Source of the DNA: an uncultured Actinomycetota bacterium
GTDB lineage: Bacteria > Actinomycetota > Aquicultoria > CAYFWW01
Direction: 5' to 3'
Length of the DNA stretch: 64,000 nucleotides
Assembly: GCA_964346985.1 (NCBI GenBank)
Contig: CAYFWW010000048.1
Span: forward strand, 291-64,290
How positions within the stretch are numbered: the first letter of the stretch is position 1; every line of letters starts with the position of its first letter. Position numbers and translations under genes: made by a program. The notes under the pieces are model-generated. The model did not search any database and was not told the DNA's origin. It saw nothing but the letters and a program-made list of their open reading frames with translations. Positions 1 through 64,000 of this stretch are shown here, in pieces.

Positions 1-72
1 CCCGACGGGATTTGAACCCGCGATCTCCGGCGTGACAGGCCGGCGTGTTAATCCAAGCTACACCACGGGACC
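1..72 (-). tRNA. tRNA-Asp (anticodon GTC), 3' end cut by window edge
   Basis: Reverse complement folds as a cloverleaf: acceptor GGTCCCG, anticodon loop CTGTCAC, T-loop TTCAAAT. The acceptor 3' strand runs off position 1. Confidence 0.8.
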
Positions 73-220
73 TTTTAGCTATCAGCTGTTGGCTTTTTGC
101 TGCTAATTAATCTGAGCCCCCAGCTGATAAATTCCTCTTATCTACTAATATTTTGTAATCACTGTTCAACATCACAAATCACTTACGAGTAACTAACCAC
201 GAATCACGATTTATGTTATG

Positions 221-292
221 TGGGCGATGCAGGATTTGAACCTACGACCCCCTGCTTGTAAGGCAGGTGCTCTCCCACTGAGCTAATCGCCC
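221..292 (-). tRNA. tRNA-Val (anticodon TAC)
   Basis: Reverse complement GGGCGAT...ATCGCCCA; D-arm GCTCAGTGGGAGAGC; anticodon loop CTTACAA; T-loop TTCAAAT. Confidence 0.85.
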
Positions 293-570
293 TTTCTATA
301 AGTCTAAAGACTTTAAGCCATAAGCTTTAATCTATAACCTAGCTTGATAGATTATTGATATAATCTTACGACTTTTGGCAATGTGTTACTAGTTCATAAA
401 TCCTTTTCCCTAATACTTCATATTGAAGAGAATACTTATTATCAGATAATGCTAATTTAAATGACTTATTGAATATTTCAAGGTTCTATAACTCATTACC
501 TCTTAGCCCATCCATTTCCAATTCACAAGTTCCAACTAATGCCTAATAGCTAACGTCTAATGGCTAGCAG

Positions 571-643
571 TGCCCCCAGGGGAATTCGAATCCCCGCCGC
601 CGCCTTGAAAGGGCGGTGTCCTAGGCCACTAGACGATGGGGGC
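571..643 (-). tRNA. tRNA-Glu (anticodon TTC)
   Basis: Reverse complement GCCCCCATCGTCTAGTGGCCTAGGACACCGCCCTTTCAAGGCGG...TTCGAATTCCCCTGGGGGCA; anticodon loop CTTTCAA. Confidence 0.85.
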
Positions 644-743
644 ATTTTCAATTTATAAAAGCCCTAAGCTGGGCTTTTAGAGACGAATTCTATATTTTTA
701 GCTTAAGTAATTTAACATAATATATAGGCGTTTGTCAAAAAAG

Positions 744-1238
744 CTAACTTTCAAAATATTGCTTAAATATTGCCCTGTGTACATCTCCCTGGCTTACTAT
801 TCCAACTACCTTTTTATCCTCGATAATAGGAATCCGGCGTATCTTATTCAAAATCATAAGTGAGGCAAGTTTAAGAATTGGTGTCTCTTGGCTGGAAGTA
901 ATAACATTTTTTGTCATAACCTCTTTTACCAAAAGATTAGATGAATCGCGATATCTCTCTTCCATATTTTCAAAGTCCATGCTTAAAAGAGTCTCTTTAT
1001 TAAACTCATCATAACTTGGATATATAGTCTTCAAAATATCTTTTTCTGAAATAATACCCAAGATTTCTTGATTCTCGCCTACTACCGGCAATCCAGCTAT
1101 TCGATATTTACAGATTAATTCTGCCGCCTTTCTTATTGGGTCTTCTGGAGATAATGAAAATATTATCTCGGTCATAATATCAATTGCTTTCAAACGGAAT
1201 TCTCCTTTCTTTTTAATACTAATTTTAAAACAAAACAA
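744..1238 (-). CDS. CBS domain pair protein
   Basis: DIMT...AGLPVV and a second CBS repeat (IIEDKKVVGIVSQGD) in the translation. Confidence 0.7.
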   Translation of the reverse strand: MFCFKISIKKKGEFRLKAIDIMTEIIFSLSPEDPIRKAAELICKYRIAGLPVVGENQEILGIISEKDILKTIYPSYDEFNKETLLSMDFENMEERYRDSSNLLVKEVMTKNVITSSQETPILKLASLMILNKIRRIPIIEDKKVVGIVSQGDVHRAIFKQYFES

Positions 1239-1260
1239 CTAAATGTTTATTTCAAAAACT

Positions 1261-1941
1261 TCATTTAATATTCTTTTTTATAAAAGATAAAGTCTTTTCT
1301 GGAATATGCTGATTAATTATAGTCCTTTCCTCAAGGTCCTTTTTTAATTTTAGTAGATTTTCATAGGTATCAATGTCATACCACTCAGGAAGAAGGCCGA
1401 CATCGCAACCTAATTTAACCGCTTTAATAACTGTCTGTCTAAAAACCTTCTCTGAGCTCCATTCAATATCTTCAAATAAAGATGGTTGAACTCTCTTTAA
1501 AGCAATCAGGTAATAGCCACCATCATCAGCTGGTCCAAGTACTATATCGTTTTCATCCAATAACTGAAAAGCAGCTGGTATTATATGATCGGGAAGGTTA
1601 GGGCTGTCTACTGAAATAACTGCTATCTGATGAAATCCCTTTTTAAAAATATCGTTTATACTATTAAACATTCGTTGTCCTAAATTTGAACCTTCCTGAG
1701 CTTGAGTAATAATTCTTTCAGCATGATATTTCTTAAATCTGTTTATATATTCGGCAGGCCAAATAAAGAAAAATATTTTTATAAATTCATATTTCTTTAC
1801 CAAATCAAAGGTATCCTGAATCATCGAACCATATAACTCAGCAATCTGAGAAGAATTAAGCTCAGGTTTTAATCTTGTCTTTACATCTCCACATTCAGGA
1901 TGTTTAGCTAGAATTATCAAAGCCCGCCTTGCATCATTCAT
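1261..1941 (-). CDS. DUF2064/TIGR04282-family nucleotidyl/glycosyltransferase-like protein
   Basis: N-terminus ALIILAKHPECGDVKTRL matches the DUF2064 signature (ALxxFAKxPxxGxVKTRL). Confidence 0.6.
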   Translation of the reverse strand: MNDARRALIILAKHPECGDVKTRLKPELNSSQIAELYGSMIQDTFDLVKKYEFIKIFFFIWPAEYINRFKKYHAERIITQAQEGSNLGQRMFNSINDIFKKGFHQIAVISVDSPNLPDHIIPAAFQLLDENDIVLGPADDGGYYLIALKRVQPSLFEDIEWSSEKVFRQTVIKAVKLGCDVGLLPEWYDIDTYENLLKLKKDLEERTIINQHIPEKTLSFIKKNIK

Positions 1942-1946
1942 CTTTT

Positions 1947-3503
1947 TTAGTGCTTGAAGTGTCTTATCCCTGTAAAGACCATAGCGATACCATATTCATT
2001 GGCCGCTTCAATTACTTCCTCGTCTCTTTTTGAACCCCCGGGTTGAATAACCGCAGAAACTCCCATCATGACAACTGAATCAAGCGCATCTCGGAATGGA
2101 AAGAATGCATCTGAAGCTAATACGGCCCCGCTGGTCTTCTCAGATCCTGCTTTTTTTGATGCCAACTCAGAGGCATCAATTCTGCTCATCTGACCCGCTC
2201 CGACCCCGATTGTCTTATTATTCTGGGCTAGAACAATAGCATTGGATTTGACATGTTTGGCCACTTTCCAAGCAAAAAGAAGATCATCCCATTCCTTATC
2301 AGATGGTTGCTCTTCCGTGACAACTTTCATTTGATGGCGTTCATCTTCCTTTTCATCTTTATCCTGTACAAGCAGCCCACCATCTATCCTCCGGTAATCT
2401 TTTAAGCTTTTCTCCCTGTGAACTGTGTCGCTATGGGCAATTATTCTTAAATCTTCTTTATTTTTTAACACATCTAGCGCCTCATCTAAATAGGAAGGAG
2501 CGATTATCGCCTCAACATATGTTTTAATAATCTCTTCCGCAAGATTTTTTTCTACTACTCGATTAAAACTTACAATCGATCCAAAGGCAGAAACAGGATC
2601 ACACTCGTATGCTAGTTGATAGGCAATCAGGGAATCTTCAGCTGTAGCCACTCCACAAGGATTAGTATGTTTAATAATTACAGCCGCTGGCACACTGAAT
2701 TCGTTGACAATCGACCAAGCCGCATCTAGGTCCAAAATATTGTTAAATGATAATTCACGCCCATGTAATTTTTCAGCAAAAACCAGTGAATCAGCCGGAG
2801 AATTCACTTCTTTATAGTAAGCAGCTTTTTGATGTGGATTCTCTCCGTATCTAAGGTCCTGGATTTTTTGAAAAGAAAGGTTCATAAATTCCGGAAAGTC
2901 TTTTTCTTCTTCTAGATAACCATAAATCGCATTATCATAAACCGAAGTCAGATAAAAAACTTTCTTAGCTAACCGGTAACGAGTTTCCCAACTGATCATA
3001 CCGTCATTAGCTTTAAGTTCATCGATTAGTTCCGGATAGTCTTTAGGATCAATAACCACCGTGACAGAAGCCATGTTTTTAGCAGCTGACCGTAGCATAC
3101 TTGGCCCGCCAATATCTATATTTTCGATAGCTTCTTCCATTTTTACCCCAGGTGTTTTAATCGTTTCTAAAAATGGATAAAGATTTACTATCACTAAATC
3201 AATCATCTTTATCCCCATCTCTGAAGCTTCTTTAAGGTGTTCCTCTTTAGATCTGTCAGCTAATAAACCGCCATGCACATTAGGATGTAAAGTCTTTACC
3301 CGGCCGTCAAGCATTTCGCGAAAGCCTGTAATTTCAGAAACTTGAATAATTCTTACGCCCGCTTCCTCCAGAACTTTTGCTGTTCCACCTGTTGAAATGA
3401 TCTCAATTCCATAACCTTCCAGAACTTTTACCATTTCTACAAGGCCTTGTTTATCCGAGACGCTTATTATAGCTCTTTTTATTTTTACTGCTTGGCCTTT
3501 CAT
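1947..3503 (-). CDS. purH: Bifunctional AICAR transformylase / IMP cyclohydrolase
   Basis: MGS-like N-terminus (ISVSDKQGL) and AICARFT domain. Start moved to the internal ATG at 3501-3503, which has a GGAGG RBS 9 nt upstream; the longer track ORF would overlap purN. Confidence 0.9.
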   Translation of the reverse strand: MKGQAVKIKRAIISVSDKQGLVEMVKVLEGYGIEIISTGGTAKVLEEAGVRIIQVSEITGFREMLDGRVKTLHPNVHGGLLADRSKEEHLKEASEMGIKMIDLVIVNLYPFLETIKTPGVKMEEAIENIDIGGPSMLRSAAKNMASVTVVIDPKDYPELIDELKANDGMISWETRYRLAKKVFYLTSVYDNAIYGYLEEEKDFPEFMNLSFQKIQDLRYGENPHQKAAYYKEVNSPADSLVFAEKLHGRELSFNNILDLDAAWSIVNEFSVPAAVIIKHTNPCGVATAEDSLIAYQLAYECDPVSAFGSIVSFNRVVEKNLAEEIIKTYVEAIIAPSYLDEALDVLKNKEDLRIIAHSDTVHREKSLKDYRRIDGGLLVQDKDEKEDERHQMKVVTEEQPSDKEWDDLLFAWKVAKHVKSNAIVLAQNNKTIGVGAGQMSRIDASELASKKAGSEKTSGAVLASDAFFPFRDALDSVVMMGVSAVIQPGGSKRDEEVIEAANEYGIAMVFTGIRHFKH

Positions 3504-3519
3504 TGAATCAAACCTCCAT

Positions 3520-4134
3520 TTAGATAATCTTAACTTTTCGCCCTTCAACTTTAAGACGGTTATCAACCAACATTTTTATAGCTTTAGGATAAATCTTATG
3601 CTCAATATCATGTATTTCCTGCTCAAACTGTTCCATAGTCATGTCGTCTTTAATCTCAATTGATTCCTGAAGTATTATCGGCCCATTGTCATACTCTTCA
3701 TCAGCAAAATGAACTGTAACTCCACCAATTTTAACACCGTAATTGAATGTATCCTCGATTCCATGTTCTCCAGGAAAAGATGGAAGAAGAGCAGGATGAA
3801 TATTCAGAACTTTATTAGGAAATGCTTTTAGAACTTCAAGCCCTAAAAGTTGCATATAACCAGCCATAATCACATAATCTACCTGGTATTCTAAAAGAAC
3901 TTCCTTAATCTTTCTATTAAATTCGATTGAGCTCTGGTAGCTTTTTCGGTCGATGTAGACAGCAGCTATATTATGCTTTTTTGCTCTTTCTAATGCATAT
4001 GCTTCTTTTTTATTGCTAATGACTACAGCTATATAAGCATCTATATATCCGTCTTCGCATCTTTCGATAATTGCCTGAAGATTAGTGCCGCTTCCAGAAA
4101 CTAAAACACCCAGCCTAGCTTTGCTATCAGCCAA
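3520..4134 (-). CDS. purN: Phosphoribosylglycinamide formyltransferase
   Basis: GSGTNLQAII and HPALLPSFPG motifs. Confidence 0.9.
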   Translation of the reverse strand: MADSKARLGVLVSGSGTNLQAIIERCEDGYIDAYIAVVISNKKEAYALERAKKHNIAAVYIDRKSYQSSIEFNRKIKEVLLEYQVDYVIMAGYMQLLGLEVLKAFPNKVLNIHPALLPSFPGEHGIEDTFNYGVKIGGVTVHFADEEYDNGPIILQESIEIKDDMTMEQFEQEIHDIEHKIYPKAIKMLVDNRLKVEGRKVKII

Positions 4135-5182
4135 TAAATACCTCCCGCTGACCTAAGGTTACTTTCCCAATAAGGAAAGCTTCTTCACCAAGACTTGAAA
4201 TAATATTTTTGGCTGCGCCCGAATCTTTCCTTGAGACTATCGCTACCATGCCAATCCCCATATTGAATGTTGAAAACATATCATCATTTGATACTTGGCC
4301 TTTTTTCTGAATATATGAAAAAATTGGTGGTATTTTCCAGCTGTTACTATCTATCTTTGAGGCAGTTCCTTCCGGCAGAATCCTATAAATATTTCCAGGC
4401 AAGCCTCCACCGGTTATGTTAACCAGGCCTTTGATTTTTACCTTATTTATTAACTTGCTTACTATTTGATAATAAATTTTAGTGGGCTTGAGTAGTTCAT
4501 CTCCAAGAGTGTTGTCAATCTCGTTAATATAATTATTCAAAATCTTGTTGTCTTCTGAAAGAAAAATCTTACGGACCAATGAAAATCCATTAGAATGAAG
4601 GCCAGAAGAGGAGATTCCAATTAAGACATCATCTTTTTCTATTTCTTTGCCGTTAATTATTTTGCTTTTCTCAACCACACCGACAGAAAATCCAGCAAGG
4701 TCATAGTCATTTTCATCCATTACACCAGGGTGTTCAGCCATCTCTCCTCCAATTAAAGAGCAGCCAGCTTGCTGGCATCCATTGACAATCCCTTCGACTA
4801 TTTGCGTTGTCCGTTCGGGAATCTGTCTGCCCATGGAAATATAATCAAGAAAAAATAAAGGTTTAGCTCCAGAAGTTATTAGATCATTAACAGACATAGC
4901 TACTAAATCTATTCCAACTGTAGAATGAATATCTAGTAATTGCGCAATCTTTAATTTTGTGCCTACTCCATCAACTGATGAAACTAATACCGGTTTTTCA
5001 TATTTCTCTTGAGCAAAAGAAAAAAGGCCTGCAAAACCGCCAATATCTGATAAAACATCTGGACTATATGTTTTTTTAGTCAACTTTTTAATTAATTTTA
5101 CTGCTTCTTCTCCAGCTTCTATATCAACTCCCGACATTTTATAGTTATATTTTTTTTCATCGCCCAAATAAATCACCATCAT
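4127..5182 (-). CDS. purM: Phosphoribosylformylglycinamidine cyclo-ligase (AIR synthetase)
   Basis: YK-SGVDIEAG N-terminal motif and PurM fold. Start uncertain: the track ORF begins at a TTG at 5260; ATG-ATG at 5177-5182 gives a canonical-length N-terminus. Confidence 0.85.
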   Translation of the reverse strand: MMVIYLGDEKKYNYKMSGVDIEAGEEAVKLIKKLTKKTYSPDVLSDIGGFAGLFSFAQEKYEKPVLVSSVDGVGTKLKIAQLLDIHSTVGIDLVAMSVNDLITSGAKPLFFLDYISMGRQIPERTTQIVEGIVNGCQQAGCSLIGGEMAEHPGVMDENDYDLAGFSVGVVEKSKIINGKEIEKDDVLIGISSSGLHSNGFSLVRKIFLSEDNKILNNYINEIDNTLGDELLKPTKIYYQIVSKLINKVKIKGLVNITGGGLPGNIYRILPEGTASKIDSNSWKIPPIFSYIQKKGQVSNDDMFSTFNMGIGMVAIVSRKDSGAAKNIISSLGEEAFLIGKVTLGQREVFIG

Positions 5183-5404
5183 CTTAAAGTTGCTTATTTG
5201 ATTATAGAGATAAACATGGCCATCCTCAATGCTAACAAATATTTTTTTAACAAAATTCAAGCAGTTGGAATCAAGTTGATTTGATATTTATATTTTTGAA
5301 CAGTTATTCTTTAAGATTTATAAATATAAACCAAGCTAATCCTATTTTTGTATTAAATATTCTTGATTCATTCGAGGTAAAAATTCTTCTAAAGTGGTTT
5401 TTTT

Positions 5405-6853
5405 CTAGACTTTGGTCTCTTCTAGCATAAATTTTGACAAACGGAGGTCTTGAGCAATCTCAATCGGGTATCTTTTATCAAAACAAGCCATACAGAATTT
5501 GTTGGCCTGATTGCCGGTTGATTTAACCAATGAATCAATAGAAAGATAAGCGACAGAATCTGCTTGAATAAAATCTTTGATTTCCTCAACTGTTTTATCT
5601 GAAGCAATAAGTTCGGCACTAGTCGCTGTATCAATTCCATAAAAGCACGGATATTTGACAGGTGGGGAACTAATTCTCATATGAACCTCTTTAGCGCCAG
5701 CTTCCCGTATTAAAGAAACTATCTTCTTGCTGGTATTGCCGCGAACAATAGAATCATCGACTAGGACGACTCTCTTTCCATTTATCATCTCTTTTAAAGG
5801 ATTTAATTTGAGCTTTATTCCCAATTCACGAATTGACTGGCTCGGTTGGATAAAAGTTCGGCCAATATAACGGTTCTTTATCAACCCTTCCCCGAATGGA
5901 ATCCTAGAGCGTTCGGCAAAACCAACAGCTGCTGGTGTTCCAGAATCAGGTATCGGAATAACTATATCAGCTTGGACAGGTGCTTCCTCAGCCAGATAAA
6001 GACCCATATTCTTGCGGGCATGATAAAGATTTGTATTATATAGAACTGAATCAGGCCTGGCAAAATAGATAAACTCAAAAATACAGAGCGAAGGTTTGGA
6101 ATCTTTAACTACGTTAAAAGACTGTAAGCCGTTTTCATCAATCTGGATAAGTTCTCCAGCTTTTACGTCACGTAAATAATCCGCTCCGACCAGGTCAAGA
6201 GCGCATGTTTCAGAAGCAATGACGTAATGACCGTTCCGGCGTCCTAAGGAAAGTGGGCGAATTCCACATGGTCCGCGAAAAGCAAAAAGTTTATCTTCGG
6301 TCATGATTACAACAGAATAAGCTCCTTTAAACTGTTGCATTGATTCTTTAATGGCTGAAGTAATATCATGATCAGCTTTCTCTGCTACCAGACTAGCCAT
6401 AACTTCAGAATCGCTGGTTGTTGTTAGTTTATTACCTCTTTCTATCAAGCTTTCTCTTAATTGGCGTGTGTTAACCAGGTTTCCATTATGGGCAAGGGCC
6501 AAAGTCCCAGTTGAAAAGGCTTTGTGAATAGGTTGGGCGTTTTCCCACCTAGTAGAACCCGTCGTTGAATAACGAACATGGCCAATAGCAATATGTCCAG
6601 AGAGTGAGTTTAGGTTGCTTTCAGTAAAAACCTGAGGCACTAATCCTAAATCTTTATAGACAAAAATAGAGGACCCATCTGCCACCGCAATTCCAGCACT
6701 TTCCTGGCCTCTGTGCTGAAGCCCATGTAAACCAAAGTATGTTAATCTGGAGACATCTTCACCGGGTGCATAAACAGCGAAGATACCGCAAGCTTCTTCT
6801 TGTTTATCTTCGTTTATTAATATTTTATCAAGCACTCCAAAGCCTCTTCCCAT
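5405..6853 (-). CDS. purF: Amidophosphoribosyltransferase
   Basis: Propeptide followed by CGIF (N-terminal nucleophile Cys), PRTase motif VDDSIVRGNT and a C-terminal Fe-S cysteine cluster. Confidence 0.9.
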   Translation of the reverse strand: MGRGFGVLDKILINEDKQEEACGIFAVYAPGEDVSRLTYFGLHGLQHRGQESAGIAVADGSSIFVYKDLGLVPQVFTESNLNSLSGHIAIGHVRYSTTGSTRWENAQPIHKAFSTGTLALAHNGNLVNTRQLRESLIERGNKLTTTSDSEVMASLVAEKADHDITSAIKESMQQFKGAYSVVIMTEDKLFAFRGPCGIRPLSLGRRNGHYVIASETCALDLVGADYLRDVKAGELIQIDENGLQSFNVVKDSKPSLCIFEFIYFARPDSVLYNTNLYHARKNMGLYLAEEAPVQADIVIPIPDSGTPAAVGFAERSRIPFGEGLIKNRYIGRTFIQPSQSIRELGIKLKLNPLKEMINGKRVVLVDDSIVRGNTSKKIVSLIREAGAKEVHMRISSPPVKYPCFYGIDTATSAELIASDKTVEEIKDFIQADSVAYLSIDSLVKSTGNQANKFCMACFDKRYPIEIAQDLRLSKFMLEETKV

Positions 6854-9051
6854 TGATATTTTAGCTCTTCAATGGGCAAATCTATTTTATCATTAATTTT
6901 AAGGATTGTCCCTCCAGTTTTACCTATAGCCAAAAGGGAAATATTTCTTTTTTTACACTCATTTTTCACTGCAGGAAGATTTTCAAAGGGAAATGATATT
7001 ATAAAACGGCTCTGACTTTCTGAAAATAACATTTTTGGATGATTATATTGCTCAGGTAAGAATATTTCCGCGCCTATATTTTGATCAAAACAACATTCAG
7101 CCAGAGCTACAGCCAGTCCTCCTTCAGTACAATCATGGCAGGATTTTAATAACTTCTTATTCGCAAGAGCAAGTATTGCTTCACCGGTTCTTTTCTCTAA
7201 ATCTAAATCGACCTTTGGGGGTATGCCTACAACTAAATTATGAATAACCTTAAGATACTCGGAACCACCAATCTCAGGAAAGGTCTGGCCAATAAGTGCA
7301 ACAATATTATTCGCTTCCTTGAAATGTAAAGTAAGGCGGTTATCTATATCATCTAAAAGGCCTATTATTCCAACAGTCGGAGTAGGATAGACAGCCTCAC
7401 CGAAAGATTCGTTGTAAAAACTTACATTACCACTGACTACAGGAGTTTCAAGAACTCGACAAGCTTCAGCCATGCCCTTTACTGCTTTTTCAAATTGCCA
7501 AAAAATCTCCGGTTTCTCGGGATTGCCAAAATTTAAACAATCTGTGATAGCTAAGGGCTTTGCTCCTGCAGAAATAACATTACGGGCCGCTTCGGCTACC
7601 GCTATTTTTGCACCTTGATAAGGATCGAGGTAACAATACCTCCCGTTACAATCGGAACTTACGGCCACACCCTTATCAGTATCTTTTATCCATAATACAG
7701 CGGCATCGGATCCGGGCAGGATAACAGAGTTAGTTTGAACCATATGATCATACTGCCGGTATATCCATCTTCTTGAACAAATATTCGGGGATATTAATAA
7801 TTGCCAAAGAACCATATTCATATCTTCAGGATGAGACAGGACATCCATATCATAACCTTGAACTTTATCAAGATAAGCAGGTTTGCGGGATTCAGCTTTA
7901 TAAACAGGAGCATCATCAGCTAAAGCTCTAGCTGGTATTACTCCGACAAATTTATTATTGTCCTTTATTTTTAATAACCCACCTGATATAACTCTGCCAA
8001 TTACAGTTGCTTCCAGGCCCCATTTCTGACAAGTTCTTTGAACCTGCGATACTTTTTCCGGCCGGGTAATGGCCAGCATTCTTTCCTGAGACTCAGAGAT
8101 CATGACTTCATAAGGCAACATCTCTTCTTCTCTCCTTAGAACTTTGCTGACATCAATTTCAAAACCTACTCCTCCTTTGCTAGCCATCTCCGAAGAAGAG
8201 CTGGTCAAACCAGCTGCGCCCAGATCCTGCAAAGCCACTAACAATTTATTTTCAGTCAGCTCCAAACAAGCTTCAATTAATAATTTTTCAGTAAAAGGGT
8301 CACCCACTTGGACAGAGGGCCTTTTTTCTTCCGAGCTTTCATCAAGCTCATCTGAAGCAAAAGTACAGCCATGAATGCCATCTCGGCCTGTTTTTGAACC
8401 TATGAGAATTATCTTATTTCCTTCACCTTTAGCTACACCTTTGGTCAGATTATCTTTTTTTAACAGGCCTATACACATGACATTTATTAAAGGGTTTCCC
8501 TCATAGGTACCCTCAAAATAAACATCTCCAGCAATTGTAGGCAAACCAAGACAGTTTCCATATCCAGCAATGCCAGCAACTACTTCTTCAAACAGATATT
8601 TGACCCTTGGTTTTTCCAAAGAACCAAAACGAAGAGGATCAACCCCAGCAATCGGACGGGCTCCCATGGCAAATATGTCTCGAACAATCCCGCCTACACC
8701 GGTTGCTGCACCTTGATAAGGTTCTATTGCCGAAGGATGGTTGTGGCTCTCCATCTTAAAAGCAATTGCATATCCTTTACCTATATCAACTATACCGGCG
8801 TTTTCTCCCGGTCCCTGAAGAACGCTTTCCCCGGAAGTAGGTAATAGCTTCAAGACCGGTTTAGAATGCTTATAGGCACAATGTTCAGACCACATAACTG
8901 AAAACATAGAAAGTTCCAGAAAGTTAGGCTTTCTACCTAAAATCTCCGTAATTCTCTGGAATTCACTATCTGAGATTCCAAGTTCCAGATAATCTTCCCG
9001 GCTATATTCTTTTTCTTGCTTATCCGGCTCAATATTTTTATCAGGACTCAT
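6817..9051 (-). CDS. purL: Phosphoribosylformylglycinamidine synthase subunit PurL (FGAM synthase II)
   Basis: 744 aa with duplicated PurM-like AIRS domains; overlaps the purF start by 37 nt. Confidence 0.9.
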   Translation of the reverse strand: MSPDKNIEPDKQEKEYSREDYLELGISDSEFQRITEILGRKPNFLELSMFSVMWSEHCAYKHSKPVLKLLPTSGESVLQGPGENAGIVDIGKGYAIAFKMESHNHPSAIEPYQGAATGVGGIVRDIFAMGARPIAGVDPLRFGSLEKPRVKYLFEEVVAGIAGYGNCLGLPTIAGDVYFEGTYEGNPLINVMCIGLLKKDNLTKGVAKGEGNKIILIGSKTGRDGIHGCTFASDELDESSEEKRPSVQVGDPFTEKLLIEACLELTENKLLVALQDLGAAGLTSSSSEMASKGGVGFEIDVSKVLRREEEMLPYEVMISESQERMLAITRPEKVSQVQRTCQKWGLEATVIGRVISGGLLKIKDNNKFVGVIPARALADDAPVYKAESRKPAYLDKVQGYDMDVLSHPEDMNMVLWQLLISPNICSRRWIYRQYDHMVQTNSVILPGSDAAVLWIKDTDKGVAVSSDCNGRYCYLDPYQGAKIAVAEAARNVISAGAKPLAITDCLNFGNPEKPEIFWQFEKAVKGMAEACRVLETPVVSGNVSFYNESFGEAVYPTPTVGIIGLLDDIDNRLTLHFKEANNIVALIGQTFPEIGGSEYLKVIHNLVVGIPPKVDLDLEKRTGEAILALANKKLLKSCHDCTEGGLAVALAECCFDQNIGAEIFLPEQYNHPKMLFSESQSRFIISFPFENLPAVKNECKKRNISLLAIGKTGGTILKINDKIDLPIEELKYQWEEALECLIKY

Positions 9052-9052
9052 C

Positions 9053-9769
9053 TTAGCTCTTTTTTGCCCCCAATCTACTTTGAATAATTACAGTGTCAAT
9101 TATAGATTTAAAGATATATTGGCCATGAGAAGACCCTAACTTTGAAGTAATTGCTCTTTCCGGATGAGGCATCAAACCAAAAATATTTCCAGTCTTATTT
9201 GAAATGCCCGCAATATTTTCAATAGATCCATTGGGATTAGCCTTTTCGGTAATCTCACCCTGTTCTGTACAGTAGCGAAGCAATATCTGGTTGTACTTTT
9301 TTAGCTCAGAGAGCGTGTCGGGATCTGCATAATAGTTTCCTTCATAATGAGCAATAGGTATTCTTAATATCTTTCCAGAAGGAATCATGTTGGTAAATGG
9401 AGTCTTCTGATTTTCAACTTTTAGGTGCACATAATCACATATAAATTTTAAATTTTTATTGACCAGCATTGCGCCGGGAAGCAAACCAGCTTCAAGAAGT
9501 ATCTGAAAGCCATTGCAGATACCGATGATAAGCCCGCCTTCCATTGCGTAAAGAGTTAAAGCTTTCATGATCGGCGAAAAACGGGCAATAGCCCCGGTTC
9601 TTAGATAATCGCCATAAGAGAAACCGCCAGGCAAAATTACACAATCATAACCAGAAATTTCCTCTTCCTGATGCCAGATATATTCTGCATTTACACCAAG
9701 ATAATCAACTGCGAAATAGCAATCTCTTTCACAATTAGAACCGGGAAAGATTATTATTCCAAATTTCAA
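9053..9769 (-). CDS. purQ: FGAM synthase glutamine amidotransferase subunit PurQ
   Basis: Class I GATase with GICNGFQ catalytic Cys motif and HPE. Confidence 0.9.
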   Translation of the reverse strand: MKFGIIIFPGSNCERDCYFAVDYLGVNAEYIWHQEEEISGYDCVILPGGFSYGDYLRTGAIARFSPIMKALTLYAMEGGLIIGICNGFQILLEAGLLPGAMLVNKNLKFICDYVHLKVENQKTPFTNMIPSGKILRIPIAHYEGNYYADPDTLSELKKYNQILLRYCTEQGEITEKANPNGSIENIAGISNKTGNIFGLMPHPERAITSKLGSSHGQYIFKSIIDTVIIQSRLGAKKS

Positions 9770-10011
9770 TCCTCAACCACCTCAAATTTATAGTTTTCGA
9801 TAACTGGATTGGCAAGCAGTCTCTCACACATATCTTCAACTTGTTTTTCAGCTTGGCCCTTATTATCAAGTTTAAGTTTTATCTCAATGTATTTGCCTAT
9901 ACGGACATCTTCCAACGATCTAAACCCAAAATTTTCCAAAGCTTTTTTAACCGTTGTGCCTTGGGGATCAAGAATACCATCCTTTAAAAAGACAATTACC
10001 TTAGCTAACAC
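9766..10011 (-). CDS. purS: FGAM synthase subunit PurS
   Basis: 81-aa PurS-like protein, translationally coupled to purQ. Confidence 0.85.
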   Translation of the reverse strand: MLAKVIVFLKDGILDPQGTTVKKALENFGFRSLEDVRIGKYIEIKLKLDNKGQAEKQVEDMCERLLANPVIENYKFEVVED

Positions 10012-10720
10012 TTTCGTCCTCCTTAACTCTTCTCAAAACCTCATGGTAAGCTTCCTCAACCTTGCCCAGATCGCGGCGGAAGCGGTCCTTATCCAATATC
10101 TCTCCGCTAGCTATATCCCATAAGCGACAAGTATCGGGTGATATTTCATCACCTAAAATAACCTGGTCATCAAGCAAACCAAATTCCAGCTTAAAATCAA
10201 CCAGGATTATTCCAAGTTTCTTAAAAAATTCGATCAATATTTTGTTAATCTGCAGAGACAATTCTTTCATCTTTTTTAAATTATCAATCTCCGTTAGCTC
10301 GAGCTCAGCGATATGATCCTCATTTATTATCGGATCACCTAATTCATCAGATTTATAATAATATTCGACAATCGCTTCTTTTAATTCTTGCCCCTCTTCA
10401 TAACCAATTCTTTCAGCAAGGCTTCCCGCGGCAATATTTCTTACTATTACTTCGATCGGAATCATATTAAGCTTCTTAGTCAGTAAAACATTATATTCCA
10501 AAAGTTCAATAAAATGAGTTGCAATGCCTTCTTCTTCAAGCAAAGAAAACAAACAGGCAGATAGTTGAGCATTAACTGAGCCTTTACCGATTATTTTGCC
10601 TTTCTTTTTTCCGTCAAAAGCTGTAGCCTCATCCTTGAATTCTTGAACTAATAGAGATTCGTCATCAGTAGTAAACACTTTCTTTGCTTTACCTTCATAA
10701 ATTAGTTTTTTCTTCTCCAT
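10001..10720 (-). CDS. purC: SAICAR synthetase
   Basis: YEGKAKKVF N-terminus; PurC family. Confidence 0.9.
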   Translation of the reverse strand: MEKKKLIYEGKAKKVFTTDDESLLVQEFKDEATAFDGKKKGKIIGKGSVNAQLSACLFSLLEEEGIATHFIELLEYNVLLTKKLNMIPIEVIVRNIAAGSLAERIGYEEGQELKEAIVEYYYKSDELGDPIINEDHIAELELTEIDNLKKMKELSLQINKILIEFFKKLGIILVDFKLEFGLLDDQVILGDEISPDTCRLWDIASGEILDKDRFRRDLGKVEEAYHEVLRRVKEDESVS

Positions 10721-12021
10721 TAAATGTCAATTCCTTTTAATCTATTGAATATTACCTCAGTATGGCGCAGAAAGTACTTATAATCGTTAAGTTCCCTTAG
10801 TTCTTTGGGATTTAAATATTTTGAGACTTCATTATCACTTTCAAGAACTTCAAAAAAACTCTTTCCGCTCTCGATAGCTTCCATGGCATTCTTTTGAACT
10901 AGTCGATAAGCTTCCTCTCTAAGCAACCCTTTCTCAACTAAAGCGAGAAGGACTCTCTGAGAATTTACCAATCCCTTGGTTTTATCCAGATTTTCCAGCA
11001 TCCTTTCAGGATAAACAACCAATCCATTAATAATATAGTTAAATTTTTGTAAAATATAATCTAAAAGAATTGTGCTATCAGGGATTATAACTCTCTCTAC
11101 AGACGAGTGAGTGATGTCTCTTTCATGCCAAAGAGCAACATTATCAAGTGCAGCCAGAGCATTCGTCTTTATTATCCTGGCCAAGCCAGTAATTCTTTCC
11201 GATAAAATTGGATTTCTTTTATGGGGCATAGCCGACGAACCTTTCTGGCCTTTTTTAAATGGTTCTTCCGCTTCAGCAAGATCAGTTCTTTGTAAACCCC
11301 GAATCTCAACAGCAAACTTTTCCAATGATGAAGCAACTAAGGCAAGCACGGTAAGATATTCAGCGTGGCGATCTCTTTGAAGAACTTGACTTGAAGCTTC
11401 AGCTGGCTTCAAACCTAATTCCTGACAAACTAATTCTTCAATTTTAGGTTCCAGATTAGCATAAGTCCCGACTGCTCCCGATATTTTGCCATAGGAGATT
11501 GTATCTTTAATATTCTTCAACCTGGTTAAGTGCCTCTTTAGTTCAAAGGCCCAGATAGCTAATTTATGCCCTAAAGTTATCGGTTCAGCGTGTATTCCAT
11601 GAGTTCTGCCCGGCATAATTGTATCTTTAAATTCTAAAGCTTTTGATTTAACAGTCTTGAACAATTTCTCAATATCAAGCTGGATTATATTCAGCGCTTC
11701 TACCATTAGAACCGATAGGCTTGTATCAACCAAATCCGAGGAGGTCATGCCAAAATGAATATGCTTTGACTGGGGCCCTACATATTCGGCAACTGAAGTC
11801 AAAAAAGCAATCACATCATGCCTGGTCTCTTTCTCAATTTCTCTGATGCGGTCAGAGTTAAATTCAGCTTTTTCTTCTATTTCCTTAACAACCTCATCCG
11901 TTATCTGTCCAATTTTTGCTCGAGCCCGGCAGACAGCTAATTCTACTTTAAGCCAGATTTCAAACTTGTGCTCATCAGTCCAGACAGCACCCATCTCCGG
12001 GAGGGTATATCTACTAATCAT
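10720..12021 (-). CDS. purB: Adenylosuccinate lyase
   Basis: Fumarate-lyase signature (GSSAMPHKRNP). Confidence 0.9.
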   Translation of the reverse strand: MISRYTLPEMGAVWTDEHKFEIWLKVELAVCRARAKIGQITDEVVKEIEEKAEFNSDRIREIEKETRHDVIAFLTSVAEYVGPQSKHIHFGMTSSDLVDTSLSVLMVEALNIIQLDIEKLFKTVKSKALEFKDTIMPGRTHGIHAEPITLGHKLAIWAFELKRHLTRLKNIKDTISYGKISGAVGTYANLEPKIEELVCQELGLKPAEASSQVLQRDRHAEYLTVLALVASSLEKFAVEIRGLQRTDLAEAEEPFKKGQKGSSAMPHKRNPILSERITGLARIIKTNALAALDNVALWHERDITHSSVERVIIPDSTILLDYILQKFNYIINGLVVYPERMLENLDKTKGLVNSQRVLLALVEKGLLREEAYRLVQKNAMEAIESGKSFFEVLESDNEVSKYLNPKELRELNDYKYFLRHTEVIFNRLKGIDI

Positions 12022-12039
12022 TTGATTTCACTCCAGGTT

Positions 12040-12495
12040 TTATTTTGCTAAATTTTCTTTATAGGTCCGAAACTTTTCCAGCAGCTCCTTACTGCTCCGA
12101 GCCATAATTTGAATAGCAAGCAGTGCAGCATTTTTAGTACCATCTATGGCTACAGTTGCTACCGGGACTCCTCCAGGCATCTGTACAACAGAGAGTAGAG
12201 CATCAAGGCCTCCCAAATCATCACTTTTGATAGGCACCCCAATTACCGGTAGGACAGTATAGGATGCAATTACACCCGGCAAATGAGCTGCCTTTCCAGC
12301 TGCCGCAATAATAACCTCTAAACCTCTTTCTTCAGCTTTTTGGGCATACTCTCTGACCCCAGCAGGATTTCGATGCGCAGATAATATCTCCAATTCATAT
12401 GAAATTTCAAATTTATCGATGATCTTTATCGCATCTTCAATTACAGAATAATCTGATTCGCTTCCGAGCAATATACCAATCTTTGCTTCTGCCAT
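12040..12495 (-). CDS. purE: N5-carboxyaminoimidazole ribonucleotide mutase
   Basis: GSESD...AHR motifs typical of PurE. Confidence 0.9.
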   Translation of the reverse strand: MAEAKIGILLGSESDYSVIEDAIKIIDKFEISYELEILSAHRNPAGVREYAQKAEERGLEVIIAAAGKAAHLPGVIASYTVLPVIGVPIKSDDLGGLDALLSVVQMPGGVPVATVAIDGTKNAALLAIQIMARSSKELLEKFRTYKENLAK

Positions 12496-12505
12496 AAGTT
12501 TCTCC

Positions 12506-13777
12506 TTATAAAACTATTGCCTTATCTCCTATATCCCGGCGATAATATATACCGGAATAATCTATTTTATTTAGAGCGTTGTAGGCCCTATCTTTTGCTT
12601 GATGAAAATCTTTACCCTTTGCACTGGCATTAATTACCCGGCCTCCATTTGTGAGTAATTGCCCATTTCTTAAAGCTGTGCCCGCTTGAAATATCACAGC
12701 CCCTTCAACTTTATTGGCAGCTTTTATTCCCTTAATTGGAAATCCTATCTGATATCTAGCAGGGTACCCTTGAGAAGAAGCTACAACAGTAAGGCATTTC
12801 TCTGGGCTCCACTTTAGTTTATAGTCGGCAAGTTTTCCCTCAATAGTTGCCTTCATTATTTCAATTAAATCCGACTCAAGCCTCGGCAATAATGCTTGAG
12901 TCTCCGGGTCGCCAAAACGTACATTAAATTCGAGAACCTTTGGCCCATTGTCAGTAAGAATTAATCCTCCATATATAACACCCCTATAACCAATCTCCCT
13001 ATTTTGTAACTCCTTCATCAATGGTTTAAAAACATCGTTAATTATCTGATTAAACAGTTCTTTTGATACAAAGGGAACGGGTGAATATGCCCCCATTCCT
13101 CCTGTGTTTGGGCCTTTATCATTATCGTATATAGCTTTATGGTCCTGGGCTGGCTCCATTGGAAGAAACTCTTTCCCGTCAGTAAATACAAGAACTGATA
13201 TCTCTTGTCCTGCTAAAAATTCTTCTATCAGCACTTTTTGTCCGGCAACACCAAATTTTTGTTTTAGAAAACATTCTTCCAGCGCGTTTTGTGCTTCATT
13301 AATTGATTTGGCAACTGTCACTCCTTTACCTGCCGCCAAACCATCAGCCTTTACCACAATAGGTGCATCCAAGCCAGATAGATAGGAAGAAGCTTTTTCA
13401 AAGTCGGTAAAGACTTCAGCTTTTCCGGTTGGAACACCGGCTTCTAACATAATCTTTTTAGCAAAACTTTTACTGCCTTCAAGCTGAGCAGCTTTCTGGC
13501 CTGGGCCAAAGACTTTTAATCCTTCCTGTTCAAAAAGATTACCCAATCCTCCGACCAAGGGAGCTTCAGGTCCAATTACTGTTAAGTCAATTTGGTTTTT
13601 TTTAGCAAATTTTAGTAGACCATTATAATCGCTTGAGTTAATATCAATATTCTGTGCAATTTCGGCTGTTCCACCATTACCGGGCGCACAATATAGATTT
13701 TCAATTAAAGGAGAGTCAGATATCTTCCAAGCTAATGAATGTTCCCTGCCACCTTCACCAACAATAAGGATATTCAT
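12506..13777 (-). CDS. purD: Phosphoribosylamine--glycine ligase
   Basis: ATP-grasp GARS family; NILIVGEGGREH N-terminus. Confidence 0.9.
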   Translation of the reverse strand: MNILIVGEGGREHSLAWKISDSPLIENLYCAPGNGGTAEIAQNIDINSSDYNGLLKFAKKNQIDLTVIGPEAPLVGGLGNLFEQEGLKVFGPGQKAAQLEGSKSFAKKIMLEAGVPTGKAEVFTDFEKASSYLSGLDAPIVVKADGLAAGKGVTVAKSINEAQNALEECFLKQKFGVAGQKVLIEEFLAGQEISVLVFTDGKEFLPMEPAQDHKAIYDNDKGPNTGGMGAYSPVPFVSKELFNQIINDVFKPLMKELQNREIGYRGVIYGGLILTDNGPKVLEFNVRFGDPETQALLPRLESDLIEIMKATIEGKLADYKLKWSPEKCLTVVASSQGYPARYQIGFPIKGIKAANKVEGAVIFQAGTALRNGQLLTNGGRVINASAKGKDFHQAKDRAYNALNKIDYSGIYYRRDIGDKAIVL

Positions 13778-13798
13778 CTCTTTCTCTCCTGGATTAAA

Positions 13799-15064
13799 TT
13801 ATAATTCATTGATATTTCCCTGAAATAAAGCGCTAACTTCTTTATCAGTGTATCCATACTCTTGACCATCAGCTTGAATAAGTTTAAGGCCAACCTTATT
13901 TCCGTCATTATTATTGGATTCTATGATATTTCTATTTTTAATTCCCACTGAATAAAGAAAACCTTCCTCTCTTGTATATAGTAGTATAAAATCACCATCA
14001 TGAAGAGATGAAATTCCAGCAAAAGGAGCCTTGCCCAGTCTTTGATACCCATAGATTATAGTTACTCCCTGTCCCGGTTTTGCGCTTTTAGTAAAATAAG
14101 CCGGCCCCTCTTGCAAATTTTCAGGAGAAACACCTTCCAGCACAGGTGAATTTAAGTTCAACCTGGGAATAACCAACCAGGCAAATGCTCCTATTTTTGA
14201 GATTTTTTCTTCAAATGACAAAGGCAGACTGGAATTAACAGAAAGCGGGAGTCCTATTCTTATATCACGAACAACTTTACCATCGGAATTTTTATCGTTT
14301 GTTTCTTTTAGAAGTTTGGAATAAGTCCACTGATTAACAAAGACCAATATAAGAGCAATCAGCAATAAAGCAATAATAATCAGGATATATTGAGGGCGAA
14401 GAAAACGATTCATCATTTTTCTAAACTTAAACCACCTGGCAACTTTCTCTTCAAGTATTAGATTTTCATCTGTTGAAACTGATAGAGGTGTTGAGGAATC
14501 TTCTTCTACTCCATTTTTCGAAATAGGCATAGAATTTTGCTCATTTTGAATCCCAGACTCAATCATCTTTTTTATTTTAATAAATTCTTTTATTCCAGAT
14601 ATTTGTATTTTTTCTAAGATGTTTACTGTTATCGGGTCAATTTTTGAGCGAGTATGTAAAGCTGGCCGGTTCAGTTTTGATAACAGTTTCAATATATTTT
14701 TCGGTTTAGTATGCAGTCTTCTGGCCAACTCTTCTACTTTGATTGGTTTCTGTGGAGCAGTAATAATTTTAATAGTCTGGCTATCTAATTTGTTATACTT
14801 TCCTAAGGGGTCAGCCTTAAGTAATCTTAAACTCTCTTGAATAAATTCCGGGGTTAAATTAAGTATTTGAGCAAGTTTTTCAACAGATAGTTGTCCGCCT
14901 TTATGCTGGTAAAACTCAGAACGGAGTGGGTTTATTTTTTCTTCAGGAATGACGCTTAGGTGATTTTCTGCAATAATTCCATATTCATAAAGTCTTTCTA
15001 TTAATTCATCATTTTCAAGGCCTAATTCTTTGGCATATTCATAGATTCTCTTTCCGGTCATCAA
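13799..15064 (-). CDS. Membrane protein: cytoplasmic IF2_N-like helical repeats, one TM helix, C-terminal class-E-sortase-like domain lacking the catalytic His/Cys/Arg
   Basis: N-terminal RIYEYAKELGL...ERLYEYGI (IF2_N-like), repeated twice more. TM helix ILIIIALLLIALILVFV. C-terminal region aligns to SrtE (IPRLNLNSPVLEGVS...GP.Y....PGQG...GY...APF..L..GD.I...T..G.LYSV), but GHR is GYQ and TLxTC is LKLIQA. Confidence 0.5.
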   Translation of the reverse strand: MMTGKRIYEYAKELGLENDELIERLYEYGIIAENHLSVIPEEKINPLRSEFYQHKGGQLSVEKLAQILNLTPEFIQESLRLLKADPLGKYNKLDSQTIKIITAPQKPIKVEELARRLHTKPKNILKLLSKLNRPALHTRSKIDPITVNILEKIQISGIKEFIKIKKMIESGIQNEQNSMPISKNGVEEDSSTPLSVSTDENLILEEKVARWFKFRKMMNRFLRPQYILIIIALLLIALILVFVNQWTYSKLLKETNDKNSDGKVVRDIRIGLPLSVNSSLPLSFEEKISKIGAFAWLVIPRLNLNSPVLEGVSPENLQEGPAYFTKSAKPGQGVTIIYGYQRLGKAPFAGISSLHDGDFILLYTREEGFLYSVGIKNRNIIESNNNDGNKVGLKLIQADGQEYGYTDKEVSALFQGNINEL

Positions 15065-15196
15065 TACCCTCAGTACAGATTATCAGTACGCAAATACTCC
15101 AAAAGTAATATAACATAAAACAATTAATCGAGGGTCTATTTCTTGGAAATTGTTTAAACTTTATACCTTAAATCTAATCCATGTTAAGCATAGCTT

Positions 15197-17867
<2,671 letters not shown>

Positions 17868-17898
17868 ATGGCTTACCCAAATATAATATATCGGTAAA

Positions 17899-17934
17899 CA
17901 AAAAAATAACTCAAACAGAAACTTCCGTTTGAGA
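17899..17934 (-). terminator. Putative Rho-independent terminator downstream of dnaB
   Basis: On the minus strand, hairpin CTCAAAC-N10-GTTTGAG followed by UUAUUUUUUU. The stem is short and AT-rich, so moderate confidence. Confidence 0.45.
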
Positions 17935-18094
17935 ATTGGTCTACCAAGCTATTTATTATACTAGTTTAAACATTTAAAGCAAGTTATTATAAAAACCGCC
18001 TATCAGTTTTTAACTGCCTGAAACGTTCATAAAAAATTTACTAAAATTTGGTTCGAAAATTGATATAAAGCAATTTAGTGAAAAGATTTATTAA

Positions 18095-19465
18095 TTAAAT
18101 GTTTTTTTGAAGATTGGCAAACTTAGTATAATGCTCCAAAAAGGCAAGCCTGAAATCTCCAGTAGGTCCGTTGCGATGTTTACCGATAATTATCTCAGCA
18201 ATTCCCTTATCTTCAGTGTCACTGTGATAATATTCATCTCTATAGATAAAAATTACTACGTCAGCATCTTGTTCAATAGCCCCAGATTCTCGCAGGTCGC
18301 TTAGATATGGCCTCTTGTTCGGTCGGCTTTCAACTGCCCTGGATAGCTGGGATACAGCAAGAATAGGACAGTTCAGCTCTCTAGCTAAAATCTTGAGCGA
18401 ACGAGAGATATCTGAAATTTCCTGCTGGCGGTTTTCGTTTCTGTTAACTCCCTCCATTAATTGAAGATAGTCTACTATGATCAGATTTAAGTCTTCTTTT
18501 GCTTTTAAACGTCTGGCTTTTGCTCTTAACTCCATCACATTAATGCTTGGTGTTTCATCTATAAAAATTGGGGCTTCGGCAAGTCGGCCCATAGCTTTAG
18601 AGATTTTTGACCAATCTTCCTCCCGTAGTTTTCCTGTTCGAAGATTTCTTGCATCAATCCGTGCTTCTGAGCAAATCATTCTTTGAGCTACTTCTAGAGC
18701 AGACATCTCCAAACTAAATATAGCCACTGATTTTTTTTCTCTTAGACCAACATTTTGAGCTATGCCCAAAGCCAGTGAGGTCTTTCCCATACTTGGCCTG
18801 GCAGCAATAACAATCATGTTGGAGGGATGAAAACCAGAAGTTATATCATCTAATTCAATATAACCAGTGGATATGCCAGTTATTGGTGATTTTTTTTCAT
18901 GAAGATGAGCAATTTTTTCAAAAGTCGGTGAAAGCAATTCCTTTAACAGTACAAATCTTTCAGATATTCTCTTATTTGTTACTTTAAAAATAATATCTTC
19001 TGCTCTATCAGCGACATTAGTTGGGTCATCGGCTGGTTCGTAACCAAGCTGAACAATCTCTGTACCAGCAACGATTAAACTTCTCAAAATTGATTTCTGC
19101 TCAACAATCTCAGCATAATACTTTGCATTTGCTGCAGTAGGAACTATCGAAATTAAGGTATGAATATAAGTTTTTCCACCTACCTTATCCAATATTCCTT
19201 TATTATCAAGATAATCAGCAGTCTTTACCGGATCGATTGGTAATCCTTTGAGATACATTTCTTTTATGTTTTGATAGATAATCTGGTGGGCTTCACGATA
19301 AAAATCAAATGTATCAATTTTATCTATTATGTCAGCTGAGATCTCTTGTGAAATTAAAATTGAACCAATAAGAGACTGCTCAGCCTCCTCGCTATACGGA
19401 GGTAAACGATCATATATACTTTCATCCTTCTTGTTATTTTTCTTTGGAAAATCAGGTATCTGCAA
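18095..19465 (-). CDS. dnaB: Replicative DNA helicase
   Basis: DnaB N-terminal domain plus RecA-like domain with Walker A (ARPSMGKTS). Confidence 0.9.
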   Translation of the reverse strand: MQIPDFPKKNNKKDESIYDRLPPYSEEAEQSLIGSILISQEISADIIDKIDTFDFYREAHQIIYQNIKEMYLKGLPIDPVKTADYLDNKGILDKVGGKTYIHTLISIVPTAANAKYYAEIVEQKSILRSLIVAGTEIVQLGYEPADDPTNVADRAEDIIFKVTNKRISERFVLLKELLSPTFEKIAHLHEKKSPITGISTGYIELDDITSGFHPSNMIVIAARPSMGKTSLALGIAQNVGLREKKSVAIFSLEMSALEVAQRMICSEARIDARNLRTGKLREEDWSKISKAMGRLAEAPIFIDETPSINVMELRAKARRLKAKEDLNLIIVDYLQLMEGVNRNENRQQEISDISRSLKILARELNCPILAVSQLSRAVESRPNKRPYLSDLRESGAIEQDADVVIFIYRDEYYHSDTEDKGIAEIIIGKHRNGPTGDFRLAFLEHYTKFANLQKNI

Positions 19466-19473
19466 TTACTATA

Positions 19474-19935
19474 CTACTCCTTATCTTCTAAGCTTTTTTC
19501 AACAATCAGCTGTAATGAAATTTCAACATCAGGGTGTAACCTAATATCAAATTGGTATTCACCAAGTTTTTTTATATGATCATGTAAAACAATCTTTCTT
19601 TTATCAATTTCAAGCCCAAATTGTTCTAATAGAGCTTCGGCAACATTATTTGTCGTCACTGAACCAAAAAGTTGGTCCTCTTCTCCTGCTCTTGCTTTAA
19701 CAGTGATTGACTTAGTTTTAAATTTCTTGGCAAGTTCTTCAGCTTCTGCCTTATGTTTAGCTTCTTTCTTTTCCATAGTTTGTCTTTGTAATTCAAGCTG
19801 TTTTAGATTTCCTTCAGTAGCCTCAATGGCTAGTTCTTTTGGGATTAAATAATTAGCGGCATATCCTCTTGCTACTTCAACAATATCTCCAATTTTGCCA
19901 AGGGATACAACATCCTCAAGTAAGATTACTTTCAT
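19474..19935 (-). CDS. rplI: 50S ribosomal protein L9
   Basis: MKVILLEDV...GDIVEVA N-terminus; 153 aa. Confidence 0.9.
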
Positions 19936-20039
19936 AAAACTCCAATAAACTCATTATCTCAGAAGAAATTACACTCCCTTAAACTTATTTTTTATAATAG
20001 CATAGACGTAAGGTTTTTTGTTATGAAAAAGCCTTAATT

Positions 20040-20987
20040 CTAAAGTTTTTTACTTAGTTTTCTCCAGTCAAACCAAGTATCAAAGATTCCGATAAGAATT
20101 ATTACAAACAATATAAAAGGAAAAAATAGCATAAACAAAAATAAAAAGAATTTAACCACTGCCCCGAATTTTAATTTTTCAATAAAGAACCAAATAATTG
20201 ATAGCCCTAAGACTATATAGAAGGGAATTGAGAAGAGTAATAGATTTAACCCAATGATATTGGCGTAATTCTCATAAACTCCAAAACTCGATTTAAATAA
20301 AAAAAGAGCGAACCCAATTATGAAAACATAGACAAGAGGCCAGGGAAGATACCAAGAAGAAAACTTAGGTAAAAGTAACGGTTCATCTTTATTCTTAATC
20401 TTCCATAACCAAGCTCCGATCAAAAGAGCAAAAAACGAATTCAAGAAAGCATTTAAAGTTAAGGCAGCCGGCATCAAAGAAATAATAAGAGGGATTGATT
20501 TTTTAATATTTGAAATAAGTTCATCTATCTCGCTTTGTTCAAGTCCCAACTGTTGATAAATATCGGCCTGTTCCCTCAGGGCATCTTCTAAAATTTGCTG
20601 TTGTTCTTTAATATATTCCTTTTTTGAAGTAAGGTAATCATACCCTCCAATAAAAAAGAGAAAACAAGTAACTATAAGAAAACCAACAATAAGAGAGGGT
20701 AATATATGATTACGATTTACCAGAAAACTCATTACCATGCCCATTATTAGAAAGTAAAATACAGAAAGAAATAAGGCATTCAAGCCCAAAATTACTGAAA
20801 TAAAGATAGCAAGAAGTGCTGCCAGAAATGTTTCAGATAGACTTTTCTTTCTAGCTAATAAAATTAAAGGCCCGTTAGCTGCACCTAAAAAAGCTATCCC
20901 GAAAGGAAAAACTAATAAAAAAATAAAAATGGCACCAGCAAGGGCACCATAAATTAGCACTTCCTTAATATCAATCCTGAGTCTCAT
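20040..20987 (-). CDS. DUF2232/YybS-like polytopic membrane protein
   Basis: Multi-TM protein in the conserved position between rpsR and rplI (the yybS position in Firmicutes). Confidence 0.55.
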   Translation of the reverse strand: MRLRIDIKEVLIYGALAGAIFIFLLVFPFGIAFLGAANGPLILLARKKSLSETFLAALLAIFISVILGLNALFLSVFYFLIMGMVMSFLVNRNHILPSLIVGFLIVTCFLFFIGGYDYLTSKKEYIKEQQQILEDALREQADIYQQLGLEQSEIDELISNIKKSIPLIISLMPAALTLNAFLNSFFALLIGAWLWKIKNKDEPLLLPKFSSWYLPWPLVYVFIIGFALFLFKSSFGVYENYANIIGLNLLLFSIPFYIVLGLSIIWFFIEKLKFGAVVKFFLFLFMLFFPFILFVIILIGIFDTWFDWRKLSKKL

Positions 20988-20992
20988 CAGGT

Positions 20993-21220
20993 CTAATTAT
21001 TTAAATATGGAATTAAAGCCATCTCCCGGGCTCTTTTTATCGATACAACAATGTCTCGTTGGTGCTGGGTACAGGTTCCGGTAACCCTTCGAGGCTTAAT
21101 CTTTCCTCTGTCTGAAATATATCTCTTTAATGTATTGATATCTTTATAATCAATATAATCAATCTTATCTTTACAAAAATAACAATATCTCTTTCTTATA
21201 CTCCCTTGATACTTATTAAT
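20993..21220 (-). CDS. rpsR: 30S ribosomal protein S18 (missing from ORF track; non-AUG start likely)
   Basis: Minus-strand translation ...[67 protein letters not shown] is a clear S18. There is no ATG/GTG/TTG in frame near the 5' end. A candidate ATT start at 21218-21220 lies 8 nt after AAGGAGG, directly after the ssb stop. Confidence 0.75.
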
Positions 21221-21235
21221 CTTTAAAACCTCCTT

Positions 21236-21643
21236 TTAAAATGGTATATCTTCATCGCTGACATCAGATTCTTCTTCTTTTGCTTCTGAAGGCTCTTCGG
21301 TATCCTCAAAAGATTCCTGGCGTCGTCCTAAAAACTGAACATTTTCTGCAACTATCTCGACTGTATTTCTTTTCTGTCCTTCTTGAGTCTCCCAAGTTCT
21401 ACTCTGTAATCGACCTTCCACTGCCACTGGTGAACCTTTCTTAATATATTCAACGCAAAGTTCAGCAAGTTTTCGCCAGGCAACAATCCTGAAGAAGTCG
21501 GTTTGCTGCTGCCCTTCAGAGTTTTTCCATGGCCGGTTTACAGCAAGCCCAAAAGAAGCTACGGAAACTCCGCTTGGTGTAAACCGAAGTTCAGGGTCTC
21601 TAGTAAGGTTTCCAATTAACACTACACGATTCAAACTTGCCAT
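21236..21643 (-). CDS. ssb: Single-stranded DNA-binding protein
   Basis: OB-fold N-terminus and acidic C-terminal tail DEDIPF. Confidence 0.9.
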   Translation of the reverse strand: MASLNRVVLIGNLTRDPELRFTPSGVSVASFGLAVNRPWKNSEGQQQTDFFRIVAWRKLAELCVEYIKKGSPVAVEGRLQSRTWETQEGQKRNTVEIVAENVQFLGRRQESFEDTEEPSEAKEEESDVSDEDIPF

Positions 21644-21661
21644 AATTAGTCCTCCATAATA

Positions 21662-21955
21662 TTAAGCTGCTTTTGTAATCATAAAACGAATAATATTATC
21701 TCTAATCTTCATGACTCTATTTAATTCTATAATAGTCTCATTTTGACCATTAAAGGTAAGAATAATATAGAAGCCATCCTCAAATTTTTTAATTGGGTAG
21801 GCCAACTTTCTCTTGCCCCAAATATTAATATCCAAGAATTGGCCATTATTTTTCTTGATAAGTTCTTGAATTTCCTTAATAATTTCTTCTCGTGGGTCTT
21901 CTTCAAGAGAGGGGTCAAGGATAATCATTGCTTCATACTTCTTCAAAAAACTCAC
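21662..21955 (-). CDS. rpsF: 30S ribosomal protein S6
   Basis: 97 aa; YEAMIILDPSLEE N-terminus. Confidence 0.9.
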   Translation of the reverse strand: MSFLKKYEAMIILDPSLEEDPREEIIKEIQELIKKNNGQFLDINIWGKRKLAYPIKKFEDGFYIILTFNGQNETIIELNRVMKIRDNIIRFMITKAA

Positions 21956-22018
21956 TCCTTCGGTCTAAACGTCCTCCTTTTAAGAGGCAGGATTAATCAA
22001 GGCTAAATTATAACACAT

Positions 22019-22999
22019 TTAGCAGATGCTGCAATTTCCAAAAGAAGAATTATATGATTCAGAAAAAGTACGAGATGCAAGAATATCTTTTATCATTTTT
22101 CTAATTAAATCTACCAGTAGAACTATTCCGGCAGCCCATATAAAACTTTTCCATCTTTCTTTTACTAGCATTCTGTCAAAGAGGTTTTTTAAATTTATAT
22201 TTCTTTTCCCGTAATTTTTCTCAATTTTGACCACAGAAGCATTTATAATTCTTTGAGGTCTGATTTTATCAACTGTATCTAGCCTAGCAGTTAAAGTAGA
22301 TCCAGCCTTCTTTAGGTCTAACTTTTGACTTTTCTTCTTTTGAAAAGAAGTCTTTTTTTGAAGTAAATTGTTCCCCGAACTCTTATATTCTTCTTGCTTG
22401 ATAACTTCTTCCAAACTTGCTGGCTGTATTTTTGTATTTTCACTCGGCTCCAATGATACCGGCCTGGCTAAAGGATTAGCGAATGTCTTTTGCTTAGAGT
22501 CTAACTGATGCGATTGGTTATCTGTTTCAACAAACTCTGCATAGATCAAAGGATCTAGGTAAGTGTCTTTTTTTTCAATAATTCCAAAGTGAATATAATT
22601 GCCCTTGCCACTATTGAGGTTACCGGCAATTCCGATTATCTGACCTTGCCTGACATCAGTTTCTGGTTTGACTGAAATCTCCTTAAATCCTAGATAAGTA
22701 GTCTTTAAGCCATTTGGGTGAATGATTGAAACTGTATTTTTAAATCTGGAATCGTTACCCCCGGCTGGAGTGAATCCACAAAACATGACACGGCCATCTC
22801 CGGCTGCCCTAACTTCTTTATCTGGTTGACAGGCAATATCTACTCCACGATGAACATTTTTTGTATAAAAACGGATTATTTGCCCAGAAACTGGAAGAAT
22901 AAATGGTTTTATACCTGCTTCGGATAAATCGGGTTTAAAGATTAAAGCAAAGAACAAAAATATGAAAATAACTGGGATTTGTTTGACTGTCCTGGCCAT
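22019..22999 (-). CDS. M23 family metallopeptidase (LytM-like), secreted
   Basis: Signal peptide; HRGVDIA and GNYIHFG M23 motifs. Start set to the second ATG (22997-22999), which follows GGAGGGG. Confidence 0.8.
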   Translation of the reverse strand: MARTVKQIPVIFIFLFFALIFKPDLSEAGIKPFILPVSGQIIRFYTKNVHRGVDIACQPDKEVRAAGDGRVMFCGFTPAGGNDSRFKNTVSIIHPNGLKTTYLGFKEISVKPETDVRQGQIIGIAGNLNSGKGNYIHFGIIEKKDTYLDPLIYAEFVETDNQSHQLDSKQKTFANPLARPVSLEPSENTKIQPASLEEVIKQEEYKSSGNNLLQKKTSFQKKKSQKLDLKKAGSTLTARLDTVDKIRPQRIINASVVKIEKNYGKRNINLKNLFDRMLVKERWKSFIWAAGIVLLVDLIRKMIKDILASRTFSESYNSSFGNCSIC

Positions 23000-23038
23000 G
23001 TGCCCCTCCATTTTAATATTAGGAAATCATCCTTGTTA

Positions 23039-23066
23039 AGTATAGCTTAACTTATTTTCATGTCAA
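23039..23066 (-). promoter_or_regulatory. Sigma70-like promoter (TTGACA-N16-TATACT) upstream of the M23 peptidase gene
   Basis: Read directly on the minus strand. Confidence 0.4.
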
Positions 23067-23169
23067 CATTTTTTAAGAAAATTTTAAGATTTATAATAAT
23101 AAATGGCCATAAAAGAAATATATAAGAATAAAATCAATATTCTTTGGCCATAAATTGATTAACTTTGGC

Positions 23170-24258
23170 CTACTTTGAAAATTTTATCAGGATAACATCT
23201 CCATCTTGAACTATATATTCCCGCCCTTCAATCTTAAGATGACCTTTTTGGCGAGCCATTGAAAAAGAACCGTCGCTTATCAAATCATCGCTTTGAACTA
23301 CTTCAGCTTTGACAAATCCTTTCTTCATATCAGTATGGATTTTGCCAGCAGCCTCTAATATTGATTCCCCTCTCTTAAGCGACCAGGCTTTGGTCTGATT
23401 AGATTCGATAGTATAGAAAGTTATGAGATTCAGTTTTTTGTATGTTACCCCTATCAAATTAACCAGTGACGAACTCTCAAGGCCAGCATCAATTAGAAAT
23501 TCCCTTTTATCTTCATCCTTAAGTTCTGAAAGATCCGCCTCAAACTTTGCAGCTAAAAATATGGATGGCAGCCCACGTTCATTAGCTGCTTTTTCTATAC
23601 TTTTATTGCAAATTCCTCCTTCTGGTAAATCTTTTTCATCTATATTGGCCACAAGAATGGTAGACTTTGCTCTCAGTAAGTTCATATCTCTTAAAAATTT
23701 TTCTTCCTCATCATTTAAACAAACTCCTCCTAAGTTCTTTCCTTCTTGAAGCCTGGCCTCGAGTTTTTCTAGAAAGTTTAATTTTTTTAAAGAATCCTTT
23801 TCTCCGGATTTTAATTGGCGTTTAAATTTTTGCCTGCGTTTTGCTATCGAATCAAGGTCAGCCAGGCTTAATTCCAGTTCTATTATTTCGATATCCCTGA
23901 TTGGGTCTATAGTCTCTTCGATATGAGCAACATTTTTATCTTTAAAACATCTGACCAAATGAATTATGACATTAACATCCCTGATATTACCCAGAAACTG
24001 ATTTCCAAGGCCTTCTCCTTTGCTAGCATTTTTTACCAAACCAGCAATGTCTACAAATTTAATATGAGTAGGAATGATTTTTTCAGCTTGAACCACCCGA
24101 CCTATTTCGGTTAAGGTATTATCAGGTACTTCTGTTGTCCCAATATTTGAATCAACAGTAGTAAAAGTATAACCGGCAATTTCAACCTGGAGCCCGGTGA
24201 GAGCCTTAAAGACTGTTGATTTACCTACATTTGGCAGACCTACAATACCTATCTCCAC
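23170..24258 (-). CDS. ychF: Ribosome-binding ATPase YchF
   Basis: GLPNVGKST G1 motif, TGS C-terminal domain, 362 aa. Confidence 0.9.
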   Translation of the reverse strand: MEIGIVGLPNVGKSTVFKALTGLQVEIAGYTFTTVDSNIGTTEVPDNTLTEIGRVVQAEKIIPTHIKFVDIAGLVKNASKGEGLGNQFLGNIRDVNVIIHLVRCFKDKNVAHIEETIDPIRDIEIIELELSLADLDSIAKRRQKFKRQLKSGEKDSLKKLNFLEKLEARLQEGKNLGGVCLNDEEEKFLRDMNLLRAKSTILVANIDEKDLPEGGICNKSIEKAANERGLPSIFLAAKFEADLSELKDEDKREFLIDAGLESSSLVNLIGVTYKKLNLITFYTIESNQTKAWSLKRGESILEAAGKIHTDMKKGFVKAEVVQSDDLISDGSFSMARQKGHLKIEGREYIVQDGDVILIKFSK

Positions 24259-24464
24259 TAATTTTCCTCTCTAAAACGTTTAATATAGCCACGAAAACGT
24301 TTATCAAAGACTGAACGCAAAAGCCTGACATTTCTACTACATCCCATACATTCGAGTTGAACGTCAAGACCGGTTTTTATTACCTCCCATCTGTTTTCAC
24401 CACATGGGTGTACTTTTTTTAATCTGACTATATCACCAATTTTGATAGGTACGGGTTTACTCAT
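24258..24464 (-). CDS. DUF951 family small protein
   Basis: 68 aa with conserved Cys pairs (HPCGENRW...CMGCS); usual partner downstream of ychF. Confidence 0.6.
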   Translation of the reverse strand: MSKPVPIKIGDIVRLKKVHPCGENRWEVIKTGLDVQLECMGCSRNVRLLRSVFDKRFRGYIKRFREEN

Positions 24465-24700
24465 TTATTTGCCAAGGGATGGATTACTGAATAGTTTAAA
24501 TTTGCTCTTTCAAGAGCTTCTATAACTTGTGCCTCCAGTTCAACATTGAACTTTAAGCCGAGCCCACAGTCTGAAGAGATTTCTTTAGGCAAGGGAACTA
24601 CAACTGCTGGAATTTTTCTCTCCTTAAGAGCTTTCTCAGCCAGAAGTGTTTTATGAGTCGAATAAAATACAATTACCCTAAATTCATTTAAGGCTTTCAT
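24461..24700 (-). CDS. DUF3343 domain protein (putative Se/S carrier-like)
   Basis: 79-aa protein with conserved Cys (SSDCG); a family that co-occurs with selD/yedF. Confidence 0.55.
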   Translation of the reverse strand: MKALNEFRVIVFYSTHKTLLAEKALKERKIPAVVVPLPKEISSDCGLGLKFNVELEAQVIEALERANLNYSVIHPLANK

Positions 24701-25276
24701 CTAAATGGTAATAGTTCTATCAGCCTGAGAAATAATCTCTAAAATCTCGTACATATTTGATATTTTTCCTGCTTGAACTTTTTCTTTTAGATCATAAAAA
24801 TCCAAACACGTACCACAGGCAAAAACTTCTACTCCTTTTTCATTAAGATAATTTAAATGGTCAATCGTCTCTGAATTTACAGTAGATAGTTTAACACCCG
24901 AATTCATCAAGATGATGGCCGAAGGCAAATCACTGCTTTCAGTCAGGCTATAAAGGAAAGCTTTCATTAAAATCTGTCCTAATTGATTATCTCCTTGTCC
25001 TATAGTTTCAGAGTTTATAAAGAATACTGTTTTTGTAGATTTCGATATGGCCTGTGTTTTGCTCTCCCCGGTTCTTTCAAGCTCAATGGTAAACAAATTG
25101 TTTTCCTGATTAACCTCTGTTCTGTAACCTCTTTTTTCTGCAAGGCGAGATACATTTTCAAAAGCTGCTTCATTATCAACTTGCACTATTATCTTTTTTT
25201 CTCCTGATTCAATTGCATCCTGAGTCAATATAACAGGTTGAGGACAGGATAACCCCCTGGCATCTATCTTGCTCAT
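24701..25276 (-). CDS. yedF: Selenium metabolism protein YedF (TusA-like + DsrE-like domains)
   Basis: N-terminal TusA CPxP motif (DARGLSCPQPV) and C-terminal DsrE/F-like domain. Confidence 0.75.
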   Translation of the reverse strand: MSKIDARGLSCPQPVILTQDAIESGEKKIIVQVDNEAAFENVSRLAEKRGYRTEVNQENNLFTIELERTGESKTQAISKSTKTVFFINSETIGQGDNQLGQILMKAFLYSLTESSDLPSAIILMNSGVKLSTVNSETIDHLNYLNEKGVEVFACGTCLDFYDLKEKVQAGKISNMYEILEIISQADRTITI

Positions 25277-25291
25277 ATAAGACCTCTGCTT

Positions 25292-26332
25292 TTAAATAAG
25301 TTTAATTAAACCAGGTTTACCATTTTTAAGAGCCCCAATTATTCTAGCTGTGCTTTCTCCTCTTTTCAACAGAAGTTTCATCAAATCATCAACCTTTTCA
25401 GGAACTATTGAAATCAAAAGCCCGCCAGATGTCTGCGGATCAAATAGAATATCTATTAATTCTGGTTCGATTTCTGAATCTACCACTAGATCACTCCCTA
25501 GAAATTTTTTATTTGATTTAGCTCCTCCAGGAACAAATCCACTGGCAGCTAAGTCTTTAGCCCTTGGCCAGTATGGTACTTTTTCCGTATTTATCTCAGC
25601 TTCAAGGCCCGAGTTTAAGGCCATTTCCTGGCAATGGCCAAGTAATCCAAAACCCGTTATATCGGTACAAGCATTGACACCAATTTCAATCATAGCTTCT
25701 GAAGCATTGCGGTTTAATCTAGCGGCGCATTCAATCTCTTTCTTCATCTCTAATTCATTAATCTGGTTTGCCTTCAAGCCTGTAGCCATAATCCCAAAAC
25801 CAATCGGTTTGGTTAAGACAAGCAAATCATTTTCTTTAGCCGTTGAGTTCAATATTATTTTTTGCGGATTGATCAATCCGGTAACTGCCAAACCATATTT
25901 AGGTTCACTGTCAGAAACAGAATGCCCCCCAATTATTTCTATACCTGCTTCTAAAGCTTTATCCTGACCTCCCCGCATAATTTCACCCATAATATTTGGG
26001 TCCGTATCGCAAGGATAAGCAACAATATTCATAGCCATTATCGGTTTTCCACCCATGGCATAAATATCACTTAATGAATTAGCCGCTGCTATAGCTCCGT
26101 AATCATAAGGATTATCAACAATCGGAGTAAAAAAATCCAGGGTCTGGACTAAAGCAGTATTATTATCCAATTTATAAACAGCAGCGTCATCTGCTGTCTC
26201 AGTACCAACTAAGACATCTTTATCCATAACAGGTCTTAGGTATTTTATTATTTCCGCCAAATCCTGGGGAGGCATTTTCGAAGCTCAACCACTCTTGGTT
26301 GCCATGCTTGTAAGACGAATTTGCTTGTCCAT
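25292..26332 (-). CDS. selD: Selenide, water dikinase (selenophosphate synthetase), selenocysteine-containing; in-frame TGA at 26285-26287
   Basis: The track ORF (start 26275) lacks the SelD N-terminal active-site loop. Reading 5' through the in-frame TGA gives MDKQIRLTSMATKSG-U-ASKMPPQ..., from an ATG at 26330-26332 with an AAGGAGG RBS. U aligns with the catalytic Cys/Sec of the SelD glycine-rich loop. Confidence 0.8.
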
Positions 26333-26443
26333 TATTCCTCCTTTAGATGGTAGTATAGCACTATTTTTGAAATATTATAAAAATGTCTTTTCATATATAT
26401 ATAAAAATTCTATAATATATGAGGAGGTGAATTAAAAAAGCCT

Positions 26444-27346
26444 ATGAAAGTTGATTTTTTTATTACTTTTATTAATGTCGTTGAAAAAGAGAGCTTTTCT
26501 GGGGCAGCTAAAGCAATGAGCGTATCTCAACCGACAATCAGTTTTCAAATCCAGTCCCTGGAAGAGGAATATAATGAACAACTTTTAGACAGGTCGGGTC
26601 CAAAAGTTGAATTGACAAAAGCTGGCAAGGTATTCCTCCAGTTTGCTAAAGAGATTGTTCAATCAAATCAACTGTTAAAAGAGCGATTAGCTGAACTTCG
26701 AGGAACATTAACAGGTAAAATACGAATAGGTGCATCAACCATACCTGGAGAATATATTGTTCCCTCTTTTCTTGGTCAATTCAAATTAAATTATCCTTCA
26801 GTAGATTTAACAATGGAAATTTCTGATTCACAAGATGTAATAGACAAGCTGGTGCGCCGAGAGATTGATATCGGTTTTATTGGAAAAAAGCCAGACCATT
26901 CAAGGCTGAAAACACATCAAATTGCTCAAGATGAATTATTTTTTATTTTGCCTCCTAAACATCGATTAAGTAGAAAAAAGACTATTTCAGTAGATGACAT
27001 TCTGGATGAACCCTTTTTATTAAGAGAAAAGGGTTCCGGAACCAGGGCTTCTTTCGAAAAAGCTTTAGAAAAAAAAGGCCATACTGTTTCTGATTTACAT
27101 TCAACAATGGAACTTGGCAGTACTCAAGCAATAATTACAGGAGTTGAAAATGGACTGGGAATTTCAGTTGTCTCAAATTGGGCTATCCAGAAAAATATTG
27201 AATTGGAAACTTTGAAAGCAACTCGAGTAACAGGAATGATTATCAAAAGACCTTTATTACTTACATTTCTGGTTCAAAGAGTACTATCACGCCTTCAAAG
27301 AGAGTTTATCTCATTTGGTGAAAGTTTTAATTTAAACCCTGATTGA
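26444..27346 (+). CDS. LysR-family transcriptional regulator
   Basis: N-terminal HTH (FSGAAKAMSVSQPTISFQIQSLEEE) and LysR substrate-binding domain. Confidence 0.85.
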   Translation: MKVDFFITFINVVEKESFSGAAKAMSVSQPTISFQIQSLEEEYNEQLLDRSGPKVELTKAGKVFLQFAKEIVQSNQLLKERLAELRGTLTGKIRIGASTIPGEYIVPSFLGQFKLNYPSVDLTMEISDSQDVIDKLVRREIDIGFIGKKPDHSRLKTHQIAQDELFFILPPKHRLSRKKTISVDDILDEPFLLREKGSGTRASFEKALEKKGHTVSDLHSTMELGSTQAIITGVENGLGISVVSNWAIQKNIELETLKATRVTGMIIKRPLLLTFLVQRVLSRLQREFISFGESFNLNPD

Positions 27347-27379
27347 ACTTCTCAAATAGTCAGCTATTAGGAGTATCAT

Positions 27380-27655
27380 ATGAAAAGTAGAGCTGTTGTT
27401 ACAGTTCTCGGCGAAGATAAAATTGGCATTGTCGCTGCTGTATCAAAAGTTTTAGCTGAAAATCAGGTAAATATTGAAGATATTAGCCAGAAAATAATGT
27501 CAGACCTCTTTGCAATGATTATGCTGGTTACGGTAGACGAAGAAGTTACTAGCCTGGAAAAATTACAAAAAGAGCTGGATAAAGTTGGTCAGCAAATAAG
27601 TTTAAGAATTACTATCCAGCATGAAGATATCTTTCGATACATTAATAGAATATAG
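27380..27655 (+). CDS. ACT domain protein (UPF0237)
   Basis: 91 aa; AVVTVLGEDKIGIVAAVS ACT motif; usual partner of UPF0210. Confidence 0.75.
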   Translation: MKSRAVVTVLGEDKIGIVAAVSKVLAENQVNIEDISQKIMSDLFAMIMLVTVDEEVTSLEKLQKELDKVGQQISLRITIQHEDIFRYINRI

Positions 27656-27669
27656 GAGTATAGAAATTA

Positions 27670-29031
27670 ATGTATATCAACCCGGATGAAATTCTGGAAA
27701 CAATCCGGATGATTCAATCGGAAAAACTTGATATAAGGACAATAACCCTCAGTTTAAATCTAGAAGATTGTTCAAACTCAAACCTTGATAAACTGCAAAA
27801 AAAAATATATCAAAAAATAACAGATTACGGAAAGAACTTACATAATTGTTTAGAGCTACTTAGCAGAAAATACGGGTTGCCTATAATAAACAAAAGAATT
27901 GCTACCTCTTCTATATCAACAGTTGCTGCCTCTTGCCATATTGATTCTTATTTTCCAGTCGCAGAAACTATGGATGATGCAGCTAAAAAGATTGATATTG
28001 ATTTCATTGGAGGATTCTCGGCACTCATCCAAAAGGGAATGACTGTTAGCGATAAAATCCTGATTAATTCAATTCCCGAAGTATTGTCTAAGACAAAGAG
28101 GGTTTGTTCTTCAGTCAATATCGCCTCCACTAAAGCAGGTATTAATGGTGATGCTGCACTACTCTTAGCTGAAGTCATTAAAAAAACTTCTGAAGCAACA
28201 GCCAGCCAAAATGGAATAGGTTGTGCCAAGCTAACAGTATTTTCCAATATCCCGGAAGATAATCCTTTCATGGCTGGAGCTTACTGTGGAGTTGGTGAAC
28301 CAGAAGCCTCTGTGAATATTGGGATAAGCGGGCCAGGAGTTATAAGATCTGCCATAAAAAGGCGACCACAAGCAAGCCTTGATGAGCTGGCCGAAACAGT
28401 AAAACAATATTCCTTTAAGATTACCAGAGCTGGGGAATTAATAGCTAGAGAAGCAGCTAAAATTCTTGAAGTAAGTCCAGGGATAGTTGATTTATCTTTG
28501 GCGCCTTCACCTGTAATCGGTGATTCAGTTGCTGAAATTATTGAGGAGATGGGCATCGAAAAATGTGGAGCTCCCGGTTCAACTGCTGCTCTGGCTATCT
28601 TAATTGATGCTGTAAAAAAGGGTGGAGCGATGGCTTCATCTTCTACCGGAGGTTTATCCGGAGCATTTATTCCTGTCTCAGAAGATATAGGTATGGCCAA
28701 ATCGGTAAAAAACGGGGCGATATCTCTAGAAAAATTAGAAGCAATGACCTCAGTCTGCTCACTAGGGCTGGATATGATACCCCTACCAGGTGATATCTCA
28801 GTTGAAACTCTGGCCTCAATTATTATTGATGAGATGGCTATTGGGGTTATAAACAATAAGACGACTGGCTGCCGCTTGATTCCCGTACCTGGTAAAAAAA
28901 CTGGAGATGAAGCAGAGTTTGGCGGCTTACTGGGCAAAGCACCAATTCTAAGTGTCAGCCAACTTTCGTCAAAAAATTTCATCCAGAGAGGTGGGCGTAT
29001 ACCGCCGCCGCTGCGTAGCCTGGGAAATTAA
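27670..29031 (+). CDS. UPF0210/DUF711 (PFL-like) family protein
   Basis: 453 aa; typical N-terminus (ILETIRMI...DIRTITLSLNL). Confidence 0.75.
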   Translation: MYINPDEILETIRMIQSEKLDIRTITLSLNLEDCSNSNLDKLQKKIYQKITDYGKNLHNCLELLSRKYGLPIINKRIATSSISTVAASCHIDSYFPVAETMDDAAKKIDIDFIGGFSALIQKGMTVSDKILINSIPEVLSKTKRVCSSVNIASTKAGINGDAALLLAEVIKKTSEATASQNGIGCAKLTVFSNIPEDNPFMAGAYCGVGEPEASVNIGISGPGVIRSAIKRRPQASLDELAETVKQYSFKITRAGELIAREAAKILEVSPGIVDLSLAPSPVIGDSVAEIIEEMGIEKCGAPGSTAALAILIDAVKKGGAMASSSTGGLSGAFIPVSEDIGMAKSVKNGAISLEKLEAMTSVCSLGLDMIPLPGDISVETLASIIIDEMAIGVINNKTTGCRLIPVPGKKTGDEAEFGGLLGKAPILSVSQLSSKNFIQRGGRIPPPLRSLGN

Positions 29032-29331
29032 ATCAATCTGATTGCCATACTCAAAAATCTAAATCAATAAACACATTCAGATAAATATTTATAAATTCTT
29101 TTTGCCTAGTTTTAATATTTATTCCGAAAGTTAATGCCAATTTTTCCAGAGATTGAGAATGGAAAACCAAATATGTCAGAAGACGATAATCAAATCGTCA
29201 AATTTTTTTACAAATTTCTATTTATAAGACAAATACATTAACTCATACCTTGAGAGTCAGAATTTTACTACTGGAAAAAAAATTAAGACTTATATAGCCT
29301 TTGGCTTAATCTTTAAAAATAACAAGCTGCA

Positions 29332-29796
29332 TCACAATTTTTTTACCATAAAAATATCAGCCCGAAAATTGTTATTGTATCTTTCAGTCTCAACAAAACC
29401 GAATTTTGTGTATAGAGTTTTTGCCGCCTTAAGAGACCGATCCGAGTCAAGAAAAATTTTCTTATAATTCTGTTTTTTAGCAAAATCTATTAACTTTCTC
29501 AAAAGAGTGGCTCCCAAGCCTTGTCCCCTGTATTCTTCTTTAATGAACATTCTTTTAAGCTCAGCTGACTCCTCAGACAGCTTTCTCAAACCGGCAGTAC
29601 CAATAATCTCCTTATCTTTTAATATTAAAAGAAAGGTACCGTTAGGAGGTCGATAAGAATCTTCCAGGTTAAATATATCGTCATCTAGTTCTTTATTAGG
29701 TTTAAAGCCGAACTCTCCATAGAGGATAGAATTTATAAATTCTTTTGTTGCCTCGATATAGCTATTGCTAAGATTTTTTATTTCTATCCCGGCCAT
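29332..29796 (-). CDS. GNAT family N-acetyltransferase
   Basis: Acetyl-CoA binding motif RGQGLGATLL. Confidence 0.8.
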   Translation of the reverse strand: MAGIEIKNLSNSYIEATKEFINSILYGEFGFKPNKELDDDIFNLEDSYRPPNGTFLLILKDKEIIGTAGLRKLSEESAELKRMFIKEEYRGQGLGATLLRKLIDFAKKQNYKKIFLDSDRSLKAAKTLYTKFGFVETERYNNNFRADIFMVKKL

Positions 29797-29799
29797 GGT

Positions 29800-31248
29800 C
29801 TATTTAAGTGAAATTTCTGACTCAGGTTCAGGTTCTGGATTAACAGGTTTTCCTTGCAAAAACCTATCAATTGATCTAGCTGCAATCTTGCCAGCTCCTG
29901 CTGCTAATATGACTGTAGCAGAACCAGTAACGATATCCCCTCCGGCAAAAATTTCTTTTCTTGAAGTTTGTCCCGTCTGGCTATCGGTAATGATATAACC
30001 CTGCCTATTCAACTCAAGATTTTTTACTGATTGTGTCAATAAAGGATTGGCTTTTGTCCCTATGGCCATAACAACCAGGTCAACTTCTAAAGTGAAATTA
30101 GAATTTTCTATAGGGATAGGCCTTCTTCTTCCGGATTCATCAGGCTCACCTAGCTCCATCTGAATGCATTCCAGGCCTTTAACCCAACCATTATCACTCT
30201 TTACCTCTAATGGATTTGTTAAAAGTTTAAAGATGATTCCTTCTTCTTTAGCATGATGGACCTCTTCAATTCGTGCTGGCATCTCCTCCTCGCTTCGTCG
30301 GTAAACAAGATAGACTTTCTTTGCTCCCAAGCGAAGAGCAGTCCTGGCAGCATCCATTGCTACATTTCCACCACCAACAACTGCTACTTTGTTCCCGATG
30401 GCAATAGGTGTATCGTATTTTGGAAAGAGATAAGCTTTCATTAAATTTGACCTGGTTAAAAACTCATTCGCCGAAAAGACATTGTTTAAATTTTCTCCAT
30501 TTATCCCCATAAAGACTGGTGCACCAGCTCCAACCCCAATAAAAACTGCATCATAACCGTCATTAATAAGTTCATCAACCTGCAAAGTTCTTCCAACGAC
30601 AACATTTCTTTCAAAGTTTACATCTAAATTCTCCAGGCAGGCAATCTCATCTTTTACAATCGATTTAGGCAAACGAAATTCTGGAATACCATATACTAAA
30701 ACTCCACCAAGTTGATGAAGTGATTCAAATACAGTTACAGGATAACCCATCATTGCCAGGTCCCCTGCACAGGTAATTCCAGCAGGTCCAGAACCTATTA
30801 CCGCAACACGCTTGTTGTGTTTTATCTCAGGTAAAGTTATACAGGTCTCCCCGCGTTCAAATGCATAATCAGCCGCAAATCTCTCTAAGCGGCCGATGGC
30901 CACCGAATCGTGTTTTCTTCCTAAAACACAGAGTTTTTCACACTGGTCTTCCTGGGGGCAGACTCGGCCGCAGACTGCAGGTAAGCTATTTTTCTGCTTA
31001 ATAATAGTCGTCGCTTTTATAAAATCTCCATCAATTATAGATTGAATAAACGCTGGTATATCTATCTCTACTGGGCATCCTTGAACACAATAAGGCTTTT
31101 TGCACAGAAGGCATCTGGCTGCCTCTTCTTTAGCCATTTCCGCACTATAACCTAGAGCTACTTCATTAAAATTTTTCGCCCTTTTCTTAGGATCCTGTTC
31201 AGGTATTGGTATTCTTGGTTTTTTCAATCTTTCGGCTGGCAACGGCAT
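29800..31248 (-). CDS. nfnB: NADH-dependent reduced ferredoxin:NADP oxidoreductase large subunit (GltD/SudA-like)
   Basis: Two N-terminal Fe-S Cys clusters followed by two Rossmann folds (VAVIGSGPAG, VAVVGGGNVAMD). Confidence 0.8.
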   Translation of the reverse strand: MPLPAERLKKPRIPIPEQDPKKRAKNFNEVALGYSAEMAKEEAARCLLCKKPYCVQGCPVEIDIPAFIQSIIDGDFIKATTIIKQKNSLPAVCGRVCPQEDQCEKLCVLGRKHDSVAIGRLERFAADYAFERGETCITLPEIKHNKRVAVIGSGPAGITCAGDLAMMGYPVTVFESLHQLGGVLVYGIPEFRLPKSIVKDEIACLENLDVNFERNVVVGRTLQVDELINDGYDAVFIGVGAGAPVFMGINGENLNNVFSANEFLTRSNLMKAYLFPKYDTPIAIGNKVAVVGGGNVAMDAARTALRLGAKKVYLVYRRSEEEMPARIEEVHHAKEEGIIFKLLTNPLEVKSDNGWVKGLECIQMELGEPDESGRRRPIPIENSNFTLEVDLVVMAIGTKANPLLTQSVKNLELNRQGYIITDSQTGQTSRKEIFAGGDIVTGSATVILAAGAGKIAARSIDRFLQGKPVNPEPEPESEISLK

Positions 31249-32093
31249 CCACCTTTCTTATTTCCTGCTTGCTGACTTTCAAATAATTCTAATGATTGTT
31301 TTTCCTGTTCTAGATAAGCACTTTGTCTCATTAAAAGCAGATCCCAATCAACATCATGAGCATCAAACTCAGGCCCGTCAACACAACCAAATTTTGTTTG
31401 GCCGCCAACTTCAACCCGGCATGCGCCGCACATTCCAGTTGCATCAACCATAATTGGATTAAGGCTGGCAATTGTCTTTACCCGATATGGTTCAGTTGTT
31501 TTTGCGACAAACTTCATCATTATCGCCGGACCAATAGTCATTACTAGATCTATTCTTTCACCATCAGAAATAACATTATGGAGGAATTCTGTAGTTAAAC
31601 CTTTAAATCCTTCACTACCATCATCGGTAGTAATAAACAACTCATCTGATACATTATTCAACTTATGACGATAGACAAGGAGTTCTTTAGTTTTAGCCCC
31701 AAGGATTGTCTTTACAGTTTTCTTTTTCTCTTTCATAGCTTTGGCAATAGGATAAGCTGCTGCTGCACCTACGCCCCCTGCTACAAAATAAACATTCTTA
31801 AAACCATCCAGATGAGAAGGCTTTCCCATAGGCCCGACTAAGTCATGGATAGTATCTCCAACTTTATATGTCCTTAATTTTGTTGTCGTCTTGCCAACGC
31901 AAAGGAAAACAATATTTATTGTTCCCTTGCTAGGATCACTATCGGCAATTGTAAGTGGTACTCTTTCTCCTTTTTCGTCAAGTAAAAGAACTATGAATTG
32001 CCCAGCTTTGGCCTTGGTGGCAATTCTCTGGTTTTCGACTATGATTTCGAATATTTCTGGAGATATTTCTTTCTTGTCAATGATACGGTTCAA
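31224..32093 (-). CDS. nfnA: NfnA/SudB-like FAD + [2Fe-2S] electron-transfer subunit
   Basis: Ferredoxin-reductase-type FAD-binding fold with C-terminal Cys motif (GMCGACRV); overlaps and co-oriented with nfnB. Confidence 0.75.
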   Translation of the reverse strand: MNRIIDKKEISPEIFEIIVENQRIATKAKAGQFIVLLLDEKGERVPLTIADSDPSKGTINIVFLCVGKTTTKLRTYKVGDTIHDLVGPMGKPSHLDGFKNVYFVAGGVGAAAAYPIAKAMKEKKKTVKTILGAKTKELLVYRHKLNNVSDELFITTDDGSEGFKGLTTEFLHNVISDGERIDLVMTIGPAIMMKFVAKTTEPYRVKTIASLNPIMVDATGMCGACRVEVGGQTKFGCVDGPEFDAHDVDWDLLLMRQSAYLEQEKQSLELFESQQAGNKKGGCRCQPKD

Positions 32094-32309
32094 TTATAAA
32101 TCTCCTATTCTAATGGAAGACTAGATTTAAATAACTACTATTTGAAGTACAATATTACACATAGTATAAATATATTTATGAATATGCCGATATATATTGT
32201 AAAATAATAATTAAATGGTTAATAAATATTAACTCAAAACCTTTTTATTTTCAAAGGTTAGAGTTAATAATAAATCTTATAAATTATTTTTAAGGAGAAC
32301 TAAAACATT

Positions 32310-34127
32310 TTGAAAGAGTTTTTTAATTTTACCCTGAGTAAAAAACTGGCCATAATTATAATTCTAATATTGTCCTTGATTATAGTAATTGGATCATACA
32401 TTCATATCCGTAGCATGCAAGATTCATTCATCAGGTTAAATACTCTTCATATTCAAAATAATGTTCATTTCTTTGAGGAAATAATTGAGGAAAGGGGTTT
32501 AGATAAAGAGTATCTTCAGCATAAGATTGTTGAAATTAATGATTTCCAAGAGTACCAGGAGATATTTATTGTCGATAATAATTTTCAAATAATTGCTCAT
32601 AGCAAACCTAATAAAGTTAACCAGTTTTATAAAAATCCAGATATTAAAAAGTCTATAAAAAAAGAAGAGATCGTTTATGCAATAGAAACTCATGAGGAAA
32701 AAGGAAAAAACATTAGGATGCTGGATTTTGCTTTTCCAATCCGTCGTTATGGGCAAATAATTGGGGCCGGCGAAGCTAGAATTAGCCTCAATTATCTCAA
32801 TAACGAAATTAACAGCTATGTTCGCGAAACAATCTTATATGTCTTGTTGTTTTTATTATTCTTTATTCCACTCTCTCGATATTACTATATCAGAGTATTT
32901 TCTTTACCCTTAAATTCATTAGTAACAGCAACAAAAAAGGTAGCTGAGGGTGATTTAGATTATAAGATGGAAAAATTGGCCGGCAAAGAGATTAACATGT
33001 TAGCTAAATCATTTAACGACATGACCTTAAAACTTCGAAAATCAAATGTTGATTTGAAACATAGAATTATTGAATTATCAACCCTGAATAAGATTAGCAC
33101 GGCCATTTCATCTACCCTAGATCTCGATAAAGTTTTAAACATGATTTTAGATGATGCTATTAAATTGACTAACGCTGAAAATGGCTCGATAATGCTCTAC
33201 GATAAAGAAAAAGATCTTCTTTCTATAGAGGTTGCCCGTGGTTTACCTCAGAATGTCATTGACAATTATTCAGTTAAAAGCGGAGAAGGAATAGCCGGTT
33301 GGGTTCTAAAAAACAAAAAACCATTGATACTTGAGAGTGGCCTCCAGAATGAGATCAATTTTAAGGGAGATAATTCAAATATTAAAGATGCTTTATCGGT
33401 TCCCCTACACGTCCAAAATAAAATAATTGGTGTTTTAAATATAAGCAATAAATATTCCGGTACATTTAATCAAGATGACCTATCTCTTCTGGCCACTCTA
33501 GCCAATCAAGCTTCTAACGCCATAGAAAATGCCAGATTATATGAAGAAATCGAAAACCTCTATTTAAGTACAATTTCCGCTCTTGCAGCGGCAGTTGAAG
33601 CGAAAGAGCCATATACTCATGGTCATTCTGAAAGAGTTTCCAGGCTGGCAACTCGCTTGGCTGAAGAAATTGGAATTGATGAAAATGAATTAAAAGGAAT
33701 CAAAACAGCCGGTCTGCTTCATGATATCGGAAAGATTGGAATTTCTGAAAAAATCCTTCTTAAACCTGGCAAACTCACTGCCAAAGAGTTTGGTGAGATG
33801 AAAAAACATCCGGAAATCGGACAAAAAATCCTAAAAGCTGTTGAATTTCCATGGGAAGTCACTAATCCTATCGCCCAGCATCATGAAAGAGTTGACGGAA
33901 AAGGATATCCTGCAGGCCTAAAATCTAAGAACATCTCACTTCAAGGAAAAATTATAACAATAGCAGATTCCTATGATGCCATGACTTCAGTACGCCCTTT
34001 TAGAAAAAAAGTGAAGACTAAAAAGGAGGCAATTAAAGAGTTAAACAGTTGTTCAGGATCTCAATTTGATAGTGAGCTAATTGAGGTATTTATCTTTTTA
34101 TTAGAAAATAAACTAATCAGTGCTTAA
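32310..34127 (+). CDS. Membrane-anchored HAMP-GAF-HD-GYP c-di-GMP phosphodiesterase
   Basis: TM helix, HAMP (VTATKKVAEGDLDY), GAF and HD-GYP (HGHSERV...HDIGKIGI...HHERVDGKGYP). TTG start after AAGGAGA. Confidence 0.8.
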   Translation: MKEFFNFTLSKKLAIIIILILSLIIVIGSYIHIRSMQDSFIRLNTLHIQNNVHFFEEIIEERGLDKEYLQHKIVEINDFQEYQEIFIVDNNFQIIAHSKPNKVNQFYKNPDIKKSIKKEEIVYAIETHEEKGKNIRMLDFAFPIRRYGQIIGAGEARISLNYLNNEINSYVRETILYVLLFLLFFIPLSRYYYIRVFSLPLNSLVTATKKVAEGDLDYKMEKLAGKEINMLAKSFNDMTLKLRKSNVDLKHRIIELSTLNKISTAISSTLDLDKVLNMILDDAIKLTNAENGSIMLYDKEKDLLSIEVARGLPQNVIDNYSVKSGEGIAGWVLKNKKPLILESGLQNEINFKGDNSNIKDALSVPLHVQNKIIGVLNISNKYSGTFNQDDLSLLATLANQASNAIENARLYEEIENLYLSTISALAAAVEAKEPYTHGHSERVSRLATRLAEEIGIDENELKGIKTAGLLHDIGKIGISEKILLKPGKLTAKEFGEMKKHPEIGQKILKAVEFPWEVTNPIAQHHERVDGKGYPAGLKSKNISLQGKIITIADSYDAMTSVRPFRKKVKTKKEAIKELNSCSGSQFDSELIEVFIFLLENKLISA

Positions 34128-35113
34128 CAGGGATTTGCTACTTTCTGGCTTAGGTCCACTTCCTGAACCTCCCATTTTCCACAACGCCCACCCCATCGAG
34201 CTAGTACTTGATCATCTACCTGAATCTTTACAATTTCGCAATTATTTTCACAACCCTTGCAGTGAAAACTCTTTGACTGATAAGAAAATTCACTAGCTTC
34301 AAAACCTTTAAAGTTAGTAGTCATTATGCTTCCCTGGTTCTCTTTGGCAAGAAGGGCTACTCCTATTGCTCCCATAACATGGTAATATTTGGGAACGTAT
34401 ATTTCTACACCCAATGATTCTTTAAATGCCCTGACAATACCTTTATTAGCAGCCACTCCGCCTTGAAAAACAATCGGAACTGACAGATCCTTTCCTTTAG
34501 CAAGATTGTTTAAGTAATTTCTGGCAAGAGCTTCACATAGCCCAAAGATTATGTCTTCTATTTGATAACCCATCTGTTGTTTATGAACCATGTCAGACTC
34601 AGCAAAAACAGTACATCGACCGGCAATCTGGGCACCCTTTTCAGAATTTAATGCATAATCGCCGAATTTTTCTATTGGAATCCCGAGCCTTGCGGCCTGG
34701 TGGTCCAGAAATGAACCTGTGCCTGCAGCACAGACAGTATTCATCGCAAAGTCAACAACAATACCGTTCTGCAGTAATATAATCTTTGAGTCCTGGCCTC
34801 CTATTTCCAGCACCGTTCGAACATCCGGAAAATAATGGCTTGAGGCCACAGCATGAGCTGTAATTTCATTTTTAACTAAATCAGCACCAACAATTACTCC
34901 GGAGAGATAACGGGCGCTTCCTGTCGTCCCTACTCCCATAATCTCCAAACCAGGAGGAATGCTTTCAGCTATTTTCATCAACCCTTCTTGAACAGCTTTT
35001 ATTGGTTGACCTTTTGTCCTTTCATAGACTATGCTTATGACTTCATGGTTTTGATCAATAACGACCAAGTTAGTGCTTACTGATCCGACATCAATTCCTA
35101 AGAAAGCGGGCAA
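34124..35113 (-). CDS. BadF/BadG/BcrA/BcrD-type ATPase (HgdC-like CoA-substrate-specific enzyme activase)
   Basis: FLGIDVGSVSTN actin-like ATPase N-terminus; C-terminal Cys-rich tail. Confidence 0.8.
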   Translation of the reverse strand: MPAFLGIDVGSVSTNLVVIDQNHEVISIVYERTKGQPIKAVQEGLMKIAESIPPGLEIMGVGTTGSARYLSGVIVGADLVKNEITAHAVASSHYFPDVRTVLEIGGQDSKIILLQNGIVVDFAMNTVCAAGTGSFLDHQAARLGIPIEKFGDYALNSEKGAQIAGRCTVFAESDMVHKQQMGYQIEDIIFGLCEALARNYLNNLAKGKDLSVPIVFQGGVAANKGIVRAFKESLGVEIYVPKYYHVMGAIGVALLAKENQGSIMTTNFKGFEASEFSYQSKSFHCKGCENNCEIVKIQVDDQVLARWGGRCGKWEVQEVDLSQKVANPC

Positions 35114-36239
35114 TAGTTAAACCTCCTTTGTCTTCAAAGTAGAACTTACTATTATTATTTTTAGTGCTCTTTTTAGCTAACAAAAGGTCGATAAAAGCTT
35201 CTAGCCTAGTAACAAGGCCAGCTTTAGCAGTTTGTTCGTCAATTACGAGGGTTAAAAGAGGAAAATCATAACTCTTTTGAACCTTCGGCATAATACTTTT
35301 AGCAATAGTCTCTGGCATGCATGTAAAGGGCATTATATGTATTGCTCCATCAAATCCTTCTTCAGCCATCGAAATAATATGGCCAATCGTTAGCTGGCCT
35401 TCGCCCCCGACTCTATGATTAAGATACGGGCTAGCAATTTTTATAATTTCCTCATTACTCTTGCCAGAAACCGGATTCTTGCGTCCAGGCCCAAGCCAGT
35501 CTGTTAAATAGACTGCTTTTTCTAAAGAAACTCCTCTATAGCCTAAAAATTCTTCAATATCATAATTGATATAGGGCTCTAAAAGCATATAAAATTCACC
35601 AAGAAATCCTATTTGCAGTGGTGAACGATTATAATCCATCTCTATCTTTTTAATCATATGGCAAATTTCTTCTTCCGCTTTAATTATTTCATCAAGGCTA
35701 AAGGCTTTTTCCATTATCTTCATCGACTTGGCTTTATATTTACTTACCTCTCCTCTATGAGCCTCGAATGGCCTCATTCTTATAGACCACTTATCAATCT
35801 GATCAATAAATCTTGCTTTGCGGTATGAGGTCTTTAAAAGCTTCCATAGTTTAATTGGAGTCAAACCGGGTTTAGCTATTTTTTTAAAGGCTTTATAAAA
35901 CTGAATAATTCCCATTCCGGGTGGTTCAAAAGTCACAAATTTGAATTCATATCCAAGCCCACTTAAAATTCTTTTTTGAATCTCAGCATAATAACCAAAA
36001 CGGCATGGGCCGCATCCTCCTGCCATAACTAAAGTATCAGCCCCAGCTTCAAGACCTTCTATAAGATTTCCTACTGTTACTTTCAATGGAAGGCAAGCAA
36101 ATTCCGGGCTATATTTTGTACCAATTCTTAAGGTACGGTTTGTTGTCGGCGGAGGAGTAACATAGTCAGCACCAAGCCTGGTTACAAGATCGCGTAACAT
36201 TATTTCAACAGTACCCATATGAGGAAAAGTAACAACCAT
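35091..36239 (-). CDS. 2-hydroxyacyl-CoA dehydratase-like / DUF2229-family protein (subunit 2)
   Basis: HgdA/B-like fold; conserved Cys (GGCGPCRFGY). Confidence 0.6.
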   Translation of the reverse strand: MVVTFPHMGTVEIMLRDLVTRLGADYVTPPPTTNRTLRIGTKYSPEFACLPLKVTVGNLIEGLEAGADTLVMAGGCGPCRFGYYAEIQKRILSGLGYEFKFVTFEPPGMGIIQFYKAFKKIAKPGLTPIKLWKLLKTSYRKARFIDQIDKWSIRMRPFEAHRGEVSKYKAKSMKIMEKAFSLDEIIKAEEEICHMIKKIEMDYNRSPLQIGFLGEFYMLLEPYINYDIEEFLGYRGVSLEKAVYLTDWLGPGRKNPVSGKSNEEIIKIASPYLNHRVGGEGQLTIGHIISMAEEGFDGAIHIMPFTCMPETIAKSIMPKVQKSYDFPLLTLVIDEQTAKAGLVTRLEAFIDLLLAKKSTKNNNSKFYFEDKGGLTIARFLRN

Positions 36240-37291
36240 TAGACCACAGCCCTTTGTTTAATCTTTTTCTTTCTTGTAATCATGTCCACAAATGCCTCAA
36301 GCCTGGTCATTATTCCAGTCTCTGAAGCATGCTCGTCAAGGACTAATGACATTAATGGTATTTTATTTTCTTCTTTATATTTATTGCTCAACAAAAGTTC
36401 AATTAAAGAGTCAGGCCCGCAGGCAAAGGACAAGACATATATAACGCCATCAACATTTCTTTTTCTGAGCCAGTATAATGCTGCCCCGACAATCTCCTTC
36501 TCATAAGTCCAGAATAGTTTTTTGGGCAGTTTGGCTGCTTCGCTATTAATCACTCGATTGGAAATCATGTCAGCAGTAACTACTTCTATTCCCATTTTCT
36601 GTAAACGCCTTATTAAATTAAGGCTTGTATATGTATCGTATATATTATATGGATGCCCCAGAACAGCAATCTTTACACCTGTTGGCAACGAAGCTGCCCT
36701 ATTAGCCACATCTTTTTCAAGATATGTGATTCGACCATCTTTAAAAGCTTTTTTCTCGGTTTTATAATCTTTTAGACTTTTATGATAAGCTCCAAGAATT
36801 TTGCTAAGTTTATTATTAAAAATACGCCCTACATCTATAACTGTCCGGTAATATTGTTTCCGCCCCTGGCGTAGATCAATAAGTGGAGATAAAATCTCTG
36901 GCACCGGATGATCGCAGGCCCTTACCATATCTGGGAGGCCAAGAAATTTTGGACAGGTATACTCTTTGTTCTCTACTCCTACCATTCGGGGAATAAAAAG
37001 AAGTTCCACATCTTTACTAACTTCAACGACGTGACCAAAAAAAGCTTTTACGGGTAAACAAATTTCGCTTTCAGCTAAGACTAATCCTTTTTTAAGTATG
37101 CTTTTATTTGAGTGCGGAGAAATCTTTACCTCTACACCAAGCTCATTGAAAAATGTCTCCCAGAGCGATGAATATTTATAATATAGAAGAGCTCTTGGAA
37201 TACCTATTGTGATTCCCATATTATCCCCTAAAATAAATGGCAATTTTAAATAATAGCATAATTGGAAAATTTTTGGGATTACATAAGGCAA
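36239..37291 (-). CDS. 2-hydroxyacyl-CoA dehydratase-like / DUF2229-family protein (subunit 1)
   Basis: Paralogous to the adjacent gene; translationally coupled trio with the activase. Confidence 0.6.
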   Translation of the reverse strand: MPYVIPKIFQLCYYLKLPFILGDNMGITIGIPRALLYYKYSSLWETFFNELGVEVKISPHSNKSILKKGLVLAESEICLPVKAFFGHVVEVSKDVELLFIPRMVGVENKEYTCPKFLGLPDMVRACDHPVPEILSPLIDLRQGRKQYYRTVIDVGRIFNNKLSKILGAYHKSLKDYKTEKKAFKDGRITYLEKDVANRAASLPTGVKIAVLGHPYNIYDTYTSLNLIRRLQKMGIEVVTADMISNRVINSEAAKLPKKLFWTYEKEIVGAALYWLRKRNVDGVIYVLSFACGPDSLIELLLSNKYKEENKIPLMSLVLDEHASETGIMTRLEAFVDMITRKKKIKQRAVV

Positions 37292-37369
37292 TTTTTTTAA
37301 ATAATAATTTTTCCTTTTTATTACTTTTTTATGCTATATTTATTTAATATATTTTAAGGAGGTGAAATA

Positions 37370-37822
37370 ATGGAAGATGATAAAGGGACACCAACTCCTC
37401 CAGAGGAACCAAAATCTGAAGAACCAACTGAAAGCCCTCCTGAAAAAATTCCTGAAACAGAAGAGGAGAAAAGTTCAACTGGCCTAGATATAAACTTAGC
37501 TGCTTTATTAAGCTATCTTCTGGGGTTAATCGGGGGAATAATATTTTTTGCAATTGAAAAAGACAGTAAATTTGTTAAATTCCATGCCATGCAGTCAATA
37601 TTTCTTTGGATAGCAGTTATAGTTGTAAACATTGCTCTTTGGGTATTATCCGCAATTTTATCAGCAATACTAAATATACTAGGCTGTCTGATAGCTCCCC
37701 TGTTTCTGATACTCTATGTAGGAATAATTGTTGTCTGGATATTATTAATGGTCAAAGCATATCAGGGAGAATATTATAAATTACCGGTTATTGGAGATTT
37801 AGCTGAGAAACAGATTAAGTAA
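37370..37822 (+). CDS. DUF4870 family membrane protein with Pro/Glu-rich N-terminal tail
   Basis: LAALLSYLLGLIGGIIFF...KFHAMQS signature and TM helices. Confidence 0.6.
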   Translation: MEDDKGTPTPPEEPKSEEPTESPPEKIPETEEEKSSTGLDINLAALLSYLLGLIGGIIFFAIEKDSKFVKFHAMQSIFLWIAVIVVNIALWVLSAILSAILNILGCLIAPLFLILYVGIIVVWILLMVKAYQGEYYKLPVIGDLAEKQIK

Positions 37823-37831
37823 TAAGCAAAT

Positions 37832-38875
37832 TTATTTAATCTTTTCAAATAGAATTTCAATATCCTTATCTTCATAGATACTGGATTTAATAAGACCATT
37901 TTTCAAAACATATATACTTTCCGTTCCTGGGTATTTTTTCAGTAATCCCAAACCCTCAGGATATCCACCAGCAAAGACAGCAGTCGAAAGAAGGTCGGCT
38001 TCAAAAGCAGAATTTTTACTGACTACAGTCACACTTCTATAATCCGTTGCAGGCCAACCTGTTTTAGGATCTAATATATGATGATACTTTTTTCCTTGAT
38101 AAGTAAAACTTTGCTGGTAGTCTCCCGAGGTACTTACATAAGGAAAATTGTCAAGTTTCAAATATCCTATAAATGGTCTGCTGCTATCATCCAATTTTGG
38201 ATTTTGAATACCTACTTTCCAATTTTTTCGATTAGGTTTTTTACCAAGGGCGCCCTGAGAACTTCCCAGATCTACTAGAACATTTTCTAATCCCTCTTTT
38301 TTTATTATCGAAATTGCTCTATCAACCGCGTAACCTTTTAATATTCCACCAAGGTCAAACTGATAGCCTTTCTCAAGTGAGACTTCCATGTTTTGTTCAT
38401 TCAGAACAATATCTCCAGGCTTGGTTTTTTTAAGGCCTTTCTCAATTTCAAACTCATCAGGAGGTTTTTTACTTTTATTAAAGTCCCATAGTTTCATTAA
38501 TGGCCCAATAGCTGGATTAAAGTTTGAGTCTGTGCGTTGGCTGTCAACTATTGAATTATCTAAAAGGTTAAAAAGCTCTTCAGATACTTTTACCGGGCCT
38601 GCCCCTGCTTTTAAATTTAATTTAGTAATTTCACTATTTTTATGATATATGTCATATTCTTGATCAATTCTTTTCATTTCGGCCAATGCTTTGAGCAGAA
38701 TTTTTCTGGTTTTGCTCTCATCTCTAGCATAGGCCTTTATAGTGACGTATGTACCAAGAACCTGATCATCAACAGCGATGAGTCTTTTCGGTTGATTCAT
38801 GAAATATGAAACCGCAAGAGTGATTATCAATAATATAAATATAAAGCCAGCAATGTAAGGATTAGTCTTTCGCAT
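37832..38875 (-). CDS. apbE: FAD:protein FMN transferase (ApbE family), exported
   Basis: N-terminal signal/TM segment; ApbE motifs (DLGGILKGYAVD, YVSTSGDY). Confidence 0.8.
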   Translation of the reverse strand: MRKTNPYIAGFIFILLIITLAVSYFMNQPKRLIAVDDQVLGTYVTIKAYARDESKTRKILLKALAEMKRIDQEYDIYHKNSEITKLNLKAGAGPVKVSEELFNLLDNSIVDSQRTDSNFNPAIGPLMKLWDFNKSKKPPDEFEIEKGLKKTKPGDIVLNEQNMEVSLEKGYQFDLGGILKGYAVDRAISIIKKEGLENVLVDLGSSQGALGKKPNRKNWKVGIQNPKLDDSSRPFIGYLKLDNFPYVSTSGDYQQSFTYQGKKYHHILDPKTGWPATDYRSVTVVSKNSAFEADLLSTAVFAGGYPEGLGLLKKYPGTESIYVLKNGLIKSSIYEDKDIEILFEKIK

Positions 38876-38927
38876 AGTGGCTATATTATAAGAAAAGGAT
38901 TAGCTGTAAGCCAGACTTCTTTTTAAT

Positions 38928-41570
38928 TTATTCTCTAACCATCTCAGGATGTTTGAAAATTAACTCGTTTTTATCTGTATCTATATAGATTTCATCGCCT
39001 TCTAAATATGTACCGTCAAGCAATTTCAATGATAAAGAATTCTCTACCAACTTTTGAATGGTCCTCTTTAGAGGCCTTGCTCCGTAAACAGGATCATATC
39101 CTTGTTTAGCTAGGTAGTCTATTGATTTTTCAGAAAAGATAACCTTCAGCTTTTTTTCAGCCAATCTTTCTTTAAGTATCTCCAGTTGAATTTCTACAAT
39201 TTTGCGTAGCTCTTCTTGGCTAAGCGAATTAAATATGACAATTTCATCAATTCTGTTTAAGAATTCTGGACGAAAAGTTTTCTTTAATTTGTCCATTACC
39301 GTCTTCTTCATCTCGCTTGGAGTAAGAGTACCTGATTCTTCATTTCTTGGCGTAAAACCCAGGGGTGCTGCCTTTATTATGTCCCTGGCACCAATATTTG
39401 AAGTCATAACAATTATAGTATTTTTAAAATCCACAGTATGGCCTTGACCATCAGTCAAGCGGCCGTCGTCCAATATTTGTAATAAGACGTTAAATACATC
39501 GTAGTGTGCTTTTTCTATTTCATCCAGCAGTATTACCGAATAAGGGCGGCGGCGAATTGCTTCAGTCAATTGTCCGCCTTCCTCATAGCCAACATAGCCG
39601 GGAGGCGCACCTATCAAACGGGAGACAGTATGTTTTTCCATATATTCGCTCATGTCCATCCTGACAATTGCTTTCTCGTCATCAAAAAGGAATTCAGCCA
39701 ATTTTTTAGCCAATTCAGTCTTTCCAACTCCTGTCGGACCAAGGAAGATAAATGAACCAAGCGGCCGGTTTGGGTCTTGGAGACCTGCTCTAGCCCTCCT
39801 TATTGCATTGGTCACAGCATTGATGGCTTCATTCTGGCCAACAACTCTTTTTTGAAGATAATTTTCCATCTTAATTAGTTTTTGAGTTTCACCCTCTAAT
39901 AATTTAGATACTGGTATACCTGTCCATTTAGATACAACTTCCGCGATATCTTCCTCGTCTACTTCTTCTTTAAGCATTTTGTTCTCTTTTTGAATATTAA
40001 TCAGTTTCTTGTTTTCCTCTGATAATTCTTTTTCCAATTCAGCAATCTTACCGTACTTAAGCTCAGCAGCTTTTTGTAAGTCGCCTTCCCTTTCGGCCTT
40101 TTCAACATCTGATTTTGCCTGTTCAATCTGTTCTTTGAAACTCCTGATTTTAGTTATAACCTCTTTTTCGTTTTGCCATTGAGCTTTCAATACATTATTC
40201 TTCTCATTCAAATCAGCTAGTTTTTTTTCAATCTCGGCTAGTCTCTCTTTTGAATCGATATCTTTTTCCTTCTTTAAAGCCTCTTTTTCAATCTCAAGTT
40301 GGATAACTTTCCTTTCAACTTCATCAATCTCCGTTGGTAGACTGTCTATCTCAATCCGAAGTCTTGAGCCAGCCTCGTCTATTAAATCAATAGCCTTATC
40401 TGGAAGAAATCTTTCAGTTATATAACGGTCAGAAAGAACAGCAGCAGCAATTAAAGCTGAATCCTTAATTCTGATTCCATGATGTACTTCATATCTTTCT
40501 TTTAGTCCGCGAAGTATAGCAACCGTGTCTTCAACCGAGGGTTCTGTTGTATAAATTGGTTGAAATCTTCTTTCAAGAGCTGCATCTTTCTCAAGATGTT
40601 TGCGGTATTCATCTAAAGTAGTAGCACCCACACATCGCAACTCACCTCTGGCCAAAGCTGGTTTGAGCATATTGGCCGCATCAACAGAACCTTCAGCTGA
40701 ACCTGCTCCTACCATTGTATGTAATTCGTCAATAAAGAGGATAATCTCACCCTCTGAATCTTTTATCTCCTTTAATACCGCCTTTAGTCTATCCTCAAAT
40801 TCTCCCCTGAACTTTGTCCCAGCAATTAAAGAACCTAGATCAAGAGCAACTAATCTCTTGTTCTTTAAGCCTTCTGGAATATCTCCAGCTACAATTCTTT
40901 GAGCCAAACCTTCAACAATAGCAGTTTTGCCAACACCCGGCTCTCCGGTTAAAACAGGATTATTCTTTGTCCGCCTGGATAAAACCTGAATAACCCGGCG
41001 AATCTCATCATCACGTCCGATAACGGGATCAAGTTTGCCCTGTTTAGCTAAGGCTGTCAGGTCTATTGCATATTTTTCTAGAGCTTGGTACTTTTCTTCG
41101 GGATTTTGGTCAGTAACCCTCTGTGAGCCCCTGACTTCAGAAAGAGCTTTCAATAATACCTCTCTATTCAAGCCTGCTTTTATTAATATATTTTGAGCCT
41201 CACCTTTTATTTCTGTACAGGCTAGAAGAAGATGCTCAGTACTTACATATTCATCTTTCAGGTTTTCTGCTTCCATCTTTGCTTGATCGAAAACACGTCC
41301 CAGATTTGCGCTTGCCTGAGGCATAGGTGCTGAATCTGAATAAACTTTAGGACGCTTTCGTAAAAGATCTTCAAGTTCTCCGATTATCAATCCCGGTTCT
41401 ACGCCAATTTTATTTAAAATTGGATTTACTATTCCCTCTTTCTGTTCCAAAAGAGCTAATAATAAATGTTCTGTATCCACCATTTGGTGGTTAAATTTTC
41501 TGCCCAAGGCTTGAGTCAATGCTACTGCTTCTTGGGCTTTTATGGTAAATCTATCAAACAACATTATCAC
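38928..41570 (-). CDS. clpB: Chaperone ClpB
   Basis: 880 aa; two AAA+ modules with a long coiled-coil middle domain. Confidence 0.95.
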
Positions 41571-41631
41571 CTCAATAAATTATTATTAACTAAGTAAATG
41601 TTCATAATTATAAAAAGAAATCTTTTCAATT

Positions 41632-42027
41632 TTATTTCCTTTTTATCTCTATCTCTTGATTTGAATAAGGTTCTATCTCAAATTTATAGCTTTGATGGAT
41701 TTTTCTGATTTTTTCTTTAACTTGCTTTTCCATTAGATCCATCTCTTCTTCCATTTTTCTCATCTTGTCCTGTAAATCTTTTACTTCGTTTTCAAGATCA
41801 ATAATAGCTTTCACGCCAGCTAGATTAATTCCAAATTGTTGGGTTAATTTCTGAATATATTTAATCGTATCAATATCACTATTTGAATAAAGACGCGTAT
41901 TCTTAGCTGTCCTTTTAGGAATTATCAATTCTTTACTCTCATATATCCTCAATGTCTGAGGATGTATACCTGATAATTTCGCTGCTACCCCAATCATATA
42001 TAAAGGAAGATTATCTTTTTTTACCAT
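41632..42027 (-). CDS. hspR: MerR-family heat-shock regulator HspR
   Basis: MerR HTH (YMIGVAAKLSGIHPQTLRIYE) plus C-terminal coiled coil; located immediately downstream of dnaJ, as in hspR-type dnaK operons. Confidence 0.75.
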   Translation of the reverse strand: MVKKDNLPLYMIGVAAKLSGIHPQTLRIYESKELIIPKRTAKNTRLYSNSDIDTIKYIQKLTQQFGINLAGVKAIIDLENEVKDLQDKMRKMEEEMDLMEKQVKEKIRKIHQSYKFEIEPYSNQEIEIKRK

Positions 42028-42038
42028 TAGTTATTCCT

Positions 42039-43166
42039 TCATTTCTCATTCGAAAAATTTCTTATACTTTTCTTAGAAATCTCAGCTAATTGCCTGATTA
42101 AAGATTTTTCTTTAGCTGTCAATCTTTCAGGAACTTTGATCTTTACTGTTACCAACATATCACCATTTCCTGAACCTTTTAACTTAGGCGCTCCCTTTCC
42201 CTTTAATCTAAATACTTTATCTGACTGCGTACCAGCCGGTATTTTAAGATTTACTGGCCGGTCAATTGTAGGTATCTTGATCTTGGCACCCAAGGCTGCT
42301 TCACTATATTCAAGCGGTACAGTAAGTAAAATGTTATTACCCTTTCTTTTAAAATACTTATGAGGATTTATCTTGGTAACAACATACAAGTCACCAGAGG
42401 GCCCGCCGTTTGAGCCTGGTTCGCCTTTCCCTTTAATTTTAATCTTTGAACCATCTCTAACTCCTGGAGGAATCTTGATATTGATTTTCTTGTTCTTTTC
42501 AACTTGCCCCATTCCAGCACACGTAGTACAGGGATCTTTAATAATTGAACCACTGCCTAAACATTGAGGACAAGTTCTACTGAGGCTGAAAAGCCCTTGG
42601 TTCTTTGCAGTAACACCTCTTCCGCCACAAGTCGGGCACTTAACAGCACTTGTTCCTTGTTTAGCTCCACTCCCATAACAAGCAGGGCAGGTATCATGAG
42701 CATTAACATTAATTCTGGTATTTATGCCCTTTATGGCATCATCAAAAGAGAGCGTTATATTATATATAAGATCTCTTCCTTTAACTGCTTGAGGCTTTTG
42801 TTTTGTTTGTCGAATGGTATCCCCGAAAATATCGAAAATACTTCCACCAAAACCACCTAAATCTCCAAGATCCTCAAAATTAACTCTAACATTTTGATAG
42901 TTTCCACCGAAACCACCCGGGCCAAATCCTGCTTCTTGAAAAAATTTAGCTCCCTGATCATATTCTTTTCTCTTTTTTTCATCTCCCAAAACTTCGTATG
43001 CTTCACTAACTTTTTTGAACTTATCTTCAGCTTCTGGATTATTTGGATTTGCGTCCGGATGATACTTTCTGGCAAGGCGACGATAAGCATCTTTAATCTC
43101 CTTTTTAGATGCATTTTCATCGACTTCTAAAATATTATAATAATCTTTAAATCCTTGATTGTTCAT
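42039..43166 (-). CDS. dnaJ: Chaperone DnaJ
   Basis: J domain (HPD), G/F-rich region and four CxxCxGxG zinc-finger repeats. Confidence 0.95.
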
Positions 43167-43176
43167 TAGCCTCTCC

Positions 43177-43245
43177 TAAACAAAGGCTCCCTGTTTGAAG
43201 AGCACTCCAGATAATATATATCATCCGCCAGGGAGCCTTTGTTTA
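43177..43245 (-). promoter_or_regulatory. 17-bp perfect inverted repeat (35-nt loop) filling the grpE-dnaJ intercistronic gap
   Basis: AAACAAAGGCTCCCTG(43178-43193) / CAGGGAGCCTTTGTTT(43229-43244), plus one flanking T:A pair. On the mRNA the 3' arm ends 1 nt before the dnaJ SD AGGAGAGG; the 5' arm starts at the grpE stop codon. Confidence 0.6.
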
Positions 43246-43866
43246 TTATTTAGAAACTTTTACCATCGCTGGTCTTAACACTTTATCATTAAGCCTGTAA
43301 CCCTTCTGTAATACTTCAACGATGGTGTCTTCGGAGTAATCTTCAGACTCCTCCTGCATAACAGCTTCATGTAGCTCTGGGTCAAACTTTCCACCAATCG
43401 GATTAATCTCTTCCAGCCCTTCTTTTTCCAGAATCCCAAGAAATTGAGTATAAACCATTTCAATTCCTTCTTTGATTGTTTTTTCATCCTTATGGCTTTC
43501 TGCTGCAGAAATTGCTCTTTCCAAATTGTCAACAACAGGCAACAGATTGGTTATTAAACCGCATGAGGCCATTCTTAAGAAACCAGTCTGCTCTTTAATC
43601 ATTCTCTTTTTATAATTTTCAAAATCTGCTTTTAACCTTTTTAAGTCATTTAAAAGTGCCTCAGCTCTTTCTTCTTCTTCCTTGATGCGCATACTCAAAT
43701 CGTTTTCATCTTGCTTTTCAGGAGTTTTACTCCCATTCTCTTCATCTCCTGAAATCTCAGTCTCTATACAACCTTCATCAACATTATTCTCATTTTTCGA
43801 AAGATCTATTTCGTTTTGTTTAATTTCTCCAGATTCTTTATTTCCGTTTTGTTTTTTCTTTCCCAT
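43246..43866 (-). CDS. grpE: Nucleotide exchange factor GrpE
   Basis: GrpE family with acidic N-terminus. Confidence 0.9.
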   Translation of the reverse strand: MGKKKQNGNKESGEIKQNEIDLSKNENNVDEGCIETEISGDEENGSKTPEKQDENDLSMRIKEEEERAEALLNDLKRLKADFENYKKRMIKEQTGFLRMASCGLITNLLPVVDNLERAISAAESHKDEKTIKEGIEMVYTQFLGILEKEGLEEINPIGGKFDPELHEAVMQEESEDYSEDTIVEVLQKGYRLNDKVLRPAMVKVSK

Positions 43867-43913
43867 CTTTAGATTAACCCCTTAATTAGCAGGAAGGGCT
43901 ATCATCAACCTCC

Positions 43914-44390
43914 TTATGATTTTTTGCTCTTTTTATTTTCAATTTCCACTTTTATTTTCTTAGGTTTTTCCTTTTCTAACTTGGGTATATTAACTTTTAA
44001 CAAACCATCTTCGTATTTGGCTTTAACGGTTTCCTTGTTAACATATTCCGGCAAAGAAATTATTCTTTCAAATAAACCGTATCTACGCTCAAGACGATGA
44101 TAGTTTTCTTCGTCAATTTTCTCAGTGAATTTTCTTTCACCTTTAATTTCCAGATTTTCTCCGTCTATGGAGATATTGATATCTTCTCTTTTTAAACCCG
44201 GAATTTCTGTCTCTACTACAAAATGATCTTTATCTTCATAAATATCTACTCTCGGAGCCCATCTACCTATTGATGCTCTCTTTTGCTTTTGAGCCGAATG
44301 ATCGATCCCAAAAGTTTTTCGAAATATTTCGTTAAATTCATTCTGTACGTCCAGAAAGTCTATAAATGGATCCCATCTTTTTATTGCCAT
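43914..44390 (-). CDS. Hsp20/alpha-crystallin family small heat-shock protein
   Basis: Alpha-crystallin domain (PRVDIYEDKDHFVVETEIPG). Confidence 0.9.
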   Translation of the reverse strand: MAIKRWDPFIDFLDVQNEFNEIFRKTFGIDHSAQKQKRASIGRWAPRVDIYEDKDHFVVETEIPGLKREDINISIDGENLEIKGERKFTEKIDEENYHRLERRYGLFERIISLPEYVNKETVKAKYEDGLLKVNIPKLEKEKPKKIKVEIENKKSKKS

Positions 44391-44442
44391 TTATAAACAC
44401 CTCCAATAATTATTTATATTCTATGTTTGCAACCTTAGTTGC

Positions 44443-46332
44443 CTATTCATTTTTGTCCTTATCACTATCTTTTTCTTCTTCTTCGTCGATGATTTCATAA
44501 TCAGCTTCTTCAACTACTTCTTCTCCTTGATCTTGAGAACTTGAGCTGGTACCGCCTCCGCCACCAGCAGCACTTGCTTGAGCTTGTTGCTGTTGTTGGG
44601 TTTGCGTTTGGTAAACCTGCTCAGCTAACTTATGAGAAGCCTGCATTAAATCATCTGTCGTCTGTTTAATCTTTTCGATGTCATCGCCTTTCAGCGCTTC
44701 CTTAACATCGTTTATAGCCTTTTCAATTTTTTCCTTTTCTTCCTGTTTGAGCTTATCTCCTATTTCGCGAATTGACTTTTCGGTAGAATATACCAAGTTA
44801 TCAGCATTGTTCCTTATTTCGGCTTCTTCCTTCTTGCGTGAATCTTCTTCAGCATGAGCTTCAGCTTCCTTAATCATATCTTCTATTTCTTCATCTTTTA
44901 AGGCCGTTGTCCCGGTAATCGTTATCTTTTGTTGTTGCCCAGTACCAAGATCTTTTGCTGAGACATTGACTATACCATTGGCATCAATATCAAATGTAAC
45001 TTCAATCTGAGGCATCCCTCTAAGTGCAGGTGGTATACCAACCAGTTGAAAGCGCCCAAGGGTCTTGTTATAGGCAGCCATTTCCCGCTCACCCTGAAGG
45101 ACATGTATCTCCACACTTGTTTGATTATCTTCAGCAGTAGTAAATATTTCGCTCTTTTTAGTTGGAATTGTCGTATTTCTCTCAATCAATTTGGTAGAGA
45201 CACCGCCTTTTGTCTCAATACCCAAGGAGAGAGGAGTGACATCTAGTAAAAGGATATCTTTGACATCGCCTAAAAGCACACCTGCTTGTATTGCAGCTCC
45301 AACAGCAACAACTTCATCCGGATTAACCCCTTTATGTGGATCTTTTCCCGTTAAGTCTTTAATCAAATCATGAATAGCAGGCATTCTTGTGGCCCCGCCA
45401 ACCAGGATGATATGGTCAAGATCTTTCTTTTCTACCTTTGCATCTTTCATTGCTTGTTCGGTTGGTCCTTTGCACTTTTCAACCAAATCAGCTGTCATCT
45501 TTTGAAATTCAGATCTGTTTAAAGTCATATCCAAATGCTTTGGGCCTTCCTGATCAGCAGTTATAAAGGGCAGATTGATATTTGTAGTCATAGTTGTAGA
45601 TAATTCGCACTTGGCTTTTTCTGCAGCCTCTTTTAATCTCTGCAAAGCCATTTTATCCTGACGTAAGTCAATTCCGTTCTTTGCCTTAAAATCATCGGCC
45701 ATCCAGTCAATAATTCTCTGGTCATAATCATCGCCGCCTAAATGATTGTTTCCACTTGTTGCTTTTACCTCAAATACTCCTTCGCCAATCTCAAGGATTG
45801 AAACATCAAAAGTTCCCCCTCCTAAGTCAAAGACTAGTATTGTTTGATCATGCTCCTTGTCTAAACCATAGGCTAAAGCAGCTGCTGTTGGTTCGTTGAT
45901 TATCCTTAAAACCTCCAACCCTGCAATCTTGCCGGCATCCTTTGTTGCCTGCCGCTGACTGTCTTCAAAGTAAGCAGGAACAGTGATTACAGCCTTAGTA
46001 ATAGTTTCACCTATATAGGCTTCCGCATCCGTCTTTAATTTTTGTAAAATCATAGCTGAAATTTCCTGTGGAGAGTATTTTTTATCATCAATTTCAACTT
46101 TATGATCGGTTCCCATTTCCCTTTTTATCGAAGTAATAGTACGATCAGGATTGGTTATTGCTTGCCTTTTGGCAACTTCACCTACCAGCCGTTCACCATT
46201 TTTAGAAAAGGCCACTACAGAAGGGGTAACTCTACCCCCCTCAGCATTCTGAATAACAGTAGATTCTCCACCTTCTAATACTGCCACACAAGAATTTGTT
46301 GTACCTAAATCGATACCTATAGCTTTAGCCAT
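44443..46332 (-). CDS. dnaK: Chaperone DnaK
   Basis: [18 protein letters not shown] and the canonical Hsp70 architecture. Confidence 0.95.
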
Positions 46333-46373
46333 AATGTAATCTCTCCTTAATTAATATATATAAGTATGTTAAT

Positions 46374-46402
46374 ATTATAAAATCTAAGCCTATTATTGTC
46401 AA
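46374..46402 (-). promoter_or_regulatory. Consensus sigma70 promoter TTGACA-N17-TATAAT upstream of dnaK
   Basis: Minus strand: TTGACA (reverse complement of 46397-46402), 17-nt spacer, TATAAT (reverse complement of 46374-46379). Flanked by direct repeats TTAACATA. Confidence 0.6.
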
Positions 46403-46469
46403 ATATGTTAAATATCGACTATAAGGTAGTATTTTTTGAATTGATATTGATTGAATTATTTTTGTTTTG

Positions 46470-47612
46470 TTAAGAAGAATCTGAAGTTAAAACTTCGATG
46501 AATTTCTCCCAGGATTTTTTTACGGAATTTATCTCAGAACAAGGATTTTTCACTGCTGTTTCTTTTGAAAAAAAGTCAATTATGCCACTGGCTAAAGCTT
46601 TTACATTTTTGGGGGGAATCAACCTATCGCCAGCTTCAAAGATAACTTCATCAGCTAAACCACCTACATTTGTTGTAATAACAGGAAGATTAAACTTATG
46701 AGCCTGTGGAATAATTCCGCTCTGAGACGCGGTTCGGTATGGTAAGACTATTACATCTGCTGCTCGAAAATAATAATATACCATTTCATTGGGTATATAC
46801 CTGTCTATTATTGTTACATTATTAGAAATATTTATTTCTTCTATCTGGCGAATGTATTTGTCAATGCTTTCATAAAACTCGCCAGCAATTAATAATCTTA
46901 GATTTGGAATTTTAGCTATAGCTGCCGGTAATGCATTTAATAAGTCAGATAAACCCTTGTATGCTCTTATATAACCAAAAAATAGAATTATCTTTTCGTC
47001 AACCGAAAGACCAATTTTTTGCCGGCATTCCTTTATACTGATTTCATTTTTTGCCATAAAGATTGTATAGACTGGGTGCCTAATTTTACATAATTTCGAG
47101 GCAGGTAATTCTTTGACAATTTTCTTGGCCACAAAACTCGACAGCGCTATTAAAATATCAGCTTGCCTGAGAGTTGGTTTTGTAAAGAAACTCCAGAACC
47201 AACCCATTTCATGTGATGAATAATTATGACAGATAAAAACCAATTTTTGAACATTTTTTCTTTTTAGTGAACGACAAATATAATATAGAGGTATCGATAA
47301 AAACGGGTGCCACCACTGAATAACAACAATTCTATATCCTTCCTTAATAATTTTTTTATATGTGCTCCGCCAAGTAAATGGATTAAAAGGGCTTAAGATT
47401 CTTTCTGTTTCAATCTTGAAATAGTTCTTGCTTAGATCATATTGAGTTTTTCCCGGGAAGAAAATTTTAGGATACAATATGCGGTAATTAAATATTTTAG
47501 CTTTTACATCTTTCTCCAGATTAAGAAAGTAGGATAAATGATTTGAAAAATGAGCAATTCCTCCACGATATGGATAAGCCGGGCCAATTACTGCAATCCT
47601 CTTTTTCATCAC
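46470..47612 (-). CDS. Glycosyltransferase family 4 (GT-B) protein
   Basis: C-terminal GT1/GT4 domain with EX7E-like region. Confidence 0.75.
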   Translation of the reverse strand: MMKKRIAVIGPAYPYRGGIAHFSNHLSYFLNLEKDVKAKIFNYRILYPKIFFPGKTQYDLSKNYFKIETERILSPFNPFTWRSTYKKIIKEGYRIVVIQWWHPFLSIPLYYICRSLKRKNVQKLVFICHNYSSHEMGWFWSFFTKPTLRQADILIALSSFVAKKIVKELPASKLCKIRHPVYTIFMAKNEISIKECRQKIGLSVDEKIILFFGYIRAYKGLSDLLNALPAAIAKIPNLRLLIAGEFYESIDKYIRQIEEINISNNVTIIDRYIPNEMVYYYFRAADVIVLPYRTASQSGIIPQAHKFNLPVITTNVGGLADEVIFEAGDRLIPPKNVKALASGIIDFFSKETAVKNPCSEINSVKKSWEKFIEVLTSDSS

Positions 47613-47706
47613 TTTCCCCTAGAAAGATTATATATAAAACAATAAATTAAGCATAATTATTTAGATAAAATTAATGATTGGGAAAAAATGAATAATAACC
47701 TAATTA

Positions 47707-48885
47707 TTAGGTTCTTCTTTGTAACTTATCTCTTTGTGCTATATCTATAATTTGATTGTTTCTTCTTTCAACTAGTATATCTTTTGCTGTTTTTCCCTCG
47801 TTGACAGAACTTCGGCGATCAATTCTGTATACCTGTGAAAGCACATAATCTTGAGTTTGTTTATTGTCGCTTGTGGACCTTATTAATTCAGCAATCAGCC
47901 CAGTTAAAATAATTTGGAGGCCAGTTATTAGCAAAAGTACTCCCAGCATAAGCAATGGCCTATTTCCTATGCTTTGATTAAATAAAATTTTAGCTCCGGA
48001 TAAATAAAGCAAAACTGCCGACCCAATTGAAAACAAAGATATTCCAAATAAGCCAAAAAGATGTAAGGGTCGTCCATAATAACGAGAGATCATAACGACT
48101 GTAAATAAATCCATAAATCCTCTATAGAAACGATTATATCCATATTTAGAATGCCCGTGGACCCTAGGATGGTGCTTCACTGGAACCTCAGTAATAATAT
48201 AACCTTTGTAGGCTGCCAATACTGGGAAAAAACGATGCATCTCACCATAGCAATGTGGAATAAGGTTTCTTATCACATTCCACCGATATGCCTTTAGACC
48301 AGAGTTTATATCGTGCAAATTCACTCTGGATAATTTGCGCTCCATATAATTAAATACTTTAGAAGGAAATGTTTTAGAAACCGGATCTTGCCGCTCCTTT
48401 TTCCAACCAACGACCACATCATAACCTTCTTCAATCTTCTGAATCAGTTTAGGTATTTCAGCTGGCTCATCTTGAAGGTCTGCATCCATAGTGACAATGA
48501 TATTACCCGTTGCAAAAGTAAATCCGCTAGCAAAAGCTGACGCTTTTCCAAAGTTGCGTCTATGCCTTAAAAGTTTTACTTCCTCATCCTTAGAGGCTAT
48601 TTCAGTCAAAATCAACCAAGAATTATCTGTTGAACCATCATCAATAAAAATTATTTCTGCATTTAATCCTAATAGATTGATGGTATCCTTCATTTTTTTA
48701 TATAGCGGCCGAAGGTTCTCCGCCTCATTTAGAAGTGGGATAACTATCGATAAGTCTAGTGGTTTTTTCAAACCTTCTTCCTCTGGGTACTGTATTCTTA
48801 TGTTATTTAAGTGTGATTTCAAGAAGGACTCCTTGTTTTCTTTTATATTTTTCTCACCCATTATATTCGTCAGATATTGAATCAA
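47707..48885 (-). CDS. GT2 polyprenyl-phosphate hexose synthase (Dpm1/GtrB/ArnC-like) with C-terminal TM helices
   Basis: LSIVIPLLNEAENL...IFIDDGSTD...DADLQD GT-A motifs, followed by 2-3 TM helices. Confidence 0.8.
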   Translation of the reverse strand: MIQYLTNIMGEKNIKENKESFLKSHLNNIRIQYPEEEGLKKPLDLSIVIPLLNEAENLRPLYKKMKDTINLLGLNAEIIFIDDGSTDNSWLILTEIASKDEEVKLLRHRRNFGKASAFASGFTFATGNIIVTMDADLQDEPAEIPKLIQKIEEGYDVVVGWKKERQDPVSKTFPSKVFNYMERKLSRVNLHDINSGLKAYRWNVIRNLIPHCYGEMHRFFPVLAAYKGYIITEVPVKHHPRVHGHSKYGYNRFYRGFMDLFTVVMISRYYGRPLHLFGLFGISLFSIGSAVLLYLSGAKILFNQSIGNRPLLMLGVLLLITGLQIILTGLIAELIRSTSDNKQTQDYVLSQVYRIDRRSSVNEGKTAKDILVERRNNQIIDIAQRDKLQRRT

Positions 48886-49047
48886 CCAATATCAAAAATC
48901 ATTATAACACTAATTGTGTTTATTTGCACACATTTTTTTATATTATTAACTATTCAATATATTTTTTCATCATCCTAAAGGATTACATATACTATTTCAA
49001 AAAAAACTGTGTTAAACTTTAAATCTTATATATATTAAAAACTATAA

Positions 49048-50232
49048 ATGATGGAAGATATATCAAAAAAAACAAAAAAAATCAAGATTATATTCCTGGG
49101 ACGATATATAGTCTATATTTTATTGGCCCTTTTAATTTTATCTATCCCCCTTACCATTATCCTTAATGGTGGTGATAGCAATAAAAGAATGGGCTTAAAC
49201 ATCATAAATGAAATAAGAAAAAAAGTGAAACCCCGACCTATAGCCAAGAAAGTAGAACCTCTCGAAAATATGGTATATTTTGGTGTCTACCAAGAAGATG
49301 CTCCCTTTAAAATAAAAGACCTAGATGATTTTCAAAAGAAATCCGGAAAAGAAGTTTCCATCTTGATGTGGTATCAGCCATGGTCAGATTCTGGACGCAA
49401 TATCTTCGATCAAAAGGTTGTCGACTTCTTGATTAAAAAGGGTGTGACTCCGATGATTTCCTGGGAACCATGGGACCCAGGAAGTGATCCTAAAAAATTA
49501 AAGAATCCTGCCAGTCAACCTAAATACAGGCTTAAAAACATAATAAATGGTAATTTCGATTCCATAATTAAAACATGGGCAAGAGATATTAAAAGCTACG
49601 GGGGGCCAATAATGCTTAGGCCGCTTCATGAAATGAATGGGACTTGGTATCCATGGGGAGGGCCAGTAAACAGCAATCAGCCTGAAGAATTCATTGAAGC
49701 ATGGAGACACATCTATAATATTTTTAAAAAAGAGGGAGCAACAAATGTAACCTGGGTTTGGAGTGTAAATAACCAAAGCGTTCCTGCCGAGAAATGGCAT
49801 AAAATTTCTATTTATTATCCGGGGGACGAATATGTTGACTGGACTTCAATTAGTGGTTTTAATTGGGGAACGTCAAGTGAATGGAGCAAATGGAAAACAT
49901 TTAATGAAGGTTATATTGATATTATTAACGAACTTTCTAATATTAAAAAGCCTATTATTATCTCAGAAATAGGCTGTGTAGAAAATGGTGGGGATAAATC
50001 TAAATGGATAATTGAAGCATTCCAAAATATTAAAGAAAAATACCCAGGAATAAAAGGTATAATTTGGTATAACCGTAGAGATTCAAAAAATCAGGACTGG
50101 AGGTTTGATACTTCAACCGATAGTGCTATAGCTTTTCGTCAAGCAATCAGTGATCCATATTTCTCAAATCAGACTACCCCTGCCTTAAAAGACTTTCTTA
50201 GAAGATGGATAGGCACGTCTATCAAGAAATAA
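49048..50232 (+). CDS. GH26-like (clan GH-A, beta-mannanase-type) glycoside hydrolase, N-terminal membrane anchor
   Basis: RPLHEMNGTWYPWGG (acid/base region), WVWSVN, YYPGDEYVDW and IISEIGC (nucleophile region). Confidence 0.7.
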   Translation: MMEDISKKTKKIKIIFLGRYIVYILLALLILSIPLTIILNGGDSNKRMGLNIINEIRKKVKPRPIAKKVEPLENMVYFGVYQEDAPFKIKDLDDFQKKSGKEVSILMWYQPWSDSGRNIFDQKVVDFLIKKGVTPMISWEPWDPGSDPKKLKNPASQPKYRLKNIINGNFDSIIKTWARDIKSYGGPIMLRPLHEMNGTWYPWGGPVNSNQPEEFIEAWRHIYNIFKKEGATNVTWVWSVNNQSVPAEKWHKISIYYPGDEYVDWTSISGFNWGTSSEWSKWKTFNEGYIDIINELSNIKKPIIISEIGCVENGGDKSKWIIEAFQNIKEKYPGIKGIIWYNRRDSKNQDWRFDTSTDSAIAFRQAISDPYFSNQTTPALKDFLRRWIGTSIKK

Positions 50233-50278
50233 AAAGAAGCTATTAATTCTCTAGATTGAATCAATTCTTAAAAAAAGT

Positions 50279-50659
50279 TTATTTATCTGGAAATTTTGAA
50301 ATGATTTCTTGTGGTGAAAAATTAGTTTGCCTTATTACTTCTAAAAACTTCTCAATATGGTTTAAGCTAATATCGGGAGGATTATAAGTAAATACTTCCG
50401 GTAATTCCTTCCCTTGTGATATTTTTTGGAGAACATTCTTTTTAATCAATTCGTCTACCGATTTTTCTAAATCCTTCTTGTCTCGACCTAAGAATACTGA
50501 CAATCTTTCCACTGTAAATAATGTATAAGGATTATAATGATAAAACTTAATCAGCTCCCAGCTTATATTTGAATCACCCAGATAAGCAACGTATTTTCTG
50601 ACAGACTCATCTATGTTGTTTACAAGTTCTATTACTTTTTTACCTCTTTCGTTTTTCAC
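50279..50659 (-). CDS. Hypothetical small protein, translationally coupled partner of the KaiC-like ATPase
   Basis: 126 aa, no recognisable motif; 4-nt overlap with the upstream ATPase gene. Confidence 0.4.
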   Translation of the reverse strand: MKNERGKKVIELVNNIDESVRKYVAYLGDSNISWELIKFYHYNPYTLFTVERLSVFLGRDKKDLEKSVDELIKKNVLQKISQGKELPEVFTYNPPDISLNHIEKFLEVIRQTNFSPQEIISKFPDK

Positions 50660-51405
50660 AGTTTTTTCTCCGGCATCATAATTAACCTAGAGGAACCTGA
50701 TAGGATATTTTCTCTATTAATAAATTTATCTTTAATTAAAAAACCATTATTTCCAATCTCATAGCTTAAAATATCTAGACTGTGAGTGCTTCCCCTAATC
50801 TTCAATGCAACCATGGCCATGTCTATCTTACTGCCTGCTTCGACGTACTGCAGAAAAAAAACATTATCAACTGCATAAGCCAAAGGCGAATTAAGCAAAT
50901 TCTCATGGCTAAACAGTCTTGGTACATCATAAGTATAAACTGAAGTTAAATTTAATCTTCTGCAGCTATTTAATATACTATTATAATGATTTCTTAAAGA
51001 GAACGGTTCTTTATATAACATTTTTAAATTGGAAATAGAATCAAAGGCAATTATTTCAGGATTATTTTCATCAACTATCCTATCAAAAAAGCCCCCTGTT
51101 TTCTCCAATTCCATTTGAAGAATTTCTGGGGAAGTAAAAATAATCTTCAATTTCTTTTCATCTTCAAGCCGTCGGAAATCCCAACCAAAATTTAATGCAT
51201 CACGATATATAATTTCAGGAAATTCCTCAAATGTTACCAGTATTGCCGGGGAATTTGAATAGATAGCTCCATTATAAAGAAACTGTAGGCACATAGTTGT
51301 TTTGCCTGTTACTGGAGGTCCTGCAATCAAAGTAGTACTTTTACGATGAAACCCGCCGCCTATAATACTATCGAGTTTCTTTATACCAGTAGATATTTTA
51401 TCCAT
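50656..51405 (-). CDS. KaiC/RadA-like single-domain RecA-superfamily ATPase (COG0467-like)
   Basis: Walker A GPPVTGKT, Walker B IIAFDSIS; KaiC-domain-like architecture. Confidence 0.6.
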   Translation of the reverse strand: MDKISTGIKKLDSIIGGGFHRKSTTLIAGPPVTGKTTMCLQFLYNGAIYSNSPAILVTFEEFPEIIYRDALNFGWDFRRLEDEKKLKIIFTSPEILQMELEKTGGFFDRIVDENNPEIIAFDSISNLKMLYKEPFSLRNHYNSILNSCRRLNLTSVYTYDVPRLFSHENLLNSPLAYAVDNVFFLQYVEAGSKIDMAMVALKIRGSTHSLDILSYEIGNNGFLIKDKFINRENILSGSSRLIMMPEKKL

Positions 51406-51480
51406 ATCCCCGATTTAGATTATATATTTATTATAAATTATATAGCAAAATCATTTTTAAGTTAAAATATTATTGTAATT

Positions 51481-52071
51481 ATGATTAAGAATTATAATAA
51501 TCTACTTAAGAATAAAGTAAAGAGCGAGCTCGCCTATTTAAATAATAAATTGGATAAAATTTCATCAAAGTGGAGGGGGACGGGGCCTGTAATCCAAGCC
51601 GGAAACCCTATGGCAAGTTTATTTTTATTAGTAGAAATTCCTGTTTTAACCTCGGATGGCAAAGCAGAACTACTTTCAAATCAAGCAAAGAAAGCCTTAT
51701 ATTCATCTCTCGAAAGATTAAATATTAGCAAAGAATACATCTACATTAGTTCACTATATAAGTTCTATTTCGATTCCGGTTTTAAGCCTGGAATCCAAGG
51801 CTTAAATAATCTTAAGGAGCTTTTAGAACTTGAGATATCAATAATAGAACCCGAAGTGCTGATTGGATTTCACCCAAATGTAACTAAATGGCTTAAAGAT
51901 ATCTATCAGAATAATTTCCAATTACATCAAGGCAAAGATAAAAATTGCTTACTGCGTGGTGAGACAATCTATTTTGAAACTGTAAGTTTTGAAGAAGCTT
52001 TAAAGGATATTAATCAAAAAAGGAGGCTTTGGAAAGTATTAGTTAAAGTCGCTAAACTAATACTTGATTAG
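51481..52071 (+). CDS. Divergent UDG-superfamily (family 4/5-like) protein with non-canonical motifs
   Basis: Architecture matches UDG family 4: GTGP..A...FLLVE.P (motif A region; GEAPG replaced by EIPVL) and GFHPN (motif B HPS-like). Confidence 0.35.
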   Translation: MIKNYNNLLKNKVKSELAYLNNKLDKISSKWRGTGPVIQAGNPMASLFLLVEIPVLTSDGKAELLSNQAKKALYSSLERLNISKEYIYISSLYKFYFDSGFKPGIQGLNNLKELLELEISIIEPEVLIGFHPNVTKWLKDIYQNNFQLHQGKDKNCLLRGETIYFETVSFEEALKDINQKRRLWKVLVKVAKLILD

Positions 52072-52079
52072 AACTTAGA

Positions 52080-52262
52080 TTATCCTTTCAGTTCTATGCA
52101 CTCCATCGTACATTCATCTACGCATTGCTCACAACCATCACAATCATTTGTTCTCACAGGAATACATATATCACCATCAAATTCATACACTTCATTTGGG
52201 CAAATATCAACACAAACTCCACAACCTGAACATTCACCAAAATCGACAACCGGTTTCGTCAT
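52080..52262 (-). CDS. 4Fe-4S ferredoxin (2 x CxxCxxCxxxCP)
   Basis: CSGCGVCVDICP and CDGCEQCVDEC clusters. Start set at MTKP (52260-52262), which follows a GGGA RBS. Confidence 0.75.
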   Translation of the reverse strand: MTKPVVDFGECSGCGVCVDICPNEVYEFDGDICIPVRTNDCDGCEQCVDECTMECIELKG

Positions 52263-52368
52263 CTTTATTTCAATCCCTTTGAATAGTTTTAAAACAAGAA
52301 TATATTGTAATAGAAATCTATAATTTAACAAGCCAGCCTTTATAAAATTATCTATATTTCAAATTAAT

Positions 52369-54297
52369 TTAGGCAAGCTGGTTTTTTTCAAAATCTAAGA
52401 GAATTTTTTCAATCTCCTGAGCAAATTCTTCCCAATTCAGTTTTTTAGCTTTAGAGTATGCCTTGTCTAACTCTTTCTTAGTTTTAGAATAATCACCAAT
52501 TAAATAATAAAATCTGCATAATTCAAGTTGAAAGGTTAAAGATAACTTAGGATCTTTAATTAAACCAATAATCATTTGAAAGCTGGAAATCGCTTCCTTA
52601 TATGAACCCATTTCAAATTGATCATAGGCTTTATGTATTAAGTCATTAATTATTTTGCTTGTATATTCCGACTCATCGATGAAAGTTGAAACTTTTTTTT
52701 CCAACTTATGAAAAGATACTTCTTTCTCTTCTTTCTCTTCAACCAGAGGGCGAAGATCCTCTCTAATTATCATTTGAATAACTTTATCTTTATCAGCCAC
52801 TTCTTCTTGAACAGTTGAAATTTGACTTGCTCCAGATAATCTAATAAATCCACTTAGCAGAACTATATGGACAATAGCAAAAGCTACATTGTTCATAATA
52901 GAAGGATTGGCCCCAAACCATAACATACCGAAAAATATAGCAATAATCATTAACAAAGTCATAAAGATTTGAGGATATATATGTGGAGTTATGCCTTTTA
53001 TATCAACTCCTTTAGGAGTAACAACAAAACCAAGTTTTCTACCAAAAATAATAGACAGCCAGGCCTTTATATGGACTGGGAACGAACAAAGCGAAAACCA
53101 TAAAGCTCTAAATGTCAGCGTGCCATTGGCCGCATATGCCAGGAAGACAATGTTTATAAAGAGATACGGGAAAAAATGCAACGGATACATATCAGCTTCT
53201 TTTATTGGTTTGATTCCAAAGAAAAGCATGAGTATAGGCATTATTGCATAAATCAAGTAAGCCCATCCTGTAAACCAGTATATTCCGCTTAGAAAATATT
53301 GAATCTTTTGAGGAATTGTTAGATTCTTCAATAATGTATTTTCCTTTATAAATATCTCTAAACCTCCCCGAGCCCATCTAAGCTGCTGGCTAAAATATGA
53401 ACCTACATCTTCTGGTCCTAGGCCTTCTGCCAAAACCTCTGGGTAATAGACTGATTTCCAGCCACGCTCGTGCAGTTTGATGGATAATAATAAATCTTCT
53501 GTAATGGATTCTTCTGGGAGATAACCTATCTGGCGCAGTGATTCGCGGCGAAATACAACATTAGTTCCACAACAAAAAGCTGCGCCTAGCTTATATTTTC
53601 CACGGCAAATTGGGCCATAAAATAACTCTTGTTGTTCAAATGCCCCAGCTGCAATTTTATTCTCCGACTTATTCTTATAAAATTGAGGTGTCTGAACAAA
53701 AGCAATTTTTTCATCTTTGAAAAAACCTAATGTTTTTAAAAGAAACCCAGGATAAGGTGCATGATCACAATCAAAAAAAACAACATAGTGCCCATCTGTC
53801 TGTTTAAGTGCATTATTAATATTTCCAGCCTTGGCTCCCTTACGATCAGGTCTTGAAAAGTATTTAACATGGTATCGAGAAGCTAGTTTTTTAATCATAT
53901 CTGAGGGGCCGTCATCAAGAATATATATCTCTTTATTTGGATGGATAATATTACTTACTGCCTTAATTGTATTTTCTACAATTTCAATAGGTTCATTATA
54001 AACAGGAATAAGAATATCAACCGGTTTAAACCAGATATCTTTGGAAATCTTCACCTGGTCTGGCCATTTCTGATTCAAAGCAGTATACCAAAATCCACTG
54101 ATCTGGATAAAATTAAATAACTCAGCTGAAATCAGTAATATATACAAAACAATATGATCAGGCCGTTTAGAATCCAACATCCAGCTGAAATAATATATGG
54201 CTGCAAAGATTCCAAGAATTGTAAAAACTTTCAAGGAACGTAGGTATCTACTTCTTTCACTTTCAATAGTAAAATTTCTATTTTCCATAAATCTCAT
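52369..54297 (-). CDS. Cellulose-synthase-like processive GT2 (BcsA/CesA-type D,D,D,QxxRW) lacking a PilZ domain, with a novel C-terminal module
   Basis: DDG, DCDH, TED and QQLRW motifs and multi-TM C-terminal half. No RxxxR/DxSxxG PilZ motifs. The C-terminal 86 aa resemble the C-terminus of the 57834..58646 protein. Confidence 0.8.
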   Translation of the reverse strand: MRFMENRNFTIESERSRYLRSLKVFTILGIFAAIYYFSWMLDSKRPDHIVLYILLISAELFNFIQISGFWYTALNQKWPDQVKISKDIWFKPVDILIPVYNEPIEIVENTIKAVSNIIHPNKEIYILDDGPSDMIKKLASRYHVKYFSRPDRKGAKAGNINNALKQTDGHYVVFFDCDHAPYPGFLLKTLGFFKDEKIAFVQTPQFYKNKSENKIAAGAFEQQELFYGPICRGKYKLGAAFCCGTNVVFRRESLRQIGYLPEESITEDLLLSIKLHERGWKSVYYPEVLAEGLGPEDVGSYFSQQLRWARGGLEIFIKENTLLKNLTIPQKIQYFLSGIYWFTGWAYLIYAIMPILMLFFGIKPIKEADMYPLHFFPYLFINIVFLAYAANGTLTFRALWFSLCSFPVHIKAWLSIIFGRKLGFVVTPKGVDIKGITPHIYPQIFMTLLMIIAIFFGMLWFGANPSIMNNVAFAIVHIVLLSGFIRLSGASQISTVQEEVADKDKVIQMIIREDLRPLVEEKEEKEVSFHKLEKKVSTFIDESEYTSKIINDLIHKAYDQFEMGSYKEAISSFQMIIGLIKDPKLSLTFQLELCRFYYLIGDYSKTKKELDKAYSKAKKLNWEEFAQEIEKILLDFEKNQLA

Positions 54298-55895
54298 TCA
54301 CTAAATAAATAAACATCAACATTTGGAAATTTTTTCTTAACTTCATTCGTATATTTATATCTTAAGATAGTCCTGCTTCTGAAAGCTGCCCTTTTCACAA
54401 AGCTTCTCTCTTCGAAGCTGGTAATCATCCAAACCCTTTTTTTGTTCTTGTAAGCCTTGTTTAAATCAAAGGATAGTTCATCCATGCTAGACCTTATTGA
54501 ATTATCGGCAGGCTCAACCCTTGGAAAAGCAATCGCTGGGACTTTACCCTTATAGTAATAAAGGAAAACGTTCTTTATATAATAAGGAACGTATATTACA
54601 GCATCATCCTTTTCAAGGTTTTTTTGAACATACGATATCGCTTTTTGGTTATCATAACGAATTCGATTATTGAGGCTAAAAGACTGGTCTGCCCAAAAAA
54701 TAATCGCGCTAATAGCTAAAATAATCATAAAAAGGCGATAATGATTTTTATCACTTATTGAAGAGATTATACAACCAAAGAATACATAGAGTGGAATAGT
54801 ATAGATAGCAATATATCTAACTATAAACATTTCACGATAAAGACCAATAATATACATTAATAAAAGAGGGACCACAATCCCAATAATAAGATAAAGATAT
54901 TTCAGGCCGGGTGGCCTAACAAAATAGACAAGGATAAATAAGATCAACATTAATAAAGGCCATAAGGAAACAAGGTTTGCAGTTATGTCATCGCTATGGA
55001 AACCAAATAGCGACTGGGTAAAAACCATAAGGATTACATTAAAATTATAGTTACTTCCACTGAGTAAATGTTCTTCTGCAATTCCGACTAAATGCCTTGA
55101 AACCAGGACAAACCTTACCCATGGAAGAAAAAGTATTAATATGGAAACCTGAGAACTTATCCAGATACCAGATGTTTTTAATCTTTCTTTCCAGGTTGAG
55201 TAACTTTTTTTATCCTCCTCAAGGTTCGCTTTATTCTGTATAGAGCGAATAAACCAAAAAATAAAGAAAATATTTTGAAAGACAATCATTAATACTCCGA
55301 AATAAGATGTAAATAACATTAAAGTTGTAAACAGAACATATAATAACCAATAAACCAATTTTGCTTTCTCGAAAAGCTTAAACCCAAAATAGAAAGCAAG
55401 TGTGGCCCAGATTAAGAGAATAATATACATCCTTGCATCCTGTGAATACCAAATAAAAAATGGGGAGAAGCTGAATAAAAAAGCTGTGGTGAAGCCTATT
55501 CTTTCATTGAATAATGACTTACAGACAAAATATACCACTAAAACTAAGATCAATCCAAAGAATAATGACATTGACCTAACAGCAAAAGGGCTCTTTCCAA
55601 AAAAACTCATCCAATAATGAAGAGAAAGATGAAAGAGTGGCGGGTGAACGCCGTGTGCCATTGTTGAAATAATGTCTCTTGGGCTCTGGCTTGCTTGTAT
55701 AATGCTTGTGCACTCATCTAACCAAAGGTCACGGGAGTTAATTCCTACCAACCTTAATACAAAAGAATTTATTAGAAGAAATATAACACCAGCAATCTCA
55801 ACTTTAGCCGAATATATTTTTCCAATAATATTTTTCAAATAAACACTTTTTCCTTTTTGAATGTTAATAATATTTTCTACCATAAGAGTCAACAA
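54294..55895 (-). CDS. GT-C fold glycosyltransferase (PMT/ArnT/GT39-GT83-like)
   Basis: More than 10 TM helices; DE motif (WLDEC) in the first extracytoplasmic loop; translationally coupled to the BcsA-like gene. Confidence 0.7.
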   Translation of the reverse strand: MLTLMVENIINIQKGKSVYLKNIIGKIYSAKVEIAGVIFLLINSFVLRLVGINSRDLWLDECTSIIQASQSPRDIISTMAHGVHPPLFHLSLHYWMSFFGKSPFAVRSMSLFFGLILVLVVYFVCKSLFNERIGFTTAFLFSFSPFFIWYSQDARMYIILLIWATLAFYFGFKLFEKAKLVYWLLYVLFTTLMLFTSYFGVLMIVFQNIFFIFWFIRSIQNKANLEEDKKSYSTWKERLKTSGIWISSQVSILILFLPWVRFVLVSRHLVGIAEEHLLSGSNYNFNVILMVFTQSLFGFHSDDITANLVSLWPLLMLILFILVYFVRPPGLKYLYLIIGIVVPLLLMYIIGLYREMFIVRYIAIYTIPLYVFFGCIISSISDKNHYRLFMIILAISAIIFWADQSFSLNNRIRYDNQKAISYVQKNLEKDDAVIYVPYYIKNVFLYYYKGKVPAIAFPRVEPADNSIRSSMDELSFDLNKAYKNKKRVWMITSFEERSFVKRAAFRSRTILRYKYTNEVKKKFPNVDVYLFSE

Positions 55896-56032
55896 ATATC
55901 AAAATTTATTAAACATGATTATAATCGGAATTTTAATATTTTTCCTAAATCCTCATTTCTTTATCTAAATAACCACAAATAATATTTTTTTTCCAAAAAA
56001 CTAAAGTTTTCTAGCCTATAACCGATACATAT

Positions 56033-56125
56033 AGTGGTTGGCAATCACCCGAAAGGGCAAACCCATCTAAAGGTGGGGACGCAAAACCAAGGATCCGAAT
56101 GGATAGCCTGGTTGCCGAAGGTGAG
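56033..56125 (+). ncRNA. c-di-GMP-I (GEMM) riboswitch
   Basis: Conserved GEMM-I blocks: GGGCAAACC, P2 hairpin CCCAUC-UAAA-GGUGGG, GGGACGCAAAACC junction, 3' GGUUGCCGAAGG (compare the GEMM block GGGUUACCGAAGG). GC-rich island in AT-rich DNA directly 5' of the GH26-like gene; its 3' end overlaps the SD (AAGGUG). Confidence 0.75.
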
Positions 56126-56129
56126 AGAG

Positions 56130-57692
56130 TTGAAAACAAATTATAAATTTAAAAAAATATTCTTAATCATAACCAGCTTCTTAATGTTACTTCTGTTTGC
56201 CAGTCCCGTCACAGCCCAGACAACATTACCTGAACCACTCAGAGGAAATACACTTATTGGTTATTTTGTTCCAGGATCCCCGGCAACAAATAACCTAATA
56301 GATTTAGAGACAAAAACCGATCGCAAGGCCGATATTGTTTTATACTATCAAGACTGGACATATGGTTTAATCAATCAGAATGTTCGAAATGTTTTGAATC
56401 ATGGCTCAATTCCACTGCTAACTTGGATACCATGCAAAGGCGGAGCTGGGACAAACCAACCTGATTATCGTTTAAAAAACATTACAAATGGTAAATTCGA
56501 CCAATATTTAAGAGAATCTGCTAGAGCTGCCAGAAACACTGGAGAGACAATCTGGTTAAGGCCTTTCCATGAGATGAACGGTAACTGGTCTTCGTATTCA
56601 GGTACAACCAACGGAAATAGTCCAGAAGATTTTATCCCAGCCTGGCGGCATATAGTTGATATCTTTAGACAAGAAGGAGCAGATAATGTTTTATTTGTCT
56701 GGTCTCCCAATACAAATTCAGTACCTGATACTCCCGAGAATGCCATTAGTGTATACTTCCCGGGTGATGACTATGTAGATATTATTGGAATCGATGGATA
56801 TAATTGGGGCACAAGCCAATCTTGGTCTCATTGGAACTCATTTTATGACACTTTTGTTAAATCGTATAAAACTTGCACTTCTCTAAGCAAAAAACCAATA
56901 ATCATTGCTGAAACAGGCTCGTCAGAAAAAGGTGGAGACAAAGCCGCATGGATTAAAGATACTTTTAACACAATATATAATGATTTTCCACGAATTAAAG
57001 GGCTAGTCTGGTTTAATATCAATAAAGAAACGGACTGGAGAATCGAATCTTCAATAGCTAGTCTAGAATCTTTCAAAAGTATAGTTGCAGAAAACGCAAA
57101 TAGTAAAAATATTATACAATTTGTAATGAAGTTCAACAAAAATACAAGCCAAGATAGAATTGAACAAATACTATATGATTACAACTTAACAGTTATATCC
57201 GGGCCTTCAAAAAATAACTACTACTATTTAGAGACTCAACCGGGAATAAACTTCAATAAACTTGTTTCAGCTCTCTCTGGACTTCCAGAAATTACCAGAA
57301 TAGACCGTAATTATTCTTATCGTGTAAATACAAGTACTGGGTTAGGAGCTGGAGAATCCATAAATAATATATTGGCGGCAAATGATAATTATAAGGGTGG
57401 AGCCAAAGCAGAATCTTCCTTCAGCCAAGCAGCCAACCAAACCTATAATACTTCCCCTATTTTGGAAGATTCTGCTTCACCTCTTTTGGCAAAAGAAAAT
57501 TTATTACAATCATCTTTTAAAATAGATTTTCCAAATAGTCTTTTCAGCAATAGTTTCGCTGTTAATATCTATAAAAAAACAGATAAAGAATCAAGTTACC
57601 TGCCTAATCTGAATCAATTTTCCGCTTTAATTATGCTCATTATAGTTTCCGGGACTTCAGTCCTACTTTATAAACAAAAAATAATGGCATAA
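56130..57692 (+). CDS. GH26-like glycoside hydrolase paralog with signal peptide and C-terminal extension
   Basis: RPFHEMNGNWSSYSG, FVWSPN, YFPGDDYVDIIGIDGYNWG and IIIAETGS motifs. Start set to TTG 56130 (RBS AAGGTG; signal peptide KTNYKFKKIFLIITSFLMLLLFASPVTAQ). The track ORF (from 56034) reads through the riboswitch. Confidence 0.7.
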   Translation: MKTNYKFKKIFLIITSFLMLLLFASPVTAQTTLPEPLRGNTLIGYFVPGSPATNNLIDLETKTDRKADIVLYYQDWTYGLINQNVRNVLNHGSIPLLTWIPCKGGAGTNQPDYRLKNITNGKFDQYLRESARAARNTGETIWLRPFHEMNGNWSSYSGTTNGNSPEDFIPAWRHIVDIFRQEGADNVLFVWSPNTNSVPDTPENAISVYFPGDDYVDIIGIDGYNWGTSQSWSHWNSFYDTFVKSYKTCTSLSKKPIIIAETGSSEKGGDKAAWIKDTFNTIYNDFPRIKGLVWFNINKETDWRIESSIASLESFKSIVAENANSKNIIQFVMKFNKNTSQDRIEQILYDYNLTVISGPSKNNYYYLETQPGINFNKLVSALSGLPEITRIDRNYSYRVNTSTGLGAGESINNILAANDNYKGGAKAESSFSQAANQTYNTSPILEDSASPLLAKENLLQSSFKIDFPNSLFSNSFAVNIYKKTDKESSYLPNLNQFSALIMLIIVSGTSVLLYKQKIMA

Positions 57693-57833
57693 TTAAAAGA
57701 ACATAAATTTATTCTTTAAACACCCCTTTAATTTAAAACGCTTATGATAGAATTACTAATTGAATTATTTTTAACATTTCATTATTATTTGTATTGTTAA
57801 ATAAATTAGAAAGATAAACAGAAAGGTTTTTTA

Positions 57834-58646
57834 ATGGGTCAGATATTAGCAATTGCAATTGCTTTGATTTTCATTTTTGGGTTACTATTACATTTGGTAT
57901 TACGCTTTATATTTAGGATAAATGCTTTAAGAGTTCTGCTGGCAGCTACTATTTCTTCTGTAATCATTCTATTAGTTGTTGTCTTTGTACACCAAAGATT
58001 TAGTTTAAGCAATACAGAACTTTTAATTTTAATATTTCCATTGGCAATTGTTGCTTCTTTTATAATTGCCTGGGCTGAGCAAAGATTTTTAAAGATTTCA
58101 CAAGTTACTCGTGAAATAACACCAACATCCCCAAATATAAAAACTGTACCTTCCGAAATTAAAGATGATATTTCCGAAACTCTAAAAAAAGAGGTTTCAC
58201 CTATTAATAAAACGAAACCGGAACCTCAACCCGTAGCTCCTACACCTATTAAGGAACCTGTTAAAGAAGAAGCCTTGCCTCCAAAAGAAAAGGAAATATA
58301 CCGAGATTTAGTCAAAGAAGAAAAAAAAGAGGTATTCTCAGAAGAATATAGAGGAAAACCTGATGAAGCCTTAGATGTCCTTATTGAGGATGCTTATTCT
58401 CATGTAGATTCTGGAGCAATTGACTCAGCAATTCAATCCTTTCGTTTAGCAATTGTCTTCGCTGAAGACCCAGAAGTGCTAATTCCTTTACAAGTTGAAT
58501 TGGGCAGGCTCTGGTTTATGATCGGTGAAACCAGTAAAGCAGCAAATGAGCTAAAAAAAGCATATGATCTTGCTAAACAAGTTGGATTACAAGATAAAAT
58601 AAGTGAAATCGGTTCTCTTCTAGAAAGCCTTTCTGAAGAGGAGTGA
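57834..58646 (+). CDS. Membrane protein (3 TM) with Lys/Glu/Pro-rich linker and a C-terminal about 80-aa module shared with the BcsA-like GT
   Basis: C-terminal AYSHVDSGAIDSAIQSFRLAIVFAEDPEVLIPLQVELGRLWFMIGETSKAANELKKAYDLAKQ aligns without gaps to the BcsA-like C-terminus (AYDQFEMGSYKEAISSFQMIIGLIKDPKLSLTFQLELCRFYYLIGDYSKTKKELDKAYSKAKK). Confidence 0.55.
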   Translation: MGQILAIAIALIFIFGLLLHLVLRFIFRINALRVLLAATISSVIILLVVVFVHQRFSLSNTELLILIFPLAIVASFIIAWAEQRFLKISQVTREITPTSPNIKTVPSEIKDDISETLKKEVSPINKTKPEPQPVAPTPIKEPVKEEALPPKEKEIYRDLVKEEKKEVFSEEYRGKPDEALDVLIEDAYSHVDSGAIDSAIQSFRLAIVFAEDPEVLIPLQVELGRLWFMIGETSKAANELKKAYDLAKQVGLQDKISEIGSLLESLSEEE

Positions 58647-58745
58647 TACTAGAATTTACAAATCAATTTTTTTTATTTAATAATATTTGAATTTGTTTTC
58701 AAGAAGAATTATATTTATAATCAACTGAAAGGAGATGTTTTTTTA

Positions 58746-59627
58746 ATGAAACAAAGCAATGAAATCATTGGTTTACCAATAGTTTCAATATCAGAAGGTA
58801 TTAAGACAGGAATAGTTCAAGGAACAATTATTGACCCCCAAACAAAAGAAGTAGCTGCTCTACTTGTTGAAGACGAAGAGTGGTACAAAGGGGCAAAAAT
58901 TGTACCTTTTACAGCAATTCGGAGCATTGGTGCAGACGCTTTGATCATCGATCGAAATGATCAAATTACAGCAGCTTCATCCAATAGTGAAATTGAAGAA
59001 CTTATTAATAGAGCAATAAAAATAATTAATACTCAAATCATTACAACAAGCGGTAAAAATATTGGTGAGGCATCTGAATATATAGTCGACCAAGAAACAG
59101 GAAAAATAGTTTCTGTAGAAATTACCGCTGCTGAAGGGCATCCGTCATCTATTGAAGTAAATCGAATTCTTACTTTCGGAAGAGACGTAATGATTGTTTC
59201 AGAAGAGGGGGAAGCAGCAATTCAAACTGATTTTGAAACTCAAGAAGCTGCTGCTCCAACTGAAATTGAAACCGAAGAGGCTCCCGTGGAAGCAGAAGAT
59301 GTTCCCTACACAAGCACACCTACTTTTGAAGAGGTGAAAAAGGAAGAAGAAGATGTTTCTACGCCGCATCTTCCGGAAGAGGAGTCAGCTGGTACAGCAG
59401 AACCTGCTCCCGCTGAAGCAGAAAAACCATCTGAAGAGGCTGCTAAAAAAACTTTAGAAGAAAGACAACATGACTTTCTAATAGGAAAGACTATGCGTAA
59501 AGATGTTATCGCTGATGATGGTACAGTTATAATCAAAGAAGGAGATACTGTTAACGAAGAAGTAATCCAAAAGGCAAAAGAGAATAATAAATATCTTGAA
59601 CTAACTTTTTCAATAAAAAGAAGTTAG
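58746..59627 (+). CDS. PRC-barrel domain protein with acidic low-complexity linker
   Basis: N-terminal PRC barrel (IGLPIVSISEGIKTGIVQGTIID), a second PRC-like segment at the C-terminus, and an E/A/P-rich middle. Confidence 0.6.
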   Translation: MKQSNEIIGLPIVSISEGIKTGIVQGTIIDPQTKEVAALLVEDEEWYKGAKIVPFTAIRSIGADALIIDRNDQITAASSNSEIEELINRAIKIINTQIITTSGKNIGEASEYIVDQETGKIVSVEITAAEGHPSSIEVNRILTFGRDVMIVSEEGEAAIQTDFETQEAAAPTEIETEEAPVEAEDVPYTSTPTFEEVKKEEEDVSTPHLPEEESAGTAEPAPAEAEKPSEEAAKKTLEERQHDFLIGKTMRKDVIADDGTVIIKEGDTVNEEVIQKAKENNKYLELTFSIKRS

Positions 59628-59658
59628 TTTAATTCATTCTAAAATAAATCAAAAGTAT

Positions 59659-60183
59659 TCATGAATAATCCGCATCTTGGTTTTCTTCGAGGTTATTAAG
59701 TTCAGAAATTGAAGAAATTCCCATTTCTTTTAATTTTGTCAACATGTCGATTACATCTTCCATTAGCCCTTTTTGTTGTTCGTTTTTCTGAAGAACATCC
59801 CTGACAATAGATTTAGCTTCTACCCTTACGTTACCAAATTGGTCGAGGAATGAATCAAAGAGTAGTGTATCTAAATTACCATAGGCCATCTGGTAACCCC
59901 GCTCTTGAGCCTCCATAATCAGTAACAGCATCCATATGTACTTAGCCTCTGACATAGACTCCATAAAAAATCTTGGAAGATGATAAATTGAAAATTGTTC
60001 TTTATCAATTCCTAACTTTACACTTTCATCGATCATTTCACTTAACAACTGCTCATTGGTTTCAGTAAAATTTCGAACAAACTCAATGACCCCTTTTGAG
60101 TTTGCTTTTTCAAACTTCTCCCCAAATTCTTTATGGGCTTCAATTCTAAGTTTTTCTAGAAGTGACAATTTATTCCACCTCAC
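59659..60183 (-). CDS. Hypothetical protein
   Basis: 174-aa ORF, no recognisable motifs. Confidence 0.4.
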   Translation of the reverse strand: MRWNKLSLLEKLRIEAHKEFGEKFEKANSKGVIEFVRNFTETNEQLLSEMIDESVKLGIDKEQFSIYHLPRFFMESMSEAKYIWMLLLIMEAQERGYQMAYGNLDTLLFDSFLDQFGNVRVEAKSIVRDVLQKNEQQKGLMEDVIDMLTKLKEMGISSISELNNLEENQDADYS

Positions 60184-60309
60184 AAGATTTATTAAAAACT
60201 ATTCTAGCAAGTTTTCTATGAATATATAAATATAATCTTGAATATTTTTTTTCATAAACGGTATACTATCTGAAAATAATAATTTTTTTCTACAATTGGA
60301 GGAATATTT

Positions 60310-60483
60310 GTGAACAACAATAATCTCTTAAGCGTTGATGAAGCTGTTAAAAAATTTAAATTAAAAAAACCAACTCTTTTAAATCTTTGCAGGAGGGGGA
60401 AAATTCCCTTCATCATGAAAAACAGTTCTTATTTTTTAATGGATAAGGACATTGAAAACTATATTTCGGAAAGAAAAAAATAG
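60310..60483 (+). CDS. Excisionase/HTH_17-family DNA-binding protein (57 aa, GTG start; below track size cut-off)
   Basis: VNNNNLLSVDEAVKKFKLKKPTLLNLCRRGKIPFIMKNSSYFLMDKDIENYISERKK fits the HTH_17 pattern (LLTV.EAA..LGVS..TIY.L...G.LPA.KIG...R....DLE.YL). GGAGG RBS 7 nt upstream; TTGAAT-N18-TATACT promoter at about 60238-60267. Confidence 0.55.
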   Translation: MNNNNLLSVDEAVKKFKLKKPTLLNLCRRGKIPFIMKNSSYFLMDKDIENYISERKK

Positions 60484-60496
60484 GGGGTGACACAAT

Positions 60497-60706
60497 TTGG
60501 ATGAAGAGACCAAAAGTATGTTAGTAGAGATTATAAAGAAACTAGACGTATTTGAAGCTAAGCTAGATGATATCCAATCATTCTTAAGTAGTATAATGCT
60601 TAATACCGGCAATATAGCCAATGTAGATCAAAATATTTCTAATTTGGTTGAAATAATGGAGAAGCTGGTCGAAGAAGTAGAGGAGGAAGCAACCGACCAA
60701 CAATGA
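60497..60706 (+). CDS. Hypothetical acidic coiled-coil protein
   Basis: 69 aa; coupled downstream of the HTH gene. Confidence 0.35.
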   Translation: MDEETKSMLVEIIKKLDVFEAKLDDIQSFLSSIMLNTGNIANVDQNISNLVEIMEKLVEEVEEEATDQQ

Positions 60707-60984
60707 AAGAAGTTTTTCTATGTTCATTTATTGATTCCTGGGCTATTGAACACAGTCAAATAGCTAACTTTTCAGAAAGATTGTCAACAATGGTCGGTGT
60801 AAAAATAAAATGCGAAGGACTCGGTTTTGATCCTGTCTCGGGAATTAAAATGTTTGACCATCCATTTGATTGTCATATTTATAGTCATTATCAAGCAATT
60901 GACCATAATAAACCTTTTACTCTACTAAAATGTCCATTTCTTGATCTAAATACAGATATTCCAGAGGATTGGTTAAAGAAATAG
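60703..60984 (+). CDS. Hypothetical protein
   Basis: 93 aa; 4-nt overlap with the preceding ORF. Confidence 0.35.
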   Translation: MKEVFLCSFIDSWAIEHSQIANFSERLSTMVGVKIKCEGLGFDPVSGIKMFDHPFDCHIYSHYQAIDHNKPFTLLKCPFLDLNTDIPEDWLKK

Positions 60985-61029
60985 CATCATATTTCTAAAT
61001 CTAATTTAATTTTAAAATATTTAAAACAG

Positions 61030-61101
61030 AGCGGATGACGGGAATCGAACCCGCAACGACCAGCTTGGGAAGCTGGCATTCTACCATTGAATTACATCCG
61101 C
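61030..61101 (-). tRNA. tRNA-Gly (anticodon CCC)
   Basis: Reverse complement GCGGATGTAATTCAATGGTAGAATGCCAGCTTCCCAAGCTGGTCGTTGCGGGTTCGATTCCCGTCATCCGCT. Confidence 0.85.
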
Positions 61102-61184
61102 CAGAAATAGTTTAATATTATCTAAATACAATTAAGTACATCTTGGAATTTTTTTGATATGCATAAAAGGTGATGGTTTATTTT

Positions 61185-61520
61185 TTACTCTTCCTTCTCT
61201 TCCTTCTCTTCCTTCTCTTCTTTTTCTAGAAGGTCCTCTTCTGATAAGACTGCTCCCAAGTATATTATTTCATTATCTGATGGTATTTTAGGATCATCCC
61301 AAAAATAATTCTCTGCCCTTTTTGCTTCTTGAGCATCTGCGTAATTTACAGTTTTATAAACTTTATCAACGTGAGGATCGTATGAGTTCCCCCGTCTAAA
61401 TTCAATCCTAAACTCCCAATAATCTCTGTTCCTAACAGGCTCAATAACAGTAGCTACGTGCTGTGTTTTACCAAGATCACTTAATATATCACTATATTTA
61501 ATCAGTTTTTTTTCTTGCAA
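61185..61520 (-). CDS. Hypothetical protein with C-terminal (EKE)n tail
   Basis: 111 aa; C-terminal EKEEKEEKEEKEE encoded by a 9-nt tandem repeat at 61185-61215. Confidence 0.4.
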   Translation of the reverse strand: MQEKKLIKYSDILSDLGKTQHVATVIEPVRNRDYWEFRIEFRRGNSYDPHVDKVYKTVNYADAQEAKRAENYFWDDPKIPSDNEIIYLGAVLSEEDLLEKEEKEEKEEKEE

Positions 61521-61551
61521 CTTAATATTTCCTCCTTTTAGTTCGTTCTAT

Positions 61552-61782
61552 TCAATCTTCAATCGGTGAAGTTCCGGTAGATTTTATTTTTTTCCAAAAC
61601 TGATTGGAAAAGTCTTTCAATTTTTCTTTCAAATCTCTCCTAAACTCGCTACCCTCTTTTGGCGTAAACAACAAACCAGCAGCAACACCCAACAATCCTC
61701 CTGTCAGTAAGCCAAGTAATAACCCAATTATAAAAAGCCAAACAAAATATGTATTTTTTTTATTCAAAATTAGCACTCCCAA
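61552..61782 (-). CDS. YtxH-like (DUF948) small membrane protein
   Basis: Gly-zipper TM segment followed by PKEGSEFRRDLKEKL (YtxH motif). Confidence 0.5.
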   Translation of the reverse strand: MGVLILNKKNTYFVWLFIIGLLLGLLTGGLLGVAAGLLFTPKEGSEFRRDLKEKLKDFSNQFWKKIKSTGTSPIED

Positions 61783-61824
61783 AAACCCACAGCAGGAATT
61801 ATAGCATAAGATTCATTTCAAAAA

Positions 61825-62055
61825 CTAACCTTGTTTCTCGAGTATAGCTTTTGCTTTTTTTAAATCTTTAGCATTAACCATTACTTCTATTCTTCCCAGC
61901 CCATTCATTGTTAAACCATAAAGCTCCCTGATTGCTTCTTTTTTTAAAAAAACTTTAATTCCCGCCTGTTTTAACTTAGCCTTTATGATTTCTGCTTCGA
62001 AAATATTGTGTACTTCTTTTAAACAAATCAAATCTTGAGAAAAAGATGAATTCAA
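61825..62055 (-). CDS. DUF2007-like small protein
   Basis: 76 aa; weak resemblance to the putative signal-transducing DUF2007 fold. Confidence 0.35.
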   Translation of the reverse strand: MNSSFSQDLICLKEVHNIFEAEIIKAKLKQAGIKVFLKKEAIRELYGLTMNGLGRIEVMVNAKDLKKAKAILEKQG

Positions 62056-62798
62056 GATATCCCTTCGCCTAGATATGCTTTCTTAATTTCCTCAGAATTA
62101 AGAAGTTCTTCAGCTGTACCTTTCATGACAATCTCGCCATTTTGAAGTACATAACCTCTGTCTGCAACAGATAAAGCCATATTAGCATTCTGTTCAACGA
62201 CGAAGACAGTTATGCCTTGCCTATTTATTTCCTCAATTATTTGAAATGACTGTTCCACTAAAACTGGAGCAAGTCCCATTGATGGTTCATCCATTATTAT
62301 CATTTTGGGTTTTGACATCAAAGCTCTACCCATGGCTACCATTTGCTGTTCCCCTCCACTTAAGGTCCCGGCTCTTTGCTGAAGTCTTTCTTTAATTCTT
62401 GGAAATAACTTATATACCCTATTTAGGTCTTCTTTAAAATTATTCTTTTCCCTCCTGGTATAAGCTCCCATCTCTAAATTTTCTAAAACAGTTAATCTAG
62501 GAAAAAGTCTTCTATTCTCAGGAACTGTGGAAATTCCTAGACGAATCCTCTGAGCAGTTGGTACATTATTTATTACTTCACCCTCAAACTCTACTGTTCC
62601 TGATGTTGGTTTAACAATTCCGAGGATAGTCTTCATAGTAGTTGATTTCCCTGATGCATTACCACCTAAAAGACAGACAATTTCACCCTCATTAACTTCA
62701 AGGTCAATGAATTTTAAAATCTCAATTCTGCCATAATGAGTTTGAACTTTTTCTAACTTAAGCACCAACAGACTCCTTTCTTCCCAGATAAGCTTCAA
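62052..62798 (-). CDS. livF: Branched-chain amino acid ABC transporter ATP-binding protein LivF
   Basis: Walker A GGNASGKST, LSGGEQQ signature and Walker B IIMDEPS. Confidence 0.85.
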   Translation of the reverse strand: MKLIWEERSLLVLKLEKVQTHYGRIEILKFIDLEVNEGEIVCLLGGNASGKSTTMKTILGIVKPTSGTVEFEGEVINNVPTAQRIRLGISTVPENRRLFPRLTVLENLEMGAYTRREKNNFKEDLNRVYKLFPRIKERLQQRAGTLSGGEQQMVAMGRALMSKPKMIIMDEPSMGLAPVLVEQSFQIIEEINRQGITVFVVEQNANMALSVADRGYVLQNGEIVMKGTAEELLNSEEIKKAYLGEGIS

Positions 62799-63546
62799 TA
62801 ACCTGTGGGTTACTGGCTACTTCATCTGGTGTGCCCTCAGCAATTTTTTCTCCATGATCCATAGCTATAACTCTATCAGATGCACCCATTACTACTTTCA
62901 TATCATGCTCAATCAGGATTATGTTATAGCCCTTATTTCTTATCTCTTTAATTTGTCCCATAATCTCAATCGTTTCGGCTGGATTCATTCCGGCAGCTGG
63001 CTCATCCAGAAGAACAATCTTTGGTTTAGAAACAAGAGCCCGACAAATCTCCAAACGACGCCGGTTAGCATAGGAAAGGCTGGAAGCAGGGTGATCAAGT
63101 CTAGTCCCTATAAGACGATTACCAAAAATTGATAATACTTCTTCTGCCCTTTTCCTAGCTTCTCTTTCTTCATTCAACATCCAGGGTAGCCTTAATGTTG
63201 AGGCAAAAACTCCAGATTTTAACTTAGTATGCATACCAACCAAAGCATTTTCCAAAACTGACATATTGGAAAAAATCCTCAGAGTTTGAAAAGTACGGGT
63301 TATTCCCCTTCTGGTTATCATATCTGGCTTTTGTCCAACTAGGCTCATTTCTTCAAAATAAATCTCTCCTTCATCCGGATGATATAAACCTGTAATTAAA
63401 TTAAAGAGGGTAGTCTTGCCAGAGCCATTAGGTCCAATGATACTGACAATTTCCCCTTCAAACACTTTGAGATTAAACTGTTTGACAGCATACAAACCTC
63501 CAAAAGTTTTCGTCAAGTTATCAATCTCTAGCAAAGACATACTCAT
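62758..63546 (-). CDS. livG: Branched-chain amino acid ABC transporter ATP-binding protein LivG
   Basis: GPNGSGKTT Walker A and LivG-type C-terminus. Confidence 0.85.
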   Translation of the reverse strand: MSMSLLEIDNLTKTFGGLYAVKQFNLKVFEGEIVSIIGPNGSGKTTLFNLITGLYHPDEGEIYFEEMSLVGQKPDMITRRGITRTFQTLRIFSNMSVLENALVGMHTKLKSGVFASTLRLPWMLNEEREARKRAEEVLSIFGNRLIGTRLDHPASSLSYANRRRLEICRALVSKPKIVLLDEPAAGMNPAETIEIMGQIKEIRNKGYNIILIEHDMKVVMGASDRVIAMDHGEKIAEGTPDEVASNPQVIEAYLGRKESVGA

Positions 63547-64000
63547 TTATACCTCCAAGTCTTTTTTTCCTTCTTCTAAACCATATTGGGACTCAGCCAT
63601 TTCAGCTAATACCCTGGGGTCAGTTTCATGAAGTTCTCTTTGACGACGCCGATTGGGAATGATTCCTTCAGGTCTAAAGATCATCATCAAGACGATTAAA
63701 ATTCCAAATATTAACAGACGATATCGGTCAAACTCTAAGAAAAAATTTTGTAAAAATTGGGGCCATCTCGCATAAAAATTTGCACCAAAAATCGAGGGTA
63801 GCCAATCAGAAAAGCTGTGCCTGATTATTTCTGGAGTTGCATCGATGAAAATTGCTCCAGCAACTCCTCCAGCAATACTACCCATTCCCCCCAAAACAAC
63901 CATACATACTACTAATACCGACTGCATAAAAATAAAATATTGAGGGTTGACGAATTGCTGAAAAGAAGCAAATATTGAACCAGCCACTCCAGCAAAAATC
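63547..64000 (-). CDS. livM: Branched-chain amino acid ABC permease LivM (C-terminal part; continues beyond the window)
   Basis: Hydrophobic permease C-terminus ending ...ILIVLMMIFRPEGIIP; the ORF is open at the window end. Confidence 0.7.
   Translation of the reverse strand, partial: IFAGVAGSIFASFQQFVNPQYFIFMQSVLVVCMVVLGGMGSIAGGVAGAIFIDATPEIIRHSFSDWLPSIFGANFYARWPQFLQNFFLEFDRYRLLIFGILIVLMMIFRPEGIIPNRRRQRELHETDPRVLAEMAESQYGLEEGKKDLEV

Follow-up and report, generated by a model that had tools for sequence, protein, structure and literature searches.

A sortase-fold ectodomain without catalytic residues, joined to an IF2_N-type cytoplasmic module and encoded between purA and purD in a deep Actinomycetota lineage

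The window analyzed here (64 kb of contig sequence, 64,000 nt, from an uncultured, low-GC, deep Actinomycetota lineage) carries, between purA (15197–16477) and purD (12506–13777), a minus-strand open reading frame at 13799–15064 that runs to 421 aa when counted from a TTG. This listed start (TTG 15064) lies one codon upstream of an ATG (15061) that is almost certainly the real one: a ribosome-binding site (GAGGG, 15067–15071) is placed five nucleotides ahead of it, and MTGKR forms the N-terminus in all database copies and in the ortholog described below, in support of the ATG. Three database copies (P0382, P0383 and P0001) are 420 aa each and identical or near-identical; a word-indexed homolog search returned a 97%-identical copy as its sole match, and a first contig scan with the single protein as query gave no match. 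The features of the gene, which we refer to hereafter as encoding a pseudo-sortase, are collected in Table 1.

Table 1. Positions in the window of the pseudo-sortase gene, the segments and residues of its product, and the adjacent intergenic features.
Feature	Position	Strand	Basis or remark
Spacer to purD, with purD ribosome-binding site GGAGAG, no terminator	13778..13798	(-)	21 nt; same 21-nt spacing in sister species (L057)
Pseudo-sortase gene (complete)	13799..15061	(-)	ATG 15061-15059, TAA 13801-13799; 420 aa
Sortase-fold beta-barrel without catalytic residues (residues 292-421)	13802..14191	(-)	Pfam, hhalign, AF2, Foldseek
Asp407-Lys408 codons at conserved Arg position, beta8	13841..13846	(-)	D407 or K408 by register; Arg-Arg in ortholog
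Ala398 codon at catalytic Cys position of TLxTC, beta7	13871..13873	(-)	Ala in ortholog; register uncertain by 2 residues
Tyr340 codon at catalytic His position	14045..14047	(-)	Several alignments; Phe in ortholog
Extracytoplasmic stalk (residues 247-291), conserved I.IG.PL...LP(L/V)S motif at 14216-14257	14192..14326	(-)	Ortholog comparison; model pLDDT 50-65
Single transmembrane helix (residues 226-246), N-in/C-out	14327..14389	(-)	Kyte-Doolittle and positive-inside rule
Acidic/polar linker, poorly conserved, then basic juxtamembrane stretch RWFKFRKMMNRFLR (residues 172-225)	14390..14551	(-)	20% identity to ortholog
Cytoplasmic repeat 3 and conserved tail RSK(I/V)DPIT(V/I)N..EK(I/V)Q (residues 106-171)	14552..14749	(-)	Weak IF2_N
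Cytoplasmic repeat 2 (residues 53-105)	14750..14908	(-)	Motif h-x-V-x-x-L-A-x-x-L-x-L; 46% identical to ortholog
Cytoplasmic repeat 1 (residues 2-52, 421-aa numbering)	14909..15061	(-)	Firm IF2_N; 66% identical to ortholog
Conserved intergenic block, putative extended -10 promoter (TG 15114-15115, TATATT 15107-15112)	15099..15123	(-)	~40 nt upstream of start codon

A sister-species ortholog was reached via the closest PurA homolog (74% identical to the PurA of the window), an exhaustive search of representative sequences having passed it over because its cluster is represented by a 48-aa fragment. It lies at L057:4839-6089 of MAG GCA_964346885.1, encodes 417 aa and is 44% identical to the pseudo-sortase (E 2e-121).

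Sortases, the enzymes that anchor proteins to the cell wall, are the textbook cysteine transpeptidases, and are drug targets. The extracytoplasmic part of the pseudo-sortase matches the Pfam Sortase family (PF04203, MEROPS C60) at 41.3 bits (cutoff 26.6, E 1.5e-10) over profile positions 1–79 of 125, and hhalign against 64 sortases aligns residues 283–384 with a probability of 99.3% (E 1.9e-20). The last ~37 residues gave no significant alignment to sortases by local methods and were set under the TLxTC and Arg positions by global MAFFT, hmmalign of the ortholog and AF2 strands only. The NCBIfam class_E_sortase model (NF033747) gives 45.2 bits and class D comes next at 33 bits; the likeness to class E is hence upheld as the best-scoring class, albeit at a score far under the curated cutoff of 160. 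AF2 run on the whole protein as a single sequence was unusable (pLDDT 42). The barrel modeled with a 111-sequence MSA reached pLDDT 79.9 and pTM 0.73, and a Foldseek search of the PDB with this model returned sortases only (best E 2e-9, TM ~0.6), a match that is partly built in because the MSA consisted of true sortases. Profiles and model together indicate that the ectodomain is descended from a class-E-like sortase and has retained the β-barrel.

The barrel has lost its catalytic dyad. In the β4 motif (G-H-R/N) the pseudo-sortase reads GYQ in place of GHR, a His-to-Tyr replacement (Y340) that is robust across alignments. The Cys column reads LKLIQA in the pseudo-sortase and LKLVTA in the ortholog, placing Ala (A398) at the nucleophile position; one alignment (A3) instead puts this column at I396, but loss of the Cys holds in either register because neither protein contains a single cysteine. 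The conserved Arg, also claimed to be absent from the sequence-only reading, would in the pseudo-sortase be D407 or K408 depending on register; its ortholog has Arg-Arg at this position. Since His and Cys are missing from four assemblies of the species as well as from the ortholog (Phe/Ala), a sequencing artifact is excluded, and the description of the domain as a pseudo-sortase is borne out in both species. With the dyad lost and no Cys in the whole protein, cysteine transpeptidase action would be impossible, and the ectodomain, judged from its residues, cannot be a cysteine transpeptidase. An enzyme of altered chemistry, with a Ser, Thr or Tyr nucleophile or working as a peptidase or binding-coupled hydrolase via other barrel residues, is conceivable given that in many neighboring sortase clusters Ser replaces the Cys and Arg replaces the His; we give it scarcely any credence, the nucleophile position being Ala, not Ser, in both orthologs, the His position Tyr/Phe with an ectodomain devoid of any conserved His, and D/K occupying the Arg position of the pseudo-sortase.

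Kyte–Doolittle analysis yields one peak in the whole protein (3.15), corresponding to the hydrophobic segment at ~226–246, and the net charge flanking it (+5 on the N-side versus +1 on the C-side) argues for an N-in orientation under the positive-inside rule. The predicted layout of one transmembrane helix, a cytoplasmic N-part and an extracytoplasmic C-part is in agreement with that read from the sequence alone.

The same helix-turn-helix-like motif is visible three times in the cytoplasmic sequence, and the whole protein scores 55.4 bits against Pfam IF2_N (PF04760; gathering threshold 25.3). Taken repeat by repeat, repeat 1 alone passes this threshold (38.1 bits), repeat 3 falls under it (21.9 bits, E 1.5e-4) and repeat 2 has no IF2_N match, giving faint, below-cutoff matches to GntR/HTH_11/AsnC-type HTH models (repeat 2 of the ortholog reaches 12.5 bits for IF2_N). 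The earlier assignment of three IF2_N-like repeats was thus correct as to an IF2_N-type cytoplasmic module, with a firm IF2_N match in repeat 1 only. A profile of the module matches the first 55 residues of the Thermus IF2 structures 4b3x/4b43 (E 1.4e-6), and the RS.DP.T.N block that follows repeat 3 is invariant in all four module sequences aligned.

This 170-aa three-repeat module recurs, at 49–54% identity, on LCP (LytR-CpsA-Psr) wall-glycopolymer ligases. P0002, from the same MAG as the ortholog, combines IF2_N with a LytR_cpsA_psr domain (148.8 bits), and P0003/L055/L056 carry the IF2_N module together with LCP and LysM domains; Wzy_C and acyltransferase_3 genes neighbor the P0003 locus. 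The pseudo-sortase has no LytR_cpsA_psr domain by Pfam, this domain being found only in the paralogs with the common N-module. Among the matches listed from a contig scan with the N-module alignment (generic IF2_N patterns), most were real IF2 genes; a metagenome scan with specific repeat-3 patterns found the same three lineages and no others. The cytoplasmic domain is a modular unit exchanged between two wall-ligating ectodomain families, sortase-like and LCP, and this exchange points to a cytoplasmic partner that positions or controls the wall-anchoring machinery. In Actinomyces oris, one and the same substrate is acted on by the housekeeping sortase and by an LCP enzyme (PMC6381275).

Conservation between the two species is unevenly distributed along the protein. 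The first two-thirds of the barrel are 57% identical with dN/dS ~0.13, and the N-module is 46–66% identical, relative to 20–28% for the linker and stalk; the N-part of the barrel and repeat 1 stand at 57–66% identity, with dN/dS of 0.13–0.21. Synonymous sites are saturated, and the reading frames are intact and colinear, with 4–5 gapped residues by MAFFT and 11 by BLASTP. Least conserved are residues 373–421 (β6/β7 loop and β7–β8; 33% identity, dN/dS ~0.4), which also show four non-synonymous versus no synonymous changes between strains; as it is here that real sortases build the groove for the sorting signal, binding of a canonical LPXTG signal is disfavored. Between strains, pN/pS of the whole gene (0.61, 13N:6S) is the highest among clearly diverged genes of the neighborhood (0.05–0.40 in pur and replication neighbors; DUF2232 has 1.11, on five changes only), which suggests either relaxed constraint or a fast-evolving surface.

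These rates bear on whether the gene could be an evolutionary relic, i.e., a chimeric ORF (LCP-type N-module plus degenerated sortase) carried in an essential operon and expressed without function. The elevated strain-level pN/pS, the poor conservation of the C-terminal third of the barrel, the loss of every catalytic residue and the confinement of the family to two species (in representative and metagenome searches) are what such a relic might show. Four assemblies of the species, as well as the sister species, nevertheless carry an undisrupted ORF in spite of the saturated synonymous sites, GC3 resembles that of the neighboring genes, and the ribosome-binding site and 21-nt spacing to purD are conserved; we regard a relic as very improbable, disfavored by the ortholog comparison. 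The 57% identity and dN/dS of ~0.13 argue instead that selection maintains the dead domain, and the substitution pattern between the two species indicates purifying selection on the cytoplasmic repeats and on the first two-thirds of the barrel, the protein being used and not decaying.

Placement within the purine operon looked the most striking feature of the gene, and the position itself, as given in the sequence-only reading, was confirmed: exactly 21 nt separate the gene from purD, and the arrangement is kept in the sister species. Related genomes bear out this context in part only, the ortholog lying between purA and purD in the sister species but purA standing directly beside purD in the more distant L060–L063, because of which the placement is best regarded as a clade-specific insertion. 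Gene order thus indicates that purA and purD were ancestrally adjacent and that the pseudo-sortase gene was inserted between them before the two species diverged, in their common ancestor. A recently transferred horizontal cassette was considered and rejected, since GC3 is like that of the neighbors and the insertion is older than the species split.

The pseudo-sortase gene very probably shares a transcript with purD and the pur genes that follow it, given that the gap is 21 nt, that no terminator is present and that a conserved promoter-like block stands upstream. This block (invariant columns 88–112 in alignment A5) stands out in a spacer (135 bp, between purA and the gene) that has otherwise diverged between the two species, and it reads as a putative promoter with a predicted transcription start near 15099–15100; a general promoter/terminator scan of the locus was at background level, and Rfam at a permissive threshold gave no RNA match within the gene or its surroundings. 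The ribosome-binding site is likewise conserved between the two species. The block is unique in the 64-kb window, none being expected by chance, and as it is not repeated elsewhere there is no sign of a regulon motif. A lineage-specific insertion that has a conserved promoter-like element of its own gives no evidence for a purine-related role; nothing links the pseudo-sortase to purine metabolism, and its placement is best explained as an insertion from which no metabolic link should be read.

We also weighed a membrane-tethered regulator or coupling factor in the manner of the one-component membrane regulators of ToxR/CadC type, in which the repeats would bind DNA or NusA/RNAP/ribosome and the dead barrel would sense wall peptides, controlling pur or other genes. 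Repeats 2 and 3 faintly match GntR, Rrf2, Fe_dep_repress and AsnC-type HTH models, although every such match is under the curated cutoffs, and we know of no DNA binding by IF2_N. The gene heads the purD–purF block behind a conserved promoter-like block in which a near-palindrome (GTTATATTAC) occurs, but this block is present once only in 64 kb, the operon position is a recent insertion, and the cytoplasmic module, being found on an LCP enzyme at unrelated loci, is not pur-specific. The N1 domain of E. coli IF2 is a protein–protein interaction module that binds NusA (PMC12297416), which would suit a coupling factor. On balance we consider a regulator of this kind unlikely.

The suggestion of an anti-sigma-like sensor was rejected for want of domain or context evidence: zf-HC2, RsgI_N and RskA-type anti-sigma domains had no Pfam or NCBIfam match even at E<=10, no sigma-factor gene is nearby, and the neighbors of the gene in all three genomes are purA, purD and housekeeping genes, with no ECF sigma gene. 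That an LCP enzyme has the same cytoplasmic module speaks for an adaptor in envelope assembly and against a binder of sigma factors.

We therefore put forward, at a probability of roughly 0.45, that the pseudo-sortase is a non-catalytic scaffold, or a binding subunit or partner, of the wall-anchoring machinery. As a bitopic N-in/C-out protein it would serve as a non-enzymatic helper in cell-wall assembly, the dead barrel binding a ligand or partner on the outer side of the membrane (a peptide or stem-peptide, the active sortase and the LCP enzyme are candidates) and so modulating or organizing anchoring without catalysis. The cytoplasmic module may act as a shared adaptor that brings LCP and sortase-like ectodomains to the same cytoplasmic partner or site, and the pur-operon location would be a historical accident providing constitutive, growth-linked expression. 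Sortases, LCPs and LPXTG/LAXTG-type sorting signals were all absent from the 64-kb window.

A bolder form of this scaffold reading, which we advance as speculation with a low chance of being right, would have the three-repeat IF2_N module act as a new membrane-tethered adaptor bringing NusA/RNAP, initiating ribosomes, or a cytoskeletal or divisome element to sites of wall ligation, with the dead barrel as a dedicated receptor from which substrates, glycosylated or bearing a sorting signal, would pass to the LCP/sortase pathway; the two would jointly form a hitherto unrecognized non-enzymatic organizer coupling synthesis and anchoring of surface molecules. Were this so, the pseudo-sortase may stand for a far larger set of Actinomycetota pseudo-sortases that have gone unstudied.

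Of the 142 nearest sortase clusters, 44 do not show the complete triad in the aligned columns (33 by substitution, 11 gapped or truncated), and by this alignment dead-looking sortase homologs are not rare. The searchable literature yielded no account of a sortase domain that is non-catalytic in its natural form. The pseudo-sortase is a case in which a sortase barrel with neither His nor Cys is maintained by selection across species, and a sizeable share of homologs annotated "sortase A" or "class E sortase" lacks the catalytic triad; such entries matter for genome annotation and wherever anchoring of surface proteins is deduced from gene content. The pur-operon placement, for its part, is not to be taken as a metabolic link.

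Several known systems offer partial parallels. The LytM factors EnvC and NlpD, established as catalytically dead paralogs that regulate wall enzymes, keep an enzyme fold without its catalytic residues, and RodZ places a cytoplasmic HTH-like protein-binding domain, one transmembrane helix and an extracytoplasmic domain in a single chain; both are likenesses by analogy only, with no sequence or fold kinship to the pseudo-sortase and no profile matches. The IF2 N-terminal domain (IF2N/N1; PF04760; Thermus 4b3x), a small helical protein-interaction domain, is matched by repeat 1 over ~55 residues, whereas the module of the pseudo-sortase has three repeats and is membrane-tethered without a GTPase.

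Actinobacterial proteins P0006, P0009, P0036, P0038 and P0086 (annotated at source as "sortase A" or "LPXTG-site transpeptidase family") are among the nearest sequence neighbors and share the sortase fold with His replaced by Arg and Cys by Ser/Ala, the IYG(R/Y)Q motif being common to the pseudo-sortase, P0036 and P0086; a published function for homologs of this type was not found in the searchable literature. They differ in having a C-terminal transmembrane helix pair that ends LPxTL/LPNLL, no IF2_N repeats, the Arg mostly kept, and high-GC hosts. The module-bearing LCP ligases come from the same host clade and have the same order of module then one transmembrane helix, and the LCP and sortase-like ectodomains are each members of a family whose enzymes join polymers to peptidoglycan or to lipid-linked precursors. 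In these ligases, by contrast, the ectodomain is an LCP phosphotransferase that looks intact (a full-length profile match), with or without LysM and with no sortase fold, and the genes map outside the pur operon, in the vicinity of Wzy_C or TPR genes.

The best sequence and structure matches are the class E sortases of Actinomycetota and Bacillota (housekeeping, LAXTG-specific), for example Streptomyces avermitilis SrtE (5go5), S. coelicolor SrtE1 (5cuw) and Thermobifida fusca SrtE (9iok). With these the pseudo-sortase has in common a type II topology with one N-terminal transmembrane helix, the eight-stranded β-barrel and the conserved IPxL/VxEG/GPxY/PGxG/PF..L..GD/Y.V motifs; it departs from them in the replacement of His, Cys and probably Arg, the lack of any cysteine and the divergence of β6–β8, and, unlike ordinary class E sortases, it carries a folded cytoplasmic domain of ~220 aa.

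The open reading frame proposed at the purA–purD junction exists. Its probable start is an ATG giving a 420-residue product, since GAGGG precedes it and all database copies and the orthologue begin MTGKR; all residue positions nevertheless follow the 421-residue numbering of the sequence-only reading. The protein has one hydrophobic segment, as had been predicted, whose net flanking charge, +5 N-terminally and +1 C-terminally, gives an N-in, C-out topology.

Coordinates of the features discussed, with identity to the orthologue where calculated.
Feature	Sequence	Position (strand)	Residues	Identity
Window gene	window	13799-15064 (-)		44%
Probable start (ATG)	window	15061 (-)		
GAGGG	window	15067-15071		
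Repeats 1 / 2 / 3	window			66% / 46% / 52%
Linker	window			20%
TM helix	window		226-246	37%
Stalk	window			28%
Stalk motif	window	14216-14257 (-)	270-283	
Barrel, N-part	window		291-372	57%
Barrel, C-part	window		373-420	33%
Conserved 25-nt block	window	15099-15123 (-)		
DUF2232 gene	window	20040-20987 (-)		
GT2 gene	window	52369-54297		
PMT_2 gene	window	54294-55895		
GH26-like ORF	window	56034-57692		
c-di-GMP-I-GGC riboswitch	window	56047-56120 (+)		
Orthologue P0385	L057	4839-6089		
PTPS_related gene	L058	5359-7602 (-)		
PTPS_related gene	L059	5236-7479 (-)		
In-frame TAG, LCP paralogue	L003 (= L004)	2999-3001		
Same LCP paralogue	L056	560-1051		

The ectodomain matches Pfam Sortase at 41.3 bits (cutoff 26.6; profile positions 1-79 of 125 covered), and phmmer against the PDB aligns residues 293-373 with Streptomyces avermitilis SrtE and Bacillus anthracis SrtA, placing GYQ opposite GHR. 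Profile–profile comparison with 64 sortases (probability 99.3%, E 1.9e-20, residues 283-384) leaves no doubt that the first two-thirds of the barrel are homologous to sortases. Local alignment of the last ~37 residues to sortases gives nothing significant; these are placed only by global MAFFT (LKLIQA under LTLTTC, DKEVSA under (Q)RLAVRA), by hmmalign (LKLVTA of the orthologue under LTLTTC) and by AF2 with a 111-sequence MSA, which predicts closing strands at residues 392-399 and 408-417 (pLDDT 65-89). The AF2 ectodomain model (pLDDT 79.9, pTM 0.73 overall) has a sortase fold, and every Foldseek match to it in the PDB is a sortase, classes A and E ranking highest (best E 2e-9, TM about 0.6); because the MSA was made of true sortases this result is partly built in, and is consistent with homology rather than independent evidence of it. 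The proposed likeness to class E holds as a rank, this being the top NCBIfam class, though the score is 45 bits and the cutoff 160.

The His column is occupied by Tyr340, an assignment made robust by its place inside the confidently aligned region, and the predicted change of GHR to GYQ is thereby borne out. The Cys column falls on Ala398 in one sortase alignment (A2) and Ile396 in another (A3), a difference in register that does not matter, the protein being free of cysteine. The orthologue likewise has no cysteine, its ectodomain lacks histidine, and it carries Phe, Ala and Arg-Arg at the His, Cys and Arg positions; the Ala substitution is therefore kept and the Tyr is not, and the reported absence of Arg probably applies to the window protein (Asp407 or Lys408, by register) but not to its orthologue. 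With His and Cys missing from both, the ectodomain cannot act as a cysteine transpeptidase, as the term pseudo-sortase had implied. An enzyme of altered chemistry is exceedingly improbable, the nucleophile position being Ala in both species. We class the protein as sortase-derived, not as a sortase, because the two defining features (His, Cys) are missing and the score lies below the class E threshold.

Other sortase homologues also lack the triad. Of the 142 sortase clusters closest to this protein, 44 show an incomplete H/C/R set in the aligned columns, through substitution in 33 and through a gap or truncation in 11. One recurrent actinobacterial type (P0006, P0009, P0036, P0038, P0086 and others), named 'sortase A' or 'LPXTG-site transpeptidase' by the source databases, has His replaced by Arg and Cys by Ser, Ala or Gly, and combines an N-terminal cytoplasmic tail with two extra C-terminal TM helices ending LPATL, LPSTL or LPNLL. 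Full-text literature searches turned up no account of a natural pseudo-sortase.

The cytoplasmic part (IF2_N, 55.4 bits in Pfam) contains one helix-turn-helix-like motif in three copies. Of the three IF2_N-like repeats claimed, the assignment is firm for repeat 1 (38 bits alone, also aligning with residues 1-55 of Thermus IF2 structures) and weak for repeat 3 (21.9 bits), while repeat 2 gives HTH matches only, all sub-threshold. An exhaustive HMMER search over 1.84 billion cluster representatives returned three kinds of match only: a copy 97% identical to the window protein, two proteins (P0002 and P0003) with the N-terminal module alone in common, and ordinary sortases aligned over residues about 290-373. 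In P0002 and P0003 the ectodomain is of the LytR_cpsA_psr (LCP) type and lacks a sortase fold; P0003 has a LysM domain in addition. The two are encoded at unrelated loci, P0003 beside Wzy_C and acyltransferase genes. In MAG GCA_964347095.1 an in-frame TAG within repeat 2 splits the LCP paralogue; the copy from another metagenome encodes Tyr at this position (ILNYDPEG vs ILN*DPAG), so that the TAG reads as a point mutation or assembly error and the real paralogue as a full three-repeat module with LCP and LysM.

The closest non-self PurA (74% identical) comes from MAG GCA_964346885.1, a sister species in which purA is followed by a 417-residue IF2_N + Sortase protein and then by purD (68% identical to window purD). 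This positional orthologue (44% identical end to end, E 2e-121) was missed by the representative search because its 90% cluster is represented by a 48-residue fragment, P0386, labelled 'lysophospholipid acyltransferase 1/2'. Clustering artefacts can thus hide members, zero matches among representatives being no proof of absence, and the family is seen in two species with that proviso. P0002 is encoded in the same MAG; one genome therefore has the module in both its sortase-like and its LCP form.

The PurA neighbours that carry a name are Actinomycetota MAGs, Candidatus Aquicultor and Candidatus Oleimmundimicrobium among them. Relatives with 62-64% identical PurA retain the synteny S6-SSB-L9-DnaB-FAD oxidoreductase-purA-purD-purE-purB-purC, and at loci L060-L063 purA abuts purD. 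Because these more distant relatives have the two genes adjacent, the window gene, whose GC3 resembles its neighbours', is a pur-operon insertion specific to its clade and has no ancestral association with the pur genes. The placement and 21-nt gap noted earlier recur in the sister species, and co-transcription with purD is very likely given this conserved spacing and the lack of a terminator between the two genes. In two related Actinomycetota MAGs (L058, L059) the junction is occupied by a different, opposite-strand gene that overlaps the purA end and encodes a 747-residue membrane protein of the PTPS_related type (PF10131); envelope-protein genes seem to insert repeatedly at this junction.

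The spacer after purA (132-145 nt) has diverged between species save for one 25-nt block, invariant in the window, a further locus (L001) and the sister species, and occurring once within the 64-kb window. It contains TGTTATATT, which reads as an extended -10 promoter, and the near-palindrome GTTATATTAC; a promoter role is suggested, and the gene may head the purD transcription unit. Such a promoter-proximal position, together with the HTH-like matches of the repeats, would suit a membrane-tethered regulator or coupling factor, which we consider unlikely given that this module is also carried by an LCP enzyme elsewhere. The anti-sigma-like sensor suggested by the sequence-only reading falls away, as neither an anti-sigma domain in the protein nor a sigma gene in the neighbourhood was found.

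Against the orthologue, dN/dS (Nei-Gojobori) is about 0.13 for the N-part of the barrel, 0.40 for its C-part and 0.21 overall, values that are upper-bound-like because synonymous sites are saturated. Two strains (DNA 98.8% identical) differ by 13 non-synonymous and 6 synonymous changes in this gene (pN/pS 0.61; pur and replication neighbours, 0.05 to 0.40), with 4 and 0, respectively, in the last 48 residues. We read the cytoplasmic module and front of the barrel as constrained, and the one-time substrate-groove/active-site end as free or fast-evolving. The dead ectodomain is maintained by selection, and the orthologue comparison makes a relic ORF improbable. High pN/pS in the neighbourhood otherwise occurs only in the DUF2232 membrane-protein gene between ssb and rplI (4 non-synonymous, 1 synonymous; tiny counts). 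The stalk, a segment linking TM helix and barrel that varies elsewhere along its length, keeps a motif, I.IG.PL....LP(L/V)S, in both species (IGLPLSVNSSLPLS vs IGAPLTSTTELPVS), loosely like sorting-motif-type LPxS/T, which could be a tethered pseudo-substrate docking on the barrel.

Elsewhere in the window, a c-di-GMP riboswitch (65.7 bits; gathering score 59) lies immediately upstream of a GH26-like glycoside hydrolase ORF, overlapping its listed start, and adjoins genes for a cellulose-synthase-like GT2 and a PMT_2 membrane glycosyltransferase; the region looks like a c-di-GMP-controlled exopolysaccharide locus.

The window protein thus has its cytoplasmic module in common with an LCP ligase and is anchored N-in, the topology of ordinary sortases. 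Our tentative reading (probability about 0.45) is that it takes part in wall anchoring without catalysis, as a scaffold or a binding partner, its module a common adaptor that would bring peptidoglycan-ligating ectodomains of two kinds to a single cytoplasmic site or partner. A role as canonical sorting-signal receptor fits poorly with the LPXTG-groove-equivalent region being the least conserved. In Actinomycetota the housekeeping role belongs to class E sortases. Neither the joining of IF2_N repeats to a dead sortase nor the presence of their module on LCP enzymes as well appears to have been described. Two published findings support the wall-anchoring reading: the N1 domain of E. coli IF2 mediates protein interactions and binds NusA (PMC12297416), and the housekeeping sortase of Actinomyces oris has a substrate that an LCP enzyme glycosylates (PMC6381275).

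Follow-up and report, generated by a model that had tools for sequence, protein, structure and literature searches.

An island of genes in an uncultured, deep-branching, low-GC actinobacterium probably (at roughly 60%) encodes a synthase-dependent cell-surface or exopolysaccharide system, in which a BcsA-like synthase without PilZ domain is teamed with a GT-C membrane glycosyltransferase and two lichenase-type GH26 hydrolases, the second of which is preceded by a c-di-GMP class I riboswitch. The island lies in a stretch of 64,000 nucleotides, referred to as the window (Table 1). The families of its parts, their conserved linkage, the riboswitch and a fixed Shine-Dalgarno sequence were established in this analysis. 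A literature search gave no published description of this gene system, in line with the first-pass annotation, which had called it undescribed.

Regarding the polymer product, the donor and acceptor of the GT-C and the direction of switching, we infer the following mechanism. The BcsA-family GT2 would polymerise a beta-linked hexose chain and move it through its own membrane channel, while membrane-anchored GH26 #1 would process the chain, as BcsZ does for cellulose. The GT-C would be the synthase's dedicated and catalytically competent partner, working at the outer face of the membrane, where its most likely role is to decorate or attach the chain as it emerges, with a polyprenyl-phosphate sugar from the ArnC/Dpm1-like GT2 as donor. 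Translation of the secreted GH26 #2 would be set by the riboswitch, with c-di-GMP closing helix P1 and probably hiding the ribosome-binding site (OFF switch). At high c-di-GMP, little secreted hydrolase would be made and polymer would build up; at low c-di-GMP, hydrolase would be made and polymer trimmed or released. The signal would act on the degradative arm because the synthase itself lacks a c-di-GMP receptor.

Gene content and conservation

Table 1 Features of the island and one gene outside it, with positions in the window
Feature	Position	Strand	Evidence
GT4 glycosyltransferase	46470-47612	-	Pfam Glycos_transf_1, 74 bits
ArnC/GtrB/PgfS/Dpm1-like GT2, polyprenyl-phosphate sugar synthase-type	47707-48885	-	117.8 bits; two C-terminal TM helices
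GH26 #1, lichenase-type, membrane-anchored	49048-50232	+	PF02156, 61.8 bits (cut-off 20.2)
Four unrelated genes interrupting the island	50279-52331
BcsA-like GT2 synthase, 642 aa	52369-54297	-	Cellulose_synt, 69 bits; TIGR03030, 294 bits
TPR-like helical C-terminal domain of synthase (aa 540-642)	52372-52680	-
GT-C membrane glycosyltransferase (ArnT/PMT/STT3-like)	54294-55895	-	PMT_2, 52.7 bits
c-di-GMP class I riboswitch aptamer	56047-56120	+	Rfam RF03167, 65.7 bits
Expression platform of riboswitch (Shine-Dalgarno and start codon)	56118-56132	+
GH26 #2, secreted, lichenase-type, 520 aa	56130-57692	+	PF02156, 55.1 bits
Small membrane protein, 3 TM helices and TPR-like C-terminal domain	57834-58646	+
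Cache-HAMP-GAF-HD-GYP membrane sensor (outside the island)	32310-34127	+	Pfam HD_5, 1.2e-35

Gene identities were obtained by Pfam and NCBIfam searches of the island proteins. Together with Rfam, these recovered every element of the first-pass gene list at the position given there, and neither BcsB nor Pel/Psl domains were detected in the island, as had been claimed before. The earlier description of two hydrolases flanking the cluster needs correcting: the two GH26 genes do not strictly flank it, since the GT4 and GT2 genes sit outside GH26 #1. In the window, GH26 #1 is encoded on the opposite strand from the synthase, with the four unrelated genes between them, which counts against the preferred explanation.

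The first-pass annotation had also proposed a synteny comparison with related loci to examine co-conservation. Here, co-conservation is borne out: among 80 related loci from Actinomycetota, CPR and Chloroflexota, 76 have the GT-C gene next to the synthase gene and in the same orientation, and three of the remaining four lie at contig edges. Members of this PilZ-less synthase family thus have the GT-C as a near-obligate neighbour. The full set of synthase, GT-C, GH26 #1 and riboswitch-preceded GH26 #2 occurs together in the nearest clade (L002, L003, L004, L086, L087, L150).

Synthase, GT-C and the proposed lipid-linked sugar route

The translated synthase contains the motifs DDG (128-130), DCDH (176-179), TED (266-268) and QQLRW (304-308), and an alignment of 26 synthase homologs revealed DDG, DCD, TED, QQLRW and FVVTPK to be invariant. 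Solved BcsA structures (7lby/4hg6) match residues 27-504 (E 1e-57 to 1e-53); the TIGR03030 score lies under the NCBIfam cellulose-synthase cut-off of 699, a point against the preferred explanation. The catalytic and channel core spans residues ~1-490 (AF2 pLDDT ~90) and is followed by a cytoplasmic helical extension (~495-642), which AF2 models as helical throughout (residues 494-642), at low confidence. No PilZ domain was matched by Pfam, and the alignment to solved BcsA stops near residue 504; the TPR-like domain stands where PilZ would be. With its motifs kept and a predicted all-helical C-terminus, the enzyme fits the earlier assignment as a processive-type synthase lacking PilZ. NCBIfam gives a weak BamD/TPR match for this C-terminal domain, and a profile of it retrieved only 9 matches at E<=1e-10 from 1.84 billion representatives, no other synthase being among them. 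By BLASTP, it is paralogous to the C-terminus of the small membrane protein (29% identity, E 4e-15), which is encoded downstream of GH26 #2 with no terminator predicted in between and whose conservation is limited to the window lineage (L001, L082).

The stop codon of the GT-C gene overlaps the synthase start (ATGA) in the window, and the Asp-Glu catalytic motif of the GT-C (D60, E61) is invariant in 77 synthase-adjacent orthologs. An ArnT/STT3-like fold is predicted by its AF2 model (pLDDT 81.5, pTM 0.82), for which Foldseek retrieved ArnT (5ezm/5f15, TM 0.56-0.58) as well as STT3/PglB/AglB and PMTs, all with prob 1.0.

The candidate donor-forming GT2 scores 172.9 bits with the NCBIfam ArnC model and 148.6 bits with PgfS, both under the equivalog cut-offs, and has an ArnC-like architecture with TM helices at 276-294 and 313-331 (TM scan). 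A Dpm1/ArnC-like GT2 is also encoded near the module in L002, L004, L107 and L122, the orthologs in L002, L004 and L122 being 42-45% identical. The GT4 is a peripheral, variable member of the island; a close ortholog is absent from the nearest clade, but a GT2+GT4 pair does recur upstream of GT-C and synthase in Acidimicrobiia and Nocardioidaceae loci. Wzx/Wzy domains were not found in the island by Pfam and NCBIfam. The reported absence of Wzx applies to the window but not to its relatives, where the gene immediately upstream of the GT-C encodes a MOP/Wzx-like flippase, in support of a lipid-linked sugar route. A flippase for such a sugar is missing from the window itself, which counts against the preferred explanation.

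The two GH26 hydrolases

GH26 #1 has an N-terminal membrane anchor (residues 21-39, TM scan), matches the lichenase CtLic26A over residues 92-368 (E 4.6e-52) and keeps the catalytic motifs LRPLHEMNG and IIISEIG. An NJ tree groups it as orthologous with the GH26 copy that, in relatives, comes straight after the synthase or forms one protein with it. Such synthase-TM-GH26 fusions are represented by P0069, P0077, P0101, P0103, P0106 and P0109, while in L086 the ortholog overlaps the synthase stop (translational coupling). In CPR relatives, a GH8 occupies the same position beside the synthase.

GH26 #2 starts at TTG 56130 and comprises a signal peptide and the catalytic domain (~50-325), after which come a C-terminal region specific to the lineage and a C-terminal TM anchor (496-514, TM scan). 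A mechanically assigned start at GTG 56034 was rejected because its frame would run through the riboswitch. GH26 #2 shares 40% identity with GH26 #1. The tree separates two orthologous groups, with GH26 #2 among the riboswitch-preceded copies of relatives; the two genes are ancient paralogs.

Riboswitch upstream of GH26 #2

The aptamer exceeds the gathering score of RF03167 (59 bits) with an E value of 2.7e-13. This best-scoring Rfam model is the 'GGC' variant, yet the variant's defining G is missing, and c-di-GMP is predicted as ligand; G, A and C occupy the three positions at which Vc2 contacts its ligand (PMC4744006). Homologous aptamers stand before GH26 #2 orthologs in at least 8 further loci. 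Seven diverged loci carry them (L002, L003, L004, L086, L087, L089, L150), as do L001 and L082, which make up three close strains together with the window. No aptamer was found in 31 other GH26 loci scanned or in 7 synthase loci without GH26. The c-di-GMP input at RNA level that had been proposed for the second hydrolase is supported.

The aptamer helices covary across homologs: pairing in P1a and P2 is at 95-100%, and 5 compensatory pairs were counted. The Shine-Dalgarno sequence AAGGUGA (56118-56124) continues from the 3' strand of P1, and base pairing is possible between the 5' flank UCACC (56045-56049) and GGUGA (56120-56124), as formed in the centroid fold. The element CCGAAGGUGA is unchanged across 8 diverged sequences; 5-9 nt further on come a start codon and then a signal peptide. 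For the P1 extension, pairing across homologs is 64%; the 3' strand of the extension is invariant and therefore cannot covary, and no more than 4 of 7 distinct lineages have a clear 5' complement CAC(C/U). Since the ribosome-binding site forms part of the aptamer's closing helix, an OFF switch is probable.

The same window encodes, outside the island, a membrane sensor with HAMP, GAF and HD_5 matches in Pfam and the motifs LLHDIGK and HHERVDGKGYP, a candidate c-di-GMP phosphodiesterase.

Polymer product and alternative explanations

Both GH26 proteins are 41-42% identical to CtLic26A over the whole domain (E 5e-52, 180 bits), whereas mannanases gave only partial matches (~1e-10, about 40 bits). 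With CtLic26A as the closest characterised GH26 enzyme, the polymer is most likely a beta-glucan, possibly mixed-linkage 1,3/1,4, rather than a mannan; this product assignment rests on the identity of the hydrolases to one characterised lichenase. The GH26 enzymes characterised so far are mostly beta-mannanases (PMC13390465, PMC6556568), which would agree with the first-pass reading of a beta-mannan or glucomannan trimmed by mannanases. Plant CslA GT2 enzymes, too, make mannan. GH26 lichenases branch apart from mannanases, however (PMC6556568), the tree has CtLic26A nested next to the GH26 #2 group, and the GH8 at the equivalent position in CPR relatives belongs to the cellulase family of bcs operons. 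A mannan-type product is hence unlikely and was set aside in favour of the beta-glucan. That the GH26 genes instead help the cell to feed on external glycans of plants or algae, their proximity to the synthase being coincidental, is highly improbable. GH26 enzymes are classically catabolic and 62 of the 80 recovered GH26 loci have no synthase in the available sequence, many contigs being short, but a BcsA-like neighbour is present in the other 18, from several synthase clades. The synthase-GH26 fusions, the overlap of synthase stop and GH26 start codons and the retention of two orthologous paralogs together with the synthase also speak against foraging, as does an island in which Pfam and NCBIfam detected neither sugar transporters nor catabolic genes.

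For the GT-C and the Dpm1/ArnC-like GT2, a role as protein O-glycosylation pair comparable to actinobacterial Ppm1/Pmt or streptococcal Pgf was considered, with secreted proteins as targets rather than the synthase product. Membership of the GT-C in PMT_2, the PMT structures among its fold matches and the PgfS match of the GT2 would suit such a role, and long PAPTP-type linkers in the GH26 #2 orthologs of L004, L086, L087 and L150 offer Pro/Thr/Ala-rich candidate targets. The GT-C tracks the synthase and not GH26, though, most of the loci with adjacent GT-C and synthase being without GH26; the two genes overlap, and the top TM-score is that of ArnT. O-glycosylation is thus unlikely, and modification of the emerging chain is preferred. 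Somewhat less improbable is a system of the same parts in which c-di-GMP induces GH26 #2 and the hydrolase is required for productive synthesis or export, much as BcsZ raises cellulose output. Class I c-di-GMP riboswitches of both the ON and the OFF kind exist, and the riboswitch and its gene association stand equally under an ON reading. Energy models favour neither direction, the Shine-Dalgarno accessibility being similar with and without the aptamer enforced, and L086, L087 and L003 show a weak 5' anti-SD complement. On the other hand, the outermost P1 pair of the Rfam model has the first G of GGUGA on its 3' side, and in the window, L002, L004 and L150, CAC(C/U) directly upstream lengthens P1 over GGUG; the ligand-stabilised fold should therefore occlude the Shine-Dalgarno sequence and not free it. 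No conserved alternative anti-SD for the ligand to release was found in the homologs, and the OFF direction is retained.

Comparison with known systems

In common with bcs operons (BcsA-BcsB-BcsZ, types I-III), the island has a processive GT2 with D,D,D/QxxRW, TED finger helix and FxVTxK gating loop, a TM channel within the synthase and a dedicated endoglucanase encoded alongside. In contrast, PilZ, BcsB and BcsC are missing, the hydrolase is GH26 instead of GH8, the partner is a GT-C, and c-di-GMP input would be exerted via RNA on the hydrolase and not allosterically on the synthase. The Streptomyces CslA-GlxA-CslZ system for hyphal-tip glucan is described as an actinobacterial synthase-like enzyme likewise without PilZ and BcsB, having an unconventional partner and an associated hydrolase; this partner is the copper radical oxidase GlxA and not a GT-C, and neither riboswitch nor GH26 is involved (PMC11022532). 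BgsA from Sinorhizobium meliloti and RiGT2 from Romboutsia ilealis are, by description, BcsA-like GT2 enzymes whose product is a lichenase substrate. BgsA also lacks PilZ yet responds to c-di-GMP, which its own C-terminus binds, and pairs with BgsB, while RiGT2 has PilZ; neither is accompanied by GT-C, GH26 or riboswitch (PMC10374906).

The GT2 and GT-C resemble the three-component scheme of extracytoplasmic glycosylation (GtrB/GtrA/Gtr, CsbB/GtcA/YfhO, ArnC/ArnT), where a membrane-tethered GT-A/GT2 enzyme forms the polyprenyl-phosphate sugar and a GT-C transfers the sugar outside the membrane (PMC13390465). Different from these systems, the window has no GtrA-type flippase, relatives carry the MOP/Wzx-type one, and the chain made by a BcsA-type synthase is presumed to be the acceptor, for which no description was found in the literature. 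With Vc2 and other class I (GEMM-I) riboswitches, the aptamer shares the fold, the three ligand-contact nucleotides and the interhelical C-G pair (PMC4744006); Vc2 itself is named an off-switch (bioRxiv 10.1101/617340). Distinctive here are a very compact translational platform with an invariant Shine-Dalgarno sequence fused to P1, actinobacterial hosts, a GH26 hydrolase as regulated gene and a best score on the 'GGC' model without its characteristic G. CtLic26A, the GH26 module of Clostridium thermocellum CelH (PDB 2bv9, 2cip and others), is similar throughout the catalytic domain, and both catalytic glutamates are kept (HE-x-NG and AE/SE motifs). While CtLic26A is a cellulosomal catabolic enzyme, the island-type GH26 proteins are predicted to have a membrane anchor or riboswitch control, and they are encoded alongside a synthase or form a fusion with it.

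Gene content of the island

The window, whose GC content is about 35%, is chromosomal because a purine operon, DnaB, ClpB and DnaK/DnaJ are encoded there. Proteins sharing 75-79% identity with its DnaK come from uncultured, deep-branching Actinomycetota, the named matches being to Candidatus Aquicultor, Geothermincolia and Subteraquimicrobiales. The first-pass annotation had read positions 46470-58646 as an exopolysaccharide/glycosylation island. Each of the genes it named was confirmed by mechanical ORFs combined with Pfam and NCBIfam profile searches, while its interpretation was borne out in part, the guess of a mannan product being the weakest element. A weak match to IS128 RNA in the window (E 0.54) was dismissed.

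Features of the island and of its surroundings, together with the corresponding gene arrangement in two related loci (L071, L077) from the Candidate Phyla Radiation (CPR)
Feature	Position	Strand	Basis
Cache(-like)-HAMP-GAF-HD-GYP membrane sensor protein	32310-34127	+	domains; motifs LLHDIGK, HHERVDGKGYP
GT4	46470-47612	-	Pfam/NCBIfam profile searches
ArnC/PgfS/Dpm1-like GT2 with two C-terminal TM helices	47707-48885	-	profile searches, TM scan
GH26 #1 with N-terminal membrane anchor	49048-50232	+	profile searches
126-aa protein overlapping single-domain KaiC/RadA-like ATPase	50279-51405	-	
Weak family-4 UDG-like protein	51481-52071	+	
Ferredoxin-like protein, 83 aa	52080-52331	-	
BcsA-like GT2 synthase	52369-54297	-	profile searches
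GT-C/PMT_2 protein; stop overlaps synthase start	54294-55895	-	profile searches
c-di-GMP class I aptamer	56047-56120	+	Rfam, 65.7 bits vs gathering score 59
GH26 #2, 520 aa	56130-57692	+	profile search; TTG start opening typical signal peptide
3-TM protein with TPR-like C-terminal domain	57834-58646	+	C-terminus paralogous to synthase C-terminus
GH8-synthase-GT-C(-GT2) in CPR (Blackburnbacteria, Levyibacteriota)	L071 4454-8700; L077 8779-13876		

A BcsA-like synthase without PilZ and BcsB

The synthase aligns to the solved BcsA structures 7lby/4hg6 over residues 27-504 (E about 1e-57) and carries the GT2 motifs D128-D129-G130, D176-C-D178, T266-E-D268 and Q304-Q-L-R-W308 as well as a gating loop (FxVTxK) in the form F424-VVT-P-K429, all of which are invariant in 26 homologs. 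The integral TM channel of BcsA with its interface helices is likewise present, and the core of the AF2 model is confident. A BcsA in the strict sense would form beta-1,4-glucan from UDP-glucose. While the system resembles a bcs-type synthase-plus-hydrolase module, it differs in curated score, PilZ and BcsB. The synthase stays far below the cut-offs of the BcsA equivalog models (294.3 vs 699.1 bits for TIGR03030 and 219.7 vs 992 for NF008558, NCBIfam), and PilZ (PF07238) gave no Pfam match in it, its C-terminus being all-helical in the AF2 model. PilZ is also found in none of its 120 best homologs, most of which comprise about 500 aa and end directly after the last TM helix, and a BcsB domain is encoded neither in the island nor in the related loci examined.

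The window synthase continues into a C-terminal extension of 150 residues, modelled with low confidence, the last ~100 of which are paralogous to the C-terminus of the 3-TM protein (29-34% identity, E 4e-15). A profile of this TPR-like domain matched only nine proteins at E<=1e-10 in a search of 1.84 billion representatives, with no other synthase among them; the domain is therefore a lineage-specific addition. Weaker matches are multi-repeat, TPR-like proteins. One protein found with this profile, P0273 (823 aa), has eight copies of the rare domain in tandem.

A GT-C glycosyltransferase as constant partner of the synthase

Scanning of the synthase alignment against one genome per species yielded 80 loci, the neighbours of which were checked by tblastn. 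A gene for an ArnT/PMT/STT3-like membrane glycosyltransferase (GT-C) is directly adjacent to and co-oriented with the synthase gene in 76 of them (71 upstream, 5 downstream), and three of the remaining four have the synthase at the edge of a contig. Taxonomically, the 80 loci come from Coriobacteriia, Solirubrobacterales, Acidimicrobiia, Nocardioidaceae, Micromonosporaceae, Chloroflexota and two CPR phyla. The GT-C is linked to the synthase and not to the GH26 genes. In a separate, GH26-seeded metagenome scan with many short loci, BcsA-like genes neighbour the hydrolase gene at 18 of 80 loci, and some of these synthases are only 30-34% identical to that of the window and have no GT-C. Both the GT-C/synthase linkage and the conservation of the riboswitch with its hydrolase are stronger than could have been known from the single sequence, and the former is the chief finding that goes past the first-pass annotation.

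In the GT-C protein, which matches PMT_2 at 52.7 bits (Pfam), the multi-span fold and the acidic motif in the first external loop that mark the superfamily are both found. Its AF2 model (pLDDT 81.5, pTM 0.82) retrieved ArnT as best Foldseek match (TM 0.56-0.58), followed by STT3/PglB/AglB and PMTs, all at a probability of 1.0. The loop-1 Asp-Glu (D60, E61) is invariant in 77 orthologs, in which W58, PPL and W149-Y150...R155-M-Y157 are nearly invariant. Judged by this invariant Asp-Glu and the ArnT-like model, the GT-C thus looks like an active enzyme and not like an inert scaffold. Its donor would be linked to polyprenyl phosphate, as suggested by the family and by the neighbouring ArnC-like GT2.

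Apparent GT-C-synthase fusions and false N-terminal extensions produced by naive ORF calling in loci of 63-75% GC were rejected upon a reading-frame check. The GT-C-containing ORFs of loci from Acidimicrobiales (L058 6948-9911), Aeromicrobium (L064 6732-9941) and Solirubrobacter (L046 6408-9899) appear to have extra N-terminal regions of about 500-700 aa without Pfam match; in DNA of at least ~70% GC (75% measured for L064), these may stem from a misplaced start codon or belong to a gene of their own upstream.

The lipid-sugar arm

The ArnC-like GT2 combines an N-terminal GT-A domain with a C-terminal membrane hairpin and has ArnC (172.9 vs a cut-off of 529) and PgfS (148.6 vs 500) as best NCBIfam matches, both of them below the cut-off. 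Orthologs of 42-45% identity lie near the module in the related loci L002, L004 and L122, and L107 holds only a partial match of 33-39% at the contig edge. A gene for a MOP/Wzx-type flippase immediately precedes the GT-C in L002, L086, L087 and L150 and neighbours the GT2 in L004 and L107; within the window, no flippase (GtrA-type or equivalent) was found, and the dedicated flippase of a three-component system is thus missing from it. In Acidimicrobiales and Aeromicrobium loci the gene order is GT2-GT4-(pyruvyl-transferase-like)-GT-C-synthase. By analogy, the lipid-sugar arm fits the known scheme of GT-A enzyme, flippase and GT-C for extramembrane glycosylation (PMC13390465), with the synthase product as presumed acceptor of the transferred sugar. 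A YdjC-like carbohydrate deacetylase without counterpart in the window is encoded beside flippase and ArnC-like GT2 in L004 (12641-13477, minus strand) and L107 (2872-3675, minus strand), and the sugar transferred in these organisms may be an N-acetylated or deacetylated hexosamine.

Hydrolases of the GH26 lichenase branch

Both hydrolases, the membrane-anchored GH26 #1 and the secreted GH26 #2, belong to family GH26 (PF02156, 61.8 and 55.1 bits vs a cut-off of 20.2). Over the whole domain they match CtLic26A, the lichenase module of C. thermocellum CelH (E 4.6e-52, 41-42% identity), whereas mannanases gave partial alignments at about 1e-10 or worse, and the mannan product suggested initially is not supported. 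Both catalytic glutamates of clan GH-A, acid/base and nucleophile, are kept in the two proteins within LRP(L/F)HEMNG and II(S/A)E(I/T)G and align to E109 and E222 of CtLic26A. In a neighbour-joining tree the window proteins group with CtLic26A, to which they are closer than to mannanases or xylanases. Lichenases of GH26 form a branch apart from the mannanases (PMC6556568), and hydrolysis of beta-1,3-1,4-glucan is predicted for both window proteins from their likeness to CtLic26A.

The tree also resolves the GH26 proteins into two sets of orthologs, one of GH26 #1 (next to the synthase or fused with it) and one of GH26 #2, and the duplication is therefore older than the split of the window lineage from its GC-rich, Coriobacteriia-like relatives. 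In the synthase homologs P0069, P0077, P0101, P0103, P0106 and P0109, the synthase is naturally fused through one TM helix to GH26, and in L086 the GH26 #1 ortholog overlaps the synthase stop codon. In the CPR relatives, the synthases of which are 40% identical to that of the window, GH8 occupies the equivalent position; the triad of hydrolase, synthase and GT-C is thus the recurring unit, and its distribution suggests that the module has spread laterally between CPR and Actinomycetota. Both hydrolase families, GH26 and GH8, point to a beta-glucan.

Translation of GH26 #2 starts at TTG 56130 according to its conserved Shine-Dalgarno (SD) sequence and its homologs, the mechanical start at GTG 56034 reading through the riboswitch. 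Public gene calls disagree, with 502 aa in L001 (5156-6664) and 552 aa in L082 (6598-8256), two close strains of the window lineage. The C-terminus of GH26 #2 (57600-57692) consists of ...YLPNLNQ, a hydrophobic helix and YKQKIMA and resembles a sortase-type sorting signal with non-canonical motif. Such a tail is absent from the GH26 #2 orthologs, that of L002 ending in apparent cell-wall-binding repeats. A protein with sortase and IF2_N domains is encoded at 13799-15064 on the minus strand.

The riboswitch and its direction

A regular-expression search for the riboswitch core recovered only close strains and missed the GC-rich relatives, which were then recovered using Rfam. L001 and L082 are 98-100% identical to the window and hold no covariation information. 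The aptamer immediately precedes the GH26 #2 ortholog in L002, L004, L086, L087 and L089 and was likewise found in L150 and L003, whose truncated downstream ORFs are GH26 as well; Rfam gave no such match in 31 other GH26 loci or in 7 synthase loci without GH26. Across eight sequences, the P1a and P2 helices are 95-100% paired with five compensatory pairs, and the interhelical C-G pair is retained.

The window aptamer has the c-di-GMP-I-GGC variant (RF03167) as top Rfam model; the c-di-GMP-I family itself is RF01051 (clan CL00126). All eight sequences have G, A and C at model columns 10, 37 and 75, respectively, positions that we take to be equivalent to G20, A47 and C92 of the class I reference riboswitch Vc2. 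These are the nucleotides by which Vc2 contacts its ligand (PMC4744006). At column 37, the G of the RF03167 consensus is replaced by A in the window and seven homologs. The middle letter of 'GGC' presumably stands for G in place of the intercalating A47. Since A and not G occupies this column, the RNA is, by its binding-site nucleotides, a canonical c-di-GMP sensor and predicted to bind the dinucleotide. Most homologous aptamers likewise score best against the GGC model, that of L003 against RF01051, and A stands at the variant-defining position in all aptamers examined by sequence (all loci but L089); what the variant model brings together may therefore be a phylogenetic group and not RNAs with a changed binding site.

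Regarding the direction of switching, the window carries AAGGUGA at 56118-56124 ahead of TTG at 56130. All eight aptamer sequences terminate in invariant CCGAAGGUGA, followed by the start codon 5-9 nt further, so that the SD sequence directly continues the 3' strand of P1. In the window, L002, L004 and L150, P1 is prolonged over GGUG by a CAC(C/U) that immediately precedes it on the 5' side; this complement is weaker in L086, L087 and L003, and the P1 extension is 64% paired overall. When SD accessibility was compared by energy models, the free ensemble and the fold with enforced aptamer gave no distinction between ON and OFF, and RNAduplex predictions of the P1/SD helix were inconsistent in register. 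An OFF switch is nevertheless favoured over an ON switch and appears probable, because the ligand-stabilised helix would contain part of the SD sequence.

Joint reading and comparison with known systems

In the usual picture of synthase-dependent exopolysaccharide systems, a c-di-GMP-activated synthase works with periplasmic helpers. The present system would depart from it in three ways, by its GT-C partner, by hydrolase control at the RNA level and by its link to GH26 lichenases. Taken together, the GT-C and the synthase lacking PilZ and BcsB may constitute an unrecognised two-enzyme machine, widespread in Actinomycetota and occurring in CPR too, whose processive product would be modified or anchored outside the membrane by the lipid-sugar-dependent GT-C. 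In one clade, c-di-GMP would then set the amount of polymer not through activation of synthesis but by turning off translation of a secreted lichenase-type hydrolase via a riboswitch containing the ribosome binding site; a bacterial mixed-linkage or branched beta-glucan is a possible product. This reading as a whole is tentative, with a probability of roughly 0.35.

If correct, it would unite processive synthesis and lipid-linked extracytoplasmic transfer, two logics normally kept separate, and the data indicate a large, unstudied synthase family having the GT-C as constant partner. We know of no characterised c-di-GMP riboswitch from Actinomycetota, for which the island would offer a testable case of c-di-GMP governing a matrix polymer through a hydrolase at the RNA level. 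Moreover, a sparsely populated GH26 lichenase branch would become tied to endogenous glycan processing, giving a handle on bacterial mixed-linkage beta-glucan biology as well as compact riboswitch and enzyme parts for experiments.

The nearest analogies are CslA-GlxA of Streptomyces (PMC11022532), the mixed-linkage glucan synthases BgsA and RiGT2 (PMC10374906) and three-component glycosylation of the Gtr/Arn type, none of which unites a GT-C partner, GH26 paralogs and a riboswitch. In literature searches, neither a pairing of a BcsA-like synthase with a GT-C nor a combination of GH26, synthase and riboswitch was found described.

Chromosomal surroundings of the island

At a distance of 22 kb from the riboswitch, the HD-GYP membrane sensor is, by its domains and motifs, a candidate c-di-GMP phosphodiesterase; at least one candidate enzyme for turning over c-di-GMP is therefore encoded by the organism. 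Four inserted genes (50279-52331) separate GH26 #1 from the synthase and are confined to the window lineage (L001, L082). Their products, the KaiC-like ATPase and the 126-aa, UDG-like and ferredoxin-like proteins, were considered as possible regulators and set aside, being absent from every related locus beyond this lineage. Across 46000-62000 the GC content is 0.32-0.35 vs 0.36-0.40 upstream and strand bias is lost, and a tRNA gene (61030-61101, minus strand) lies just past the island; these features are compatible with an acquired or rearranged region.

Follow-up and report, generated by a model that had tools for sequence, protein, structure and literature searches.

The question raised by this locus is why a BcsA-like synthase and a small membrane protein, encoded on opposite strands of the same neighbourhood, end in the same C-terminal module. 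In synthase-dependent exopolysaccharide systems the usual switch is a c-di-GMP receptor domain (PilZ), carried either by the synthase or by a partner protein, and the module of the synthase described here stands at the site of such a domain. The stretch of DNA analyzed, in the following called the window, comprises 64,000 nucleotides; the features under study are listed in Table 1.

Table 1. Features of the locus in window coordinates (TPR-cap: two TPR repeats and a capping helix; TM: transmembrane)
Feature	Position	Strand	Basis
BcsA-like processive GT2 synthase, 642 aa, no PilZ	52369..54297	-	Pfam GT2/Cellulose_synt, PDB BcsA alignment, motifs
Synthase TPR-cap module, residues ~542-642, helices A1, B1, A2, B2, cap	52372..52674	-	AF2, Foldseek, leave-out HMM
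Glu/Lys-rich linker from last TM helix to module, residues 494-541	52675..52818	-	Composition, motif positions, end of BcsA alignment
GT-C-type (PMT_2) membrane glycosyltransferase	54294..55895	-	Pfam PMT_2 E=7.7e-14
c-di-GMP-I-GGC riboswitch aptamer	56047..56120	+	Rfam RF03167, full-length
Secreted, C-terminally membrane-anchored GH26-like glycoside hydrolase	56130..57692	+	Pfam GH26 E=9.8e-15
Membrane protein, 270 aa	57834-58646	+	Open reading frame
Membrane anchor, three TM helices, residues ~2-94	57834..58103	+	AF2 helices 2-27, 31-56, 60-94; hydropathy
Disordered Pro/Glu/Lys-rich linker, residues ~91-175, ends in EYRGK	58104..58358	+	pLDDT, composition
Second TPR-cap module copy, residues ~176-270	58359..58643	+	AF2 helices, HMM 118 bits
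Tandem PRC-barrel protein, 293 aa: two PRC barrels, acidic linker, conserved ~55-aa C-terminal domain	58746..59627	+	Pfam PRC

The synthase possesses the GT2 catalytic motifs DDG128, DCD176, TED266 and QQLRW304, in addition to FCCGT241, and a TM channel region, which places it among the BcsA-type processive GT2 enzymes. Its GT and TM regions align with BcsA structures at E=3.6e-57. Against NCBIfam CelA it scores 294 bits over profile positions 60-568 of 714, below the cut-off of 699, and is therefore not assigned as a CelA equivalog with cellulose as product. Relatives of the synthase are annotated from an ATG three codons downstream (639 aa), and some homologues are fused to GH26. The alignments stop at residue 699 of E. 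coli BcsA (7lby) and residue 569 of R. sphaeroides BcsA (4hg6), which we take to be the start of the PilZ domain, and linker and tail begin at this point, directly after the last TM helix, in agreement with the site given for the tail in the initial annotation. Homology to BcsA places the tail on the cytoplasmic side. The linker contains REDLR at residues 512-516, and EYTSK (544-548) is located just ahead of helix A1. A Pfam search of the synthase delivered no PilZ match. Because the closest ~120 homologues are ~500 aa long, cover 72-80% of the query and have neither the tail nor PilZ or any other C-terminal domain, the tail has been added to a family without PilZ and is not the result of a swap; the earlier description as an alternative to PilZ does not apply in the evolutionary sense.

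The linker of the 270-aa membrane protein has pLDDT values mostly <50 over residues ~91-168 in the AF2 model and varies in length and sequence among the relatives in alignment A3, in which a Lys/Arg cluster behind TM3 is conserved. By the positive-inside rule the protein is predicted to be N-out/C-in, with a cytoplasmic module. The helices of this module span residues 176-193, 196-209, 213-229, 233-250 and 253-269 with pLDDT 86-94. NCBIfam contains no model for the membrane protein. A Pfam match of its TM region to 'MENTAL', whose E-value of 1.5e-4 lies exactly on the cut-off, was attributed to the hydrophobic segments and regarded as an artefact.

When the full proteins are compared by compositionally adjusted BLASTP, linker plus tails form the sole significant local alignment (E=4e-15, 29% identity over 141 columns). 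Smith-Waterman alignment of the last ~100 aa of both proteins gives 81 columns without gaps and 30 identities (37%); the score of 144 compares with 26.4 +/- 4.7 in 2000 shuffles (maximum 50), which corresponds to z ~25. The likeness of the two C-termini noted initially is thus real and specific and holds against shuffled controls; the motif string quoted at that time is found in the alignment, and the Glu/Lys-rich linkers described after the last TM segments are present ahead of both modules. The two copies had been located correctly, although their borders were set slightly short on the N-terminal side as judged from the AF2 helices. A family HMM searched against the six-frame translation detects exactly two copies in the window, and both are matched over the whole length of the ~95-aa, five-helix module (membrane protein 118 bits, synthase 116 bits). 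An EYxxK motif ahead of helix A1 is common to both proteins. In the core, the synthase tail is 33% identical to the membrane-protein tail, compared to 72-76% among the orthologues of the membrane protein. The synthase tail and the membrane-protein tails of its own lineage have in common a Tyr at consensus position 9 of the first repeat and Glu and Arg at positions 6 and 9 of the second; when all 17 members of the module family are considered, the Glu alone of these three residues is invariant. According to our own mapping on the CTPR consensus, all three lie on the concave ligand-binding face.

The module consists of two TPR repeats and a capping helix, ~95-100 aa in total, and is modelled as five helices with pLDDT 92.5 and pTM 0.79 (AF2, alignment A2); the single TPR-like hairpin first considered is replaced by this arrangement. 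The family follows the sequence consensus of the 34-residue repeats, and the model shows the superhelix of stacked antiparallel helix pairs closed by a capping helix. Pfam TPR_2 is matched by 15 of the 17 family members (best E=2.5e-8); the two tails of the window itself match Pfam TPR weakly (E=0.002-0.05). Searched against PDB sequences, the family profile matches consensus TPR at 1.9e-23 and Pins/LGN at 4e-9. The top 50 Foldseek hits of the model in the PDB are all TPR or designed helical-repeat proteins with a probability of 0.99-1.00, and the top hits include Pins/LGN, Hop TPR2A, CTPR2 and LpoP; the highest TM-score among them is 0.69 (CTPR2, 1na3), and no match reaches E<=0.001 (best 7.2e-3). 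With an HMM from which the synthase tails were left out, the synthase tail scores 73.9 bits, whereas generic TPR proteins reach <=40 bits per domain. Neither Pfam nor NCBIfam contains a model specific for the family. The module, at first regarded as novel, is thus TPR by sequence profile, Pfam and predicted fold; it is a specific, rare and unnamed subfamily of minimal TPR domains and not a new fold.

With the canonical TPRs (Pfam TPR_1/2/8/12; Pins/LGN, Hop TPR2A, CTPR2/CTPR3) the module shares the helix-turn-helix repeat, the consensus, the C-terminal cap and a concave face. In Pins/LGN, Hop TPR2A and the CTPR proteins the concave face binds peptides. Unlike the canonical domains, the module has two repeats per unit and not the three or more in tandem that typify functional TPR domains, and its length is fixed at ~95 aa. 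Its own conserved residues include EQEI in the cap and a Glu that is invariant in helix A2; a disordered linker tethers it to the membrane, and its gene has a PRC-barrel gene as conserved neighbour. It shares with the PilZ domain of BcsA the position right after the last TM helix on the cytoplasmic side, but PilZ is a beta-barrel, whereas the synthase tail is modelled as all-helical TPR without Pfam PilZ match or (D/N)xSxxG motif, and a lone RxxxR is located in the linker.

An exhaustive search of 1.84 billion representatives delivered 119 hits, of which ~20 contain the whole module. Most of these ~20 proteins combine TM segments and a linker with a module that forms their extreme C-terminal end, and one of them (P0127, lineage L016) chains 8 modules in tandem, which makes up for the two repeats of the single unit. 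P0128 (94 aa), which was considered as a free-standing module, is the tail of an orthologous synthase cut off by a run of N in the scaffold. A word-index search with the synthase tail alone gave no match. No relative was confirmed either when 185,579 species-representative genomes were scanned twice, once with tail alignment A1 and once with membrane-protein alignment A4. A scan of JGI metagenomes detected only the window's own lineage and one relative at 61%. Synthases with the tail occur only in the window lineage and, as an orthologue, on L005; between these two the tail is 53% identical and the TM core 57%, so that the tail is conserved about like the core. Outside the synthases, the closest relatives of the two synthase tails are the membrane-protein tails of their own lineage; for the synthase tail the margin is modest (BLOSUM62 alignment score 137, versus 114 for other tails). 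The synthase copy most probably arose when the membrane-protein tail of the same lineage was duplicated.

The gene directly downstream of the module gene encodes a tandem PRC-barrel protein on the same strand in 9 of 10 informative lineages (the window, L011, L004, L006, L007/8, L013, L015, L016 and L017; spacing 0-108 nt). In the window it begins 100 nt downstream of the membrane-protein gene, and its product matches Pfam PRC in two stretches (E=4.9e-14). The tenth lineage, L012, has a response regulator in place of the PRC gene. The PRC partners of the different lineages belong to one family with a conserved C-terminal domain (alignment A5); the protein of the window is without an NCBIfam model and weakly matches PDB 8qzo, a 'PRC-barrel domain-containing protein' (E=0.0065). 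The normal home of the module subfamily is a two-gene cassette, composed of a membrane-anchored or multi-copy TPR-cap protein followed by a cytoplasmic tandem-PRC protein with the conserved C-terminal domain, and this cassette is spread over divergent, mostly uncultured bacteria. A literature search for TPR/PRC-barrel pairing in bacteria found nothing relevant. The synthase gene has no PRC neighbour; it is located ~4.5 kb from the PRC gene on the opposite strand.

In the window the cassette lies beside a glycan-synthesis cluster, in which the BcsA-like GT2 synthase and a GT-C enzyme are joined by two GH26 hydrolases and a riboswitch of the c-di-GMP-I type. The stop of the GT-C gene overlaps the start of the synthase gene by 4 nt. 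On the other strand, the GH26 gene is followed by the membrane-protein gene and then by the PRC gene. The riboswitch (65.7 bits at a gathering score of 59, E=1.7e-15) abuts a Shine-Dalgarno-like GGTGAGAGAG and the probable TTG start of the GH26 gene at 56130; the GH26-like protein has a signal-peptide-like N-terminus and a hydrophobic C-terminus. Since Rfam indicated no adjoining riboswitch at the cassettes of other lineages, riboswitch control is not general to the TPR-cap/PRC pair. In other lineages the cassette is flanked by genes of the cell envelope (YkuD, VanW/G5, BacA, Tad/T2SS and a GT-C-like PTPS_related protein), and no division genes are found next to the cassette in the window. An HD-GYP-type protein is also encoded in the window.

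We consider it about an even chance (probability roughly 0.5) that this rare TPR-cap subfamily is a docking module for the PRC-barrel protein or its complex and that synthase and membrane protein engage the same partner. Both modules are cytoplasmic by homology to BcsA and by the positive-inside rule, and are tethered to the membrane through a flexible charged linker. A PilZ-less synthase has gained its own TPR-cap copy at the point where BcsA bears PilZ, and the tail would act as a docking domain through which the synthase is plugged into the system of membrane-TPR and PRC-barrel proteins. If the ligand of the TPR-cap is the PRC-barrel protein or a complex formed by it, the two proteins would for this reason share a partner, and placement or activity of glycan synthesis could be coupled to an envelope-associated system. 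From the gene order and the shared module we infer that both tail-bearing proteins probably bind the neighbouring PRC-barrel protein. The common partner proposed in the initial annotation, with PRC involvement, thereby gains strong circumstantial support from the 9 of 10 lineages with the PRC gene next in line; gene adjacency does not tell where on the membrane protein a contact with the PRC protein would lie, or whether there is one. Against this reading stand the response regulator behind the module gene of L012, the distance of the synthase gene from the PRC gene, the modest margin by which the synthase tail resembles the tails of its own lineage, and the archaeal CdpA model treated below, in which the TM domain and not the C-terminal domain faces the PRC proteins. 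The core identity of the two tails is also low, just 33%, at which ligand specificities could have diverged.

The difference between 33% core identity of the two tails and 72-76% among the membrane-protein orthologues would also fit common ancestry without common function, in which the synthase tail acts alone, either as an intramolecular lid or gate of the GT domain that replaces the gating-loop control of PilZ, or on some other client. The junction at the site where PilZ acts in BcsA, and the separate transcription unit of the synthase on the other strand, are in line with this. Nevertheless, both tails keep the Tyr, Glu and Arg mapped to the concave face, and generic TPRs score far lower than the synthase tail in the leave-out HMM, and independent action of the tail is therefore regarded as unlikely; the similar conservation of tail and core between the window and L005 indicates selection and fits the shared-partner reading just as well.

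Direct docking of the tails onto each other, as TPR-cap heterodimer or homo-oligomers, would make the 270-aa protein a regulatory or anchoring subunit of the synthase and would not require PRC as shared ligand. One domain is indeed present on two membrane proteins of the same gene neighbourhood, small capped TPR units can self-associate, with designed CTPR oligomers among the fold hits, and P0127 carries its modules in a chain. In nearly all other lineages, however, the fetched flanks contain only one module-bearing gene, so the module generally needs no second copy in its neighbourhood, and the conserved neighbour is the PRC gene. Docking of tail onto tail is regarded as unlikely.

A role as second-messenger receptor, with linker and TPR binding c-di-GMP or a related dinucleotide in PilZ's stead, would be suggested by the REDLR of the linker, an RxxxR that lies roughly where PilZ has its own RxxxR, by the riboswitch in the cluster and by the HD-GYP-type protein. 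The synthase tail, however, has neither the D/NxSxxG motif nor a beta-barrel nor a PilZ match in Pfam, no RxxxR stands beside the module of the membrane protein, c-di-GMP elements are absent from many of the contexts in which the family is found, and TPR domains are not known to serve as dinucleotide receptors; there is little reason to expect such a function. Chance or compositional likeness of two helical, charged, Lys/Glu-rich tails, or of a generic TPR consensus to which many of the shared identities belong, is refuted by z=25 against shuffles, the BLASTP value of 4e-15 and 74 bits versus <=40 for generic TPRs.

BcsC, PgaA, PelB and AlgK are TPR scaffolds of synthase-dependent exopolysaccharide systems. 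They belong to the same class of secretion systems as the synthase and likewise use TPR modules as scaffolds for interaction. Their TPRs, however, form long arrays of many repeats in the periplasm and are carried by separate export proteins, whereas here a two-repeat cytoplasmic domain is fused to the synthase itself. A TPR docking domain at the PilZ position, shared with a PRC-linked membrane protein, points to control by scaffold recruitment and not by direct nucleotide binding.

PRC-barrel proteins were assigned a cellular role only recently, in archaeal division. Archaeal CdpA is a division-ring anchor that works with the cytoplasmic PRC-barrel proteins CdpB1/CdpB2 (PMC12126565). Compared by architecture only, CdpA resembles the membrane protein in its N-terminal TM anchor, long disordered cytoplasmic linker and small C-terminal domain (PMC12126565). 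This domain has 44 aa and is not described as TPR, and in an AF2 model the TM domain, not the C-terminal domain, contacts SepF and CdpB (PMC12126565). It is conceivable, if doubtful, that TPR-cap and tandem-PRC proteins constitute an unrecognised scaffold for envelope polymer synthesis on the cytoplasmic face of bacteria, a functional counterpart of CdpA/CdpB, in which the synthase 'plug' would localise or activate the enzyme and take over the regulatory position of PilZ, the c-di-GMP input having moved to the riboswitch. The practical impact of a rare family with no cultured host is limited; the two-gene cassette of TM-linker-TPR and tandem PRC defined here beside cell-envelope genes would be a useful lead to a bacterial membrane-anchored partner system for PRC-barrel proteins. 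Another structural parallel is LpoP, the PBP1b activator of Pseudomonas (PDB 6w5q). In this protein, too, a small globular TPR-like domain at the C-terminus is connected to a membrane anchor through a long disordered linker and docks onto a synthase of an envelope polymer. LpoP differs from the module proteins as a periplasmic lipoprotein with a peptidoglycan synthase as target and has no sequence kinship with them beyond the TPR fold.

The BcsA-like GT2 synthase and the small membrane protein of the window share a homologous C-terminal domain. Comparing the full-length proteins by BLASTP yields a single significant local alignment, which spans the linkers and C-terminal tails (29% identity in 141 columns, E=4e-15). 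When the final ~100 residues of each are aligned by Smith-Waterman, 81 columns pair without a gap, 30 of them identical, at a score of 144 versus 26.4 +/- 4.7 in 2000 shuffles (z ~25). The resemblance of the two tails reported in the initial annotation is thus far beyond chance. Both copies lie where they had been placed, but the start had been set too short, as the first helix is predicted to begin ~15 residues further upstream. A family HMM run on the six-frame translation of the window recovered exactly these two copies.

Features of the window and of related loci (window positions unless a locus is named)
Feature	Position	Strand	Remarks
HAMP-GAF-HD_5 (HD-GYP-type) protein	32310-34127	+	
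ArnC/PgfS-like polyprenyl-phosphate GT2	47707-48885		near GT-C (PMT_2)/synthase gene pair
KaiC/RecA-like ATPase and overlapping 126-aa protein	50279-51405	-	ATPase 249 aa; mid glycan cluster
Ferredoxin and family-4 UDG-like genes	51481-52331		
Same gene pair, L005	1225-2018		
Same gene pair, L017	3706-4745		
Synthase	52369-54297	-	642 aa; Pfam GT2/Cellulose_synt domains
Synthase module (structure prediction)	52372-52674	-	residues ~542-641
RxxxR (REDLR) of synthase	52752-52766	-	residues 512-516
GT-C (PMT_2) stop/synthase start overlap	54294-54297		4 nt
c-di-GMP-I-GGC aptamer	56047-56120	+	Rfam RF03167, full-length; 65.7 bits (gathering score 59)
Promoter-like site	57760-57788		upstream of membrane-protein gene
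Membrane protein	57834-58646	+	270 aa
Membrane-protein module (structure prediction)	58359-58643	+	residues ~176-269
Tandem-PRC-barrel gene	58746-59627	+	293 aa
P0127 locus, L016	5001-8418		P0127 itself 823 aa
GAF-GGDEF protein, L001	19446-20813		just beyond the window's right end on syntenic contig

Taken alone, the two tails match Pfam TPR models below threshold only. With a profile of three tail sequences, HMMER searched 1.84 billion cluster representatives exhaustively and found 119 proteins; about 20 match the whole profile of ~100 positions in one stretch, and 17 such whole-module tails align nearly without gaps over 92 core columns (alignment A2). Pfam TPR_2 matches 15 of these 17 tails (best E=2.5e-8), the A2 profile matches consensus TPR proteins (1.9e-23) and Pins/LGN (~4e-9) in the PDB, and an AF2 model built on A2 shows five helices (pLDDT 92.5, pTM 0.79). 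The leading Foldseek PDB matches of this model are all TPR domains (Pins/LGN, Hop TPR2A, CTPR2/3 and LpoP), none at E<=0.001 (best 7.2e-3). The module therefore consists of two TPR repeats, versus the usual three or more of TPR domains, plus a capping helix; it has a known fold and is neither novel in this sense nor the single TPR-like hairpin considered at first.

Within this fold the module (TPR-cap) represents a specific, new subfamily with a new domain architecture. An HMM built from the 15 non-synthase tails scored the left-out window synthase tail at 73.9 bits as a single domain (HMM positions 7-96; E=5.5e-16 at full-library size), and generic multi-TPR proteins, the library's next-best matches, reached at most ~40 bits per domain. 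Neither Pfam nor NCBIfam holds a dedicated model, and the family is rare and found in uncultured lineages. The synthase tail and the membrane-protein tails of its own lineage have in common a Tyr in helix A1 and a Glu and an Arg in helix A2; of the three, the Glu alone does not vary among the 17 A2 members. HMM alignment to consensus TPRs assigns these residues to TPR positions 9, 6 and 9, which on our own mapping onto the CTPR consensus presumably belong to the concave face that binds ligands.

In most family members, which are small proteins, one to four TM helices at the N-terminus are followed by a low-complexity linker (Pro/Ala/Glu/Lys), and the module forms the very C-terminal end; in the variant P0200 the module is N-terminal, ahead of a TM helix, and P0127 is a soluble protein of eight tandem modules with no TM segment. 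In its AF2 model the window membrane protein has three TM helices, a linker predicted to be disordered (residues ~91-168, pLDDT mostly <50) and a confidently predicted tail. Clusters of Lys/Arg, conserved in the family, occupy loop 1 and the stretch that follows TM3 and predict an N-out/C-in topology with a cytoplasmic tail. The synthase possesses all GT2 processive-synthase motifs, and its alignment extends to residue 699 of E. coli BcsA (7lby) and residue 569 of R. sphaeroides BcsA (4hg6), which we take to be the point on the cytoplasmic side where PilZ begins. These end points agree with the initial proposal: the tail is attached at the site that PilZ occupies in BcsA. The module itself is not a PilZ domain, and no PilZ signature was found in the synthase ((D/N)xSxxG absent, no beta-barrel). 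In exopolysaccharide systems (BcsC, PgaA, PelB and AlgK) TPRs, to our knowledge, form periplasmic arrays within export proteins and do not occur as cytoplasmic tails of a synthase as predicted here. A lone RxxxR lies in the charged linker of the synthase, near the position of the RxxxR of BcsA PilZ.

A tandem-PRC-barrel gene lies immediately 3' of the module gene, on the same strand and at 0-108 nt, in the window, in the near-identical contigs L001, L002 and L010 and in L011, a 61% relative. The same arrangement, within the same range of distances, is seen in L004 (P0129), L006 (P0130), L007/L008 (P0161), L013 (P0134), L015 (P0150), L016 (P0127) and L017 (P0204). Among ten informative lineages (two contigs were too short and left out) the sole exception is L012, where a response regulator is found 3' of the module gene. 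Because PRC-domain genes are few per genome, this adjacency cannot be due to chance. The partners form one family, in which a pair of PRC barrels is followed by an acidic linker that varies in length and by a C-terminal domain of ~55 aa that is well conserved (alignment A5). The consensus of this domain in the window, L004, L006, L007, L013, L015 and L016 is RQxxFLxGKxxxxDIxADDGxVIxxxGExVTxEVIEKAKxxKKxLELxFSV, and it has no significant Pfam match (weak TrkA_C, E=0.048). Beyond the PRC gene, the flanks in other lineages carry envelope-related genes: YkuD, PG_binding_4/VanW/G5, BacA, a gene for a PTPS_related membrane protein, and Tad/T2SS genes near a dcw cluster. In L016 the gene after the tandem-PRC gene encodes a PTPS_related membrane protein, and a radical SAM gene of the B12-binding type comes next.

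The best-supported reading is that TPR-cap serves as a cytoplasmic docking module, whose ligand would be the PRC-barrel protein or its assembly. Through its acquired copy the synthase would come to share one partner with the membrane protein. The putative docking via a common partner, as first suggested, is strengthened by the PRC gene standing next in nine of the ten informative lineages. The data show the homology, the fold, the site of attachment, the conserved gene pair and the restricted fusion; binding, a common partner and any functional effect are inferred from them. Alternatively, the homologous tails could associate directly with each other, or the synthase tail could have diverged towards an independent function, for instance closing over the GT domain as an intramolecular lid; a role as nucleotide receptor is unlikely. 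A full-text literature search found no bacterial TPR/PRC-barrel pairing described. The archaeal CdpA with CdpB1/2 resembles the membrane protein in having a TM anchor, a disordered linker, a small C-terminal domain and PRC-barrel partners, a likeness of architecture only; there the TM domain was modelled as the contact site (PMC12126565).

The fusion of tail and synthase is lineage-specific. Neither tail nor PilZ occurs in the best 120 synthase homologues (~500 aa, 43-51% identity, 72-80% of the synthase covered), and the only synthase-sized match in the exhaustive tail search was the window's own cluster. The 94-aa P0128 was rejected as a standalone module, being the tail of the orthologous synthase on L005, cut from its TM region by a scaffold N-run. 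Between L005 and the window the tail is 53% and the TM core 57% identical, so that conservation of the tail is close to that of the enzyme core. Outside the synthases, both synthase tails are most similar, by a modest margin, to the membrane-protein tails of their own lineage, and an EYxxK motif just before helix A1 is common to synthase and membrane protein, which suggests that a duplication of the neighbouring membrane-protein tail gave rise to the synthase tail. Patterns for the tail and the membrane protein found no relatives among 185,579 GTDB species-representative genomes; the window lineage (~35% GC) occurs in metagenome assemblies only (JABAOC/JABAOF, Logan ERR14940462/3). Some close synthase homologues (P0071, P0079, P0103, P0105, P0108 and P0111; 43-51% identity, 880-970 aa) carry a C-terminal GH26 domain, so the pairing of GT2 with GH26, which the window has as separate genes, is conserved in this synthase family.

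The cluster comprises, in order, GT4, ArnC-like GT2, GH26a, a KaiC-like ATPase with a small protein that has no family match, a UDG-like gene, ferredoxin, synthase, GT-C (PMT_2), a divergent intergenic region, a riboswitch, GH26b, the membrane-TPR gene and the PRC gene. The stop/start overlap implies translational coupling of the GT-C enzyme and the synthase, and the nearby ArnC/PgfS-like GT2 raises the possibility that the polymer is decorated outside the membrane. The aptamer lies directly 5' of GH26b, its 3' end touching a Shine-Dalgarno-like GGTGAGAGAG, which suggests translational control of GH26b. The in-frame TTG at 56130 just after GGTGAGAGAG, ahead of an N-terminus that resembles a signal peptide, is probably where GH26b truly starts; the mechanical ORF opens at GTG 56034 and reads through the riboswitch, and the public gene call (552 aa, L001) is equally over-extended. 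GEMM-I RNAs are mostly c-di-GMP sensors, with rare variants sensing c-AMP-GMP (PMC7266159). The HD-GYP-type and GAF-GGDEF proteins make c-di-GMP turnover enzymes probable in this organism. The stretch from GH26b to the membrane-protein gene shows no terminator-like site, and promoter-like sites such as the one upstream of the latter are no commoner here than in shuffles; the riboswitch might also govern the membrane-protein and PRC genes. Neither a GT2 synthase nor a riboswitch was found at the PRC-adjacent module loci of the other lineages. Genes for a small ferredoxin and a family-4 UDG-like protein adjoin the module gene in the window and L005 and also in L017, which is distant. An older Fer4/UDG/TM-TPR/PRC neighbourhood may have received the window's glycan genes by insertion.

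Follow-up and report, generated by a model that had tools for sequence, protein, structure and literature searches.

The closest described systems to the element reported here are the class-I c-di-GMP (GEMM-I) riboswitches of Rfam family RF01051, for which the Vc2 aptamer of Vibrio cholerae is our point of comparison. Three residues, G20, A47 and C92, determine ligand selectivity (PMC4744006, PMC6140456). G20 touches the G-alpha base of c-di-GMP and C92 engages the G-beta base in Watson-Crick pairing (PMC6140456), and the universally conserved interhelical Watson-Crick pair is C44-G83 in Vc2 (PMC4744006). Aptamers that sense cGAMP carry an A at the G20 position (PMC6140456). The Vc2 riboswitch is reported to act as an off-switch (bioRxiv 10.1101/617340).

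The element found in the window (the whole 64-kb stretch of DNA that was analysed) shares with RF01051 and Vc2 the three-helix architecture, the GGCAAAC and GACGCAAA blocks and placement in a 5' leader, as well as the ligand contacts at G20, A47 and C92, the C-G pair between the helices and the closure of the junction by P1. Off-switch behaviour, as reported for Vc2, is also what is predicted here. The element differs from the RF01051 consensus in its compact P1b, which is without the extended arm (CUAAgg...cuAuG), and from Vc2-type aptamers in having a P1a loop of UAAA rather than GNRA and in having the Shine-Dalgarno (SD) sequence built into the outer 3' strand of P1, aptamer and platform being merged with no separate platform sequence. 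The compact P1b is shared with family RF03167, as is the explicitly modelled P1 ending ...GCcgaag, but the consensus of that family has a G after GACGC, at the A47 position, where A is found both in the window and in every related leader. The GEMM-Ib 3',3'-cGAMP riboswitches of the Geobacter Gs1761 type belong to the same clan and have the same overall fold, but carry an A at the G20 position where the window has G56056. The c-di-GMP-I-GGC variant class, to which RF03167 corresponds by name, was reportedly defined by Weinberg et al. in PNAS in 2017.

A scan with Rfam cmscan at gathering thresholds returned a single riboswitch match in the whole window, at 56047-56120 on the forward strand and belonging to clan CL00126. 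The top family at this site was RF03167 (c-di-GMP-I-GGC), which scored 65.7 bits where its gathering score is 59 (E 2.7e-13), and another family of the clan also cleared its own gathering threshold there. The G+C content of the matched element is 54%, against 36% for the window. With the outer P1 helix counted in, nucleotides 56045-56124 of the forward strand form a class-I c-di-GMP aptamer (Table 1), and a covariance model built in this analysis (R1) gave 88.8 bits on the aptamer core at 56050-56117. The original prediction of a GEMM-I aptamer is borne out by the clan match, by covariation and by the canonical ligand-site nucleotides. The range that it gave, 56033-56132, holds the aptamer but takes in an extra 12 nt of 5' flank and extends to the TTG start codon. 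Its quoted sequence blocks were all located (GGGCAAACC at 56055-56063, GGGACGCAAAACC at 56076-56088 and GGUUGCCGAAGG at 56110-56121), as was the 6-bp hairpin CCCAUC/GGUGGG with its UAAA loop, at 56062-56077. A significant match to RF01051 had also been expected; the match to the clan is indeed significant, but the best family is RF03167. The element is a real c-di-GMP riboswitch of the ordinary type, a fresh example of a well-known RNA class and not a novel kind, and the understanding of riboswitches or of c-di-GMP signalling is unchanged by it.

Table 1. Features of the riboswitch leader and of the gene that follows it (window coordinates).
Feature	Position	Strand	Remarks
5' flank block CCGATACATATAGTGGTTGGC	56022-56042	+	Candidate promoter or leader 5' end; -10-like TATAGT at 56030-56035
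Candidate anti-P1 (anti-sequestor) strand UUGGCAAUC	56038-56046	+	Can pair with GGUUGCCGA at 56110-56118
P1, 5' strand	56045-56051	+	UCACC 56045-49 pairs with GGUGA 56120-24; CG 56050-51 pairs with CG 56116-17
G20 equivalent	56056	+	Conserved G directly 5' of the P1a GC in both Rfam models
Helix P1a	56057-56082	+	GC/GC lower pairs 56057-58/56081-82; 6-bp stem 56062-67/56072-77; loop 56068-71; includes C56080
A47 equivalent, ligand contact	56083	+	Position that tells RF01051 (A) from RF03167 (G)
Helix P1b	56085-56113	+	Compact, without extended tetraloop-receptor arm; includes A56086-U56112 and G56106
C92 equivalent	56115	+	From Rfam structure lines; C in 63/68 aptamers
Shine-Dalgarno AAGGUGA	56118-56124	+	GGUGA is the outer P1 3' strand
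Alternative in-frame start GTG	56121-56123	+	Within the SD/P1 strand
Start codon TTG, favoured	56130-56132	+	5 nt past GGUGA
GH26 glycoside hydrolase, 520 aa	56130-57692	+	Pfam PF02156, E 9.4e-15

The ligand-contact nucleotides, placed both by alignment to the two Rfam models and by motif extraction, are all canonical for c-di-GMP, and binding of this ligand is predicted. When the ligand-site motif was extracted from the aptamers of a metagenome survey, the canonical G/A/C triplet was present in 48 of 68 non-redundant aptamers and the GGC triplet in none of the 68. An A at the G20 position was seen in seven of the 68, a position at which the window has G56056. The equivalents of the interhelical pair, C56080 (C44; GA-C-GC) and G56106 (G83; A-G-CC), were invariant in all five aligned leaders. 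It could be argued that the element is instead a specificity variant, recognising either 3',3'-cGAMP or whatever ligand the 'GGC' variants bind, since RF03167 is its top Rfam family and it departs from the Vc2 archetype in its P1a loop and its compact P1b. We consider this very unlikely. In this block the consensus sequences of the two families differ at one position (GACGC-A-AAgCc in RF01051 and GACGC-G-AAgCc in RF03167), and it is here that A56083 is left blank in the RF03167 match line; the distinguishing G is likewise an A in every relative so labelled (L001, L003, L020 and L022), and the orthologous leader L002 falls in the canonical RF01051. The 'GGC' in the name of RF03167 we take to be the binding-site triplet with G at the A47 position, and the triplet in the window is GAC. 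At the G20 position the A that confers cGAMP recognition is missing, G56056 being present (PMC6140456).

The original prediction had also pointed to the junction sequence, GCAAAACC in place of the usual GCAAAGCC, as a possible clue to ligand selectivity. This part of the prediction finds no support, as A56086 forms the second pair of P1b and its partner, U56112, has changed with it. At the corresponding alignment columns (38/66) the pair was A-U in three of the five leaders and G-C in the other two, and was unpaired in none. Because GCAAAACC represents a compensated base pair that lies outside the ligand site, it provides no ground for cGAMP selectivity. Filing the element as a GGC variant was therefore rejected despite its passing the RF03167 threshold, the A47 position being A and not G both in the window and in the related leaders. 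As the G that defines the variant consensus is replaced here by A56083, the RF03167 label reflects the architecture of the model only. This constitutes a pitfall for annotation more generally, in that clan competition in Rfam tags a compact GEMM-I aptamer with a canonical site as a "GGC variant" and so risks unfounded claims of specificity.

Evidence for the secondary structure came from an alignment of five leaders, of which four are effectively independent. Across the 20 pairs in total, 96% of cells were paired and eight pairs were changed on both sides; double changes affected three of the six pairs of the P1a stem and five of the ten pairs of P1b. On four of five measures none of 500 shuffled controls matched the observed values, and sliding the pairing register reduced the paired cells to 24-42%. 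The three-way junction, which had been put forward as P1-P2-P3, accordingly forms from P1, P1a and P1b, and the same three helices are contained in the centroid fold. In the folds and in the Rfam structure lines the outer 5 bp of P1 lie beyond a 2-nt AA bulge, and in 49% of the 68 metagenome aptamers the core was flanked by an adjoining outer helix of 5 bp or more, against 15% of shuffled controls. The distal arm of P1b is deleted in the RF01051 alignment of L002.

The P1a loop sets the window apart from its relatives. The loop is UAAA in the window, GAGA in L001, GAAA in L002 and GCGA in L003, L020 and L022, such that a GNRA tetraloop is lacking in the window only and by a single base in this strain. 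This change may weaken tertiary docking and lower the affinity for c-di-GMP, and it raises the question of whether the aptamer is decaying or weakened here and has become a constitutive structured leader, a reading made more pointed by the GAGA loop of L001, the protein of which is 98% identical to the GH26 protein of the window. All other conserved positions and helices are intact, however, the altered base is still followed by its three adenines, and the Rfam score of 65.7 bits is just 3.6 bits below that of L001. Decay therefore seems improbable, and in our judgement the loop is not decisive for membership of the family.

The same leader, with compensatory base-pair changes, precedes the orthologous gene in two relatives. 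One of these, L001, scored 69.3 bits, and the other, L002, was assigned to RF01051 with 61.5 bits against a gathering score of 35. Four other Actinomycetota loci (L003, L004, L020 and L022) have GH26-associated leaders that scored 62-79 bits, and the comparative set is a small one, of six independent GH26-associated leaders. No aptamer was found upstream of the next-closest GH26 homologues, P0003 and P0005 (L083-L085); the association of the aptamer with GH26 genes is thus recurrent and not universal. A metagenome scan for the P1b core yielded 70 further aptamers, none of which was followed by a GH26 gene, and the metagenome aptamers were used solely for the ligand-site and outer-P1 statistics. 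A scan of genome contigs by GH26 alignment turned up nothing close to the lineage of the window, the best match being 47% identical.

The aptamer lies on the strand of the gene that follows and ends 5 nt short of its TTG codon. An overlap between the 3' strand of the aptamer and the downstream SD had been predicted and is confirmed, GGUGA of the SD AAGGUGA being the 3' strand of P1. AAGGUGA is also found directly 3' of the aptamer in L001, L002, L003 and L022; the usual SDs of the window's genes are AAGGAG or of the GGAGG type. A complement to GGUG is retained on the 5' side despite sequence change (UCACC, CACC, ACC or CAC). Pairing of UCACC with GGUGA is present in both the minimum free energy (MFE) fold and the centroid fold, and GGUGA was 87-99% paired when the leader was modelled from 56043. 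A terminator scan found no terminator-like site in the stretch from the aptamer to the start codon, which measures only 12 nt from the aptamer core, and a transcription termination mechanism was rejected for these reasons. The most likely start codon is the TTG at 56130. In L003 and L022 an AUG lies 6-7 nt past the same SD, with a signal peptide after it. In L002 the codon in place of TTG is TCG, and the GTG inside GGUGA offers the only canonical in-frame start; the assignment of SD and start codon is not uniform among the orthologues in this respect.

It might be supposed that the stretch is coding and represents the N-terminal part of a protein of 552 aa, with GTG 56034 as its start codon. 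The frame is open from 56022, and the near-identical P0001 has been called as a protein of this length, the gene caller having translated the aptamer into 32 extra residues at the N-terminus, which is a further pitfall of annotation. The signal peptide, however, starts at the TTG, the start codon and signal peptide of L003 and L022 are immediately 3' of the SD, the frame in L002 is open only from 309 with its called start past the aptamer, and the RNA covariance-model match comes with compensatory changes. We therefore give the coding explanation almost no credence.

Taken as an aptamer with a canonical ligand site and a compact GEMM-I fold, the element is likely to be a translational OFF switch that acts on the GH26 gene by occlusion of the SD. 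In the mechanism proposed, c-di-GMP would bind at the three-helix junction just above P1, touching G56056, A56083 and C56115, and would lock P1 (UCACC/GGUGA) shut. The SD would then be buried and binding of the 30S subunit blocked, so that synthesis of the GH26 protein would be off when c-di-GMP is high and allowed when it is low. The original prediction that c-di-GMP gates translation agrees with the position of the SD inside P1 and with the lack of a terminator; no direction had been given, and it is the anatomy of the leader that predicts repression. The physiological logic may be that a matrix or glucan hydrolase is made only at low c-di-GMP. If validated, the merged aptamer and SD, at about 80 nt, would be a candidate reporter or engineering part.

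How SD access might be maintained without ligand is suggested by the 5' flank. The window, L001 and L002 agree at all 21 positions of the CCGATACATATAGTGGTTGGC block, although the L002 protein is only 52% identical and the remainder of the intergenic region has diverged. A consensus promoter scan made no call for the block at 56022-56042, for which a promoter role is nevertheless conceivable. Within the flank and the start of P1, nucleotides 56038-46 could serve as an anti-P1 strand and keep the SD open without ligand. The pairing of UUGGCAAUC with GGUUGCCGA would break the aptamer and free GGUGA as a single strand. This helix (56038-46/56110-18) belongs to the MFE fold of transcripts modelled with a 5' end at 56035 or at about 56005; the unpaired fraction of GGUGA is then 43-93%, and 93% for both Gs. 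The helix is retained in L001 and only partly in L002. It would matter only if transcription begins upstream of about 56040. A small hairpin, GUGGUU/AAUCAC (56034-48), was also considered as an anti-P1 structure and rejected; because it is absent from the MFE folds and not conserved in L002, the longer helix was kept as the candidate. P1 is already closed without ligand in models that begin at 56043 and is open once the 5' flank is included, and as its state in the models depends in this way on the 5' end of the leader, the dynamic range of the switch is not predictable. Ligand binding, the OFF direction, the start of transcription and the anti-P1 helix are steps that we infer.

Both polarities are known among GEMM-I riboswitches, Vc1 being an activator of gbpA expression (PMC4744006), and a real c-di-GMP aptamer could in principle work here with another polarity or at another level, the ligand activating translation or acting through mRNA stability or processing. 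The refolding of the unliganded RNA when the 5' flank is included means that more than two states are possible, and activation at high c-di-GMP would be sensible if the hydrolase were needed together with a synthase, as for the partner endoglucanases of cellulose synthases. Within the leader, however, nothing but the 5' strand of P1 is strongly complementary to the SD, and it is P1 that the ligand stabilises; no alternative SD-sequestering helix that is dissolved by the aptamer fold was found, and the leader has neither a terminator nor a long platform. We regard such an arrangement as unlikely and favour repression by occlusion of the SD.

The product of the regulated gene had been described as a secreted GH26-like hydrolase, and both a Pfam match to PF02156 (55.2 bits; cut-off 20.2) and a signal peptide are in accord with this. 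An N-terminal signal peptide is followed in the protein by a catalytic domain (approximately aa 42-319), then by a C-terminal region and, at the very end, by a hydrophobic anchor. The best match in the PDB was the GH26 domain of Clostridium thermocellum Endoglucanase H (2bv9; E 1.5e-55), with all remaining GH26 entries, named mannanases included, at E 5e-13 or weaker, and the description can be refined to Endoglucanase H-like and not mannanase-like. The Endoglucanase H GH26 domain (2bv9, 2bvd, 2cip) is presumably CtLic26A, a beta-1,3-1,4-glucanase (lichenase). The likeness extends over the catalytic domain and both motifs with the catalytic glutamates of clan GH-A, E148 (HEMNG) and E261 (IAETG), which match the motifs of 2bv9 and are invariant in an alignment of 20 sequences; the window protein differs in the addition of the C-terminal region, of approximately 200 aa and with no assigned function, and of the terminal hydrophobic anchor. 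These features suggest a secreted, probably membrane-anchored GH26 beta-glucanase. The value of the finding is chiefly one of annotation, a GH26 beta-glucanase being added as a class of riboswitch-regulated gene.

The surroundings of the gene are consistent with the exopolysaccharide (EPS) and glycosylation island that had been proposed, many glycosyltransferase genes being present. The proposed link to an HD-GYP phosphodiesterase stands only in part. The gene at 32310-34127 does code for a HAMP-GAF-HD-GYP protein in which the HD, HHE and GYP motifs are intact, but it is 22 kb away with the housekeeping genes for ClpB, DnaK and DnaJ in between, and it shows c-di-GMP turnover in the organism only and no dedicated circuit. 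Adjoining the GH26 gene is a gene for a cellulose-synthase-like (BcsA-like) GT2 protein (52369-54297), which covers the CelA profile only to position 568 of 714 and in which no PilZ domain was detectable. A rather doubtful, broader proposal is that control by c-di-GMP has shifted off this cellulose-synthase-like EPS synthase and onto its riboswitch-gated partner beta-glucanase, and that a subgroup of compact GEMM-I aptamers dedicated to GH26, with the SD in P1, could be conserved across several classes of Actinomycetota as the output device. The lineage to which this proposal refers is one of low-GC, deep-branching Actinomycetota, a poorly studied group for which the use of a c-di-GMP riboswitch is shown by the present locus.

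When all 64 kb of the window were scanned against Rfam 15 (cmscan, gathering thresholds), four tRNAs and one riboswitch match were returned in total. The riboswitch match (56047-56120, + strand) falls in clan CL00126, covers 80 of 80 model positions and scores 65.7 bits against a gathering score of 59 (E 2.7e-13). Because this lies far beyond chance, the GEMM-I element of the original prediction is confirmed, and the sequence blocks quoted for 56033-56132 were all found in the window. It is almost certain that the element, with a G+C content of 54% against 36% for the window, is a c-di-GMP-I aptamer. A match to RF01051, the canonical c-di-GMP-I family, had been expected; a significant CL00126 match was indeed obtained, but the top-scoring model was that of the variant family RF03167 (c-di-GMP-I-GGC), with a second family of the clan also above its own threshold. 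This label would matter only together with the binding-site change of the variant, which the window element lacks. The letters ‘GGC’ reportedly denote, after Weinberg and co-workers in 2017, the nucleotides at positions 20, 47 and 92 of Vc2, the Vibrio cholerae archetype. This meaning is supported by the two consensus sequences, which differ at exactly the A47 position (GACGC-A-AAgCc in RF01051, GACGC-G-AAgCc in RF03167). The window reads GACGC-A-AAACC, a mismatch to the RF03167 consensus, and A rather than G is likewise present in the leaders of one relative with an orthologous GH26 gene (L001) and three other Actinomycetota GH26 loci (L003, L020, L022), all of which are labelled RF03167 (62-69 bits). 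The leaders labelled RF01051 are those of the second relative, L002 (61.5 bits), in which the distal P1b arm is deleted in the RF01051 alignment, and of L004 (79.1 bits). In the RF03167 model P1b is short and P1 pairs contribute to the score, and the label is therefore a product of model architecture and clan competition, to be treated with caution.

The ligand contacts of this class are G20, A47 and C92 and its interhelical pair is universal (PMC4744006), while the hallmark of the cGAMP-sensing GEMM-Ib type is a change of G20 to A (PMC6140456). The element lacks the defining nucleotide of the GGC variant, having A56083, and that of GEMM-Ib, having a G, not an A, at 56056. With canonical nucleotides at all three contacts, c-di-GMP is the predicted ligand. 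The motif GCAAAACC had been put forward as a selectivity clue; this was not supported, as A56086 forms the second pair of helix P1b with U56112, a compensated pair in neither the junction nor the ligand site. The corresponding columns (38/66) are A-U in three of the five aligned leaders, G-C in two and unpaired in none, a textbook compensatory change. A survey of 68 non-redundant aptamers, comprising seven GH26-associated or related leaders together with metagenome hits, contained 48 triplets of the window's type (G/A/C), seven A/A/C and no G/G/C. The GH26-associated aptamer of L022 (593-668 in the Coriobacteriia MAG JBBRSD010000012.1) has a U at the C92 column (position 663; …GGCC-GU-CGAAGG; triplet G/A/U). 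As the ligand's G-beta is the pairing partner of C92, this aptamer could be a natural variant in specificity or affinity. Seven of the 68 carry the GEMM-Ib-like A in place of G20; several of these lie in tandem arrays with a second, canonical G/A/C aptamer 80-170 nt away and may be mixed-specificity tandem riboswitches.

The three-way junction was borne out by covariation in a small core alignment of five sequences (the window, L001, L002, L020 and L022), in which 96% of cells were paired in the GEMM-I structure and 8 of 20 pairs had changed on both sides. The observed values on four of five measures were matched by none of 500 column shuffles, and that for further pair types by 25 of 500; sliding the register by 1-3 columns lowered pairing to 24-42%. 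This supports the Rfam assignment but, the sample being small, is not independent proof of it. Helix P1a is capped by a UAAA loop in the window, by GAGA in L001 (whose protein is 98% identical), by GAAA in L002 and by GCGA in L003, L020 and L022, making the window's copy the sole non-GNRA loop among the compared leaders; this may lower tertiary docking and affinity. By function and family the element is a c-di-GMP-I riboswitch, all testable defining features being present apart from the GNRA loop, which this one strain lacks, and it adds another example to a known class.

The claim that the 3' strand of the aptamer carries the Shine-Dalgarno (SD) sequence was upheld. In both the MFE and centroid folds UCACC (56045-49) pairs with GGUGA (56120-24), the core of the SD AAGGUGA; common SD types among window genes are AAGGAG or GGAGG. 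In the native register P1 consists of C56050-G56117 and G56051-C56116, an AA bulge (56118-19) and five outer pairs. The absence of unpaired nucleotides on the 5' side with two on the 3' side is also the common outer-P1 geometry, and a core-adjacent outer helix of 5 bp or more is present in 49% of the 68 aptamers compared with 15% of shuffled controls. The 5' strand of P1, AUCACC, is identical to part of the anti-SD tail of 16S rRNA, and P1 and the ribosome would therefore compete directly for the SD. No terminator-like site was found between the aptamer and the start codon, the aptamer core lies only 12 nt from the candidate start TTG, and control is very likely translational. Since c-di-GMP would bind in the junction directly above P1, binding would stabilise P1 and occlude both the SD and the start codon; this anatomy suggests a translational OFF switch, a polarity we consider probable. 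As a precedent, Vc2 is described as an off-switch (bioRxiv 10.1101/617340). The arrangement is a very compact natural fusion of aptamer and SD.

When the leader was modelled from 56043, GGUGA was 87-99% paired. Once the 5' flank was added to the model, UUGGCAAUC (56038-46) and GGUUGCCGA (56110-18) formed an alternative nine-pair helix that abolishes the aptamer fold; GGUGA is then 43-93% unpaired (both Gs 93%). This helix, kept in L001 and partly in L002, is a plausible anti-sequestor, relevant only if transcription starts upstream of ~56040. Predicted hairpins also overlap the P1 5' strand in L003, L020 and L022, although GC-rich flanks fold readily and these would be weak evidence for an anti-sequestor. 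Directly 5' of the aptamer a 21-nt block, CCGATACATATAGTGGTTGGC (56022-56042; L002 254-274), does not differ between the window, L001 and L002, despite divergence of the surrounding intergenic DNA and a protein identity of only 52% for L002. It contains a -10-like TATAGT and may be a promoter, which would place the RNA start at about P1. Its conservation exceeds what a bare -10 element would require, and it may combine promoter and operator or belong to the expression platform.

The start of the regulated gene requires correction. The mechanical ORF spans 56034-57692, and the near-identical orthologue P0001 (L001 330-1988) has been called automatically as 552 aa from the equivalent GTG. GTG 56034 was rejected as a start: it would translate the aptamer (56034-56129) as a spurious 32-residue N-terminal extension, and 520 aa is the correct length. 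The upstream frame is closed in L002. The same AAGGUGA precedes an AUG by 6-7 nt in L003 and L022, where a signal peptide comes directly after this AUG. A typical signal peptide, LKTNYKFKKIFLIITSFLMLLLFASPVTAQ, begins at the window's TTG 56130, 5 nt past GGUGA. The aligned codon in L002 (354-362) is TCG, and the sole canonical in-frame start there is the GUG inside GGUGA, which is in frame in the window too (56121). The orthologues may initiate differently, or both may truly start at the shared GUG; TTG 56130 is the most likely start in the window and GTG 56121 the alternative, both lying within or directly beside the P1 3' strand.

The predicted secreted GH26-like hydrolase was borne out by this signal peptide and a Pfam GH26 match (E 9.4e-15), with both catalytic glutamate motifs kept. 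The catalytic domain (aa 42-319) is closest to the GH26 domain of C. thermocellum Endoglucanase H (E 1.5e-55), the remaining GH26 entries, named mannanases included, reaching E 5e-13 or weaker. We take the Endoglucanase H domain to be the lichenase CtLic26A, and this similarity suggests that the enzyme is probably a beta-glucanase rather than a mannanase. The ~200 residues beyond the catalytic domain had no Pfam or NCBIfam match. At its C-terminus (57400-57692) the protein closes with a hydrophobic stretch and KQK (…FSALIMLIIVSGTSVLLYKQKIMA), resembling a membrane or cell-surface anchor; no obvious LPXTG-like sorting motif was seen there.

The description of the surroundings as an EPS/glycosylation island holds. 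The second GH26, 6 kb upstream, is 38% identical to the regulated one over 328 aa (E 1e-76), and neither Rfam nor R1, our own covariance model of the aptamer, detected a riboswitch before it, so that only one paralogue is under predicted c-di-GMP RNA control. The cellulose-synthase-like GT2 matches only positions 60-568 of 714 of the NCBIfam CelA/BcsA profile and had no match to a PilZ domain. That c-di-GMP control of this PilZ-less system is exerted through the hydrolase mRNA is speculative and improbable, and would be only moderately interesting if true. Between the C-terminal ~77 aa of this GT2 and the C-terminus of the 270-aa membrane protein there is 38% identity (E 3e-16), an unannotated cytoplasmic domain common to two proteins of one island. 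The HAMP-GAF-HD-GYP protein (32310-34127), which had been linked to the hydrolase, is genuine, its HD, HHE and GYP motifs being intact, but lies 22 kb away beyond ClpB, DnaK and DnaJ; it is thus evidence of c-di-GMP turnover rather than of a dedicated circuit.

Features of the window and of related loci
Feature	Position	Strand	Basis or remark
Aptamer including outer closing helix	56045-56124	+	Rfam match and fold
G20 equivalent	G56056	+	alignment
A47 equivalent	A56083	+	alignment
C92 equivalent	C56115	+	alignment
Universal interhelical pair equivalents	C56080, G56106	+	alignment
GT4	46470-47612		
GT2	47707-48885		
Second GH26	49048-50232	+	
KaiC-like ATPase			same island
Cellulose-synthase-like GT2	52369-54297	-	
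PMT_2/GT-C protein	54294-55895		divergent from riboswitch gene
270-aa membrane protein	57834-58646	+	just downstream of riboswitch-controlled GH26
tRNA genes (4)	1-72, 221-292, 571-643, 61030-61101 (-)		Rfam
A-at-G20 aptamers, metagenome contigs	L123 846-929, L146 1224-1309, L134 2064-2151, L120 1038-1230		
Aptamer-bearing GH26 loci	L003, L022 (Coriobacteriia); L004 (Actinomycetes); L020 (Arthrobacter agilis)		R1

The gene order GH26, 270-aa membrane protein, PRC-barrel protein is kept in L001 and L002, with the aptamer at the same place in each. A scan with R1 of 80 GH26 loci from species-representative genomes found aptamers only upstream of the GH26 gene, at four loci, among them the two most query-like of the 80; P0003 and P0005, the homologues next in similarity, have none upstream. 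Of 70 metagenome aptamers with the same P1b core, none was followed by a GH26 gene. GEMM-I thus recurs before GH26 genes in actinobacteria, without being universal there or confined to this organism. The window DnaK shares 79-82% identity with its counterparts in MAGs labelled Actinobacteria or Actinomycetota and 73-76% with those of Candidatus Aquicultor, Geothermincolia and Subteraquimicrobiales, which points to a deep-branching, unusually AT-rich actinobacterium as the host. The tRNA genes have a G+C content of 54-67% compared with 36% for the window; such a difference could be a sign of growth at high temperature, in keeping with DnaK relatives of the Geothermincolia and Aquicultor type.
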